Assembly (NCBI GenBank): GCA_964234715.1 | Contig: OZ174278.1 | DNA: 64,000 nucleotides | From: Podarcis melisellensis | Lineage: Eukaryota | Strand: one strand, 5' to 3' | In this document: positions 1-64,000 of the stretch, one piece after another | Layout of the letters: each line of letters begins with the position of its first letter | Numbering within the stretch: the stretch's first letter is position 1 | Notes under the pieces: generated by a model | What the model saw: the letters and a program-made list of their open reading frames with translations, nothing else | Told to the model about the DNA's origin: nothing | The model's database searches: none | Position numbers and translations under genes: made by a program

Positions 1-2265
1 TTAATGGTGCTTTTTCCTTACACTAAAACCTGAATAACTGATTTATTCTCTTCTGTTCATGTGCATTGTCCATCAGTAATGAGGACCCTAAATCCTGAAA
101 GTGCCACAAGTTAATTAACAAGATTATTTTTCCAAACGTGTATTTAAGATTTAAATATATGTGCTTTCACTTATACATTAGCAAGCCAGAGACCTAAGCA
201 GCAAAGAAGCTCCACATGCAAAGTACTACGTTAAGGTGTAAAGATACAGATTAAATAGTTTTGGGTGCACTTGTTATGTTTTCTTTGGGCAGCAGGTGCA
301 GTCCAAATGAACCTTTCCATTGTTTGGATGTGTTGGAGCTGGTGGTGTAGGAATGGGAAAGTTCAGGACCAAAAGTTGCCTCTTAGCATAGCCACATTCT
401 GGACAGTGGCAATTTTGCGTCTTGGGTGCAAGTGTAAGTTTTTAGGCATGAAAGCAAAAGCACTAGTTGCTAGCAAAAAAACGTCAAAGCTAAACTGACA
501 CATTTTCAAGTGATCCATTCTACAATCTTTGGAGGGAATTGTTTCTTTTCTTAAAAAAAAATATCAGTAGAAACACCTGTCAGCTCACAACCTGGTTCCC
601 TTTTCCACCGTTACCATCATTGCCACCACCATCAGATTTTTCTCTGTATCCCTTTTGCTGAAATTGGAATGCTGTAAAGGAACAGAATAATGGAGTGGGA
701 ACTATATTAGAAAAGGCAAGCAAGGACAAATAACCCCTTCAAATCTTGAATGTAACAGGGTTTCATCAAAGGTCACTCTGGTCCTCCCAGATATGTCCCC
801 CACATTATCTTTTTTTCTGCTGCCAATGCTGCCTGTAGCTGGAAGGAGTTTTGATTTCCACATCTCTGAAATGAATTGGACATAAGAACGTGTTGGATCC
901 AGTCTGCCTTGTCCTTTGAGATGCCTCAGATTGCTGGAATGTACCCAAAATTGGCAGCAAAAAGTAGCTCCTATGTGGATAAATGACATAGCTTACTCCC
1001 TGCTATAAAATCTCCTGCAAAAGATTATTTTTGGTAAATAAAGAGGGCTTGGTGTAATCTTAACATGAAATTGCCTGATTTGAAAGTTTGATGTGTATTT
1101 CTAAGTATGTGCACTTAGGAGCCAAAGGGAATGTACATGCTCAAATGGTTTCCATGTGTGTCTCATGTGACTTTGTCTTCACTCTTACAGAATATTTGTG
1201 TTTGATCACTTGGGAAATAACATTAAGCATTGGAAAGTCAAAGGATTTTAGGTCTTTATAGGACACTTAATATCAAGGCCTTTTCATTAAGTGCAATGAA
1301 AATCTAAAACAATGGTCTCTGAAGCTGCAGCACATTCTGCACTTGGTGTAAATTCTACAATACGCTTGACAACGTTGTCCCTTAAATGTAGATTGGGTTT
1401 TAAATGTTTCAGCATGTTGATAAATGTAATGACAAAAGCAATTTGGAATATTGGTTTGTGTCAGAACTTCTGTACATGTGAACTTGGTAGTAGGATATGT
1501 AAAACTCCACTTCTTAGCCTTATAACTTGCACAGGCACAGTGTAGCTTGGACCGTATTTGGCAAACCAAGGCTTTACCCTGCTAGCACAGGGGACAGCCT
1601 TGTTCTCTTACAATGTATTCTGCTTATTTCCATGAGCTTAGCTTTCAGAGGAAAGTGGGAGGGGAGAGCTTGCAGGGGGCAGGTGTTTGGCAGGCTGAAT
1701 AAACTGTATTTTTCCTAGGGAGCCAATAGAATGGACACAGACCTAGGGTGTTAAGTGTGTGATAACATTGGGTTTCAAAGATATGAGTTAAGTGCCAAAT
1801 ACTAACCCCTTTTTCCAAACAAATGATGAAACAGCAAACCATAAAAGAACCTGGAAATCACTTGTTTCTTGAGCTGCCTTCATATGTGTTTGGCTGATGC
1901 TTTGTTAGACAATGTGTGATGGGCAGTTTCAACTACAGTTTCTGGGGGGTATATAGGACATTAAATTATTTTTGTGAGATTATAATTACAGTTGCAATTT
2001 TGTAAAATGTACTTCTTCTTTTTTCTACAAAACAGAATTAAATTAACTGTTCACTTTTTGTGAATGGGTTCTTGTGATTTTCCCCCCTATATATTGTGAC
2101 ACCTTCAAATTTAAATGGGCACATGGAAAGTATGTAACAGCAACACTGGCTGGTTTTGCACTGCTGAGAATACATGTGACTTAAAATGACCTAAATCTTG
2201 TTTGCAATTATGTTTGCAATGGAAGCCACGAATAAATTTAAAATGAAATCTGATTCAAGTGTGTA
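1..2265 (+). other. Probable terminal part of the 3' UTR of an upstream plus-strand gene (possibly GK, by vertebrate GK-TAB3 synteny)
   Basis: About 2.2 kb of U-rich sequence with no recognisable repeat or coding exon, ending in AATAAA (2231-2236) followed by a GT-rich (GTTT)n tract. The identity is inferred from remembered synteny only, not from sequence. Confidence 0.4.
2231..2236 (+). terminator. Polyadenylation signal of the upstream gene
   Basis: AATAAA with a GU-rich downstream element about 40 nt later. Confidence 0.5.
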
Positions 2266-2276
2266 AATGCTTTACT

Positions 2277-2311
2277 GTTTGTTTGTTTGTTTGTTTGTTT
2301 GTTTGTTTGTT
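2277..2311. repeat. (GTTT)n microsatellite
   Basis: Tandem GTTT, directly visible. Confidence 0.95.
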
Positions 2312-2378
2312 GGTGGGAAACAAGCAAATTCTCCTTCACAAAATCTCATCCTGGGATTCTGTTTTTCTTGCCTTAAAG

Positions 2379-2619
2379 CACGGGTAAGCAAATTAAGGCC
2401 CAGGTGCTGGATCTGGCCCAATCGTCTTCTAAATCCGGCCCACAGAATGTCATGTTTTTACATGAGTAGAATGTGTGCTTTTATTTAAAATGCATCTCTG
2501 GGTTATTTGTGGGGCATAGGAATTCGTTCATTATTTTTTTCAAAATATAGTCTGTCCCCCCCACAAGGTCTGAGGAACAGTGAACCGGCTCCCTGCTAAG
2601 AAAAGTTTGCTGACCCCTG
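2379..2619. mobile_element. Non-autonomous hAT DNA transposon (MITE)
   Basis: Imperfect TIRs CACGGGTAAGCAAAT / AGTTTGCTGACCCCTG; 8-bp TSD CCTTAAAG at 2371-2378 and 2620-2627. Confidence 0.85.
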
Positions 2620-5600
2620 CCTTAAAGTAACATGGCATGTTAACTTGTAAATCAATTTTGTTTGTTTGTTTTCTTACCTAGCATTTCCAGAACTAAGATG
2701 GCAGCATGCCACCTCCGGTACATCAGAGTGTAGTAGCCATTCACTCCCCGCCCTCCAGTATATGATATGTCTTGCATATCTAGTTCAATAAGTTATAAAT
2801 CAAAGAATTATAGCAGCACCATTAACATATTTTTAAAATAAGAAATATATTTGCTTGAATTGTTGCATTTCTATCTTAATAAGTTATTGGAACACTTCCA
2901 GTCAGTTACTGACTGGTGGTATTTAAAGTACAATCTTAATGCCTATTTTCTTGGGTGTAAGTTTTATTGTATCCAGTGGTAATTGCTCCATATTAAGTGT
3001 CTTTTGTTGGTCAAGTATATAACCTATAAGTCTGGTTAAACCCCATGGAGCTCACCTCTGAGTAAACATGTGCGGCATTGTGCTGTTAAACTATAAACCA
3101 CTATAGTACTGGCAAGTGTGCAAGCTCTTCTCTATATTTTATTTGTTTCGCTTCCAAACCACAACTCTTGAAATTCTCTTGAAATTGCACTTGAAATTCT
3201 CCACAGGGATAGTATCGTCACCTCAAAGTGAGGATTACAGACTTCAAAGAAATCGGCAAAAAACAGTTAAAACGGAAAGGTTCGTGAAATGGTAGGAGAT
3301 GGTTTCATGGGCAAAGGATAGCCTAGCTGCTATATGCCCCTTGTCTTTTCAAAAGTGTCTGACTGTTCCTGTTTTACAGCTGGGTAAGAACCGGCATGAA
3401 TAATAAGAAACCGGTATTTAAATAATAAGAAAACTTGAACATCACAAGCTTTGATGGAGATAGGAAACAGATTCCCAGTCTTGACTGCTAGCTTGTTTTT
3501 TGGCTTTTGTGCTACAAGCCTGTGGTGAGCAGGTGCACTTACTGATAAGACTCTATGGATTCTCTTTGTTTTGATTTATGACTCTTTGTTGAGGTGGTGG
3601 TAGTTTTCTTCCTACTTGGCGTGTACCAAACAGGGTTTAATAAAACTGCATATATGACTTAGTTTTCCAGAGTGGAGTGGGGAGGGGGGAACTAGAAAAT
3701 TTGTCACCAAACCTTTCAAGCTATTAAGGAAATACTTTTGTTGTTAAAACTCCTATTTGATCAGCTGTGGAATTAGTCTTCTGAGGCTCACATAGCACAT
3801 GTTGTTATTTGAACAAACTGTGTTTTGCACAAAATCATTTGCACAGATGTTTATTTCTAGTAGCTGCAACTGTGCTTTGCTTCCTTGATAGCATTTTCTA
3901 GTACTGCTTGAATTAGCCCTGAGTAAATGTCATAAGCAACTTTTCTCTTTTCATGTAAATGAACATGTGCACAAACTATTCCAGAATATAATGAGCCTTG
4001 GTTGCTCTGCAAGTTCTTTTTTTAATTTTGTTTTGAAAGACCCAACACATTATATTTTCTGCATGAAAGAATTGAGTTTTATAAGCAGCATTGTGTAAGC
4101 TGGAAATTACCAGATGTTTATAATTAAGATGAAAAAAAACATTTATATTTTCCATGTAAAACCTAATTAAATGCCTTGCCATCAGAAGCTCTCTCACTGT
4201 ACTTCAGAAGCAGTGTATGAAATCTGATTCCCCTGACTGCTCTCCCAACACCCAGGCTTGTCTTTTAGCTAAAAAGGGGCAGGTGTCTCATAAAATAATT
4301 AAAAATTGGTACATCACCATTTGGCTCAAAAAGAATAAAATACAATTGCCAGCTGTTTAAACACATTAAGAATAAAATGCCAAGATTCAATTTCTCTTAG
4401 TGGCCAGTTCCAGTTTCTTACAAATATACTCTTAAAAATGCTCAAAAATCAGCATAATGGGAGCAGGTACCTTTAGCTGAGTTAGATAGCTCTTCAGTGT
4501 TTCATCTGGAAGATTCTACTTTTTTTAAAAAAAAAGAAGACCAGCTTCTGTTGGAGTAATAGTGTTTGGTACTTTTAAAAACAAGTTTTTATCTTTTCAA
4601 CTCTGCTGTATTAGAGAACCCTAGATCTCAAGCCTTCGTCTATTCATAATAGTAACTGGTTATTCCCCCCCCCCCCACTTTCCTGTCCCCTGTCGCCCCC
4701 TCCACCCCTAAGCTATTTCATAAAAACAATTGCTCATATTAAATTCAGGTCTGCATCCGTTCAAAAGCAGCTAGAGGAAATATGAAAATGAAGTAGGGAG
4801 AAAGAAAATGGAGCATGGTTAGATGGAAGCTTGTAATAATGCCTTATTCTATGCTGCTTTCTACTTGCTAAAACTTCTGCACACACCTGAATTCTCTGGG
4901 AATGGTATTGTTACATGCCACCACAAGCAGTGCACAATTCCAGGTATCCAGGTGCTTACCCATGGTTCATATTTCCTTTGGAAATGAGGCACAGTGGTGT
5001 CTTTATGATACATGGTTTATTTACACATATATACAATCTGAGCCTATGATTGAGGGGTTCAAAGCATTACACTCCAATAGGTTCTTGCTTCTCCTAAGGT
5101 GGTAGCCCAGGATTCAAACTCTGAGCCCACATTGTGCCCTGACCTCATATTGTCGCTGCAGACTGAAACCTCTTTTCCCTAGCTCACATCAGGCGGAAAT
5201 ATAATCCTAAACCTATTACTACTGGCCTTTGTCACTGCTAACTAACACAGAGCTCAGGAAGGGGTGAATCTCACAGTGAGATCAAGTTAATTAAGAATGC
5301 TTAACTTTGGCTGAAGTGCATTCAAATAGTTTCTTAGAAATATGGACATGTAAAGGTTTATACTTGAGACACAGATATGGCTGGATTCTATATCTCAACA
5401 GAAAAAAACATTATTATTCTAAGCAGATTCTATATTTGTTCTTAGGAATCATTTTAAACACTGCAGAACTACATGCAAAAAATGTATGACTCCCAAAACC
5501 AGAAGAAAGTTCTAATTGCATGTATTTATCAAATTACCAAGTAATTGTACTGCTGCATGAGTTTTAATTAAAATACCATTTCTCTGCATAAAAATATAAA

Positions 5601-7039
5601 GGATTAAGTGGGACCTTATAATTAAATCTCTATGGAGTAATTGTAATAGAAAATGCCAATGTTTAACTTGCATTAATTGTTTAATACAGCTTGGCCTCAC
5701 CTTCTTGGCAAAGTTAGTTGATGGAGAAGGAACATTATTTAGGAGTGGCATAAAGAAAAATAATGCTGCAACTGAAGCTTCTTTCTGAAGGAATAGCTAT
5801 TATTCATTCACTTCACACTGAGCAACTGATTAACAAAATATATTACCCCTGTTTTGAGAGAAATGAAGGTAATGTGCTCTCAGCAGTAGGCAGCTGCTGT
5901 ACTGTAATAATAATAAACTTGAACATGGTGATATCATTGACTGCAAGTTATTTACAGATGTGATGAAATGAATTATTGTAGAGAACTGAAACTTGACAAA
6001 TCCTCTTCATTTCTGAATTAAACAAATGTGGGTATGAGATGTGAAATTCAAGGGAGAGGAAGGAAAGAAGGCAAGGTACAACTGGTGGTCCATAGTAAAC
6101 CAGTGCTCTGACTTTCAAGCAAATGGATCTATATAATCAGTCTACATGTTAGAAAATTTATTAGCTTTATTGCATTTATGGAAGGTCACCACATATGCTG
6201 CCAGCTGAGTCATAAGATGTTTATCCACCATGAGTGGCCTTAGAAGCCAGTTAAATTGTCTGTCAAATTCCAAAGGACTTGGAACACAATTTAATACAAC
6301 ATTAACGTCTGCAAATCTCAAGGTGTCCTAAACCATATTTATGTCACTGATGAGCTCTGAACAAAAGATTGTGACTTTAAAACAGGACCAAATCATTTGA
6401 CAGAGCATAAATGACAGTGCTAGTGAGCCTTTTCTTAGGAAGACATCATGGAGACCAATAAGCTTCAGAACCAAAGTGTATTGACTGCCTTTCAGTTCAG
6501 GCATCCTGGGCAGGTTCCATTTTCATTTACAGATTGTGTGTGTCCTTACTGATGCAAAATAATAAATGAGTCAGCACTGTATATCCTCACTGCTAAAAAT
6601 ACATTCAAAGTTACCCATCTGACCTCATTTCAGGTGGTGTTTTGGAGTAGGGGGAAAGTCAAGCCAAATCTGCTAATCTGCTTCTATAACGCTACTAAGG
6701 AAAATGAAACTTGGTCAATGAAGAAAACAAATCAAATATATTGGCCAATCACGAAATGATGCCATGACAAGAATTCAAACAATAAGACTGGATAAAAACA
6801 CCTAATGTACAAATAATCTCAGTAATTGCAGGACTAAACCATTCTTGGGTCATATGTGTGGAAGGGAAGGCATTTGAGTAAACGGTTTCTGAAATCCATT
6901 TTTACGCAAAGGATGTGACTGTTCTCCTTAACGTTGGGTTGTATTTTTTAAATTTTTGCTTGGTAACCTTATGAGGGCGCTTAAGACTATGCAAAGAGAC
7001 TTTTCCTCCGAATAACCTCTGCAGAAGCATCACTCCGGT

Positions 7040-7900
7040 GATGCGTTTCCTCGTGTGAGAGAAAGCTAACAAAAAAACAAAAACCCAACCACCGCCATTG
7101 GGGCAGTAGCTGTTTTTGTGAAGAGCAGCGAGGAGCTTTTGTGAAAAGCCGGCGAAGCGGGCATTATTATTAGCTTGGCCCCCGGCCATCCCGAGGGAGC
7201 GCGTGCGAGCAGGGAGGCGCAGGCTGCGTCGCCACAGCAGGTGAACAAGCCGCCTCGGCCTTTCCTTCCAGCCAAGGGGAACTGGGGGCTAAGCCATGAT
7301 GCTTTCAAAAAGCCGCCAGCCTGAGCAGCGAGCAAAGCAAGCGCCGACCTGCTTTTGTCCTTCGGTATAGCAGCAGCTCGGCACCGGCCCTGGTCTTTCC
7401 TCCTCCTCCCCGGGCGTCAGGCCGCGCGCGCCGCAAAAGGCGCATCAAAATGGGGAGAGTTGGAGGAAAATCAGAGGGTGAGTAGAGAGGGTCGCCGCCG
7501 GGAGCCTCCAAGAGTAAAAAAAGGCGGGAAGGGAGAAGGTGGCGGAGAAATGGGGAAACCGACAGAACAATCCTCGGCTTGTTTACTGGGAAGGAAGGGG
7601 GCGTTTTCGGAGGGGCTTTGCTCCCGTGTAAATGGAGACGAGATTGCAGGCTCGGGCTTCCGCGCTCTGCCTCGCTAGCTAATTCGCGTGTTGCTCTCAG
7701 ACGCGGCAGGACTGGATGCGGTAGGAAAACCAGCCCAGCGAGAGGAAATAGCCCTTCCCCTCACTCGAAAGCTGCAGCTCCCCGCGAGGAGGGGGCGAAA
7801 CAGGTCGGCGACTCCCCTGCGATCCTTGCCGAAGCATTGATGGCGCAGGGAGTTATGGGGTGGGAACGGAGTGGAGGGTTTAATGCGGCAGCAATAGCGA
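7040..7900 (+). promoter_or_regulatory. CpG island; probable promoter and first exon of the plus-strand CAP-Gly gene
   Basis: Sharp GC and CpG enrichment in an AT-rich background, not TE-like. Contains a Kozak-type ATG (caaaATGG, 7450) and a consensus donor AGG|GTGAGT after 7477. CCAAT box near 6745. Confidence 0.75.
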
Positions 7901-9269
7901 ACGAGAATGGTCACGGTGATTTCCTCTGCGTCTAGCAGCTTCATACCTGGTTGCATTGAGGGTATTAGTATTATTATACTCCTCTTCCAGGTTGTATTTG
8001 ATGCAGTGATTATAATGAAAGCCTCTTCGGGTCCCCTAAACACATTATCCACAAGGTGGCTCCTTGCATTTTGTATCTCTCTTAAAAAAAAGAAAAAAAA
8101 GTTGTGCGAACATCCTAGCAAGTTAAAAACCGTGTAGCCAGCAGGATTGACAACACAGTATTCAAATGCACCTGCCAGCGTAATAACTTTGAGCTGCAAA
8201 GAAATGGTAGCTCTTAAATAAAGTGGGGTTTGGGGTGTATGTATTTTTAGGGATGTTGAAATTTTGGTTTGGCTGCTGAGTTTCCCTCTTGTTGGGGTGG
8301 CACTTAGGGTGTTTAGAAGGATGTTTCTCTGCTATTGCTGAATGGTTCTGAGCCCAAATGGAGTAATTGGAGTTCTTGATGTTAAAGGAGAACATAAATA
8401 CAGCAGGCGTTGTGGAAACCTGGTAGATTGAAGTGTGGTAGTATGGTCATCTCTAGATAAAAATGCTATATAGCAGTGGCGACTTAACTTTTTTCGGCTT
8501 GAAAGCCGCATTCACTGTATGCCAGCCCTCTGAGGGCCACATGGCACTGGTGGGCATGGCCAAAGCAAAAGTGGGTGTTGTTAAAGCAGGCATTGCCACC
8601 CCACCCACCCCACCCATCTCACAAACAGCACATGCACTCGCCACAGATACCACACACAGAGAGATCTGAGGGGGCATTCAAAAGGCTTTCCTCCCTGCCC
8701 AGTGCGCACTACCCCTTCTTGCAAGGGGGGGTATACTGGGTTAGAGAGGTGAGGGACTTTTATCCAGGGGGGGTGGTGGCTGCAAGGATTGCCAGTAAAC
8801 GGGGTCAAGGATGACCAACCATCGCAATGGCTTAGTGTGCCTGATCTGGGTTGCAGATTTGCTATGTCTGCTTTACAAGAAGGATAGGGGAGGGAGTGGT
8901 GTCACTCTATAGTTCAAGGATATAGTGTCAAGCAAATTGAGAGGAATCTCAGTTTTACTTTACCTTTACCCTGTTTTTCATGTAATTATCTCCTAAAACA
9001 TCTCACATCAATTAGAAAACAGACAGGCGCAGTGCCATCAGGCTTACAAAGAAGCACAAGAGAAGTGAAAAGCAAAGGTAGAGGAGATGTATCAGTTCTT
9101 TGAGGCCAAAACAAAGAGATGAGCAGGCATTTATATCCATTGGGGCCAGGATGATCTTTCCTTGAAGGCATCATTGCTTGAGTTGGCAGCTCTTTTTTTC
9201 TTTTCTTTTTTGACCAGCTGATGGAGCCAGCACACCCTTTCCCCCATGCTTCTGCACAAACATGTAACT

Positions 9270-9740
9270 AAAATGATTAAGGGGCCGGATGGAGCAAAGA
9301 GCAGCTCCTCTTTGCAGAATGGTTACAAAGTTTGGGCTTTTTAGATTAGAAAATATTAAAGCAATGTATAAAATCAGGCACTATCTGGAAATCCATTCGC
9401 ATAATTATAGAATCTGATATTATCCAATGGTTCCAGATGCTGGAAGATTCAGGACAAGACCCAAGGAAGTACATCATTGCATAGCACGTAATTAAGCTAT
9501 GGACATAGCGATGCCACCAACTAGGATGACTTTAACAGGGGATTAGACAAATTCGTGGACTATATACTGCATCCGGTATCAAAAGCAGTATGCCTCTAAA
9601 ATACCAGTTACTGAGGAACACCAGCAGGCGAGTGCTATTGTACGTATGTGCTGCTGGTGGGCTTCTCATAGGTCATTTTAGGAAGACAACACTAGGCTGA
9701 ACGGGCGTCTAGTCTGATCCTACTGGATTCTTCTTCTGTC
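9270..9740 (+). mobile_element. Decayed CR1 LINE 3' fragment
   Basis: CR1-like 3' motifs (ggaagattcaggac..., ggattagacaaattcgtgg, tctgatcc...ttcttcttct), similar to the other CR1 copies in the window. Confidence 0.65.
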
Positions 9741-12551
9741 TGAACAAAATAGAGTGAAACATAAAAAAGTATATATAGACATCTGTTCACAGTTTGGGAA
9801 TGACATTGCTGGCTGACATTTATTGGGTGTGTGGGTGTTTGTGTTTGTGTAAAGCTAATAAATAGTCTTTTCCCTCTTATTTTGATTCTCCAAAGTAGAT
9901 TTTGGAAGGAAATTTCAGAAAGCCATTTTTATTCTCTTAAATACATAAAGAATTCTACAAATAACCCATACCTTCCTAATTGCCCTCTGCTATCCAGTGC
10001 CATTATAATCAATGTGAGTTTTGTTTGTTAATTAATTAATTTCTATACTGCCCTCCATCTGAGTATACAGGATGGTTTACAATATAAAAACACAAAAATA
10101 CATGTTGACCACCCAGGGAAGTATTCACACAGCCATTGATGCCTGTAAAGCTGTGCCTTGATTCTGATTTCATGGCACCCTGGATTTCAAAATATGTTGA
10201 ATGTCATATTTGTCCATGATTTATGATGTCTTAACAAGTTTGTATGGTTTCTGACTAGATTTACAGTAAGCTTCTTTATCAGTTTCTGTCAAATTGTGAT
10301 GTGAATTTAAAATTCAATATGGGAATTACGAAAAGTGATTAAGGAAAGCAGTCCCAAGCCAGTACCAAATAATGTGGCAAACTTCTGGTGAGAGACAATT
10401 CTGATGAGCTTATTACTATTCTTAGCCCTGATTAGCCCACAGTAATAATCCACTAGCACCAATTGAACTCTTCCAGTAAAACCTTCTGTATGGGTGTTGA
10501 TGCCAAAGCATATTACAGTAAACGGGATTTTCAGCATTCCTTTCTATGCATAGGTGCTAACTCCCAGGGGTCAAGGTCCCTTCAGCCCCCCCCTGCCCCG
10601 AAATATTTGAGGAGGCCAGGGCCTCACAAATTTGATAGGCATTGCCATTCAAATGGTGTGCATGCACTGTGTCCTGTGGTTGATTATGCAAGGTGATGCT
10701 TACCTGCCCCCCCCGTCCCCCAATATTTTATTTCTGTGGGATGATGTTTGCTTGTTATTAAGAAGTCTGAAAAAGACCTCCTACACAGTTTTGAATAATT
10801 AAACATTACTGCTACCACACTAATTTAGAAGCCTTTTCGGCTGCAATAATAGAAATAAACAGCCTGAAATCCAGGTCACTAAATAATCAATATGACTTTT
10901 TAAACTTTGGACAGCGCTGCACACACAAGCTGCATCTCCAACCTTCTCTTTTAGATGTCTGAAGAGGTCTGTTTTGTTATAAAGCTACTCATGGCCAGAG
11001 CTCTGCCTTATCAGGGATTCCAGTCACGGGGAAGTTTCTAAGTGTGTTCAACCAAAAATGCTTGGAAATCCTTGCATGCAAGCTTCAGCCTCCCACCTGC
11101 AATCTAAGGCATTGCATGTTCACATTCTAATATCTGCTTCAATATCTGAAGCAATATGTGGATATACTTAAAAAACTAGATGAGATTTTGATTTTAAGAA
11201 AGGTTTCAGAGGTAATAAATGTTTCAGAGGCTTTAAATGCTGGGAGGCTTTAAATCAATAATGGGAGAGACAGCAAAATAATTCTATAGCTGTCAAGTTG
11301 ATGGTCAAATGCTCTATGCAAAGGGACCACAAACTGCTCATTGGAGAACTAAAAATTGCTTTAAAAATGTTTATATTGGGGAAAATGAAAGCAAAAGGAA
11401 GAAAATAAACATTCAGGTAACCTCCTGTATAACTATTCCAGTGAAATGAAAATTCTGTGCACTGTTTAAAGGAAAAGCGCTTCAGATTGCGTAGCAACAA
11501 TCATCTACCAGTAATTTCTCCCTCTTATGTACAGAGTGGATATATCTGTACACTATATAGTGGTTTCTGGAAAGTGAACATCTTCCAGCTCAGTACATTT
11601 TTCATATCCTGTTAAATAAGTTCTATTTTTAAACTTTCATTAAGCAAATCTATAATCCACTCGCATTCATATCTCCACAGAATAAAGCATAAAAAGAAAT
11701 ATGAATATGTGTAGGCAGCTGCCTTAGGTACTGTAACTAGGGATAATGCCTTTGTTTGCCTCAGAATTAAGAAAGTAAGACCCAGGCCCCTAAATCCAGA
11801 TTTATCTTTTTTCTTGGTGAATTCTTCTCCAATATGTGTGCTGCTTTGTTGGAGAAGGTTTCAGTGTGTAAATATTAATTGATGACTTGAATAATTTACT
11901 GAACATATGGCAAGCCTATGGGCATACTGAGAATTACCTGATCCATTGCATTGTTCAATATGTGCGGCATATGAAATTGAGCTGTCAGATATTGTTTAAT
12001 TAACCTTCACTTCCTTTTTTCACTTCAAAACATATTTATCCCTCAGGCCTTTGGTTCTGTTACAGTTTTGTCACCTCCTGACTTCATTTTATGTGTTTTT
12101 TTTCCTTATTCTTCTCTTGTGTCATACATCACTGCAGATAGACGAGCATTGTGGTACAACCAGCTTCTGCAGGTGCAACCTTTTAGATTACACAGAAGTC
12201 TTTGTCAGTAAGAATGGAAAGAAGGTTAATTCTCAATATGTATATTGCATATCTGCTGCTTTTAGATGATGTGAATAATAAATATACCCAAATTCCTTCT
12301 CCTGGTTATAACAAGATCCCAATTGTCCAGAAAGTTTCATTTTGCATGGAGAGAAAAAACACATTTTATATCATTGTTCTTTTTCTTTACAAACCTCTCA
12401 TTAAGGGCTTTCACTGTGTTAATTTATATCTGAGGAAGCTTTTAAATTTTCCTTCTCTCATTCATGTTCTGAAAGCATACAGTTGAATCCTATAGATGCC
12501 TTCTACTCACAGATAAGTCCCTTGGAGTTTAATGGGACTTTCTTACATATA

Positions 12552-12791
12552 CAGTCATACCTCGGGTTAAAGTCGCTTCAGGTTGAGTGTTTTCAGGTTG
12601 CGTTCCAAGGCGACCCAGAAGTAACGGAATGGGTCGCTTCCGGGTTTTACCACTCGCGCATGCGCTCAAAATGACGTCATGCGCAGAAGCGGTGAATCGC
12701 GACCTGCGCACGTGCAGACGTGGGTTGCGTTCTGCTCAGGATGCGAACGGGGCTCCGGAACACATCCCGTTCGCATCCAGAGGTACCACTG
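12552..12791. mobile_element. Tc1/mariner (Tigger/pogo-like) MITE
   Basis: TA-flanked; TIRs CAGTCATACCTCGG / GAGGTACCACTG; CpG-rich, hairpin-forming interior. Confidence 0.8.
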
Positions 12792-15374
12792 TATATAGAA
12801 TTGCAGTGTACCATAACTCCACCCTCAAATTTAAATCTTGCTTTTAAAAACACTATTTTTTAAATTATGCAGAATTTGGACCAATGAGCTTGAATATTCA
12901 GAACATTTTTAATTCCCCAAAACTGAGAAGACCCTTTCATAAGTCTTTAATATCCAAAAAAGGGAACAGACTCTCCAGTATCGTACTCGCCAATGTATGA
13001 AAGCAGAGTTTCTAATGTGGCTAACAGAGAGCTAACTACTAACAAAATAATTAGCATGACAGTTGCAAACTGTAGGCTAGAACCATAGTTAACCTTTAGC
13101 TCATCTAGAATTGTGTGATTTGATACCTGCCCGGAATGAATTTAAAACATGTGCAATATAAGTAACCTTGCAGTAGGTATAAGTTGAAAATTGCCCTTTT
13201 CATTCTCTTGGGCAGAAAAAGGCACAAAATGGAAAAAGCACTGACTTTTGAAGAATGCAAGCACACTGTGACTGCCCTCCTGATTCTCTTCCTTTAGCCA
13301 CAGCTTGAAGTTATATTCACCTGACAGTATATATGACACCGGGCCCAGGATAAGTGAGTGTAGTTTGCCCACAATGCCTTGGTGGGCCAAACACTGAGCC
13401 CTGGTGGGCATAATTAGATCCATGGGCCAAAGTTTTCCCACAGCTGTTGAAAACCATGGGTGGGTATTGTGGTCACTTTTGTACACAAAGTGCAAGCATG
13501 CAAACTTCCCTTTCCTGATATGTACAGAAGGTTTTTTCCCAGTGGGTGCTTATTAGTTCCTGTGGTAGTTTATACTTATCAGTGACAGCTGGTCTCTGTT
13601 GGGCCTAGTGATTTCTATTGAAGAATAATCCTAGCATGTAGAAGTTTTACTCAACAGTGGATGGTAATATCTTTCCGTAGAAATTAGTCAGAAATCATAT
13701 GCACTATTTCACAAAATGAACAAAGACTGCAGCCTTCTACTCTCTTATCTGAGGGTAGTAAGCCTTATTGAACTCAATGGAGGTTACTTCTGAGTAGGCT
13801 CAGTAAATTTATCTGTACCTGTTTGTTGAAGGCGGGAGGGGGGAGAGTTACATTTCTGTATTTCGTTTCCCTCTGACATCACTGTTCACAATAAGAATCT
13901 GGTAAATTCTGGGGTGATGATAATATTAATGATCATCCAACATTTATATAACATGGATATCTATGCTTACAGTATCAGAGACAGTAGACCTTGCTCCCTC
14001 TTTTTCTACATACACCTACGCTTTTAAGAGCTGTGGGAGAAGCAGATACTCAACATATACCTTACCCAAGAATGGAAATTTTGGAGTCTGCTGCCCTCAA
14101 AGTCTATGAAAATGCTTCATTCTATAAGTCAATATGAAAAGCGCACTACATTTTCAACAGCCAAACTAAATTGTAACCACATGTTAGTAAAAAAAAATAA
14201 TAGGGCTGCTACTGCAGGTTGTATTGTTGTTGTTGTTAAATTTAATTTGTATACGGCCCTATACCCACAGGTCTCAGGGCAGTTCACAGGATAACAGATT
14301 TCACAGATTGTAAACACTGAAAAGATTCTTGCCTTGTTGGCTCTCAAAACATGTTTCTGCAGCCTACAAAGAAACAATTACCAGTGCACAGGCTCAGAAC
14401 AGCAAAAGCATAATTCTTGTGACTGGCTCTGGGGGGCTGCTGTAGATCCACCCTGACACCTTTGTTAATCTGACATGTCTTGATATGCTAATTGTGTGTC
14501 CTGATTGGGTAGTGCTGCCATCCAAGAGGAAGATAGAAATCTGGCCAAATTGAGGATCTAGCAGCCCTGGTAAAATGTGCCCCAACCTGGAGACAAGAGG
14601 TGGAGACCTGCTTGCATAGCAGTGCTTTGTGACTGGCTGCGCAGAAAGGCAATTTCCCCTTGGAATTGTTTCTGTCTTTGCAGTGAGCTAGGCAATCACC
14701 TCTCTGCATAGCCACTTACAAGGTATAGATTTAAGGTCTTTAAAGGGAATTTTGGGGGACAGATTTTGGTGGGACAGTGCACTGGTAGCCCTGTTTGAGA
14801 AACCGCTCCTTAGACAATCGATTTAAAGCATGCTTATGAGTATAACAAAGAATCAGAAACCACAATTAACATACAGTCTTCATTTCCCGCAGTGGGCTCT
14901 GCAACCTTCTGTAGTCAATTTTGTTCTGTATTTTCCCATAACAGCCAGTAGCATTGTTAAACTGTTTGTGATAAATAGCTCCAGATGCTTTTAAATTAAA
15001 AGAACATTTTAGTTAAGCCTCTTCGGGGAGCAGTAAAAAAAAAAGAACTGCATTTTACTTATTTGTCCTGTCACTACTACTTCCAGATGGCCTCGTCAAC
15101 ATCTGCTGCAATTGAGACATTTCACTGCAATAAAGATTAAATAGCTGTGTTGAATGGCCATTCTCTGAGGTTCAAGACTCTCTGCGTTTCTGGTATATTC
15201 TATGAAAATACAGAAAACGTGATACTTCAGAGTATAGTGAAAGGGTTTTGTGTGTCGCAATTTATCCATGACATCTTTCTACATGATTAATTTGCTGTGT
15301 GTACAACTGATGTTGTGTGCACTAGCTGTGGAAATCATATGTTATGTTTCAAAGACTGAGGAAGGAAAATAAGC

Positions 15375-15531
15375 ATGTCCCCCGTCCTCTCCCCCAAGGG
15401 AAGGGAGAGAGCGAGGAAGGGGAAAGGCCCCCCCAGCAACACAGCGCCCCCCACCCAGTATGCAGCCAGAAGCAGCAAGGAAGGGAGGTGGCTTATATTC
15501 AGGTGCAGCTTATATTCAGGCCAATACGGTA
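15375..15531. mobile_element. Tc1/mariner (Tc2-like) MITE fragment
   Basis: Ends in ...GGTGCAGCTTATATTCAGGCCAATACGG-TA (reverse complement TACCGTATTGGCCTGAATATAAG), with an internal repeat of gcttatattcagg. Confidence 0.6.
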
Positions 15532-16579
15532 TATATAAACCCACCCACACCAACACACCCCAAAGAGCCTTACAAGTGACAAGTCAGTGGGGTTAATCCT
15601 CTACCAGTCATACTCAGATTATACAGTACTTCAACTTTTCCTTCATATCCACTTCAAATCATAGTCCCAAATATAAACTTTGGTGCCCTCTAAAATGTAA
15701 CTATTTTAGTCTATTCCTCTTCCACTGGTGCGTGCAAACTTCAAAACTGGTCTTTAATGGCAGCCTCCTGTTTCTTTATTATGATCTCCCTTTGGAGGGT
15801 AATTTGGACTACATTTTCTGTAGCTGATGAAGAGGCCACTGTATGAAATACTCAACCTCAGGGTTTTTGTTTATTTGTTTTAAGGTAGGATTGGCTGTCT
15901 TGAGTTCATTTTCTTTGGTATACCACATTCATTTTGAATGCCTGTTCTCAGGCCTGCCTGATTTAAATATTTCCTTTATTGTTGGTTGTTTTAATCCTGT
16001 TGTTACCCCGGCTTGGGATATGAATATAAATAGCTAACTATATAGATAGATGTCCCTATTTGAGTCAAAATGCTTCAGAATTTGGTTGAGGCAAGGATAA
16101 TGCATCGGTAGCCTTATGTTGCTAAGAAATGCACTGTAAACAGAAAAAAACCGTTGAGTTACTACTTCTTCAAAGCTGGAAATTATCCATTTCCCCACTG
16201 CCTTATAACAGATTACTAGGAATACAAGGCTGATAGATCAGCATCTTTGTCCTGATTGACATTATTCCAGACAGGCTTGATGCCTGCCCCAAGTGGTTTC
16301 TGTTTTCCCACTACAAGTATTTAGTCTCTCTTTAAAGGGAAAATCATCTATCACCATGGATCCAGTATAATTTCCCTGCTGAGGAAAGTAATAAATTTGA
16401 TTACCACAAGCTTTGCGACACCTTCCCGTTTATGGCTTTTCTTGAACCTCAAGGGAGTCCATGACTTTCACATGCAAATGGTGTCTGCACAAGGTTTTGC
16501 TTGTGTGCTCGAAGGGTATGATCTGAAGACACTTGAGGTTACTGCTTTGCTGGAGCTAAGCAGGGTTGGGTCGGGACTG

Positions 16580-17180
16580 CAGATAAAGGTGAATTCCATG
16601 CTGGGGATCTTTAGGAAGGGGATTGAAAATAAAACTGCCAATATTGTACTGCTCTTACATTTGGAATACTGTGTACACGTCTGGTCACCTCGTCACAAAA
16701 AAAGATGTTGAAATGGAAAGGTTTCAGAAATGGGCAACCGAAATGATCAAGGGATCGGAGCATCTACCCTTTGAGAAAATGTTACAAAATTTGGGCTTTT
16801 TCCTTTAGGAAAAAGGCAAGCAGTGCATGATAGAGACTTCTTCGCACAGGACATAGTTAAAGTATGGAATTTGCTTCCACAAGATGTAGTCATGGCCACT
16901 AACAGTGTCGGCTTTGAAAGAGGATCATGGGCATTCATGGGCAATGGTTGTTAGCTATGATGACTGTGTTCTACCTCTTTTTGATCAATGGTTACTAGCT
17001 ATCTCCACCTCCCACTGTGGAAGCAGTAAGCCTCTGAATATCAGTTGCTAGAAATCACAAGTGGGGAGACTGGAGTTGCAGTCAGGTCCTGCTTGTGGGC
17101 TTCCTATGTATTGGATGCACTGGGAATACAGAGCTAGGTGGTCCTTCGGCCCAATCCAGAAGGCCTCTTCTTATGTTCTT
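16580..17180 (+). mobile_element. CR1 LINE 3' fragment
   Basis: Degenerate ORF2 C-terminus (MLGIFRKGIENKTANIVL..HLEYCVHVWSP; MERFQKWATEMIKGSEHLPFEKMLQNLGFF) and a cttcttatgttct tail. Confidence 0.85.
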
Positions 17181-18379
17181 GTAAAAGGCAGGATATAAAT
17201 GCAAGAAAAACAAACAAACCCTACAAGCACAACCTGATCCACAGAGAGCAACGGTCTTAAAAAGATATGCAGTGTTTCATTTCTCATAAACAGCTTGCCA
17301 TCAATATGTACATTCCTCTGTGGAAGAGTCAAAAGCAAAGATCAGGAGCGCTGAGGGGGGAAAAACACATCCAAGATTATTGCTGCGACCATACAGCCCT
17401 GACTCAGTTCCAAAGCTATCTGATCTGTGTAAGGCTCCACTGTTATGACAGTCAATACAAATGTAATAATCACAACTTCCCCGCCAAGTTATACAGGGAA
17501 TTGTGGTGAGATGCTGATAATTCTTTTTAAAGGCCCTCACAGAACTACAAGTCCCATGGTTCACAGGAAAGAGGGGAATGACTAGTATAATTATGTCCTC
17601 AAAATTGTTGTGGGGAGAGGGGACTGATACTTGCACACCTGGGCTATATCTCTTCTTGTACCTGTAATCTCAAACCCACCATAATTAATGGCAAGTCAAC
17701 TAGCTCGCAAGCATTGTTGTATCTGATAACATAGGTTGTTGCTTGTGAGAGGAGAGCCCATGTTGCTATACACCATTAAATCTCTGAGCTGTCATTTTTG
17801 CTACTAGAAACCCAGATGCTAGAACACTGGTATAACTTTCCTGATCCTCTGGGTAAGAACCTCTCTCCCCTAACATTCATTCCATTGGGAAACACTGTGC
17901 TCTCTACTTTTAAATTGGCAATAACTGCTACAAGCATTTTAATGCATTGAGACAGTGTAAAATTAGAAATGGGCTTTAAAACACAATTCTGCAGATCCGC
18001 AGTACGAAAGATATATGAAATGTAGAAGAAATATTTTTCATGCTTTTGCATCTTAAATTAATTCACTATATATAAATATTATTCTACACAAAATAAAACT
18101 AGAAGCTAGTTCTTAGGTTGGGCTTTTATTTAATAGGGTAGGGTTCAGTTACAGAACAGACCCTTTGAAATTAATGTACCTAACTTAGTCATGTTCATTA
18201 ATTTCAATGGGTCTGTACTGAACCCATAATAAGTATTCCAATTGAATAATTGAGGAGGTAAATGCAAGATGAACAACATTTATTCCCATTCATAAGTGAA
18301 TATCCCACATTGGGTAAGGTAGTAGGGTGATAACAACCAACCTCAACAGCCATTAAAAGTTGCCTATGAAAGATTGGGT

Positions 18380-18560
18380 AAGATTGAGGGTGCAAGGAGA
18401 AGGGGACGAAAGAGGACCGGATGGTTGGACAGTGTTCTTGAAGCTACTAACATGAGTTTGACCAAACTGCAGGAGACAGTGGAGGACACGAGTGCCTGGC
18501 GTGCTCTGGTCCATGGGGTCATGAAGAGTCGGACACGACTAAACAGCTAAACAACAACAA
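18380..18560 (+). mobile_element. Bov-B (RTE) LINE 3' end
   Basis: aagattgagggtgcaaggagaaggggacga...gcctggcgtgctctggtccatggggtcatgaagagtcggacacgactaaac plus a (CAA)n tail, the characteristic Bov-B terminus. Confidence 0.85.
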
Positions 18561-19339
18561 CATGCAAGTCACAGCTTTTCTGGCATAGCCCTTGTTCTAG
18601 TTATAACCTCCAATTAAAAAATGAATATTTAGTTATTATTTTGTTTCACACAGTTAACCTCTGTGTTGAAAACACAGCATGAAATAAGTGTTCTAATGCT
18701 GAAATAATACTCTATGGGATATTAAATATTAAACTTCAATATTTCACCACAGAAAAGTATGCACACCAACTGGATATGTCTTTGCTGTCCATAATACTAA
18801 GCTTCATTAACTCTTTTAATTTACAGTAGCATTCCCAAACACACTTTAAAATGAGCATGAACAGTTACTGCATGCTCATAAAAAAATGCTCTTAATGTAT
18901 ATTAAGAAATAATTGCATAGACACAAATCATTAACAGTTAAGTCTTACTAAATATGTTTTAATATTACCACTCTCAGTTAATTTACACTGTCTTATTAAG
19001 TTGAGATAGCTACATTTAATGACAGCTAATGTGTTTTCAGATACCTAATTATAACCTTAAAAATAACACTTGCCCACCAAGCCACTTTGTAAGCAGTTCC
19101 CTGCTTGTGACATTTACTTGCATTTTGAAGGAAGGGCTAACCTTTGGCGGCAGCAGTGTCCTTAGTGTCTGCATTCATTCCATGGGGCTTCATGCCCCAG
19201 CCTTTGTCAGCAGATAGCAAAAATAGCAGTTTCTAGATGATTCAGTAGCTTCTGCCATACTTTCAGGGCAGATGCTGTCCCATGGCTACAGTGATGATGT
19301 ACGGTTTAATTAGTCACATGAAACATAATCAAGCATAGA

Positions 19340-19520
19340 AATGGGAAAACCCAATGAAAGTGATGAGTGGGGTGCTGTGGGGTTCTCTCCTGGGCCCATC
19401 ATTGTTCAACATCTTTATAAATGACTTGGACAAACGAATTGAGATGCTCATCAAATTTACAGATGACTCCAACCAGGGAGGAGTAGCTAATGCCACAGAA
19501 GACAGAATTGGGATTCAACA
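19340..19520 (+). mobile_element. CR1 LINE reverse-transcriptase fragment
   Basis: Degenerate SGV..GSLLGP.LFNIFINDLD...LIKFTDDS (RT FADD-type motif). Confidence 0.7.
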
Positions 19521-19922
19521 TTAAATTTATTTATTTATTTATTTATTTAATAAAATAAATAAAACATCAGCATGAGAAGGACATAAATATCCAACGGGAG
19601 ATTAACAGATTAAAGGCACCCTCCTAAGACTAAAGAGGAAGAAAACTATTTTGAGAAGGAGTTTTACAATCTCTACAGCAGCACGTTAATGGAAGAGTGA
19701 AATATATTTCCCTTACATTTTTTCATATATTGTTTAATAATACACAAGCATAAGAATGCAATAGCAAGAAGCAGAGCAATAGCCCCACTTTTGCAAGATG
19801 TGCAGTATGTCTGAAATACGTTTTGTATCTTTTAATATCTGTGGGTTTGTTTTGTTCATTTTTACTCTTTCTTGTTAGGGTTCGCAAAGAGCCATCAGAG
19901 TTGATGGGATCTGACGGTTACA

Positions 19923-20601
19923 ATGGAGGCAACATCAAACGCAACCACAGAAAACTCTGATCTTCTGAAGGGAGCTCATCTAGAGACAGATGATTGGTTG
20001 GCTTCTCCGGGAACTATCAGTGATGCTGAAGATGAAGCTACTGCGAGGGAGAACATTCACACTGACACTGAAAAAGAACCAGTAATGAAAGAGCCACTTG
20101 TGCTGATAACAGATTGGGATCCACGGGGTTTACCTAGCCAGGAGGAAGAATCATTAAGACGCTCCCGGTATAGGTTAGGAGGCTCTGCTGATAGCATATT
20201 ATCTTTAACTTCTTCCCATTCTCTCCTACCTCTTGAATGGAAAATTTTGAGATCTAGTCAATCAGAGAGCACACTGGCACATTTTTCTGATGCCACTCTG
20301 GAAAACACAGAAGGAGGACATAAAGATTCATCAGACAATAACCAAGATGTTGTGGATGATATAATTGGAGATGAAGTTGCTTTCAAAGTATGTACTCGTA
20401 TGCTCAACCATAGTTTAGGTGCTGCTTACACTGCAGATTCCAGGACAGCCTTTCCCATAATACACAATGGATCACCCAGCCCTAAAGATGCAAACTACTC
20501 AAAGAAAACTTCAGATAGCTCACAGTGCAAACATATACTGCACCCAAGAACAGAAAAGTTTCCAGATGTTGGATTGCAAGTTAATCAAGCACATAACTCA
20601 G
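19923..20601 (+). CDS. CAP-Gly gene, coding exon 1 (acidic/Ser-rich N-terminus MEATSNATTENS...)
   Basis: Acceptor ttgttag|19879, Kozak acaATGG, 226 open codons, donor CAG|gtaact (phase 1). Confidence 0.75.
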
Positions 20602-23600
20602 GTAACTAGGACAATCATGGGTGGGTGGTGGTTGTGACCTGGCACGGTGGCTCCTTCACACACAACCCATCAACCTAGCCGCCCTGGTGCATTCTGGGGT
20701 CCCACCAGACCCAGATTTGAATTCTGAACCAATCTGCATTGGCTTGGGGGGGGGGGGACAGGGAGCAGACCTTGCTGCCATAGTCTCCACTCAGGTCTGC
20801 TCCCAGAACATTTAAGCAGGCCAGCTCATAACTTAGGTAACTAGGACAATTAACTAGGTTCTTTTAATGAATGAATGAATGAATGAATGAATGATTCAGT
20901 CATGTAATGTTCTTCACGTGTCCTTTTTCAGCAGCTGATAGAAAAGATTCAAGTTTGACTGACCAGCTTTGGACAGCTGCTGCATCAGCAAATAACTTAC
21001 ATAATATTGTCGTGTCAAATGGTTGGGAAGGCAATTCTTATCATCACAAGGTATTACAAAATATATTTTCTTTAGTGTCATATGAATTCAAATGTTACGT
21101 ATGTTTCTGGACTTTATGCGTATTAACTCCTAAACACATAAGAGTCCTGTCAAATCATGCCAAATATCCATCATAGCATCCTGTTTTCATAATGGCGAAC
21201 CAGATGCCCATGGGAAAGATGTCCCAAGAGCACTCTCCCCATGGGTGATTCCCAGCAACTGGTATTCAGAGTCAGATTGCTTCCAATTGTGGAGGAAGAA
21301 ACATCGCCATCATGGCAAGTAGCCTTTGACAGCCCCTTGTAACCTTGGTAGTGCAAGACATTCATAATAAAAAAACTGACAGCGGCAATCGGGAAAGAAG
21401 GCATAAAGTTCCTGGCATATGAAATGAAAAAACAAAAAATATCTCCCTCCAAAGAAAAACTCCAGAGAGGTGAAATTAAAAAAAAAAAAGAATATACTTC
21501 CTTTTCTTAAGATGTGTGTTTGGGAGGATCGATTGTGAACTAGTACTTTATTTGAAAATGCTAGGTTTGCCTCTAGTTTGCCTGGCCCAAATACATCTCA
21601 TATACCACAGTTTAATAAGCAATGTGTGAGGATAGTATGTTTTGGTTAATGACAATGGACGCTGTATTCAGCCTATAATTAGCAGCCCCAGCTATTGCAT
21701 GATATGGTTGATTTATACCCACCTTCTAGGTATCTGCAGATAGTTCAAGTCTTTAAAAAGAAATCCATGGAAACCCATAAAATATGGCATAAAATGAGGA
21801 AAATATTTGTAAATGTTACTATGATTGTTTATATGTGATAGTTTTGATTACATGCAGACAGGAAGGGTCACAAAAGATTTTTTTGAAGTCTGAATGGTAT
21901 ATGTAAAACTTCCAAAAAGCAGCACTGGTGATGGTAGCGGGGAGAAGGAAGAAATTCCAGGTGTTTGAACATCTTTCTACAAGCTTCAGTACTTCCTCCT
22001 TTTTTTCCATTGTTTTCTTTGCATTGGACACGCTAAACTAGGTTGCTGCAGCAGCAGCTGCTCAAGCTGTGCCTCTTGACAATAGCCTTGCCTTCTGGCC
22101 TGATGATGGTTAGATTCTCAACACAAAAGCTCTTTTCTGATGTAAATAGAGGGCAGTGACATTACACAAGGATTGTTGGGGATGCTGGATGTGGAATCAT
22201 GAAAGCCGGCCAACCAGACAAAACGGCAGAGGTAAAATGGTAAAGTGCTGTTAAATTAAGTTTTTTAAAAAATAAAATATGAATAGAGTCGTCATCAAGC
22301 ACTAAACAAAAGCTAATGCTTCATGGTAGCACATATTTAAAATAACCCTTTCTCTGTGATAAAACATTTCAGTCAATGTCTGAAGCACAAAATATATGCT
22401 CATGCTTATGTGAAGAATCCAAATCTTCCAAATCATGATTATCTGCCACTAACGTTGTTTTCTTTTTAAAGAAACTAAAGTATTGATGCAAGATTTAGGA
22501 GCTCTTGGTATAATGCAGACTTCATGGATTTTTGTCTGAATGTATATAACTGTTTGGTGTTTTCAAGATTTTGCATTTCTCTGCTCTTTTTCTCATTTTG
22601 AGCACACTTACATTGTAGCACTCTGAATTTTCCCCAATGATACTTTTATGTTGCATTTGTTTATTATGTTCACTAAGTTTTTACTGAACCCTACAACCAC
22701 TGCAGTTTCTTTATCTTCAAAAGATTAGTATATATGGATATCAGCAAACTGAGGGGTATAAAGCAAGCTTTATATGGATATAAGTGAGAAGCGTATCCTT
22801 TGTTATGGTTTTAACAATCCACAATCCACAATCCACTTGTGTTTCATTTACAGTAACATGTCGAATCACAAACTTTTTCTCAGCAGTGAAGGTACCATCT
22901 AAGTTTAAATGTATATTCTTATTCAGGTTTGTGCTGTTTATACTATAAGAAGCTTTAACCATTCATATATTTGAGATATTCAATATTCATATTCAGATGG
23001 TAAAAAAACCATGTTTTTCTTTAAGGATTGTTGGAAATAACAAGGTTGAATTTCTTAGTCTTTAGGGTGCCACAAGACAGGGCTAAACTTCTGAAGTTTG
23101 AATCTAGTATATGAACACCTGACTTGCTCCTTTGAACCATTTATGTTGCATAGATATGGCTTAGAGTTGTCATAATTTTATAATCTTTGTGGGGGGTTTG
23201 TATTGTGTTAACTATAAGCTGCTTAATGGACCTGGACCACAGAGGAGCTGAAAAGTATACTATCAATTCAGAAGTAGTAAAAATAATAATGTACAAATGC
23301 AATCTTTGTATACTGTATAAATGCACACGTTTGTTTGTTTTTCAAACAAAAGAGCTTTATTCTTAATACATGGAAAACAGCACACGTCACAATATACAGC
23401 ACCATGCAACAGTTCTCATTACACAGCACAAATTAAATTAAACACTTGAAATTTCTTCTTGACTTTCCCCCCCTTTTTTGTTAGTCAACAAAGAAAGGAA
23501 GGTCTCCTGCAATGTCAGAGTTTCTGCTGAAATCTCCAGATGAGAACAAACAGGAGTTTCATCAACCCATGAAGAATGTGCAGGCTAAACGTCAAGTACT

Positions 23601-26600
23601 GTTGAATGGACAGAGTCCACACGCAGATGGCAAACCTTACGGGAAGGTGAACGATTTGCATCTATAGTTTCTTTAATTATAAGAACATAAGAAGAGCCTG
23701 CTGGATCAGGCCAATGGCATCCTATTCTCAAAGCAGCCATCTGAATGGCTGTGGGAAAGCCCCAAACATGACTGGAGCACAAGCACCCTCTCCCATCCTG
23801 GGGCTTCCAGCAACTGGTATTCAAAAGCATTACTGCCTCCTATGGTGGAGGCAAAGCATAGCCATCATGACTTGTAGCCACTGATAGCCTTATCTGTCTA
23901 ATCCCCTTTTAAAACTATCCAGCTTCATGGCCTATTGTTTATGCACTGAGTGAAGAGGTACTTTCGTTTACCTGTCCTGAATCTTCACTGAATCCAGCTT
24001 CATTAGATCTCCATGAGTTCTAGCGTATAAGTGCGGGAGAAAGACCTCTCTCTATCCACTTTTTCCATGCCACGTGTAATTTTGTAAACATCTATCATGG
24101 CACCTCTTTCTCCCCTTTCAGGACCTTTTCCAACTTGGCAATATCCTTTTTGAGTACCAGAACTGTACAGAATATTCCAAATGTGGTCACACCACAGATC
24201 AGTAGACCAGCATTCTGATAGCAGCAGTTTTATTTTCCATTCCTTTTCTACACACACCAGGTCAACATCTTCATCAACTGAAACACTTTCACTTTGCTGT
24301 TATCCTTAGTTCTGGCATACTGTGAAATTTGAAAACGAATAGAGAATGTTCTTAAATAGGCATATGACAGCTGCAGGAGTGAAGCTACAATTAACTCACC
24401 AGCAAAACTATCCAAAAGAAGTGGGGGTACGGGAAATAAAAACTGTGTAATTCCCCATTCCTTTGCTTCCTCCCTCCATAGTATACAGTGTACTTAAAGA
24501 ACAACTGATTTAATAGATTAATGAAGCGGTTGTGTACTTGCGTGATTTGACTTCTGAACAGGGGAGTGGCAAGTCAAGTGAACTGAAATGCTTCTGAAAC
24601 AGATAATCTTGATTGTACACTAAACAGATGGCAATGGCAGGAACTCAAGAGATAAAAATAGTCCAATGAGTGAGTTGCTGCAGACTCTTAGTCAGGGCTG
24701 TAAGCACAAGTTTATAGGAGCTTATCACACAGAAACTTTAAGAACAGAACGGTAAAAAGAAAACATATAGAGGAGAGAAATCACTTTTTTGTATTAACAC
24801 TTATATGCCACCGCATAGCCAGTAATGAAAAAAAGAAAAGAAATCAGAGCAACAAAAGTCAAAGCTATTTGGATAGCTTTTGTTTATTTTTGGTGTGGTA
24901 TGCTATCTCTTAGATTCATTACTGGATAAAACCTGTGGTTTTTCCATACCCATCCATTAGTTTGTTACAAATGGATGGGTATGGAAAAACCACAGGTTTT
25001 ATCCAGTAATGAATCTAAGAGATAGCATACCACACCAAAAATAAACAAAAGCTATCCAAATAAATACTTGAACTCTCAAAATATAACAATGACGATTTTT
25101 ATAAGCATGGGAATGCCAGTATGCAAAGTAAATTTGTGGAAAAAATAAAAGCTTAATAATATCAAACATAAGATACAGGATTTTCTTCCTAAATTACAAA
25201 GAAGGCTCAGTCAAAAGTGAACATAGAGAACTTATTTCATATTCATTGATAGGATGAGGAATACTATAAGCAAGAATGTAAAAAATGCATTGTACAGTAT
25301 TCAAATATCTTGTTATTTCCTTTGTTCTTAGAGGTTGTCCCAATTTTGCTGTTGTTGCAAACTCCCAGATTTTATCAATCCAATCATTTATTGTTAGTGC
25401 CTCCACTTGTTTGCATCATTCATATATGTGTGTGTATCTCACACACAGAGATGGATATAAGTATGTGTGACTTTATATAGATATATTGTAAGACATCAAT
25501 TTAGAAAACTCAGAAGTAAGGGGAAAGCACATATTAAGAATTCAGAATTCACATATTCAGAATTACAAATAGAATGCCATATTTTTATCTTTTCCGTGTA
25601 ATAAAACATGTGTTTTTTGAAACTGGAATGTTTCAAATGAACAAACTAATGCATTTTTTTTTTTTAAGGAGATAGAATTTCTTAAAGAAGAGCTGTCAAC
25701 TTGTAGCCTGCCAAAATTTGAATGCAACTCTCCCGGAATTCTACAGCAACAGATTGGTATGAAGTCATGTAGGCTTGTTAATTTCATCATTCAACATTCA
25801 GTGCCTTTATTTTAATTTCCATTTGAATGTGTGCTAATTGGTTTTTATATGCATCAGTCCACATGATGATCCACATTTACTAATTTCTGTGAAAGTTCAA
25901 ATAGCATTTTAGAAAAACCTTGAAACCATGTTCTACTCCTTCTAAGTATTATAGGATGAGTGTTCAGGTTATCGGCACCACTACAATGCCACAACTGATT
26001 GGTTAACACTGGCTACAAACAGCCAACACTATGGCAATAAATTTAAGCATCAGCTTAATGCATTATTTCCCCCTTCCCCGCTAAAATCTCTAAATGCACT
26101 CAAGTAAACAAACTTTCCACCCCAAACCATTTCAAGCTGTACAATTTCCCCCAAAAACTTTACTCAAAGTCAAAGTCGTAGAATTGCAGAGTTGGAGGGG
26201 ACACTGAGGGTCATCTGGTTCGACCCCTGTAGTGCATGAGTCTTTTGCGCAAAGTGCGTATCCTATGCCTCTACAAATACTAGGCACCATTCAATCAAGG
26301 CTGTATTTTTATGCACACTTTTAATTCATTCTGAGAAACAAGTGTAGTCCTGGGAGGCAAGTTAAGTATTTTGAAGTCCCTTTTATTTCAGTAGGAGAGT
26401 TGCAATCCTATGCACTACTGAGAAATAAGCTCAGTGAGACTTACTCCCCAGGTAAGTGTATCTTGCATTAAAGTCTTAAGCACAATAGGCCTTAAATGTG
26501 ACTAGACGATGCATACTGAATATTTTTGCATATTGATACACAGTAAACCTTAAAAGCCAGATCACCGATCTTCAAGAAGCCAATGAGACTGCGGTCTTAG

Positions 26601-29600
26601 AGCTAGCAAAAGCAGATGAGGAGATTTCACAACTGAAGAATGAAATGGCTCAATTAAAATCTGACTATATGCAGAAGTTAGCAGACTCTAAAGAAGAAAA
26701 TCTTAATCTGAAGAAAATGGTAAGGGGTCTGAGACAATCCTTTATTATAACTTATATACTTTAATTTTAAACCTGTGTTTTTCTTTAAGTGGGATAGAAG
26801 ACAGGTAATATATATTTAATCATGTATCAAACAGTAACCAAAGCTATAATTAGTCAATGGGTGATATTCATTTGTTTTATGCCTACAACTGTGAGCTTAA
26901 ACATTCTTAGTATGCATTTGTCTCCTAAATGTTTTATAAAATAATTGCATATTTTACACATTCACTGCTAAACCATGCTGTAAAGAATGATAAACTCACT
27001 GCATGCAGAAAAAGTACCACAGAAGAGAAAGAGTTCTGGTCTTTTTACTTGCATGTTTGGTTTGTTTGTTTATTAAATTTGTTGTTCACTTACTTTGCCA
27101 CGGCAACTCTAAGCGACATGCAATATTTTATGTGACTTATAATTTATTTTTACATAGGAAATTCAAACATAAGAACCTGTCCTGCAGTCTGCATTGGCAC
27201 AGGACCAGGTAGGGTGCATTGTGCAATTTCTCTGCACATGAATATAATCCATTAGGCAAAACTTTAAGCAACCTGGGAATTACAGCAGTTCAGAAGTGAT
27301 CAGTTATGCTTTAAACAATTGATTTCTTATATGTTGATTTCTACTCTTTATTGCTTTCCTCCTTCATGATCAAGAATCAAAACACAGTTTAAACTAATTC
27401 TTCCCCCTCTAAAGATCAATAGGATGCACACCAGACATGATCCAGTAGACACTTATGAGCAGACCTTGCATGAAGAGATTTGTGAGCTAAGAGCTGAGTC
27501 CAGGAGACTGAGGGAAATCGGCCACCAGCTGAATGAGGAAAACCACAGGATGAAAGAAGAGCTATGGGATGTAAAGAGGAAATATGAATGGATCGTGCAT
27601 ACAGTTGCTGGCAAACAGGATGGTAAAGGAACCACCATTATGGTATATTGCTTGGGTTCTTACGATGATCAGTAAACAGCCCAGTATGTTGCTCCAGCAA
27701 AGACATCTCATTAACAACATTAACACCAGTTACTTTTGAGCAATGACTTTATAGCAGAGCTTCATGGCAGTAGCATAGCATGGGCAGGCACAGGGGCAGT
27801 TGTCCCAGGTGCATAATTATTAGGGGCACAAAATTTCAACACCTCAATACAGCTGCCTCAATTCACAGTTCCATCACTGGGCTCTGTTGAAAATGGCTCC
27901 TCTGTGCAAACTAGGAAGTGACCTCTGCAGACAATGGAACGACTCTTCTTGTCTTTGCAGCTGTGATCTTCTGGGCGATGCAGATGCCATTAGTCAGTTG
28001 AATGTGCATGCATACTCTGTCCGTTTCCCTCACTCCCACCCCCTCTCTGTGTGGCCCTGGGCGCTGGCAACTCATGCTACACCACTGCTCATTGAGCCCA
28101 TTCTTCTGCATGGGTTCATCATGTGTCCACTGCAATGTAACTAATACAGGAGGAAGACTGACTATAACAGGCCCCTATCCATCACTATTGTGCGCTGGCT
28201 GATGTATAAAAAATAGTTGCTACTCGCCATGCAATCAGATAGACCTGGTCCTGGGGTTTCTTAAGAGGATAAAGTGCATTTAACAGGTTTTCAATCATCA
28301 TCATCATCATCACTGAAGATATAGTGACAATGAACTTGATTTCAACCACCAACTTCAATATGAATCCTATCATGGAGAGAAAGGTCTGAGATACACATCA
28401 CCTCATCATTCTGGGTTTCCTCTGTGTTTGTGCCCAAAATGACTGTTTTCATTTTAAAAGATCTTGTCTCTAGTCATTAGGTACATCTTTATACCCTCAA
28501 CAATTATCCCAAGTATTTTATAAATTATCCGAGGCAAAGCTATAACATTAACACCAATACTACCACAGTGAAATTCACCAAAACAAATCTTTATTGGAAT
28601 TCGAAATGCCAGAAGAGGTATTTGTTGATTAACTGTAAAGGTGATTAACCCTCAACAGGTAATTAATACTGTCAGAGTTGATGGTTAGCAAAAAGAGATC
28701 CAGCACTACAGAAAAGGGACTTCAACTTTCTACTGCGGTCACAGCAATGCTGAATCATGACAAATAGCTATAAAATAGCTTTCTTAAAACTAAAAGTGCT
28801 TGAAGATCAGTGCAACTAGCAGCAGTTTGTATATTTATTTTACATTAAGTTCTTCCAATGAGTATCTAATGTTACTCATTTGATTACATTTTATTTTAAA
28901 TGTGGCATCTGTGATAAGTAAGACAATTCTGTTCCCAGCTATACTAAAGCCAAAGTGTATTTCTCACATCTTAATTTAAAATACTAATAATAAAGCAGGA
29001 AGTTGCTCTTTCAGAAGACATTCAACCAACAAACGGAAAAGACATTTCACTTTTTGAAAATACATCATTTTAATAATTAAAGCATCAGTGCTTAATAAAA
29101 AAATAGTTTAGTTTTAATAGACTGCATCAACAGTGATTTAAAAAGATTGACTGAGTGAAATATTATTGCTTTATAATATATAAAACATCTAAGCAGAATT
29201 TGATAATAAGCAAGGCTTTTATTTTTATCTAGAAAAGTTACAAGAACATTCTAGGAAAAATGCTTCTTCCCCATCATCCATAAATAGTGAATCTACAGAA
29301 TTTCTGATTTCTGGATACTGTGACACAGGGCTAGCAAAAGAAAACAGAGACTTAAAAGGTATGGTAATTAAAATATGCAATTGCACATCTTCTCATTTTG
29401 CCTTGTTAGCACAGAAAAGAATAAAAAAGTATACTGCATGTTCCCATGAATCTTCATATGGAAAGAAAAATCACTTAATTGGTTTTCTGTTTTCAGCTTT
29501 CTTTTTATGCAGTCAGTGAAAAGTAAGATCTATTTGGCTGCTTAGAGTTGTGAAATACTTCCTCCAAACATTCCTTGCTTTGGATATTATTCATTATTCT

Positions 29601-29911
29601 TTATGGCCTTTCCACACAAAACATGCCAGATTTCAGTGGACCCAGAATATAGGAAAAATTCTGAGCTTGGGTGTTATTGATTTTAGTAATGCATCTGCAT
29701 GCTTTATTGGATTGGGATAAATTAAGAACCTCAAAAGTGTAGACTCCCTGCATTCGTCCAATATGGGGGAAAGGAACATTGGTCAACATACTGTTTTCAG
29801 TACTGGCAAAACAGCCACAAAATGTGATGGCTATGTAAGGATTTTACATTATCATAAAGGCATTCAGACAGACAACTGAAGAAAAGACTAACCTTGGAGC
29901 TGGGAGTCCAA

Positions 29912-29958
<47 letters not shown>

Positions 29959-32900
29959 GAATTAGAATTAGAATTTATATACTGCCATATACCTGCAGGA
30001 ATATAAAACCATAAAGTACATAATCAAAATAAAACAACAACCCAGTAACACACACACACACCATATTTGTAAAAGGGCATAGGATGTCAATCAAATGAAC
30101 CAAAGGCCTGGTTAAAGAGGAATGTTTTTGCCTGGCGCCTAAAGTTGTATAATGAAGGCACCAGGCAAACTTCGCTGGGGAGAGCATTTCACAGATGGGA
30201 AGCCACTGCAGAGAAGGCCCGTTCTTGTGTTGCCACCCTCTGGACCTGTTGTGGAGGAGGCACATGAAGAAGGGCCTCAGAAGATTATCTCAGGGTTATC
30301 TTATCTGACCATTCTTATCTTATCTATTCTTATCTGACCAATAGATTTAACTATTATTTTCATCCTTGGAGTTGTCACAATATATCTGTAGTGGTATATC
30401 TTATTATTTGAATGAATGTGCTTTTGGCAACTCCATATCATTTTTCCAAGAGCACAGAAATAACCAGGAAAGTCAAACCTTTAGCCCCGGGGAGTTTATC
30501 AGGGCCTTCAAGAATCCCCAATACGTCCAATGACATCTCCAGGGCTATGACTAGCCAATGACTGAGGCCACATCAGTGTCTCTCCCCTTGTCCCCTTTCA
30601 AATTAGCGATATGGTTCAAGAAGTGTGGCAAGTAAAGAGATGTTTGATCAAACTGAGTGCACTGGAGCAGGCTATGCAAATTACAGTGTTCTAGCATTTT
30701 TTAAAAAAACAACAACAACCAAACAAACCATGGATTGATGCACTTTAATGGTTTCCAGGATAAATATCTAGAATTTTACAACTTAAGTATCTGAGGTGAG
30801 ATAAGGTTTTTTAGTTTTTTGCACACAAAATTATAGAATATTCCCTGAGCATCTGTTGGTAGGGAACTGGTTCCACATTACCTATTTGAGTTGGGCATCC
30901 TTGAACAAAACCTTGCAACTAGATTTGACCCAAATTTTCGAGCAGCTTTTTAATGTTTTTTTAATCGTATTTCGTAAACCTTTTATTGGCATCACATACA
31001 ACATCCAAAACAAATCAATGCAGAATTACCACTTCCCCAGTGGCACAAACATTTGCTAAAAGAAAGGAGGCAGAGCAGTCTATCGTCACATCTCTTGGTC
31101 TCCAGGGAGATCAGACATCTGCAGTGTAATTTTTTTTTTTTAAATCAAGATGATGCATCTGAAGAGGTAACAGAGGCGAGCAGCAGCAACTTCCCTTGCA
31201 TTACTCAACACAATCAAACAAGTCATGAGAACTATGATCAAAACATCTCAAGTTCATCTTCGAGTGGTGTCTCTCAAGTGGACACTTGCAATAAATATTA
31301 TCCAAACAGGTAAGAATTGAATGGACATGAATATGATTGTGTTGTAAATGTAGTTTTCTGCTGTAAAGAAAAAGGTTGAGACCCCACACTGTGTAGTACT
31401 GCCAACTTAATGAATGCAAAGAGGTCAAGTAACTCTTCAGCAACAGTCTAGCTAAAGCAGGAAAGCACAGAAACATGTCTGCTGGGCTTGAGCTCATCAT
31501 AAGATCAAGGACTGACTTTCCCCTTTGCTTGATTGTGTATAGATGTCAGCCAGCACATTAGATGAGATCAATCATGATCTTCTGTGCACTCCAAGATGCG
31601 ACAGCTAGGATTGTTTCAATTTATGGCTATAAAGCTAGGCTCACTTCAGAAAGGTAGGGCTGTGAGAACTATGTGGAACTGAATGAGTGGCAGGTGTTGC
31701 ATTGACAACTGTGGGTACACTGATTGCCACAGCAAAACCACTGAATAGGAGGGGAAGCAGTAGCATAGGGGGTCCCTTAATGCTAAGTAAGCCAAAACCA
31801 AGATAGGCACTAAAACATACCTAAATCTCAATCCAAGCCTACTGCATGATGGTTTTAACATTACAAATGACAGGAAAAGATCACCACCAAATATTCTCTT
31901 TAGCACAGGGGAGGGGGACCCCTAACCCTTCAGGACTCTCCCTAGGTCACACACCTCACCAGCCCTACTCCACGCCCTCTGAGTAATTCTGCTGGAGTGG
32001 AATGTGCCCTTGAGTTGTGCTAATGCCCCTTGCTTGCCTGCTTGGTGCAATAGAGAGGGGCCTGTGCATGCAGAAGCCTTTGGCTTTGTGTGTTTGGAAT
32101 GTGTCACATTTTATAAAGCATTGTTTCCATTGCTGCACCCACTTTTGCCTTTGGACCTAACACCATGTGAATGCAGGCTTTGAAAAGTTGGCCACGAGGG
32201 AATATGGCCCTTTATTTCTGCAATTTCCACATGAAAAAGACAAAGCTATGTACAGTGAAAATCTATTTCATTTCTATCCCAGCCTTCATTAAACCTGGTG
32301 ATCCTATGGCAAAACCACAGAATAAAAACATTTTAAAACAATATTCTATTTCTGTCCAATATTCTATGTCTGACCAGGACCCTTCCATGGCCCACATACA
32401 GCAGGTAGCATTTTAGATCTCTGCCTCCTCCTTTACCTTTCTTATCTGTCCTGCAGTGTTGTTAAAAAGACCTTCTATAATGCTATTAAAGAGAGGCATG
32501 GACAAACCTAAATCCAAATCTTCCACAAATACTGCAGTGATTCCCTAATCCTTTACAAGGATAATAATGAATTCCTTGCTTTCCTAGAGACAAATGAAGT
32601 AGCTTGTCCTCAGTCTCTTTCATTTATCATTACCGTTTAAAACACAGAGTAAGTTTTGCCAAGAAAGGAGTTTGATTTTGTTAAAATGTGTACAGCAGCT
32701 ACCACTGGTTGAAGGTGAAAGAACCTGCTGCATAAAAGATTTTTCTTGCAACTTCCCTGTAACATCAGAGCTGTGGCTTACATCAGAATAGCAGGGCTGT
32801 GTCTTGTTTCTTCTGCAGTCCAAATAGCAGCCAGCTGTCCCCTAATTTTGTGCATGAAAATTCCCACATATTGTTAGAATAAAGAATTTGAATAGATGTT

Positions 32901-35900
32901 ATTGTTACCCCCCACACAAAAAAAATATCACGGCTCTTTTACTTAAGTTGCAATGAGAATGCAGTGTTAGAGTGCATATAAGTTCAAGGAAAACCACTGT
33001 TTTTATCAGGTACCTGTAAGGGCCAAAGTAGACATGATGTGAGAGATCTGTGATCACATCTCAGGTATTTTTATACACTTTAAAGCAGCAGTGTGGGTCC
33101 ACAAATTGTACAAGAACCACAGCACTATGGGAGAGGAGTGTAACCATTTTCTTGCATGTCATTTCACCGATATAAATACCATCCAGTGAAGCTGTGAAGA
33201 AGAGGAGAGAAAAATATGGGCACCCATATTGTACCCATCTTTCCCCCCCATGGGCATTTCTCCTATTTAAATATTTATAGAACTGTGATTATCCCCAGAA
33301 TGGGAAGAAGATGGGAACAATATAGGTGTCAATCCTTGCCCTTCCTACAAATTAACATTAGCTTGGGGGTAGGGGGGCCTGACTGAAGGAAATGGAATTG
33401 TGAGGGTAAACACTCAGCAACATGGCCCAATCCAATTTTGTTTCTTCAAAAAGTTGTTGGGAAATTCGGTCCCAAGTTTCCCCTGTCATGTCTAGTTTGT
33501 TCATAAGATATGTAGGATTCTTTGGTTATCACGAAGAGTCTGAATAATAAAGTTGTGCTGGAGTACCAAAAAAAAAAAAAAAAAAGGACTCTTACGTCTT
33601 TCAAAGGAAAGCTATTGATTTTCTACAACTTTTTATCCCAGGATTCATCTAGATAAGGCGGCACTATCAAGACGACCATTTGCACCCAGGAATGTTACAG
33701 ACTTGAAAGTTGGAAACCTAGTGAAATTTTCATGCCCAGCAGGAAAAATCAGCAAGGGAACTGTTAAGTATTTGGGACCACTTTTGGGGAGAGAAGAAGA
33801 CTACCTTGGAATAGAGCTGGAAGGGGATCAAATAGGAAGGCATGATGGAACTTTTCAAGGAACACGCTACTTTCTTTGGTAAAGTTTACTCTTCTATCTA
33901 GCAATAGTATATTTGAGATCTTCCCTTCCCACCCCGAACCCAATTTTCCCCAGGGGCAGAAATAAAGCAATTTCACAGTTTTCTTGTTCAACATTTTACC
34001 TTTACCATGCATAATATGCAACCACTAATGGATCACAAATGTGTGTTGGCAAGTTTGTGGTTTTGAAGTATTGCACAAAATACAACATTACAAAAGCTAT
34101 ACTACTCAATTGAATATATTACTGGTGAAGACAGGGTTCATGGCATGCTCCTTACAATTAGGATAGTAACTAACAATAGCAGTAAGTTCACTTTTTATTG
34201 ATGAGAGCTTCAGGATTTAGCTACTGTCTGCAGCAAATTGTGTTAAGCATTGATATCAGTGTAAACGCAAGTACCTTGCATCCTCCCATCTGTAAAAACT
34301 GGTGTGCAAGAGATGGAAAAAGCCAAGTATGTGGGAAATCCTGTGTCACCATCTCATCAAGACTAGAATTTCACATATATTTTTTTGCACTTTATCAAAC
34401 AGTAACCATGCCTTGTACTCCTAATTTGGAGTGATGGCAAATTAATATGCTGTTATCAAACATTTAAAAAGCATTATTCTCACAGAGCTTTGTAAATGCA
34501 CCATTTGCAACTTAAAACATGTGTAAATGCTTTACACCATCAACTACAAGGTATTAAATGTTTCCCTCCCATAATTGTGAGAGTTTTGGAATTCCCTCCC
34601 TACAGAGGTGTCTGGCACCTTCATTATGCATTATTACATATTTCTAGAACCCACTCTCTTTGTGATTGTAATTCACTTTAAACTGTTTGTATCTCATCCT
34701 GTGTCTGTCTGGTGAAGTGGGTAATAAATAAATAAATAAATAAAAGTTTTACTGGTGCTATTAAGCATTGCAATGGATGTAGGAGAAAAATCCTGAAAAT
34801 GTGATGTTTTCCTGGCACTCTATATATGCCTGTTTCTGCCCACTTTCTGCCTCCAATCAATTATTTTATATCTATGTATTATAAATGTCTGAGAGCTTCC
34901 TTTATATAATGGACATTATGAAAATTCTAAAGAAGAAATTGCTTTGTGCATCACTAGAGAGAAAAGCTTGCACTCAGAAATTCTATAGTTCAAAGTAGCT
35001 CTATAAACACGAGGTGTGTGCATGAGCCCAAGATTCACCTTATATTTGTGCATATATATATATATTATATGAAGACAGAAGTGCCTGGCCCGCTCTGGTC
35101 CTTGGGGTCACGAAGAGTCGGACACGACTAAACGACTATATATATATATATATATATTCTTTCCACTTCAGTCTGTGCTTTGGGTTCAGAGGCACTTTGT
35201 ATAAAACAAATTCATTCTCATGGTAAATCTAAAAATTACTTTTCCTTCTTTTTGGCAGAAGTTGCTGAAATTTGCAAGTGCATGAACCCTCTCGTTTTTC
35301 TTCAGACTGCATAAATGTTTGCAGAACTCCTCCAGACTAGATTAAGCCTGCCAGTGGCTTCTGTGGGGGATGTAAAATGAACTCACATTCTCCATAATCA
35401 GTATTAGGGCAATGCATTTGCTAGGCCAACTAAAACTCCAAAATCCATATTAGTTTAATATTTTCAAGTTCAGGGAAGCATGGTGGCTTGCGCCTTGCTT
35501 TTTCATAACTTAAAATAATTAAGAAGTAGCTGAGTTGTGTGTATTCTTGCTTGTGCATTTTTCAAAACATTAGCTTCACATGAGCTGGCTTTGCTTTCCT
35601 GGAGTCTCTCCCAGAGTTTGTGGGGACAAAACTAGTACGTAAAAAACGAGTGCTTTTAAATTGCTGGAAACGTCAGAGTTTTGTGTGACTGGAACAGTGC
35701 ATGTATCGCCTATTAACTACAACCTATAACAGGAATAGCCAAAATAGTGCTTTCCAGATGTTGCTAAGCTACAACTCTCAGCATCCCTGCTGAGCTGTAG
35801 TCCAGCACCTAGAGGGCACCATATTGGCCATCTCTAGCAATTTGTATCTCCATTCCAAGTCTGAACCATGCTGTGCTCTTCAAAATTTTAATACTAGCTT

Positions 35901-36517
35901 TACTGCCTGAGCAATGGCTGTAACTTCAGTGCAGGGAGCGTTTATCCCCTCAAATAACCCTGATATCTACTTTCAGCAATGCCTTATCATTTCTTGACCC
36001 TTTCCTCAATTTATTTTTTCCTGTCTCTACTAGTGCTACAGTATACATCTCCACTATTGTATCTCCCAGAGTATACGTGATAAAGTGGTGAAATAGAAAC
36101 TATCCTCAACAGCAAAGATATTCCATCCTATGGGCGGGGGGGGGGGAGAGAGAGAGAGAGAGGGAGAGACTAAAGTCACAATTAAAAGATAGTGCTGGTC
36201 CTGGTAAAGGGTTTCCCACTAACAGAAAATTGTGCATTTTCCCCCTGTCATGCAAAAATGTCTTTGTTGTCTTTAAATTGTGGCCTTTAAGAATCCAAAC
36301 AGAAAACACTGTCCAGCAGCAGATTTCTGTTTGCATGACCATCGAAGTAACTTGAGTAAATTGAGTTTGTAACTCTTGTTGGTTAGTTAACTTTATGTCA
36401 TAAAAAGTCATGTCAAAGAACCATATCCACATTACTGACTTTCAAAATTTGTTTTCCAGTGCCCCTAAAAAAGGAGTTTTTGTTAACTTCAGCAAAATCA
36501 TTATTGCCTGGGAATAA
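19923..36517 (+). CDS. Uncharacterised coiled-coil protein with a C-terminal CAP-Gly domain (10 coding exons, about 670 aa)
   Basis: join(19923..20601,20932..21050,23485..23646,25669..25756,26544..26719,27415..27622,29233..29358,31150..31309,33642..33878,36460..36517). All introns are GT-AG and all phases are compatible; 2013 nt, open to TAA. The C-terminus is a recognisable CAP-Gly domain. Confidence 0.8.
20616..20826. mobile_element. 211-bp insertion flanked by a 24-bp direct repeat that includes the splice donor
   Basis: cataactcaggtaactaggacaat (20592-20615) versus cataacttaggtaactaggacaat (20827-20850). Confidence 0.7.
20866..20893. repeat. (GAAT)n microsatellite
   Basis: Directly visible. 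Confidence 0.9.
20932..21050 (+). CDS. CAP-Gly gene, coding exon 2 (AADRKDSSLTDQLW...YHHK)
   Basis: Acceptor ctttttcag|cag (NAGNAG), donor AAG|gtatta; phase 1->0. Confidence 0.75.
21136..21335 (-). mobile_element. CR1 LINE 3' tail fragment
   Basis: acataagag...ccagcaactggtattcaga...catcgccatcatggcaagtagcc, similar to the copy at 23.7 kb. Confidence 0.6.
22042..22231 (+). pseudogene. Candidate disabled (pseudo)exon of the CAP-Gly gene
   Basis: Polypyrimidine tract, then ctag|GTT GCT GCA... reading VAAAAAAQAVPLDNSLAFWPDDG*, and donor GAG|gtaaaa. 190 nt with stops in all three frames. Confidence 0.4.
23485..23646 (+). CDS. CAP-Gly gene, coding exon 3 (STKKGRSPAMSEF...KPYGK)
   Basis: Acceptor cccttttttgttag|, 54 open codons, donor AAG|gtgaac; phase 0->0. 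Confidence 0.7.
23679..24270 (-). mobile_element. CR1 LINE 3' fragment
   Basis: ataagaacataagaag tail; minus-strand MIDVYKITRGMEKVDRERSFS is a remnant of the CR1 ORF2 C-terminus. Confidence 0.85.
24866..25062. repeat. Perfect inverted repeat: 93-bp arms with an 11-nt spacer
   Basis: 24866-24958 is the exact reverse complement of 24970-25062. Confidence 0.95.
25669..25756 (+). CDS. CAP-Gly gene, coding exon 4 (EIEFLKEELS...ILQQQI)
   Basis: Branch-point-like ctaat, T-tract, aag|; donor G|gtatga; phase 0->1. Confidence 0.75.
26544..26719 (+). CDS. CAP-Gly gene, coding exon 5 (coiled coil NLKSQITDLQEANETAVLELAKADEEISQLKNEMAQLK...)
   Basis: Acceptor cacag|, heptad-like sequence, donor ATG|gtaagg; phase 1->0. 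Confidence 0.85.
27415..27622 (+). CDS. CAP-Gly gene, coding exon 6 (coiled coil ...LHEEICELRAESRRLREIGHQLNEENHRMKEELWDVKRKYE...)
   Basis: Acceptor ccccctctaaag|, donor GATG|gtaaag; phase 0->1 matches the next exon. Confidence 0.85.
29233..29358 (+). CDS. CAP-Gly gene, coding exon 7 (EKLQEHSRKNASSPSS...ENRDLK)
   Basis: Acceptor ttttatctag|, donor AAG|gtatgg; phase 1->1. Confidence 0.75.
29911..29975. repeat. (ATT)n microsatellite followed by (AGAATT)3
   Basis: Directly visible; abuts the tail of an L2-type element. Confidence 0.9.
29973..30295 (-). mobile_element. L2/CR1-group LINE 3' fragment
   Basis: aaggcctggttaaagaggaatgtttttgcctggcgcc...gggagagcatttcacagatgggaagccactgcagagaaggccc; minus-strand remnant WLPICEMLSP. 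Confidence 0.65.
31150..31309 (+). CDS. CAP-Gly gene, coding exon 8 (Ser-rich linker DDASEEVTEASSS...YYPNR)
   Basis: T-tract then atcaag|, donor AG|gtaaga; phase 1->2. Confidence 0.75.
33642..33878 (+). CDS. CAP-Gly gene, coding exon 9 (most of the CAP-Gly domain)
   Basis: RRPFAPRNVTDLKVGNLVKFSCPAGKISKGTVKYLGPLLGREEDYLGIELEGDQIGRHDGTFQGTRYFL; acceptor tttatcccag|, donor TG|gtaaag; phase 2->2. Confidence 0.92.
35071..35137 (+). mobile_element. Very short Bov-B 3' end inserted in a (TA)n tract
   Basis: gaagacagaagtgcctggcccgctctggtccttggggtcacgaagagtcggacacgactaaacgac, flanked by TA repeats. Confidence 0.8.
35729..35837. mobile_element. Degenerate palindromic hAT-type MITE
   Basis: tccagatgttgctaagctacaactc ... 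gagctgtagtccagcacctaga, similar to the MITEs at 37.5 and 46.9 kb. Confidence 0.55.
36460..36517 (+). CDS. CAP-Gly gene, last coding exon (CAPKKGVFVNFSKIIIAWE*)
   Basis: Branch point ctgac, acceptor gttttccag|; completes the CAP-Gly YFxC...GVFV motif; TAA at 36515-36517. Confidence 0.9.
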
Positions 36518-36687
36518 CGATTCCACTACATCCTGAACAATGAATGCATGGACTTTAAAGCCTTCCAATATATTGTGCTTCTGCTGCAAAGAAGAAACAA
36601 AGTGTTTAGAACTCTGTTCATCAGTGTATTTCTTCCATTTTTATCAAGTTGTATTTGAGCATTTTATAGTATTGTATTTTTTTGTAA

Positions 36688-36693
36688 AATAAA
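36688..36693 (+). terminator. Poly(A) signal of the CAP-Gly gene
   Basis: First AATAAA about 170 nt after the stop, preceded by a U-rich upstream element. Confidence 0.65.
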
Positions 36694-37449
36694 ACTAGTT
36701 GTACTATTACTGAAAATGCAAACAGCAAACATCTGGACTCAAGTCATAATAGGTATGAATTCCCCCAATGAACTGATTTAAAACAGTTTATTTTCCTTTC
36801 CATGTAGAGCAATCAAGCTTATGATTGCTTACATGTTTTTACAGAGAATGGAAACACATGAACAAAGTGGTAAACAAAAACAGCTGAAGTGATTTCCATG
36901 ATTTTCCATTAGGAAAAATATGCAATCATAACTGCAGATACAGTTGTCATAACAGAGTGCCTGGCAAGAGTTGGAACCTTTTCCTGATAGCAGTAGTAAT
37001 AGAAAAGTCCACCTAAGTACGAAGGAGCTGGTATATCTGACTAGGCATGAGAATTTATTATTCACTGGTAGTAAAAATGGACCTAGCTTACATTGTTTGG
37101 AATTTGATATTTATCAGCCATAGGTTCAAAAGACATGATTACATATATTTTATCTACCAAGCTCCTAATTCATCACTTGGCTTGAACTGGTACTTGGACC
37201 TGCTGAATCTATGATGAAATAGTGAAGTGACATCATAAAATGGCAACAATAGCAGCTCCAAGTATTATAAACAAGGATTTTGCCCAGCCGTAGCTAAGAG
37301 TCCTTTGGCTCTTGTGCTTCAGCTCAGATCATAGGCAAGGCACTGGGCTTATATTACCTAAGGGAGACAAAAAAACAAGGCACCTGAAACAGCCCCAGCT
37401 GATTAACTTCAGGCCTCCCTTGCACTACTCATATTAACATTATCTAAGT

Positions 37450-37585
37450 CAGTGTTTCCCAACCTTGGGCCTCCAGCTGTTTTTGGTCTACAACTCCCAT
37501 CATCCCTAGCTAGCAAGACTAGTGGTCAGGGATGATGGGAATTGTAGTTCAAAAACAGCTGGAGGCCCAAGGTTGGAAAACACTG
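37450..37585. mobile_element. 136-bp palindromic hAT MITE
   Basis: TIRs CAGTGTTTCCCAACCTTGGGCCTCCAGCTG... / ...CAGCTGGAGGCCCAAGGTTGGAAAACACTG; perfect 8-bp TSD ATCTAAGT (37442-37449 and 37586-37593). Confidence 0.9.
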
Positions 37586-38809
37586 ATCTAAGTTACCCTC
37601 TGCCCTGTCCAAAACTACCTGCAAGTAAGTTCTCACGGCAAACACTGAATCTAAAATGATTTTATGGTAATAGTGCCTTGGCTTTGGTTCCTGTGTAAGA
37701 CAGAATAGTTAAGGATACAGCCTGAGGGAGCAGATTTTTGCTAAAGAGGGCAAGATCCTTTAGCTCACTCTGGATCTCAGCCATGCTGAAATGTTAGCTA
37801 GCAACCTATAGAAGCAGCTGATGGTGTGCTTAGTTGCACCTTGTGACTGAAATGTGGAACCCTGAAGATTACAAAGCAAGAGTTTTTAATGGTTAAGGTG
37901 TCATTTCTTATCTAGCAACCAAATTTATTCTTTCTGCAACAACCTAGGAATTTGATATAGATACCTTTATGTAACTCCCATGCATGATCAAATGTGAAAT
38001 ATCTGCATTGGATATTAAATGCAAGAATTCCTTTAGCAACTATAATTCAAAAACTTCTGATGTTCATAAACAATGAGACACCATTGATAACCAGGTACCT
38101 AATTTTGACTTTTTTGGAGTTCCACAGGTTCACTGGAAACTGACAAGACCAAAATACCTTTTTTTTTCTTCACGGTGGAGATCCAAGTTTAATGTAGTCA
38201 CCAAACAAGATAGGTACTGATTTTCGGGTTAGAATGTATAATACAGCAGTTACTTATGGAGAAAGAATCCGCATGAAGCTGATAGAGTAGATGACACAGC
38301 AAGAAGTATTTTAAAAGGTTTCTTACTACATATGGAAACAAATGCAGGATGTTACATTTTCTTAGTTTATTGATTTTTTATTTTATTTTAGGAAACTGCA
38401 GCTCCCAGTATATGTCATTCCGAGGTCCCATGCATGCATAGCCTCTTAATGCCTTTACACATTTCATCTTGCAGTAATTGTTTCCATTCACAGCATACAT
38501 AAATCTAGAATGTAAGGAACACCCTATTTACAGGATTTCAAAAGATCGTGGTTTTGTTTTATAGTGAAAAAAATTAACAGGACTTCAACAGGGCAAAAAG
38601 TATAGATCAGATACATTGGCTTTGTCACAGATAACACAATTCAAAAGTTTGTTCAAAGGTCTTGAGAATTAGAATATTGCTTGACTCTTGGCCTTTGGTC
38701 GTTTCAAAAACAAGAAGACCTCTCAGTAATAACAGAAACAAGATGTCAATAGCTCAAATACATATCAACTTCGAACAATTATTTGGAAAGACAGATAGCA
38801 CACAGAGGC

Positions 38810-41800
38810 AGCATTGGCTATAATATGCATTTATTTCCGCGCACATTTTCAGCTCTCTGTAGACTCATAGCACCTGAGCAGGTGACAGAGGAATTGAGAG
38901 TCCGGCTGGATACTTCAATAACTACACTGTAAAATTTTGTATTTCAAATTACATGTTTCAGGCTTCTTGTGTTAAAAGTTTATCAAGCCAAGATCACAAT
39001 ACCATTAGCCATCAGCATGTTTAAACTTTTCATCATCTCTTTAAAATTAAAAAAAAAATTGTCTTCAAAAAGACTAAATCCAAGAAATTTTAAAGAGATT
39101 TATAATCAAAGGGGTGGGGAAGTGAAGGAACAGTACATAAATGGAGCATAACACAACTGAAATAACATTGACTTAGTAGTATGACTGAGACCAGCTCTTT
39201 AAAAAATATACTTGCTTCACACATCTGCCATAACGGGGGAAAACACACATACCACAGACACACAAACACACTTCTCAAGTTGATCTATTTCACAAAACAT
39301 TTTCTCGTTGCTTTCTTAGCCCCTCCTTTCCTACACAAGCTAGCTTGATAGCAATATCATATATCCAAGTACAGGATTTAATTTTTGTATGCTATAGTAT
39401 ATTCCAATGTTTTCCACAAGCTATTCTATTGACTAAAACTTGGAGGAGCTTTTATATTTTATATGGAAAGGGAAATCATTTTACCAGCAGTTAAATATAA
39501 AACAGGCATTTATAAACAGACATTTACTTGAGAAACTGGACATTCTTGAATAACTAGCATCCAATAAGGGTACTCCCTGTACTGACCCAAGTTCTATGGG
39601 CAAGGAAAAGACCAGCTGTTACTAAGAAGTAGTGCATTTTAAATATTCATGATGACCTCAAATGCCCATCACACACAGATGTGCACATTCGAAGTTGTAT
39701 ACATTGCACTGCATTTAGTATCATGGGGTCTTTCACACATTAACCAAAGGTTTTATGCAATCAACATTTATTCTGGCACAACCTAAACCCACTTTGGTTG
39801 GTGTCACCTATTCACAAGTGAATTCCAAGTGGAAATTGATACCTAATGCTCGTATATAACTTCCAGATGAAAATTAGTTTTATTACCATCATCAGTTTTA
39901 CAGTGTGGATATTTACAACAGTTTTGCAGCAGCTTTTTTGCAGCATGTACACTAGTTTTGCTTTTGTTTGATTTTTTTTTTGCAGAATCAACGAGTGTAA
40001 CTGATTAGTTTAACGTTTTCTCCTAAGAATCAACATGACCACTAGCTACCATCTCCCCCACAACAAACTATGTTCTCACCTTCTACTCCACAAGTAAAAC
40101 TATGAGTAAAAGGAAATAGGTCTCCATAACAACACGGTCACAGATCCACCATGCAGTACTGCAATTTATATATGTATCTTCCCTGTTATCTCCCATTAGT
40201 CAGAAAATACTGTTCACACAATATAGAAATAATACGTGCAGTAGAGCATTCCCTACCAAAAAAAATGAAACAGGGAAAGCCTAAAAGCACAGAGCTGTAT
40301 GCTTACAGCAAAGACCCTGTAGGACTTACACTGACTGACTTCAGAAAGCATGCACTTATAGTGGATTGCACCCAGAAGTGATAGGTCAGCACTCCCCAAC
40401 CAAAAACCATTAAAGTCACACAGGTGTGAAAAAAGTGGCACATACCTTTCAAACATGCTCTCTACTCATAACTCAAATGACTTCAGTTTCCTCACCAATG
40501 GCAGCACCTAATAGTGCCAAACGGGAGCTTATGTTCAAAGAAGGCAAGAGGATCAATATGAAATCATGGCAAGTGTTACAAACAGATGATGCAATTTAAC
40601 TGAAAAACCCAATGCTTCTTATCTCTTTGTTTTTCCATTTCCTAAAAACAAAACAATTCCATAACTGAATTCTTAATTAGAGCAGCAGAATTCTTAAAAT
40701 TTCATCAGGACGTTCAGCAGTCATATTTGTAAGTGTCAAAATCATGACTTTAGAAAAGAAATCTCAACACTGGTTCCTTTCATTTCACTGTGTTCCTTTG
40801 CTGTTTGATATAAATCAATAAGATTTTACATACCAGATAAATTCCACTTTGCATGGACAACCTCTACATCTTATTACATGGGCAAGATGTGAAACTTGCT
40901 TGCACAAGGTGCAAGTATTTGGAGTAATATAATTGAAGAGTGCAAGAAATTACACACATTGTTCCAGTGCTTTATCAGTGAGGAAAAAACAGTCTGACTG
41001 TTCTTGAACAGTTTTATTATAGAATGACTCAACTTCAAAACCAAGAAACCTTCACAAAAGAGTGCTTTATTTCAGCAACCTAGCACTCAAACAAATCAAA
41101 CATCCTCTTTATAATAATCAGATGCATAAAAGTACCAGTACAATTCCACTCTGTTTTGTTTTGTTTATGCCTATTAACTGCCCAATTTTTTTTTATTAAA
41201 AAAATGCATTTAAAGATCTGCTGCTCTTACTAATTAATACAGACTGGTTTATTGACAGTGTGCAAATAAACCTTTATTGAAGAGCTAATATTGATTACTG
41301 TTTTTCAGCTAAATCAGAATGGGGGCACAAAGTACCTTCTGTGCTGTAAACATAATGAATTCTTCACATAATTGGAAGCTGAAAAGGCCTAAGGAAAAGG
41401 GTGCAAACACTTCTCATACATAACAATGGCTGAGCTCAAGTCTTCCAAAAAGAATTTGGAATAGTTCTGCATTTGGCATACGTCCACTCTACTGTCATCA
41501 AGCACAGTTTTAAGGGAACGTCGTTTATAAAAGCATAATTTACTTTTAGCTTTAAAACACAATGGCCTAATAAAAGCATGCAGCACTATTTTTTTCCTCT
41601 GTAATATGATATAATTACTTAATTACCAGTGTTAACATGACTTGGTGAGTGCTGTACAAGCAAAAGGGATTGTAAAATCACCTCTGATTGTACTCTATAA
41701 ATAAGGCTCATACAGTACGTCTCCCTCCTCACCATGATCCACAATTTCAAAACAGCATTTGTGTAGAATTAAATTACCCTGAAAAAAGCAGCATTTACAA

Positions 41801-42341
41801 ATATCCTCATTTTTTACTTTTTTTGCCCACCCCCACCTCCCCCCCCCCAAAAAAGAAAAACACCTTCCTTCTTTTTCAGTAGTTTACAATCTGGAAACAT
41901 AGGGAGTCTTTGTTTTCCAAACGGCTGTGGCCAGATTATCAGATCTGGTTCTTCACAGTTTGTCTGGATACCTGTAACACTTCACACCACAAAGTAATAG
42001 TTCTATGCTTATAAAAATATATATATATATGTAAGGGCTACTACCCAGCAAATGTAATTATAGGGGCTAGAACAGCAGCAATCATCTGATTCCTTATACA
42101 TTCTTCACAGAGGGAATCCATTTTGGGTATCCTTTCAGTCTTGCTCAACGCAGTGGGATAAGAGTATTTTCCCCAAACTAATATTTAGTGCAGCATGAAT
42201 GGAAGGGGGATCTCTCCCTTATAATTTGAAATAATTGGCTGGCAAACGCCTGGCAGATGACTGAAAGGTGTCTCATATATTCGTCTCCTATGGCTGTGTC
42301 CTCAAGAGCCTGTTTTTAATCCAAAGCAGACCTTTATAGAT
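38810..42341 (-). other. TAB3: TAB3 3' UTR (at least 3.5 kb; may extend to about 36770)
   Basis: AT-rich block with no recognisable repeats downstream of the stop; AATAAA on the minus strand at 38830-38835, with further candidates including 36787-36792. Confidence 0.55.
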
Positions 42342-42490
42342 TCAGGCATACCGAGGCATTTCACATTGCTCACAGCGATTCATTGCTGGGTGGTTTAAAA
42401 AAGTACAGCTCTTACAATTCCACGGAGCTCCTTCAAAGTCTTCGTCTCTTGGCTGTGATCGTGGAGCTTGTTTGGAACTTCTCTGATGAT
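42342..42490 (-). CDS. TAB3: TAB3 last coding exon (NZF / RanBP2-type zinc finger)
   Basis: [49 protein letters not shown]. Confidence 0.97.
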
Positions 42491-45400
42491 CTACAGAGAA
42501 AATTTTTCTTTTAAACTCTTCAGTTTTAAAACATACCAAAGCCATGCATGATAATATAATAAGACTACTGAATTTTTAACATTTTGGAACCACATTGTTA
42601 TCCACCTCTGATTTTACCGTTGTTCCCAGGGGAGGCCAAAACACACAAAATATTTCAGTTATAAAGTGTTTCTTAGACATAGTCTACATCCCAGCATTAT
42701 GAGGCTATGTCAGAGCATAGTATGGGAGCCCAGTCTGGAAGATATCACTACTAAGGTGTGGGCTAACATTAAACACTAGCATTTACTTCTTGCTCTTCTT
42801 TGCAAGGAGGAGGTGGACCAGGGCAGCTTCTGAATGTATACCAAACATTACTCTGGTCCCCTAGATGTTCAGCATGATACAGAGCATTACCACTGCCATA
42901 ACTTCATTATATCATTAATTATTCTATAGCATCTACAAATCCCTATACTGCATTACTTTCATACCTACTTCATACCTTATTGTTTCAGTCATGTGTGAGA
43001 CGAATCTATTTACACCAGAATGAATTTGTCACAGTAAGATTTGGCGCAAAACCACAAAGTTAAGCCAAGGATAATTTGCTTACTCAAATGTCCTATGTTT
43101 TCCATGCTGTTCAAATTTTGCCACTAGATATCAAGAGAGGCTTTAATGTTGCCTCTCTTTCATGCTCTCAATTCCTCACAAACGGCTTACTACCCTTACA
43201 TTAGCAAGCATTTTTTAGGGTGATAGCAAAATGAATGTAGGGAGAAGTATGTAGTACGTATGTCCTGTGTCTTCCATAAAAGGTTAAATGATGCAACATC
43301 AGTGTTTAAACATTCATGCTACACTATCAAAGCACTATCAAATTACTGTAGCTAATACTTGGCAGAAAGCCACAAACATTCTTTTGTGTATTATTTTAGC
43401 ACTTGGCACCAAGTACTTTAGGTTATATAATGTGCACCCTCTATTCTTCTGAAAATATCCATAGGGCTGACTTATGGCAATCACATTTCACAGATTTATT
43501 TTTAAGCTGTGTTAGTTTTCCCAAATGACTGTAGGTTGTCCAATAGAGCCACGGTGACATGATGATAAGGGTTTAGGTGAACAGAAATTTCTGTAAGATG
43601 TGTCCAACTATAATGAACATGAAAAGCAGGGGAGAGGAAAGAAAAGAGACAGGAAGATTAATTGATTCATTATTTGATCACACGTTCATCAGAACTGGCC
43701 ACTTGGGCTTTCACACTGCCAGTTCTCACTGTTTTCAGCCCTGAATTTGTCCCTGCTACAAGAGGGGCTTTCCCAGTGGAGATACAGGAGGCAGATCACA
43801 CTCAAATGTTAGAAGGGCAGGGTAGGGAAGAAAGACAGTAACACTTCTGTAGTTGCAGAGTTGTTGTTTTTTCTCCTAAGCAGACAAAATTGCAGCAGAG
43901 GTAACAGGGACAGATAGAGAGTGGGGAACTGCTGAGCAAAAGAAGAAACCAGTTAGGAGAAGGTGCTGCACTTAAATAACATAATTTGTACAAGCTGGGA
44001 AAATAATGGTACATAAAGCTGAAAGCGCAAAATCATCTTAATCAAGAAAGAGCTATCTTTTAAAAAAAGGTGAACATAAAATACAAAGCTGATTGTCTGC
44101 TACTTTTCACAATACCCTACTTCATGCATAAACATAATCTAAATGTGTCATGAAATGGTCGTTTATACTGTTCTAACTATTTCTGTATTCACAATACATC
44201 AGGCTAAGTGGTTTTTCCATACACCACTTGTACAGCATATAATAATGAATGGCAAAATATGTTTCACAAGACAACAGTCTCAACAAATCTATTATTAGAT
44301 ACAACACACTGAAATACTAATACTCAGCATAAAAATTCTTCAGCAGCGATCTACTAGAAACTAAATATTGAACATTTTATTAGCGACTCACCTTTTTTAA
44401 ATGGCTTTGGTGGCACAACAGGACCAGGCTCTATATGATCATAAAAGTTAGTCATGGCTTTTGGGTCAAAGTTCCCTAAAACAGAAAAACAGAAAAATTA
44501 TGCTCCCCATGGAACAAATAGTAACAAAAGTGACTAGCCTTAGTTCACATGCATGTTTTCAATGTGAGAGATGTTGACAGCCTACACTGTCTCCTTCAGG
44601 TTTTTGTCTTGACTTTCCTGTCATGGAAGTCTGTGGAATTTCCTCCTCACACCAGTGCATCTGGCACCTTCATCTGGCAGCTTTCACTGTATGCTGAAAA
44701 TGCACCTCTTTACACTGGCCTTTGGCACCTGATATTAATAATTTTAGGACCCACCCTATTCTTCAGATTCTAAGTTATTTTAACGGATTTTAATATTGTA
44801 TTCTTACCCTGCTGTAACCTGCCTTGGGACCTTATGGTGAGTTAGCAAAGGATAAGTTTTTAAAATCAATCAGTAAGTAAACAATGCCTTGCTCTTTGAG
44901 GAGACTGTGTTTTCAGGGTGAAAAGGCTGTGTCTGTTTTGTAATTAAAAGTGCAATTCCCTGGAACACTGTCAGAATCAGCTTTTGCAAGTGCCCTTTTC
45001 AAATTACAGTATACTCCTTATTAAAAGGAACAAAAAAAAAATTTAAAAACCACAACGTTTAACAAAACTGAATTACCCAGCATCCAACAGCATAAATAAC
45101 TGGCAAAGAGAAAACAACTGCAGGTTTATATCACTTTGCACTAGATATAGAACAGTCAAAACATGTCAGTAATGTGCATGTCAGTAATGTGCATGAGTCA
45201 CATTCATTTGTGTATTGTATTGTTTTGCTTTCCTTTGGGCCTCATTGGCAAAGACACAGGGGGCGGGTCATCTGGGCAGCCCAGGACCTCCATATACACT
45301 ACCCAGGCTTGTGCCCTGGAGAGATCACTTTGGTGATGCAAATGCTGCAAAAAACACCATGGTCTAAGGTACAAGCACTAGGGGTTGCCTTTGTCGGCAG

Positions 45401-48400
45401 GAGAGATCATCATGTCTCACCAGTCAGCTACTACTCACCCTTAAAGCTGAGCTGCCCCTGGTCAATAAAGTGCTGACCTGCCACTGACCGACTCCTTCAG
45501 TGGGTACTGGAGCTCAGAGTATCACTTGACAAGCAGACTGAACTACGGCACCAGGCAAGAAAGAAAAGAAACAACCCTTCTTGTGCTTAGCAAGCCGGAA
45601 CATCAGGACCATGTGTCCTGCCTTGTCCACCGACTTGCTGCAGGTCAATGACTCGCAGAAGATGGAAATCATTGACCCTGAGCTGAAAACACTCAACAGT
45701 GACGTTGCCACTTTGCAGGAGACCAGACTTGCTTTGAATGGCAACCTCCAATAAAAGACTTACACCCTTTTTCTGGCAAGGAGGGCATCCAGAAGAACCT
45801 TATATTAACGACATAGGCTTTGCAGTGAGGCACTGCCTTCTGTTTGCAATAGAACCACTAACCGAGGGCTCAGAATGCTTGCTTTCCTGCTGCCTCTCAA
45901 TCACCACTGGTCCAGTTAACACCTTGAGCATTTACGCTTCCACCATGTGCTCTGACATACAGGCCAAGAACCTGTACTATGAGGAATTAGACCAGGCTGC
46001 CAGGAGAGTTCCAGCCTCCAAACTCCTAATCCTGCTGGGAAAATGCAATGCCAGAGTTGGGAGGGAACATCATACATGGGACAACTGCATCAGTCTCTAC
46101 AACCACAGCAGGCGCTGTAACTCTCCCCTGACTTTACCCCTGAAGGCACATTTCTCTACTGTCTCCTGTGACAGGCAGATGCCAGCAACAATAACATTCA
46201 AATATACAGCTCAAAACAAACACATATTTTTGTAAGTATTTTAAAATATATACCTCTAGACTGAAGGAGATCTATTTCTTTCTGTGTACAGTCAACGTTT
46301 ATCTGGAGCTGCCTGTTCTTGCTTCTCAATCTGGTCATCTCCTCAGGCTAGAAAGCAGAACCAAAAATAGAAACAGAAGTCAGCATAACCATTTTTGTTA
46401 AGCCATGCACATACATAAGTAGAGTGAAATATTAATTTAGCTGTTCTTCCTCTCCTTATTTTTATGCAGATGGAACTGTGCAGTGTAAAAGGTTTGTGGG
46501 ATCCCTTGACCAGAACATTTCAAAAGTGAGAACCAGTACGTTTCCACTGGTCTAGTACTAAATTAGCACGGACTTTTTTTCCAGGCAAAACATTATTTGC
46601 CAATTTATCAGCTTGGGAACTGAAATCAGGACATAAATTTCCAATTTAAATTATATTGATTTAAAATTACTAAAATTAATAATTTCTGTATTGATCAGTA
46701 ACAGGAGTTTCAGCACCATCACAGTAGTATGACTCCAAATGTATCTTGCGAATAAACCAAGACAGTTAAACAAGTAGCTTAGATGCACTTATGTGTGGTT
46801 TTGTTTCATGATAAATAAAACTTGGTAAAATTATTGAATGATACAGGCAAAGAATTAATTCACCCTGTACCTGTGAATCTCCGCAAAATATAGATTTTAG
46901 GACAAGTGTGGGGTTAGTCCTCCAGATGTTTCTAAACTATAATTCCCACCATCCCTGGTCACTGGCCATGCTTGCTGGAACTGTTGGGAGCTGTAATTCA
47001 GCAACATCTTAAAGGTCAAAGGTTCCCCACACCTGTTTTAGAATATCATAGTCAGATTAAGTTTCCTTGTCAGAAGGGAAAGAACCACCAATTTAGAAAT
47101 TCACATAAAACATTTGGATGTTGAATGACATTATCTCAAGAAAAGTTTATTATAGACTGCAGCGTATTTATTACAGACTGCAGCGTATTTAAAATCAGTC
47201 ACGTGCCCTATTCCTTTCACCTCTCCCTTCCTTCAAGTATGACAGTGCTTCTACCAGGGTCACAAAGTTGTTATTCCCAGCTGATGAGACCACTACGTTG
47301 CTAACATGCAAGCTGTTAGGGGAAAATCTACAGCTAATACCAAAGAAAACACTACCATGCTCTTTCTGGTCTGGGAAAAAGCATGGACCAGCTACCAGAA
47401 TATGCTGATATCCAGCTGCTGAAGTGGACTGGTTACTGAACCTTATCTGGCAGAATATGAATGATACATAATATATATATGGCATGACAGTGACAAACCC
47501 TGTCATTAGGAGGGAATGACTTTAATATTTTCAAAGCTTCTTACTTACTGTTGGGATTGAGGTTGTGCAGCTTACTCTTCTCAGACGCCTTTGCATAAGA
47601 TCGTGTTCCATGCCATTCACTTCAGCTTTGAGCTTTTCAAGCTCCTCATTTTCAAACTTCAGTTCCTTTGCTAGCCTCTCCATCCTTGCACGTTGGTGTA
47701 ACAACAAGGCTAGTGTGGTATAGAGAACAAAGTCAGTGCAAATACACAAGACTGAGAAACCCAACTTGCAATTGGAATAGTATAAATAAGTGAGCTTTTA
47801 AGAGCAGAAAGTGACTATAAACATGCAGCCAAACATCAGTGTAGAGATGTTTCATGCTAATGGAACTATACTCGTAGACGTAAAGTTCTTCCATCATCAA
47901 AATAATTATTTTAGACAGTAACTTGGATATTACCATTTCTGGCCACTGCTTCTTTTTTTTGTTCTTTGTCCGCTCAAAAATAAAAGGCACCTGTGCAGGA
48001 TGAAATGGCAATCTAATTGTAACAGTGTACTGACAAGACTAAATCCTAAAAATCAAAAGGTATAAGACACTGGGCTACAAGATGATCTCCACTGCTTGCG
48101 ATCAAGTTCACTTGATACAATGGAACATATTACTATAGCAAATGCAATCTTTTCTTAAAAGCTGCTTTTACTCTTTGGAAAAGCAGTTTTAACCTAAAAG
48201 ATTACAAAATCAGTGCTCTAATCAACTGCAGGAGCCTGTGACTAGATTAGGACATACAAATTAGTTAACAGAATCTTCATATAAAGAGGCTGACCCTCCT
48301 TTACTGACTTTTAAAAAATTCATTGTAGAGTAGTAATTCCCAACTCTCCATTTTTGTCCTTAGTGGGGGGGAAATCAAGAGAGATTGCAAAGTAAAGGCA

Positions 48401-51400
48401 TTTGCTTTAGAGTGTGGGTGGGATGAGAGAAAAGAACTCTACAAGCAGAGGGTCTATACATTTCTGAAGACCCTCCTGTCTTGCTCTTTCCACATGGCTT
48501 CCAGAAATGCAATCTGCTGTGTTGAAGAAACCGATGACTCTTTTTGTAGTGTGCTGGAAATGCAGGGTTGCTCTTCCTAACTGTTCAAAGTACTCACACC
48601 GTCTGTCTTTAGGGAGAATTTGAGGTCTTGGGCTGCCTGCCAATTGAACAGCACCCAACTCCCTGGCAGCTCAGATGTGGCAGACAGCAGGAAAGCAGTT
48701 TCTTCCACTTGCTGCCAACTGCATTGTAGTGGTAGTGGGAGAAACTGAAGCACAAACAGAGTCACAACATGGGAGCCCTTCAGCACAGCTATTCTTGACC
48801 ATCCTCTGTTCCTCTGAAATATTCTGCAGCTTGTGTTACTTAAAATATGAGTCCGCAAGATTTTCCACCATCCGAATATAGATCTACAAAGCCTCCCTCC
48901 ACATTATAAAGACATTTAGAAGAGGTCCTGTAAATTGAGTTGAATCCATGGTTGCATTATTTCTCTGCTAAATGTCACAATTAGACATCTGTAGCAAGGC
49001 CAATGGTTCATTCACAAAAGGAATGAGGACAGTATGAACTGTGATATTACATTCCAGTGTTCGGTTTTGCAGCTCAGTTATTTAGGACATTGTTACTCAT
49101 TACTTTCTCTTGATACATCCTCGTCATTCTGCATACTGCATACTCCCCACGCTGCGGATAGCAGCCTGCCGCCCGGCGCGAGAGGCGCCCTGAAGCAGAG
49201 CACCCCTCGCGCCGGGCAGACATCCGCAGCGTGTTGGAGCCCTGCGGGAGTTCCCCGCAGGGCTCCCCATGCTGTGGATAGCAGCCTGCCACACGGCGCA
49301 CCCTGCGCACCGGACAGACATCGGCCAGCCCCACAAGCTCGGGGGACAGCAAGGAGGCGCAGCGCCGCCATCCCGCTGTTCCTCGACCTGGTTCGGTTTC
49401 CCCGACCTGGTTTAGGGGGGAAATAAGGGGGAAAATTCTTTTATTTCCCCCCCAAAAAACTAGGTGCGTCCTGTGGGACAGAGCGTCCTACGGGACGAAA
49501 GATACAGTATTAGTTATGATTTAAGTCCTGTAGATTTCAGTGACCTCAACAAAAGTAACTTAGCTTGGCTCTAACCAGTGTCATGTTAGCCAGTGCCATG
49601 GTTTTAGACTATTCCACAGCTGAAAACAATACATCAAAGCTAGCTCTTCTTCCTTGTTATAAATTATATACAAATTTTGATTCATACTGAGCTCTGCCAA
49701 CAGGTCCATCTACGCTAGAGTTGTCAACCTGCTAAGCAGGAATGCTTTAGGAGATCAGACAGAAATCTGTTGGTGTTATGCTATCTTAGGTCTCTAAAGT
49801 GGAGATCTGAGAAGTAGGATAAAACTGAACAACTATATAAACTCTGCCATATTTTGTTTTTTTTAAAAAACATGTTTAGATCACCAGAAACAATAATGCT
49901 CCCAAAACTAAGTGTACATCTAGCCCAATATTGAAGATAGGTCCAGTATCTGAAAGATTGCCTCTTCCCATGTTATTTACCCAGACCCTGAGGTCATCTT
50001 CAGAGGCCCTTCTCTGGTTGTCATCTCCAGGAGTGATATGGCATACTAGCTATGCAATGCCCTCCCCAAAAAGGTTCGCCTAGCACCTTCTTTACTATTT
50101 TCAGTGCTAGATAAATGCCTTTTTATCTTTATAGTCCTTTTAAATCTGTTGGTGCAAAGTTTGCTTTGGTTTTTACCGTTTTATTTTCTGCTCTATCATG
50201 CCGAATCAGATTGTATCATCATTTTTATTATTTCTGATTTTTAACTTCTTCTTTTTTAAGTTAGTGAATCACCCTATTTGTTTTTAGGGCAGTTTATAGA
50301 TGTTGAAAATAAATAATAAAATATTGCCTACTCTGACTAGCAGGTCACAGATCACATCAGCTGGTATCTGATACTTTTAACCGGAGTTGTCAGGGAATTG
50401 AATCAGGGACATTCCACATGCAAGTCAGGTTTTCTACCACTGAGCTGCTCCCCAATTACAGAGCTATAGCCACCCCAAACCAAATTTATCAAGGGCCCAG
50501 ATCCATTTGTCTCCTTTCTCTTTTCTAGGTAACAAACATTATTGTCAGCATTCCTATGCAACCTTGGAAAAGTAGCTCATCATACAATTGGAAGCTTAAA
50601 TAGGTTTCAAAAGTACTCCACAATAATGCACGTTCTCCTCTCCACATCAACTATGCCTTTTTTGCTAAAGCATGAATTTTTTAAAAAAAGGCTTCAATAA
50701 CACACTTCAAAAATTATTGAACTGCAGATAAACCCATCTTCAATCCAAAAACTTCAATCAGTTTTGACATTACACAGGAGTTTGCGGTGACAATGCCTCA
50801 ACAGCATATGATGTTATTGCACATTATGACCACTACTTGCTCTGTAAATGCTAACCTTGCACAGTAAGTCTAGTACACTAAGATATGCAAGACTGTGTTA
50901 GCTCTATATTGGCAGACGTTACTCTAGGGTGGTATTCAGTCAATTGAATTAAGCATAGCCATTCCTACCCCCAGACCATTTCTGTGCTAATTAGGTTATG
51001 CATTATATGGCATCAGGAACTGTTTCTTCTGAACCACATTGTATCAATGCAATATACTGCAACAGTGGCAAAGTAGCCCTTAAGTTACATCCTGACACCT
51101 CCTTTGCTGCTGCAGAGACAATGAACTTCCAAAGTATATGAAACAATATGATATATATTTGCCATTCTCTCTTACGAAACAAGATGATATATATTTGCCA
51201 TTAATGAATCCCGATAAAATAACCATGGCATTCCGCAATGCCTTAAGAATTTGAAAGACTGTTAGTAGTTTAGAAACCAAAGCACGGAGGATGTACCACA
51301 GTGCAAATAATTTTTTCCGATAATTACTGCAACATGCAATTCAATAAGTTTACCTTGAGTATAAGCATAGTCATCGGACCCAGAACTGGAGCTCCTCTGA

Positions 51401-54400
51401 TACTTATGGCTTCCTCTTTCACATCCAGATCCTGGTACAACTGAAATAGGCTGAATTGGTTCTGGTGCTGCAGAATGCTCTTCTTGGTCCACTAAATTTA
51501 AAAGGTTCTCAGCTGGTGCTCTGCCTACGGTGATTTTAAAAACTGCTGGATTTGGCTGAGATACCATGACCCGAGGTGACTGAGTAAGCACACCCGTAGG
51601 TCCAGCTGGCTGTGTATATGTTATATATAAAGGATTAACACTATAAGGAGGTTTGGGCTGACCTGACATACTTCTGGAAGGAGAACTTGAAGGAGGAGTA
51701 GCAGGTGCGTACAGTGGGTGCTGATTCCGTTGGGAAGGTGGGTTACTTATAGGTGAAGGGCTCCTATTCATTGTAGTCCCAGGTCTTTGTGGTGGCTCAA
51801 CGGTAATTTCTATCTTGTTCATGGAGCTTTTGGATAAGCTAGGTCCACCATATGGAAGATAAGATACTGAGTGTCCACTTGGTTTCTGATATGTTTGGGG
51901 TGTTTGTTGATATGAATGGGGTAGCACAGTTGAAGGACTAGGAGGCATAAACACATGGGAACTTTGATGGCCCAACGGGCTAGGCTGAACTTGATGCTGA
52001 GGAGAGCCAAAAGGAGAAGGACACTGAGAAGCAGGTGGCGACTGAAAAGGCGACTGAGGAATCTGGGGCTGTTTTGGAGAATACTGAGAAGGCTGATAGT
52101 TTTGTTGGTGCGGATAAACAGGCAGTGGATGTGGACTATAATGGGGCACTGGGCCTTGTGGCGATGAATGCCACTGTGCACTTTGAGTAGGAGTCTGTCG
52201 TCCTGAAGAACTTTGAGATGTCTGCCTAATATAGAGAGATCCAGGATTCCCATAAGGATTGCTTGGAATTGGAGGAAGAATTTGTAAAGCTCTGGGTACA
52301 GTCTGTCCAGATGGGAGGTTCTGCGACACTGTAACAGTTATAGGATTTGTGCTATACCGAGGTATGTGCATATACGCAGGAGGAGGCGGGCCTTGCATAG
52401 CAGATGTATTCATTCCAGGTTGTATGGAAGAAGGTTGCTGAGGTGGTTGCAAAGGAGGAGTAGCTGCGTTTCTATTCTGGTCATTCATAAAAAATGGATT
52501 GTAGTTGGGAGAAGCTGCCACAACAGCTGGAGCAGAGTGTGGTTCTTGAACTAAGCATATCAGTTGTTTACCTGCTGTGTGTTGTGGATCAATATGTCCA
52601 TCACTTGAACTATGTACCAGTGTACGACCACCATTAAGTTGAGCTCCATCCCCTCCGTGATAGCTGGTGTGAGGATGGATGCCGAGGTTAATATGCAGAT
52701 GGCGATTCCTGTTCAAACGAGTGTCATCTGGGTGGTACTCCATGTATAGGTATTTGTTACTCTCCTGTGCAAGAGCTCGACAACAAGCATCAAGGTTGTT
52801 GTTGTTCTAGTAATAAGAAATAGAAAAAGGGAAGGGTTTAAAATTAAATAAATGAGTCTGACAAGCTATAATGTAGTTCCATATGCATACATGTCAGCTT
52901 ACCTATAAAGCCTAGTTTGAGCATCGTATTTCAGTTAAGACTCTCACCTAAATTAAGGAGCATTAGCTGAATGATCCTCTATTTGTACTCAATTAAAGCT
53001 GCAGCATTTGTATATAAACAAGGGTTTTTAAAAAGGTACACTTTACATCCAGGTCCTGGGATCAAATGGAGCCCTCTGGGCCTCTCCATCTGACCCTCAG
53101 GACTCTCCTCAGGCCACTCTTCCCACCAGACACTCCCTCCTCAAGTAATTTGCCTTGTTGGATACTTCAACGTCTCATTTGCCTGGATAGAGAGTTGAGT
53201 GTGTAGTTAAAAAAGCATGGCTGGAATGTAGTCTACTGTACAAAAATAAGAGTTATTATTATCTGTCACACTACTGAATTTTTGCCTCTGGCCCACAAAG
53301 GAAAGCAGTGCTTGAACTGAAGAGGGGTGAAAACATAGGCAGTAGCCACTATCTCAGAAGAGTTTCTCCTCCTGGTGGGAGATGGAAGACTGCTTCTCCT
53401 AATTCAGGGCTAAATAGCCTCTCAGGCACTTTCACGAGGCTATCTACCCCCTGCAAAAGTGCAGGGGAGGGGGAAGCAAATTTCTCAAATTTTAAGAGGG
53501 ATGACATACCTTAGTTAATTTTATAAGTTGGCTAAAGCCCTTCCCTTTTCCAGCACTTTTTAAAAAGCCTCATGCTTGCTTATAGCAGCAGCAAGATTCA
53601 GCACTTCTTAAGAAACACAAGTGGTAGGCTACTACTGAACCCTGCTGAGGCTTTTTTTACAAGTACAGGAAAGGGGAAGAATGTCTTATTCACCACAAAG
53701 GTAAGCCAACCTCCACCCCAACATTTTGGGGAAGCTTACCTCTTTCCCTCCCCAAATTTTAAGATCCATTTTCTTTTCTCCCCCACCACCATAATTTCAA
53801 CCCAGCTCCAGTTTCTTCTAAGATTACACCTGCCAATCATAGCCAAGAAACAAAATCGTCACACGTTTCTTCAGCACGCATTGTTTCATTAAAAATATAT
53901 ACAAACATGTCAATAAAAGGGCTGCATTGTGGGAACATTAGAAATAAGAGTTTAAGTGAAAATATTGCCTATCCAAACCTGCTTTCCCGAACAAGCTTCC
54001 CACTGTTTACAACATTTATTCTCTCTCTCTTTTCATAACTGATGGGAAAGGTTAAATGTTGTCCTTATTTGTAGCTTGAAAGTGAGGAAACAGGAGCAGG
54101 TGGAAGACATACAACGTTCAAGCATCTCTTAACATTTCTAAAAGCAATAACTACACTGGTCAAAAAACATTTGGAGGGATATATTAAATGATTCCTAATA
54201 ATGTAAGCTTTAAAATCTCCTCTTTGTTTATATCTAATGAAACCTCTTACATTTATTGACATTCTTTTCAAATTGTGATCAACAGGATTGAACACACTGA
54301 AGTTTGCTAAGTGCAGAATACTGAGATCTACACTCTGCTGTGCTTGGGTTTCAAGGAATCTGCCAATGCAGCCTCCAGTGAAATGCCTCCTCCAAGCCGC

Positions 54401-54980
54401 CTGTTGTGCATGTGTCTTTACTTTAGAAGAGTGTTTTTTCTTCAATATTGTTTTATTCCTATGCTTTTGTTCCCGTTTCCATGTGCAAGACTATAGCAAA
54501 CGTCTTATAATTTTATCATGAACCATTATAATTTTTTATTTTGCTTTTTCCAGAAAATGTTAATTTGCAATACTGTCAGAGATCAGGCCTACACAGTTTC
54601 TGCCATTACCAGACTGGTTTCCTGAACACTTCATTGAGGGAGAGGGAAAAGGGAGAATCCGTGGAAAGGTCTGGTAAAGAATTCCCCAGATATGCCAACA
54701 TTCCAAGCTTAAATCATAATACTCTGTGTCAAACAAAATTTTCCTCCTTACTGAAGGGTAGAAAAATCAAAATAAGTATTTGGAAATGTGTAGCTAAGCA
54801 GCCTCAATCTTTCTACTGAGGCCTCAAACCAGTGCATTCATTGTTTCTTCAGGCCATTCCTGGCTCTTGCCTACCTACAGAACCTTTTCTTACTGTCTTG
54901 GCATCAAAAGCACACACCTTTCTTATTCTGGCATTGTTCCCATATGAAATCACTTAAATGTGTTCAGGGCAATATTACCC

Positions 54981-55024
<44 letters not shown>

Positions 55025-56317
55025 AAACGAAAACATAACAGGTATCTTACTGTGAGAGAATTCCACCTTAGGAACTTACACTACAGGGAGGAAATCCCTT
55101 ATTTGCTTTAAACATTTCCCCTTTCCTCTGCAAGTCATTGAAAGTCTCCAATGCAAATCGTTTAGTGATATTTGCACAACACTATTTTATGTAGAAATAC
55201 TTGGTTTAAAATCTTATCACAGCTAAACAGCACAAGAACTACCAACAGGCCGGTATCATATTGGAATGAGGATGATTTTAAAAGGACCCAGGCATGCTCA
55301 TCTTTCATTCCTCCAGATTGCAGATTACATGCCTATATTTATTGCCCACACATTTTATTTCTTTCTGCTTCCCCCGTGGGCATTTTGTGTTCTACGTAAA
55401 ATAATATATTGATAATAAAATACAATTGTTTCAATTAGAACACAAAATGCCCTGTGGATGACTAGAGGAAAATAAAAATGCATAGATAGATAGCATTTAA
55501 GAGCTTAACCATTGTTTTAATCTCGCTGATCTCAACAGGACACAACCTGTACCTGTGCTAATTAGATGCAATTGGATTTTTAACTAAATTAAAGTGGTAC
55601 AAGTAGAATCTATTTTATTAGTGAAAGATATGTTAACAGTGGTTTTCAACCAGTGTGCCATGGCACCCTTGACCTCCGTCCCCTCCTCTGGTGCCCTCTC
55701 AAGTCTCTGCCTCCAAAGGCTTGCACAGCGGTTTCTTGCACCGGCCCTGGCTACAAGTTCTCTAGATGAATTCTGCCACAAGGGCAGGGCAGGAGGTGCT
55801 GGTTGCCAGGAGCTGAGGTGGCCTTGGAGTGAGTAAGCAAGCAAGCAGGCAGGTGAGGATTCCTGAGGAGAGGTGTCCCAAAGGGGTGAGGGGCTGACAG
55901 CTCAGCAGGCAAGGGGCAACATAAATAAGCTCCTGAGACTCAAAGCGCATTTCCCTACAGGGGAGCCACAGAAAGAATGTAGTTGGTCAAGGGAGCCACG
56001 GACTCAAAAAAGTTCAAAACCTTTGTGTTAACATATAATGAAGTATGCTATGGGAAGCCTGAAGACCTAGCTTGGAATTAAGTTTTCACCCTCAACCCCT
56101 TGTGGCAAAAAAAGCCTTTATCTTTTAGAAACAAAGAGGATGAAATTGTGTGAGGATCTTACTAGCATATTACAATGAATTCTTTTCAAAGAGAAACCAC
56201 TGTTTTATCTCTTACCTGGAGCATGCACTGTGACACCACACTCTCTGGGATCTCAGGGAAATGTTGCCGGAGGTCATGGAGTACTTGCATGTCGAGTTGC
56301 TGGCTGCTCTGTGCCAT
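42342..56317 (-). CDS. TAB3: TGF-beta-activated kinase 1 (MAP3K7) binding protein 3; 6 coding exons, about 680 aa
   Basis: complement(join(42342..42490,44392..44475,46254..46347,47549..47709,51354..52806,56216..56317)). CUE domain [42 protein letters not shown], coiled coil, and [28 protein letters not shown]. All introns GT-AG with consistent phases. Confidence 0.97.
44392..44475 (-). CDS. TAB3: TAB3 coding exon 5
   Basis: [28 protein letters not shown]; 84 nt, phase 1-1, ag/gtgagt. Confidence 0.95.
44620..44850 (+). mobile_element. Degenerate L2-type LINE 3' fragment
   Basis: tgtggaatttcctcc...ggcaccttcatctggcagctttcactgtatgctgaaaatgcacctcttt...tgtaacctgccttgggaccttatggtga. Confidence 0.5.
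45205..46105 (+). mobile_element. RTE-clade LINE 5' fragment (5' UTR plus decayed APE endonuclease)
   Basis: Frameshifted ORF: [10 protein letters not shown]...[13 protein letters not shown]...FFWQG...IGFAV...LSIYASTM...[10 protein letters not shown]...[15 protein letters not shown]. These are APE endonuclease motifs (WNV, LQET, GDFNARVG). Confidence 0.88.
46254..46347 (-). CDS. TAB3: TAB3 coding exon 4
   Basis: [31 protein letters not shown]. Confidence 0.95.
46903..47035. mobile_element. Palindromic hAT MITE (older copy)
   Basis: TIRs CAAGTGTGGGG / CCCCACACCTG; TSD TTTTAGGA / TTTTAGAA. Confidence 0.75.
47549..47709 (-). CDS. TAB3: TAB3 coding exon 3 (coiled coil)
   Basis: [54 protein letters not shown]. 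Confidence 0.96.
49140..49508. mobile_element. CpG-rich Tc1/mariner (Tc2-like) non-autonomous element, truncated at one end
   Basis: Right end ...GGTGCGTCCTGTGGGACAGAGCGTCCTACGGGACGAAAGATACAG-TA; internal duplication ctcccca(c/t)gctg(c/t)ggatagcagcctgcc; no matching left TIR. Confidence 0.7.
49930..50300 (+). mobile_element. Degenerate L2-type LINE 3' fragment
   Basis: ccagaccctgaggtcatcttcagaggcccttctc is the reverse-complement relative of the 30.2-kb element; A-rich tail. Confidence 0.55.
51354..52806 (-). CDS. TAB3: TAB3 large coding exon 2
   Basis: 1453 nt, [28 protein letters not shown]...GSDDYAYTQ; overlaps the 493-aa ORF. Confidence 0.97.
54984..55020. repeat. (CA)n microsatellite
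   Basis: Directly visible. Confidence 0.95.
55637..56025. mobile_element. hAT non-autonomous element
   Basis: Left TIR CAGTGGTTTTCAACC, degenerate right end AGTTCAAAACCTTTG, flanks tatgttaa / tgtgttaa. Confidence 0.65.
56216..56317 (-). CDS. TAB3: TAB3 first coding exon (the exon extends 5' to an acceptor at 56409)
   Basis: [34 protein letters not shown]|gtaag. The upstream acceptor tttatag| implies further non-coding exons, possibly outside the window. Confidence 0.96.
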
Positions 56318-58642
56318 GTCAGACTGATGTTAGTCTCAAGACTCTAAGAAAATAGCAGTCAACAGGCGGCTTCCCAGTGGCTATGCTCTTCTGATGCTTT
56401 TGGCATCTTCTATAAATACAAATACAGTAAAATGAAGAAATAATTTAACATGATTTAGACAATCACACAAAAACATATACATATCTGATGGACATATGAA
56501 TATCAAAGTCTCAGATTATTATTTCATAAGGCCATGACTTTCATCACTCAATGCCACAGTGAAGAGTAATTACAACATATACTCTATAGGACTGTACTTG
56601 AAAACAACTTTCTTTTCCTAGACTTGGGGCAGGAATCTTCAAATAAATGAGACATGAGCAAGCTTGTCCCTCCCAACAGTAACTTTCTTAATTATGCTTC
56701 TTCTAGCAAGAGAGCTTGGGACCAGTACATCTCTACCATCCTCACCTTTAGATCTCTCTTCAGTTCAAAATAGAAGAGGAACTACATAGCAAATCACACT
56801 CTGAACATACACTTCAAAACTAACATGAATAGTTACTTGGATTTTCCCAAATTAATGCCAAGCAGAGGTGGGTGACCCATGTATCTGAAAACATTGCTAA
56901 ATGTACCTTGTGTATTTGGTAACCTGCTAAGTAAATGTTTGAAGTATTTATGCTTATGATATACTGTATTCATTCTATAGTATATATAATATTACATATT
57001 ACATATGTAATATATTACATATAATATTACATAAAACTTAATTCTGTCCTATCCTTTCATTTTAAAGTTAAGTACATGTATGTAACCCAGATAGATGAGA
57101 AACTAAGTACAGTAAATGAAGCTTTGCAGAAGCAATCCAACCTTGAAGATAAGGAACCTTAGTAACTGATTAGTGACCACATAAGCAGAATTGATACATT
57201 TGCCGGGGTGGGGAATGTGAATGGTTCTTCCCTTTCAAAGGTTGGAAGCAAAAAAGGCGGCTGGGACTAGTGGATATGAGGTGTGAAAATCAAGCTGCAA
57301 CTGTGATGCAAGTAATCTGGACTTTGCTACTTTAATATGCAGAGAATCTAGGCCTACATAATGGATGTTCCCATGTGTGTGAAGACCTGGATTTTGGCAA
57401 TGGATAATGTTGTTTCTGCAGACTTATGGCATTCTGGATCCCGAGAGATAGGGCTTTGTTCTCCATTTTGTACCTGTATAAAGACAGTTCTCTCTCAGTG
57501 CCAATTCCAAGAAGCCCACACAGCGAACCCTCAAAGAAGTAATGTGTCTGCAGCATTTCCTTCTTTCATGCCTCACCCTTTCCCTATTTTCATTTGTTAC
57601 AAGGGTCCCTAGCCAGGATTCTTTGTGTGAGTATTACCCCATCCTTGGTATTGGTGTGGATGAGGGCTAGTCTGCTTAGGTAGGATAACTCCTTCCATCC
57701 AATTTCTAGTCCCCATTTCTCCATGAGGGAGAGGATGCACTAGCTGTGGAAAACTTGGTCAAGTAGGAATTTCATTATTGGTCTGCTTGTGTGTCCATAT
57801 ATTCACTGGCAAAGTAAGATCCCAGGCTGTAGGTGTTTGTCTTGGCATCCCATTGCACAGAGAGATCCCAGGATGTGTCTCAGGCCTGATCACCTTGGAA
57901 CACACAGCAATGCTATTTAATATGTTAGCACTCCAGTTCTGGCTCCCGAACTGGACCGTAACATAAAGATCACTGCATTGTATAGCATAATGCATAGTTC
58001 AGTCCTTCCACATCAGTTAGGGAAGAAGGTATACTGCAACATTTACATCTGACAGTCTAGAGAGATAATCTTTATAAATGTAAAAATCTCACTGGAATGA
58101 AATTTGGCTGGCCATACACTCATGCTGTCAGCATTGCCACTAACATTCAAATACAGATCAATACATTTGAGAGGAACCAAGCATGAAGCGGCTTCAGTAG
58201 ATGTTACTATCATTGGCTACATATTCCTAAACATGAGTGGTAGGAGATTACAGTTTAAGGATTTGACCTAATTCAAACTCCCGTTTCAGCATTTGCTGAA
58301 GTGGTGAAGTGTTACACTTATGCAGTTCAAGGATCCAGACAGAAGATCCCAGATTTGAAAGTGAAACAAGTTAGAACTGTTTTCTCCACCCCTGTCCAAC
58401 AAACAATAATATGCTCCATTTCCGTCTCTCATTCACATACTTTGTCTCCCAAACATGCACTCAAAAGATACTTTTTTGCAAAATCCGGAAGAAATACTTA
58501 GCAGTCTAATGTAACATTTATTTCAAGTACAGTACTGAATTTTTCAGGCAAGACTACAATTAGTATTTTGTTACTAGAGAATCTTCACAAATATTTCTGC
58601 TTCCCAACACCAGAATTGTACAAGAAATGCATAGACTAAATA

Positions 58643-58882
58643 CAGTCGTACCTTGGTTTTCAAACAGCTTATTCTTGAACGTTTTGGCTCCCGAACACCA
58701 CAAACCTGGAAATGACTGTTCCGGTTTGCAAACTATTTTTTGAAGTCAAACGTCTGATGGTACTTCCGATTGGCTGCATGAGCTTCCTGCAGCCAATCAG
58801 AAGCCACACTTTGGTTTCCAAACATTTTGGAAGTCAAACGGACTTCTGGAACGGATTCCGTTTGACTTCCAAGGTATGACTG
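58643..58882. mobile_element. Tc1/mariner (Tigger-like) MITE
   Basis: TA TSD; TIRs CAGTCGTACCTTGG / CCAAGGTATGACTG. Confidence 0.85.
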
Positions 58883-60882
58883 TAACTACAAATAAGAAAC
58901 AGAGGCACACAAATGCACAAAGATAGATTTTAAAATAAGAGGATAATGAAGAAATTATCCATTGTTTGCTTTTCTACTTATTTATGAATGCTGGATTCTG
59001 TTCCGGAATAGTGCAGAACATGGGTTCAGAAAAGACTGTACACCTGATTACTGTTAGAAGTGATCCCAATCCTACAATGTAAGTGGTAAAGTATAACTGT
59101 GCGAGTTGGTCCTCAGAAGCCATGATCACAGCAATCCCAAAAAATCACTAAAAGCAGGCAACGGTGTAGATACAACTTGTGGCACTCATTCAAACTACCA
59201 CTGTCATGTTCCCCGTGATACTTCACTAATGTGACTCCAGATACTATTCTGCAATGTGAAAATAAAAGAGTTGTATTGCTTTAGCTTTTCCAGGCCAAGT
59301 GCTGCCTCACTTATAGTAAGAGGTGCACCATATACTGTAGTTTGACAGCTAGCATGCAAAGACAGCCCCATGAAGAGGCTGCTGCACAGCCAGCTTAAAA
59401 TTCCAGTTCCATGTTCAGTCCTACTGCTCTACAACAAATGGTCAAACGGGATCTAAAGTCAGGATGTAGATTGCTTTCACAAGCAAGAAATCATAGAACA
59501 GTTTTGCAGGCTGTATAGAGTTAGTGGCAGATTTCCTACAACAAACCATATATTCCCTTTTTCCAGCATCTCCAGAGCTGTTCCCTGCTACATCACATCC
59601 ATCCTTCACACAACAGCATCTCTATATGCATTGCCCAGGTTCTTACAAAGATGACCCCACCACCTCTCTCCACTACTGGAGAATTAGAAAGGGGAGGGGA
59701 AATCTAACATCCGGTTACTAACTGCCCAACCAATAATAAATTACTGTTTTTATACTACTTCAGTCACATACAAATAGGTTCAGATGTGGCCATGGTTACC
59801 TGGTTAGCTTAAAAGCTACATGGGGTCTAAAGTTGAGAATCCAATTTACAGTCTTTTTTTAAAAAAACCAACAACACACAATTATTATTGGTTTTTTAAC
59901 AAATACAAGTACAAGAACCATTAAACACTCATCCAGGTGTACAGCTAATGGTGTTTCTTCTATCCATTGGCTTTAGACATAAGCTTACACATTCAATGTT
60001 CAAACATATTACTGAACATACCATCTCCACTAAGACGACTGATCAGTTGGTACAACAAGGTCTTGATTTGGGTCATTAACATAGTTAAAGAAAAGGGTCC
60101 ACATTTCTTGGAAGGTGTCTCTTTCTGTTATAACTTTAATTGCTCATCTGCGTCTGGTGGATAGATCCCAGCTATTATTTTTGCATATATTCAGGGGTAT
60201 TTCAGTCTGGTTTTCCCATTGTTAAGCTATCGCTAATCGTGCTGCAGTCAGTAAGAAGCCTACACGTTCTTTGTGGTGCAGAGTGGAGTCCAAGTCTATG
60301 CACAAAGATAGTAGGGCTAAAGCAGGATTTGGGGTAAGATGTTAGCTAGTAATTGTGGATATAATGGAGACAACTCTACTCCATGACGGAAGAAAGGCAG
60401 GGTAGAAAATAAACTTTTCAAATGTAAGGCAATCTGCAGCATTAAATAATGATAATTATGACATCTATAACACTGAAATTCTAAATGCACTTCTGCATTT
60501 AGAGGATGTGGCATCTTCATGAGAGGATTATACAAGGCTTTCAATATGTGTGAATTGCTACTTGCCTTCTTCTGGCGACTTCTAGCCTGATTTTGAGGTG
60601 CTAGTAGACTAGAAGCAAGTAACTTGATTCTGCTTTCTTTTGACCTGGCCCCTTCCTTGTGGCCAACTTTCTCATCTTACCCCTCAATGGACATCCTCTT
60701 ACAGACTGGGGAAACATGCACCTTATTGCTCTGCCTTGCTGGAAAATAAAACAGTTAGAAGATGGTAGGACAAAAACTGCAAAAGACCTATTGTGGGTAC
60801 CAAAGCCTTTAAAAAAACACCATCTGCATGTTCGAGTGAGAACCCCAGAAGAAAGTGCATTACAACTGGGTAAGTTCATCCA

Positions 60883-61228
60883 GGGGGATGTGGGGGGGGA
60901 TGTGGGTTAAACCACAGAGCCTAGGACTTGCCGATTAGAAGGTCAGTGGTTCGAATCCCCGCGATGGGGTGAGCTCCCATTGCTCGGTCCCTGCTCCTGC
61001 CAACCTGGCAGTTCAAAAGCACGTCAAAGTGCAAGTAGATAAATAGGTACCACTCCGGTGGGAATGTAAACAGCATTTCTGTGTGCTGCTCTGGTTTGAG
61101 AGAAGCTGCTTAGTCATGTTGGCCACATGTACGCCGGCTCCCTCAACCAATAAAGCGAGATGAGCACGGCAACCCCAGAGTCAGCCACGACTGGACCTAA
61201 TGGTCAGGGGTCCCTTTAACTTTACCTT
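60883..61228 (+). mobile_element. Sauria SINE (near full length)
   Basis: tRNA-derived head with B box ggttcgaatccc, core gtgcaagtagataaataggtacc, and an (ACCTTT)-type tail. Confidence 0.9.
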
Positions 61229-64000
61229 ATATCCAATTTGCAATTTTGCTTGTACAAAACTAAGACACTTGAAGTTTTAAAATTGATAAATATTCCAAAT
61301 AGTACAATAAGTATTACAGAAGTTTCAATTCCCATTATTTCTGCTTTTACACAATTTAAAGACTTCCAGAAATTTTACATCTCTGGCTAGCACTCTAGAA
61401 CTTACTAAAAGATAGAGAGACAATGCCTTAAAACAGTTGTTTCTAGTTTATACTCATCATTGCATATCTATTTCATTGTAAACGGCAGCTGATATATTTT
61501 GTTTTTAATTTATCTAGCTCTTTTATTTTGAAATTAATAGACTCAAGATGTATTATTGTGTTCCTATGAAACGGAATATGTGAAGATTACAGAAGGTAAT
61601 ACTTTTCACTGACTGACAGGGAATTAGAAGATAACCTAGAAAAACCCCAGTTTACAATGCTTGGGAGCAGCTGGCCACAAAGTTTGTTATACTGCTCTGC
61701 TTGGCAGAAATTCTTCACTAAAAGTGAAAAAGGTCTCACAAGACATAGGGCTAAAGATATAATGGTTCATGTGGAGAAACCTTAGTTTAAAGATTATTCA
61801 GTTTTTTAAAGGATTCATTTTATTCTTTATTGTCACCTTTTGAATGTCCCAAGAGTATCTTGCTTGCACTTCAATTCACACATCAAAGTGGCACAGATGG
61901 CATCCTACATCTATCAAAACACAAAAGTTAAACTGCAATTTTTACTACACTTCCAATATGATTATCAGTACTTATCTCCATCTCAAAGTATGCTTCCTAA
62001 ATGTACCAAATTCTAGATTTGGTATTACATTATACATATATTTATAAAGTTATATCCATGCTTTCTCTTGCCTCTACACTGGTAGAAACAATATACATAA
62101 GCACTTGGGATGGAATAATACATAATTAGAATAATTTTTTATTGTTCACTACTGTGCTTGCCTCCAGACCTTTGTCCCCATGGACTACTTGAACATTTAT
62201 TAAAATCTGTCAAACAACCTAATGGTTTTTCTGCCTGCTGTAACAATTGACAAGTACTATGCTAGGTAATGTGTGATTTTTATTTGTATTTTTACAGATA
62301 TTCTATGGATGACTTAAATGAAGCCTGCGGACCACTGGTGGTTCACAGACTACAGCTTGGAAACCCCTATACTAGAGTTTATAATTTTATAAGAATAGAT
62401 CTAATCGTAGGGGTTGAAGGTCTCTGTAATCCAGGTAGTGCTTCTGTTGTAAGGAAATCACATGTATCTACCACTGAGTACAATATCACTAGGGAAATGC
62501 AGTTTTTATCCTAGCTAATGTACCAAATGTAGCAACTGCAACAGTGCAACAAAAAAACATGGCTGTGCAAGTTCCACAGTCACCTACAACGTAACACACT
62601 CACATTACAGGCAACAAGTATTACAACTCACATCGCCTTCCACCTGCCTCATATTTTTTAAAAGTTGTATCATCATAATTTTACTTTTACATTTGGAGCA
62701 TTATTTCACTGCCTCACCACAATGGAAAATCCCTTTATCACAACCAGAGGCTTATAAGCATTTTCTTTGGGTTACTTAGGCATGAAAACATTACAAACAC
62801 TGATTCTCTCTACTCCATTTCCTTTGTGCCACAAATAACTACCAGAGGTACATATGGGCAGGAAGGCTGGTTGTTTTGTTGCCTTATTTGTATGGTTGGC
62901 TTACCCAGAAGAGAAACAAAATAAAAAAGCCAAACAGGCGACACAGTTTCCCATCTACAACAATCCCCTGACATTTCATAGCTTTTTCGGCTTGTAGTGA
63001 AGATCAGTTCTCCTGAAGCAAGGCAACCCTGGCTTCTTAATTATATATGAATGCAGTACACACAAGTAGCTCTTGGCCCAGACTAGCACAAGTATGGCAT
63101 AAAAAACCCACAGAAAAAAATTAACACCTGAATGGTCTTACTCAATCTTTTGAACATATACACTCTAAAATTTGCCTACACCAAACAAGATATAAAAATA
63201 TTTAGCAAGAATAAGTTTCAGTACACTGCCAAGGCCTTGCTACCATTCAAGACTGTCTATCTTCAAAGCTGCCAAAACCAAAGCAGCAGCATCATACTGC
63301 AGTCACCCTGCTGGGGAGACATGCCAAAAAAACCCAAAAAAACCAGGCAGCAGAAGAAGCTATTACAAATGCAATTACTTGCAACAGTAACAAAGTAATA
63401 ATTGTAGCACTGCTCATATCCCTGCTATACAAATACATGCAAGGTGTGGCATATCCAAGCAACCTGAAAGCAGCCTCCAAAACAGACAAAAAGTTTTCCT
63501 GAGCATGTAGGTGTAAGAGAAAAGACTCACACCCATCACACCCTATTAAAGTTTCACCCTGTCTGTGATTTAATCATTCAAAACCAAGCAATACAGGACC
63601 AAAAGTGTGCCTGTTGTGTGCACACAAGGGGATGGACACCTGACCCCTTAACATTGGTCCTCAATTAACAGGCCTCAAAAACAGGTTCCCCATCACCCAG
63701 AATACACCTCCTTTCTTCAGTCCCCAGTTCATCTATAAATTGCTTACCAACTTCATGAACACCACTACTGCTAAATTTGTAAGATGAAAACGGATAAAGA
63801 ACAGGGGAATAAAGTTTATGCTCTGCCTTTCATTTACTATATATTTTTAAGCAGGTGCCAGGACACACTGGGTATACCCCCCCAACCCATACAAGGTTTT
63901 AATCCACCCCAGAAGCCCATCCACTGTTGCAGCCTTTTGTTTTTGGAGTGGGGGGTCGCACTTTTCAAGGCATTTGAGCCCCCACCCCAAGCATTGCCCC

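What the first reader, a model, noticed from the sequence alone, without database searches (positions are those of the whole stretch)
19879..36693. Unnamed, apparently intact coiled-coil + C-terminal CAP-Gly gene immediately downstream of TAB3
Seen: ten GT-AG exons splice in phase into one 670-aa ORF, with an acidic/Ser-rich N-terminus, a coiled coil of roughly 150 aa (exons 4-7), a Ser-rich linker and one CAP-Gly domain that ends a few residues before the stop. Established: CAP-Gly domains bind EEY/F tails of alpha-tubulin and EB proteins. The vertebrate members I know (CLIP1-4, DCTN1, CEP350, KIF13B, CYLD, TBCB, TBCE) have other architectures: N-terminal or multiple CAP-Gly, or kinesin, Ubl, LRR, ankyrin or USP partner domains. 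None of those partners is visible here. Inference: this is an additional, uncharacterised microtubule/centrosome-linker family. From memory, human has no such gene between GK and TAB3, so it may have been lost in mammals.
Basis: partly seen in the sequence, partly recalled or inferred. Interest (0 to 1): 0.88.

Follow-up and report, generated by a model that had tools for sequence, protein, structure and literature searches.

The report
Unnamed ancient coiled-coil CAP-Gly gene
This is a real, expressed lizard gene for a coiled-coil protein ending in a CAP-Gly domain, from an old animal gene family that has no name or literature and was not found in any mammal, bird or teleost protein set searched.

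Summary
Observation confirmed. Ten GT-AG exons (19923-36517, + strand) join in phase into a 670-codon ORF with a good start context, a stop at 36515-36517 and AATAAA at 36688-36693. Spliced RNA contigs from a close relative join exons 1-2-3-4.

The product is 96% identical to RefSeq 'uncharacterized protein LOC114596189' of Podarcis muralis, so the window is from a lacertid lizard. Predicted architecture: about 290 disordered residues, a parallel dimeric coiled coil of about 140 residues, a Ser-rich linker, and a CAP-Gly domain that ends the protein.

Orthologues, all unnamed or wrongly auto-named, occur in lizards, turtles, frogs, caecilians, coelacanth, non-teleost ray-finned fishes, sharks, chimaera and lamprey. 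Coiled coil plus CAP-Gly also match in tunicates, echinoderms, molluscs, a brachiopod and rotifers. GK(+) - this gene(+) - TAB3(-) is conserved in gar. No mammal, bird, crocodilian, snake or teleost hit was seen. dN/dS against Lacerta agilis is 0.46 overall and 0.16 in the CAP-Gly.

The family is not CLIP, DCTN1, CYLD, CEP350, TBCB or KIF13B. Its motif is GK/R-H-D/N-G with an invariant His, a change reported as compatible with EEY/F-tail binding. The likeliest function, inferred only, is a dimeric reader of tubulin or EB tails. Public gene models exist, so the novelty is an undescribed family, not an unannotated gene.

The parts
19879..19922 (+). 5' untranslated start of the first coding exon. 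An acceptor AG lies at 19877-19878 and an in-frame stop at 19902-19904.
   Evidence: Sequence. RNA contigs X1 record 1 and X5 record 5 begin to match at 19878 and carry 272 and 28 further 5' letters that lie elsewhere, so at least one upstream non-coding exon exists.
19923..20601 (+). Exon 1 coding part, residues 1-226. It is acidic and Ser-rich, predicted disordered, and holds the conserved vertebrate motif VDDIIGDE.
   Evidence: ORF and donor CAG|gtaact. 56% identical to Varanus LOC123029112. RNA contigs cover it. Conservation block shown. pLDDT is about 30 in the orthologue model.
20932..21050 (+). Exon 2 (119 nt, phase 1 to 0)
   Evidence: tblastn with the Varanus and Anolis orthologues. 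Splice sites. RNA joint 21050>23485 seen in runs X1 and X5.
23485..23646 (+). Exon 3 (162 nt)
   Evidence: tblastn. RNA contig pieces 23483-23629 joined on to exon 4.
25669..25756 (+). Exon 4 (88 nt). It ends in the conserved ILQQQI just before the coiled coil.
   Evidence: tblastn. RNA contig piece 25666-25757. The same exon boundary is present in gar, chimaera and lamprey.
26544..26719 (+). Exon 5, first long coiled-coil helix (conserved LQEANE..AVLELAKADEEISQLK)
   Evidence: 68% identical to Anolis and 71% to a frog. Helix 343-417 with pLDDT up to 94. The coiled-coil HMM also hits invertebrate members.
27415..27622 (+). Exon 6, second long coiled-coil helix (conserved LNEENHRLKEELWD)
   Evidence: 80% identical to Anolis. 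Helix 423-483. Predicted parallel in-register homodimer.
29233..29358 (+). Exon 7, linker with the conserved Ser-rich acidic motif (SP.S..SESTE.L..GY)
   Evidence: tblastn. Invariant S491, S497, T500 and L503 in 23 vertebrates. The motif HMM hits a tunicate and two unnamed metagenome proteins (P0034, P0216) whose source organism was not established.
31150..31309 (+). Exon 8, Ser-rich linker (phase 1 to 2)
   Evidence: tblastn. Splice sites and phase.
33642..33878 (+). Exon 9: the family-specific RRPFAPR extension and most of the CAP-Gly domain, including GRHDG
   Evidence: PF01302 at E=2.1e-11. 81% identical to Anolis sagrei. Invariant residues listed. dN/dS 0.16 for exons 9-10.
36460..36517 (+). 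Exon 10: the last two strands of the CAP-Gly (C.PKKGVFVNFSKIIIAWE) and the stop TAA at 36515-36517
   Evidence: Sequence. tblastn. The same intron position and the same end (..MAWE) are found from lamprey to lizards.
36518..36693 (+). 3' UTR up to the polyadenylation signal AATAAA (36688-36693)
   Evidence: Sequence only. The RNA 3' end was not tested.

Best explanation
This is an intact, transcribed, selectively constrained protein-coding gene. It is the lacertid orthologue of RefSeq 'uncharacterized protein LOC114596189' of Podarcis muralis. It belongs to an old, unnamed bilaterian family defined by a conserved two-helix coiled coil, a Ser-rich linker and a CAP-Gly domain that ends the polypeptide. 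The binding-loop motif is GK/R-H-D/N-G with an invariant His. Shown here: the gene model, its splicing for exons 1-4, orthology, synteny, the CAP-Gly fold and constraint. Supported by prediction only: the coiled coil forms a parallel in-register homodimer, so the molecule would carry two C-terminal CAP-Gly domains on flexible linkers behind a roughly 290-residue disordered N-terminal region that holds a short conserved acidic motif. Inferred from what CAP-Gly domains do: the paired domains bind acidic-aromatic C-terminal tails (EEY/F of tyrosinated alpha-tubulin, EB1/EB3 or CLIP-170). The protein would then act as a bivalent microtubule, plus-end or centrosome linker, and its N-terminal region would recruit an unknown cargo or partner.
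For: Gene model: ten GT-AG exons give 670 codons. RNA: spliced contigs from two studies join exons 1-2-3-4; X24 raw RNA reads on exon 1 have the first mate on the minus strand, which in most stranded libraries means + strand RNA (the library type is not on record). Orthology: 96.1% identity to P. muralis and 93.1% to L. agilis, falling to 22.6% for lamprey, colinear over the whole length. All ten exons are intact in L. agilis. Intron positions are shared with gar, chimaera and lamprey. Synteny: GK(+) - gene(+) - CUE/TAB3(-) in gar, GK - gene in Callorhinchus, gene - TAB3 in L. agilis; fused GK models in Polypterus and Acipenser. Constraint: dN/dS 0.46 overall and 0.16 in the CAP-Gly; exons are 93-98% identical against 88-94% for introns. 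Domain: PF01302 at 60 bits in the orthologue; AF2 pLDDT 88.5; the 45 best Foldseek PDB matches are all CAP-Gly domains. The last 100 residues are 46-83% identical from rotifers to lizards, and the hallmark Gly, Y, F, C and the His are invariant or nearly so. The vertebrate coiled-coil HMM hits the invertebrate members (Lingula 1.5e-30, crinoid 1.3e-26, bivalves about 1e-23). Dimer: ipSAE 0.46 against 0.00 for the best of 3 controls. The mark was reached by 21 of 30 proteins solved as pairs of one chain and 0 of 23 solved as single chains (microbes). On eukaryotes it was reached by 17 of 29, but by only 1 of the 7 without an older solved relative. The runs agree in at least 96% of contacts and the partner pLDDT is at least 77. 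Contacts run i to i with 3-4 spacing. Ligand: PMC3806363 states that the Asn of GKNDG bonds the EE[Y/F] tail and that its occasional replacement by His is conservative.
Against: No binding, localisation or tissue data exist. The position matching Trp in p150Glued (GKWVGV) is Tyr here, and the Phe of ATLF has no aromatic counterpart (alignment), so the groove is not identical to those of proven EEY/F binders. For the lizard exon alone the best PDB sequence match is CYLD CAP-Gly3, which binds ubiquitin rather than tubulin tails. No conserved SxIP motif was found. dN/dS of 0.7-0.8 in exons 2-4 and 7-8 rests on few changes and shows weak constraint outside the coiled coil and CAP-Gly. Junctions of exons 5-10 rest on phase, homology and RefSeq models, not on reads I laid. 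The dimer result is a prediction, and coiled coils may score from memory.
Confidence: 0.7

Rival explanations
1. The CAP-Gly here is not a tubulin or EB tail reader. It would bind another ligand, such as ubiquitin or a Pro-rich peptide as CYLD CAP-Gly3 does, and the protein would be a signalling scaffold, perhaps functionally tied to its conserved neighbour TAB3.
For: The best single-sequence PDB match of the lizard exon is CYLD CAP-Gly3 (E=2.7e-5). It is 38-40% identical in the structural alignment to CYLD CAP-Gly3 bound to ubiquitin (7owc, 7owd). The canonical Asn is never present. The gene has sat next to TAB3 since at least the bony-vertebrate ancestor.
Against: With the family profile, CYLD (42 bits) is no closer than DCTN1 (47), CLIP-115 (41.6) or CLIPR-59 (41.5). 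The family keeps G-K/R-H-D/N-G, whereas the aligned CYLD loop reads GCTDG. Asn to His is described as conservative for tail binding. Conserved neighbourhood in vertebrates is not evidence of shared function. The invertebrate members predate that synteny (synteny in invertebrates was not tested).
Confidence: 0.15
2. It is a short paralogue or fragment of CEP350, as some automatic names say (centrosome-associated protein 350 or 350-like in a caecilian, sharks and snails).
For: RefSeq names of P0173, P0237, P0250, P0264 and P0271. CEP350 also has a single CAP-Gly in its C-terminal part (my knowledge).
Against: The CEP350 CAP-Gly (2coz) scores 39.3 bits with the family profile, below DCTN1, CYLD, CLIP-115 and CLIPR-59, and ranks 26th by Foldseek at 22% identity. 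Members are 460-2100 residues long, and the domain always ends the protein. The family has its own conserved coiled coil, intron positions and GK-TAB3 locus. Most entries are simply 'uncharacterized'.
Confidence: 0.05
3. It is not an independent functional gene. It would be either a decaying relic, or 3' alternative exons of GK that make a GK-CAP-Gly fusion protein.
For: Fused GK+CAP-Gly models exist in Polypterus and Acipenser, and a Podarcis raffonei product is filed as 'glycerol kinase isoform X5'. The first coding exon is spliced to an upstream exon that I could not place.
Against: An in-frame stop at 19902-19904 lies between the acceptor and the ATG, so no upstream ORF can read in. The P. 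raffonei product starts at this gene's own Met and holds no GK residue. Separate gene calls are made in gar, chimaera and L. agilis. The ORF is intact in more than 60 species from lamprey to lizards, and dN/dS is 0.16 in the domain.
Confidence: 0.03

Closest known systems
Dynactin subunit 1 (p150Glued) CAP-Gly
   Same: It is the highest-scoring solved relative of the family profile (47.3 bits, E=1.6e-11), with the same fold. Both have one CAP-Gly next to a dimeric coiled coil. The G-K-x-D-G loop, the RYF.C motif and the G.F strand are shared.
   Different: In p150 the CAP-Gly is N-terminal; here it ends the protein. There is no dynactin p150 domain (Pfam). The loop has His instead of Asn, and Tyr stands where p150 has Trp.
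CLIP-170 / CLIP-115
   Same: The working model is the same: a parallel coiled-coil dimer presenting CAP-Gly domains that read EEY/F tails. The fold matches.
   Different: CLIPs carry two N-terminal CAP-Gly domains with Ser-rich regions, and CLIP-170 has C-terminal zinc knuckles and its own ETF tail. Here there is one C-terminal domain, no zinc knuckle, and the tail ends in AWE.
Tubulin-folding cofactor B (TBCB; C. elegans F53F4.3)
   Same: It is the best Foldseek match (1lpl, E=3e-5, TM 0.69/0.73). Both have a coiled coil followed by a CAP-Gly at the C-terminal end of the protein.
   Different: TBCB is about 240 residues long with an N-terminal ubiquitin-like domain and a short acidic tail after the CAP-Gly. 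No Ubl domain is present here, and the protein stops 1-4 residues after the last strand.
CYLD, third CAP-Gly domain
   Same: It is the best single-sequence PDB match of the lizard exon. It is 38-40% identical in structure-based alignment and shares the stretch DGTF.GTRYF.C.
   Different: There is no USP domain and only one CAP-Gly. The CYLD loop is GCTDG, whereas here it is GK/RHDG. With the family profile CYLD is not closer than other families.
CEP350 (CAP350)
   Same: It has a single CAP-Gly towards the C-terminus of a coiled-coil-rich protein, and it is the automatic name given to some members.
   Different: Its CAP-Gly scores lower than four other families. CEP350 is about 3100 residues long, and the domain is followed by several hundred more residues (my knowledge, not tested here).

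Membership tests
CAP-Gly domain superfamily (Pfam PF01302) | Sequence match above the curated Pfam threshold | tested here: met
   Exon 9 alone scores 44 bits, E=2.1e-11, against a cut-off of 26.5. The 96%-identical orthologue P0198 scores 60.3 bits. 23 of 23 vertebrate members match.
CAP-Gly domain superfamily (Pfam PF01302) | CAP-Gly beta-sheet fold | tested here: met
   AF2 model of the last 100 residues of P0198 with a 20-sequence alignment has pLDDT 88.5. The 45 best Foldseek PDB matches are all CAP-Gly domains, at TM about 0.6-0.7. The window's own two-exon domain was not folded, because the join has no reference.
CAP-Gly domain superfamily (Pfam PF01302) | GKNDG tail-binding loop | tested here: inconclusive
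   The loop is GRHDG in the window and GK/R-H-D/N-G in most of the family; three of the 20 aligned members (lamprey and the two rotifers) replace the first Gly, reading NRHDG, TKHDG and SKHDG. The His is invariant in all 20 sequences from rotifers to lizards. PMC3806363 calls Asn to His a conservative change. No binding test was possible.
CLIP family (CLIP1-4) | N-terminal, tandem CAP-Gly domains (plus ankyrin repeats in CLIP3/4, zinc knuckles in CLIP1) | tested here: not met
   A single CAP-Gly occupies the last ~90 residues, and Pfam finds no other domain.
DCTN1 (p150Glued) | N-terminal CAP-Gly plus dynactin p150 region | tested here: not met
   Only PF01302 is found, and it is C-terminal.
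CYLD | Three CAP-Gly domains followed by a USP deubiquitinase domain | tested here: not met
   One CAP-Gly and no USP hit.
TBCB | N-terminal ubiquitin-like domain, short coiled coil, C-terminal CAP-Gly, about 240 residues | tested here: not met
   No Ubl hit. The N-terminal 290 residues are predicted disordered. The protein is 670 residues long.
CEP350 | CAP-Gly closest to that of CEP350, in a very long protein where the domain is internal | tested here: not met
   2coz scores 39.3 bits, below DCTN1, CYLD, CLIP-115 and CLIPR-59. The domain always ends the protein.
KIF13B / TBCE | Kinesin motor, or LRR plus Ubl partner domains | tested here: not met
   No such Pfam hit in any member scanned.
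Unnamed 'GK-TAB3 locus' CAP-Gly family (RefSeq LOC114596189 and orthologues) | Colinear full-length similarity, shared intron positions, terminal ..VFVNFSK(V/I)I(M/I)AWE end, and the GK - gene - TAB3 locus | tested here: met
   96.1% identity to P. muralis and colinear down to lamprey. Intron positions shared. The end is conserved. TAB3 is convergent in the window, as in L. agilis and gar. GK itself is not inside the window.

The most novel reading that the evidence does not exclude
This is a twelfth, bilaterian-wide CAP-Gly protein family that has escaped study. It was not found in any of the usual models (mouse, human, chicken, zebrafish, fly, worm) but it is present in Xenopus. It would be a bivalent reader of tyrosinated tubulin or EB tails with an invariant His in the binding loop, which may give a ligand or pH specificity unlike that of GKNDG domains. 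Its repeated loss would then mark a cytoskeletal function that several lineages gave up independently.
Probability: 0.4. Interest if true: 0.6.

Novelty: new member of a known kind. Interest (0 to 1): 0.5.

Why it matters
CAP-Gly proteins are a small, well-studied set: CLIPs, p150Glued, CYLD, CEP350, KIF13B, TBCB and TBCE. They link microtubule ends, motors and signalling, and several are disease genes. A further family is conserved in sequence, intron positions and (in jawed vertebrates) chromosomal place for some 500 million years, by the accepted age of the lamprey split, which I did not compute. That means the catalogue drawn from human and mouse is incomplete. Absence from mammals, birds and teleosts, if confirmed at genome level, would explain why the family has no literature. 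Its presence in Xenopus laevis (LOC108708387) makes it directly testable. It also gives a clean case for asking what cell-biological function can be lost repeatedly. In addition, annotation pipelines currently give its members misleading names (CEP350-like, myosin-11-like, golgin-like, glycerol kinase isoform).

Tried and rejected
1. A simple splice-site weight matrix found only some exons and proposed a false exon at 26395-26451. Homology showed that exon 4 joins exon 5 directly.

2. My first idea was a CYLD-like paralogue, because CYLD CAP-Gly3 was the best PDB hit of the lizard exon. I dropped it when the family profile scored DCTN1, CYLD, CLIP-115, CLIPR-59 and CEP350 alike and no USP domain was found.

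3. A homologue search with exon 1 alone gave one hit (Varanus) because of the tool's length window.

4. Paper searches for 'CYLD-like' with CAP-Gly, for GKHDG, for six LOC identifiers and for a CAP-Gly census found nothing on this family.

5. GK exons were sought in the window using the fused GK models. None was found, so GK lies beyond the window.

6. The look-up of encoding contigs found no record for P. muralis isoform X3. L. agilis was used instead.

7. There is no conserved SxIP (EB-binding) motif. The vertebrate N-terminal motif has no match in the invertebrate members.

8. Pfam finds nothing consistent outside the CAP-Gly, only weak generic coiled-coil hits.

9. Earlier-findings look-ups gave only a sibling note on the same window.

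10. Joined step left out: the spliced 670-residue model has no reference, so it was never sent to a search, fold or complex tool. It was joined only inside local scripts, for frame, alignment and dN/dS. Exons were searched one by one by reference, and the 96%-identical RefSeq orthologue P0198 stood in for Pfam, folding and the dimer test.
Full report
**What is in the sequence.**
Stop-free segments on the + strand between 19.9 and 36.7 kb, read with their splice sites, give ten exons:
- 19923-20601
- 20932-21050
- 23485-23646
- 25669-25756
- 26544-26719
- 27415-27622
- 29233-29358
- 31150-31309
- 33642-33878
- 36460-36517

All nine introns are GT..AG. The phases fit, and the join is 2013 nt, that is 670 codons plus TAA, with no internal stop.

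The first coding exon begins at an acceptor just before 19879. It carries an in-frame stop at 19902-19904 and then ATG at 19923 in a good context. AATAAA lies at 36688-36693.

Exon 9 alone hits Pfam CAP_GLY (E=2.1e-11). The domain runs across the last intron (..RYFL|C..) and the protein ends one residue after the last strand.

**A note on method.**
The joined protein has no reference, so I never sent it to a search, folding or complex tool. Exons were searched singly by reference. The join was made only inside local scripts, for frame, alignment and dN/dS. The RefSeq orthologue P0198, which is 96% identical, stood in wherever a full-length protein was needed.

**It is transcribed and spliced.**
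Logan contigs of two runs from different studies, from a close relative of the source animal (about 97-98% identical), were laid on 19850-25800.
- Run X1 holds one 1535-nt contig matching 19878-20580, 20928-21048, 23483-23629 and 25666-25757.
- That contig therefore joins exons 1-2-3-4.
- It also carries 175 further letters at its 3' end. Exon 5 is 176 nt long.
- It carries 272 letters at its 5' end that lie elsewhere.
- Run X5 shows the exon 1-2 and exon 2-3 joints.

The joint 21050>23485 is reported as GT..AG. The other two joints are blurred only by local divergence at the exon ends. One of these, by my reading of the eight letters reported between the two sides of the exon 1-2 joint, is an in-frame 9-nt difference at the end of exon 1.

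Raw stranded RNA reads from another run (X24) cover exon 1 thinly, with the first mate on the minus strand. In most stranded libraries this means + strand RNA; the library type is not on record.

At least one non-coding exon lies upstream and was not located. Junctions 5 to 10 were not tested with reads, because only one call of 6 kb was allowed. They rest on phase, homology and the colinear RefSeq models.

**What it is orthologous to.**
Three searches gave a consistent set of relatives:
- the CAP-Gly exon searched without a length limit;
- a full-length turtle member;
- the C-terminal region of the coelacanth member.

Names were looked up. The members found are:
- Lizards: Podarcis, Lacerta, Rhineura, Pogona, Anolis, Sceloporus, Phrynosoma, Hemicordylus, Tiliqua, Varanus.
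- Many turtles.
- Frogs, including Xenopus laevis LOC108708387.
- Caecilians.
- Coelacanth.
- Non-teleost ray-finned fishes: bichirs, sturgeons, paddlefish, gar, bowfin.
- Cartilaginous fishes: sharks, rays, chimaera.
- Lampreys.
- At about 50-57% identity in the domain: a tunicate, a crinoid, gastropods, bivalves, a brachiopod and bdelloid rotifers.

Almost all are 'uncharacterized protein LOC...' or 'CAP-Gly domain-containing protein'. A few carry automatic names that contradict one another: CEP350(-like), myosin-11-like, golgin-like, serine-rich adhesin-like, glycerol kinase isoform X5.

The window's product is:
- 96.1% identical to Podarcis muralis LOC114596189;
- 93.1% identical to Lacerta agilis;
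- 60-75% identical to other lizards;
- about 48% identical to turtles;
- 38% identical to frogs;
- 35% identical to coelacanth;
- about 30% identical to sharks;
- 23% identical to lamprey.

All alignments are colinear. The window therefore comes from a lacertid lizard.

I found no paper on the family.

**Orthology is backed by gene structure and place.**
- Gar, chimaera and lamprey share the large first coding exon.
- They share the boundary ..LQ.QI | .DLKS.. before the coiled coil.
- They share the intron inside the CAP-Gly after RYF..
- In spotted gar the order is GK (FGGY domains, +), this gene (+), then a CUE-domain gene, that is TAB3 (-).
- In Callorhinchus, GK (+) precedes the gene.
- In Lacerta agilis the CUE gene follows it, convergent, about 6 kb away.
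- In the window the large TAB3 exon is on the minus strand at 51262-52743.
- GK exons are not inside the window.
- Fused GK+CAP-Gly models in Polypterus and Acipenser point to the same adjacency.
- The Podarcis raffonei 'glycerol kinase isoform X5' holds no GK residue. It is this gene with exon 9 skipped in frame.

**Constraint.**
All ten exons are intact in L. agilis. Nei-Gojobori dN/dS against it is:
- 0.46 overall;
- 0.44 for exon 1;
- 0.54 for the coiled coil;
- 0.7-0.8 for exons 2-4 and 7-8, on few changes;
- 0.16 for the CAP-Gly exons.

Exons are 93-98% identical, against 88-94% for introns.

Across 23 vertebrates the conserved blocks are:
- VDDIIGDE (residues 147-154);
- two coiled-coil blocks (346-389 and 429-465);
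- a Ser-rich acidic motif (about 491-503);
- residues 581-671, the CAP-Gly with a family-specific RRPFAPR extension.

**Architecture.**
Pfam finds only CAP_GLY in all members scanned.

The full-length AlphaFold2 model of the orthologue shows:
- residues 1-290 with no confident structure (pLDDT about 30);
- short helices at 293-331;
- two long helices at 343-417 and 423-483 (pLDDT up to 94);
- an unstructured linker at 486-585;
- the CAP-Gly at the end.

Folded alone with a 20-species alignment, the last 100 residues reach pLDDT 88.5. Their 45 best PDB matches are all CAP-Gly domains. The top matches are the C. elegans TBCB-like protein F53F4.3, CYLD CAP-Gly3, mouse TBCB and p150Glued.

Two copies of residues 340-480 are predicted to form a parallel, in-register dimer:
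- The ipSAE score is 0.46, against 0.00 for the best of 3 controls.
- The mark was reached by 21 of 30 proteins solved as pairs of one chain and by 0 of 23 solved as single chains. Those counts are for microbes.
- On eukaryotes it was reached by 17 of 29, but by only 1 of the 7 with no older solved relative. A pass may therefore come from memory.
- The runs agree in at least 96% of contacts, and the partner pLDDT is at least 77.
- This supports dimerisation but does not show it.

A vertebrate coiled-coil HMM also hits the invertebrate members at the expected place:
- Lingula 1.5e-30;
- crinoid 1.3e-26;
- bivalves about 1e-23.

The family is therefore defined by coiled coil plus CAP-Gly, not by the domain alone. 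The vertebrate N-terminal motif is not found in invertebrates.

**Relation to known CAP-Gly proteins.**
A profile of the family's last 100 residues scores all solved CAP-Gly domains in one band:
- DCTN1 47 bits;
- CYLD 42 bits;
- CLIP-115 and CLIPR-59 about 41.5 bits;
- CEP350 39 bits;
- CLIP-170 39 bits;
- TBCB 38 bits;
- KIF13B 36 bits;
- TBCE 34 bits;
- CLIP4 30 bits.

Members of the family score 100-134 bits with the lizard exon and are 46-83% identical to each other from rotifers to lizards. No partner domain of any named family is present. It is therefore a separate family inside the CAP-Gly superfamily.

Its marks are:
- a domain that ends the polypeptide, which stops 1-4 residues after a conserved aromatic residue (Trp in 19 of the 20 sequences aligned, Tyr in Lingula); the ending is ..MAWE in all vertebrates except one frog;
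- a preceding RPFAPRS..D segment that packs on the domain in the model;
- a binding loop of the form G-K/R-H-D/N-G whose His is invariant.

**Likely function.**
The following is inferred.

CAP-Gly domains bind C-terminal EE[Y/F] tails of alpha-tubulin, EB proteins and CLIP-170 through a groove flanked by the GKNDG loop. The Asn bonds the tail, and its occasional replacement by His is described as conservative (PMC3806363).

The hallmark glycines, the Tyr/Phe of RYF, the Cys and the G.F strand are all kept. The most likely mechanism is therefore a homodimer that presents two tail-binding domains on flexible linkers. It would bind tyrosinated microtubules, growing ends through EB proteins, or centrosomal microtubule anchors. 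The disordered N-terminal region would then bring in an unknown partner.

Points against this mechanism:
- Two aromatic groove positions of p150Glued are not matched exactly.
- The lizard exon alone resembles CYLD CAP-Gly3, a ubiquitin binder.
- There is no conserved SxIP motif.
- No experiment exists.

**Distribution.**
No mammal, bird, crocodilian, snake, salamander, teleost, insect or nematode protein appeared among:
- the 24 hits;
- the 67 hits;
- the 30 of the 150 best representatives whose names I looked up, including 20 of the 21 single-domain hits with E below 5e-24.

Lamprey and molluscs are still found at 54-57% identity. An annotated mammalian orthologue would therefore have been seen.

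It rests on protein sets only, with length windows of 433-1379 and 481-1530 residues in two of the searches. No genome of those groups was examined.

**Verdict.**

Gene models of this family already exist in public annotation, so the gene is not undiscovered. As a family, though, it is unnamed and unstudied, sometimes misnamed, and apparently missing from the main model organisms.

It is a new member of a known kind (coiled-coil CAP-Gly linkers) with a distinctive C-terminal, His-type domain. Interest is moderate.

Noticed in passing
window 51262-52743 (-): A 493-codon Pro/Ser/Gln-rich ORF on the minus strand is the large exon of TAB3. Pfam finds no domain in this exon. The CUE-domain gene sits in the same convergent position in Lacerta agilis (L001 36289-40312) and gar (L002 29258-32551).
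   Followed up: partly
window 23680-23840 (intron 3): A short stretch reaches word depths of 657 (X1) and 1180 (X5) in the contig runs and about 30-40 in the raw RNA runs. It has dozens of different loose ends and internal joints, and links to 21175-21270. It looks like a high-copy, transcribed interspersed repeat (SINE-like), not part of the gene.
   Followed up: no
window 24866-24961 and 24967-25062 (intron 3): A 96-nt inverted repeat, 99% complementary, with only 5 nt between the arms. It could be a MITE-like hairpin or an assembly palindrome.
   Followed up: no
window 19354-19521 (+): A reverse-transcriptase fragment (weak RVT_1 hit, E=0.007, motif ..LFNIFINDL..) lies about 350 nt upstream of the first coding exon. 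It is a decayed LINE copy.
   Followed up: partly
window 6001-10000: G+C rises to 0.43-0.48 against about 0.38 elsewhere. This could be a CpG island or promoter, and a candidate site for the unplaced 5' non-coding exon (272 nt in RNA contig X1 record 1).
   Followed up: no
P0207 (Podarcis raffonei), mapped to window exons 1-8 and 10: A RefSeq product filed as 'glycerol kinase isoform X5' is this gene with exon 9 (237 nt, in frame) skipped, so it lacks most of the CAP-Gly domain. It is either a real CAP-Gly-less isoform or a model artefact. The gene is merged with GK in that annotation.
   Followed up: partly
P0159 (Mauremys mutica isoform X2), C-terminus: This turtle isoform replaces the last exon by a 60-residue unrelated tail after ..RYYLC, which would remove the last two strands of the CAP-Gly. 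Other turtle isoforms end normally in ..MAWE.
   Followed up: no
L004 (Lampetra fluviatilis) 1-4274 and 31546-36395: In lamprey the upstream neighbour is a Hikeshi-like gene, not GK. The downstream convergent gene (739 residues) has no Pfam hit on record. The GK - gene - TAB3 order may therefore be a jawed-vertebrate feature.
   Followed up: no
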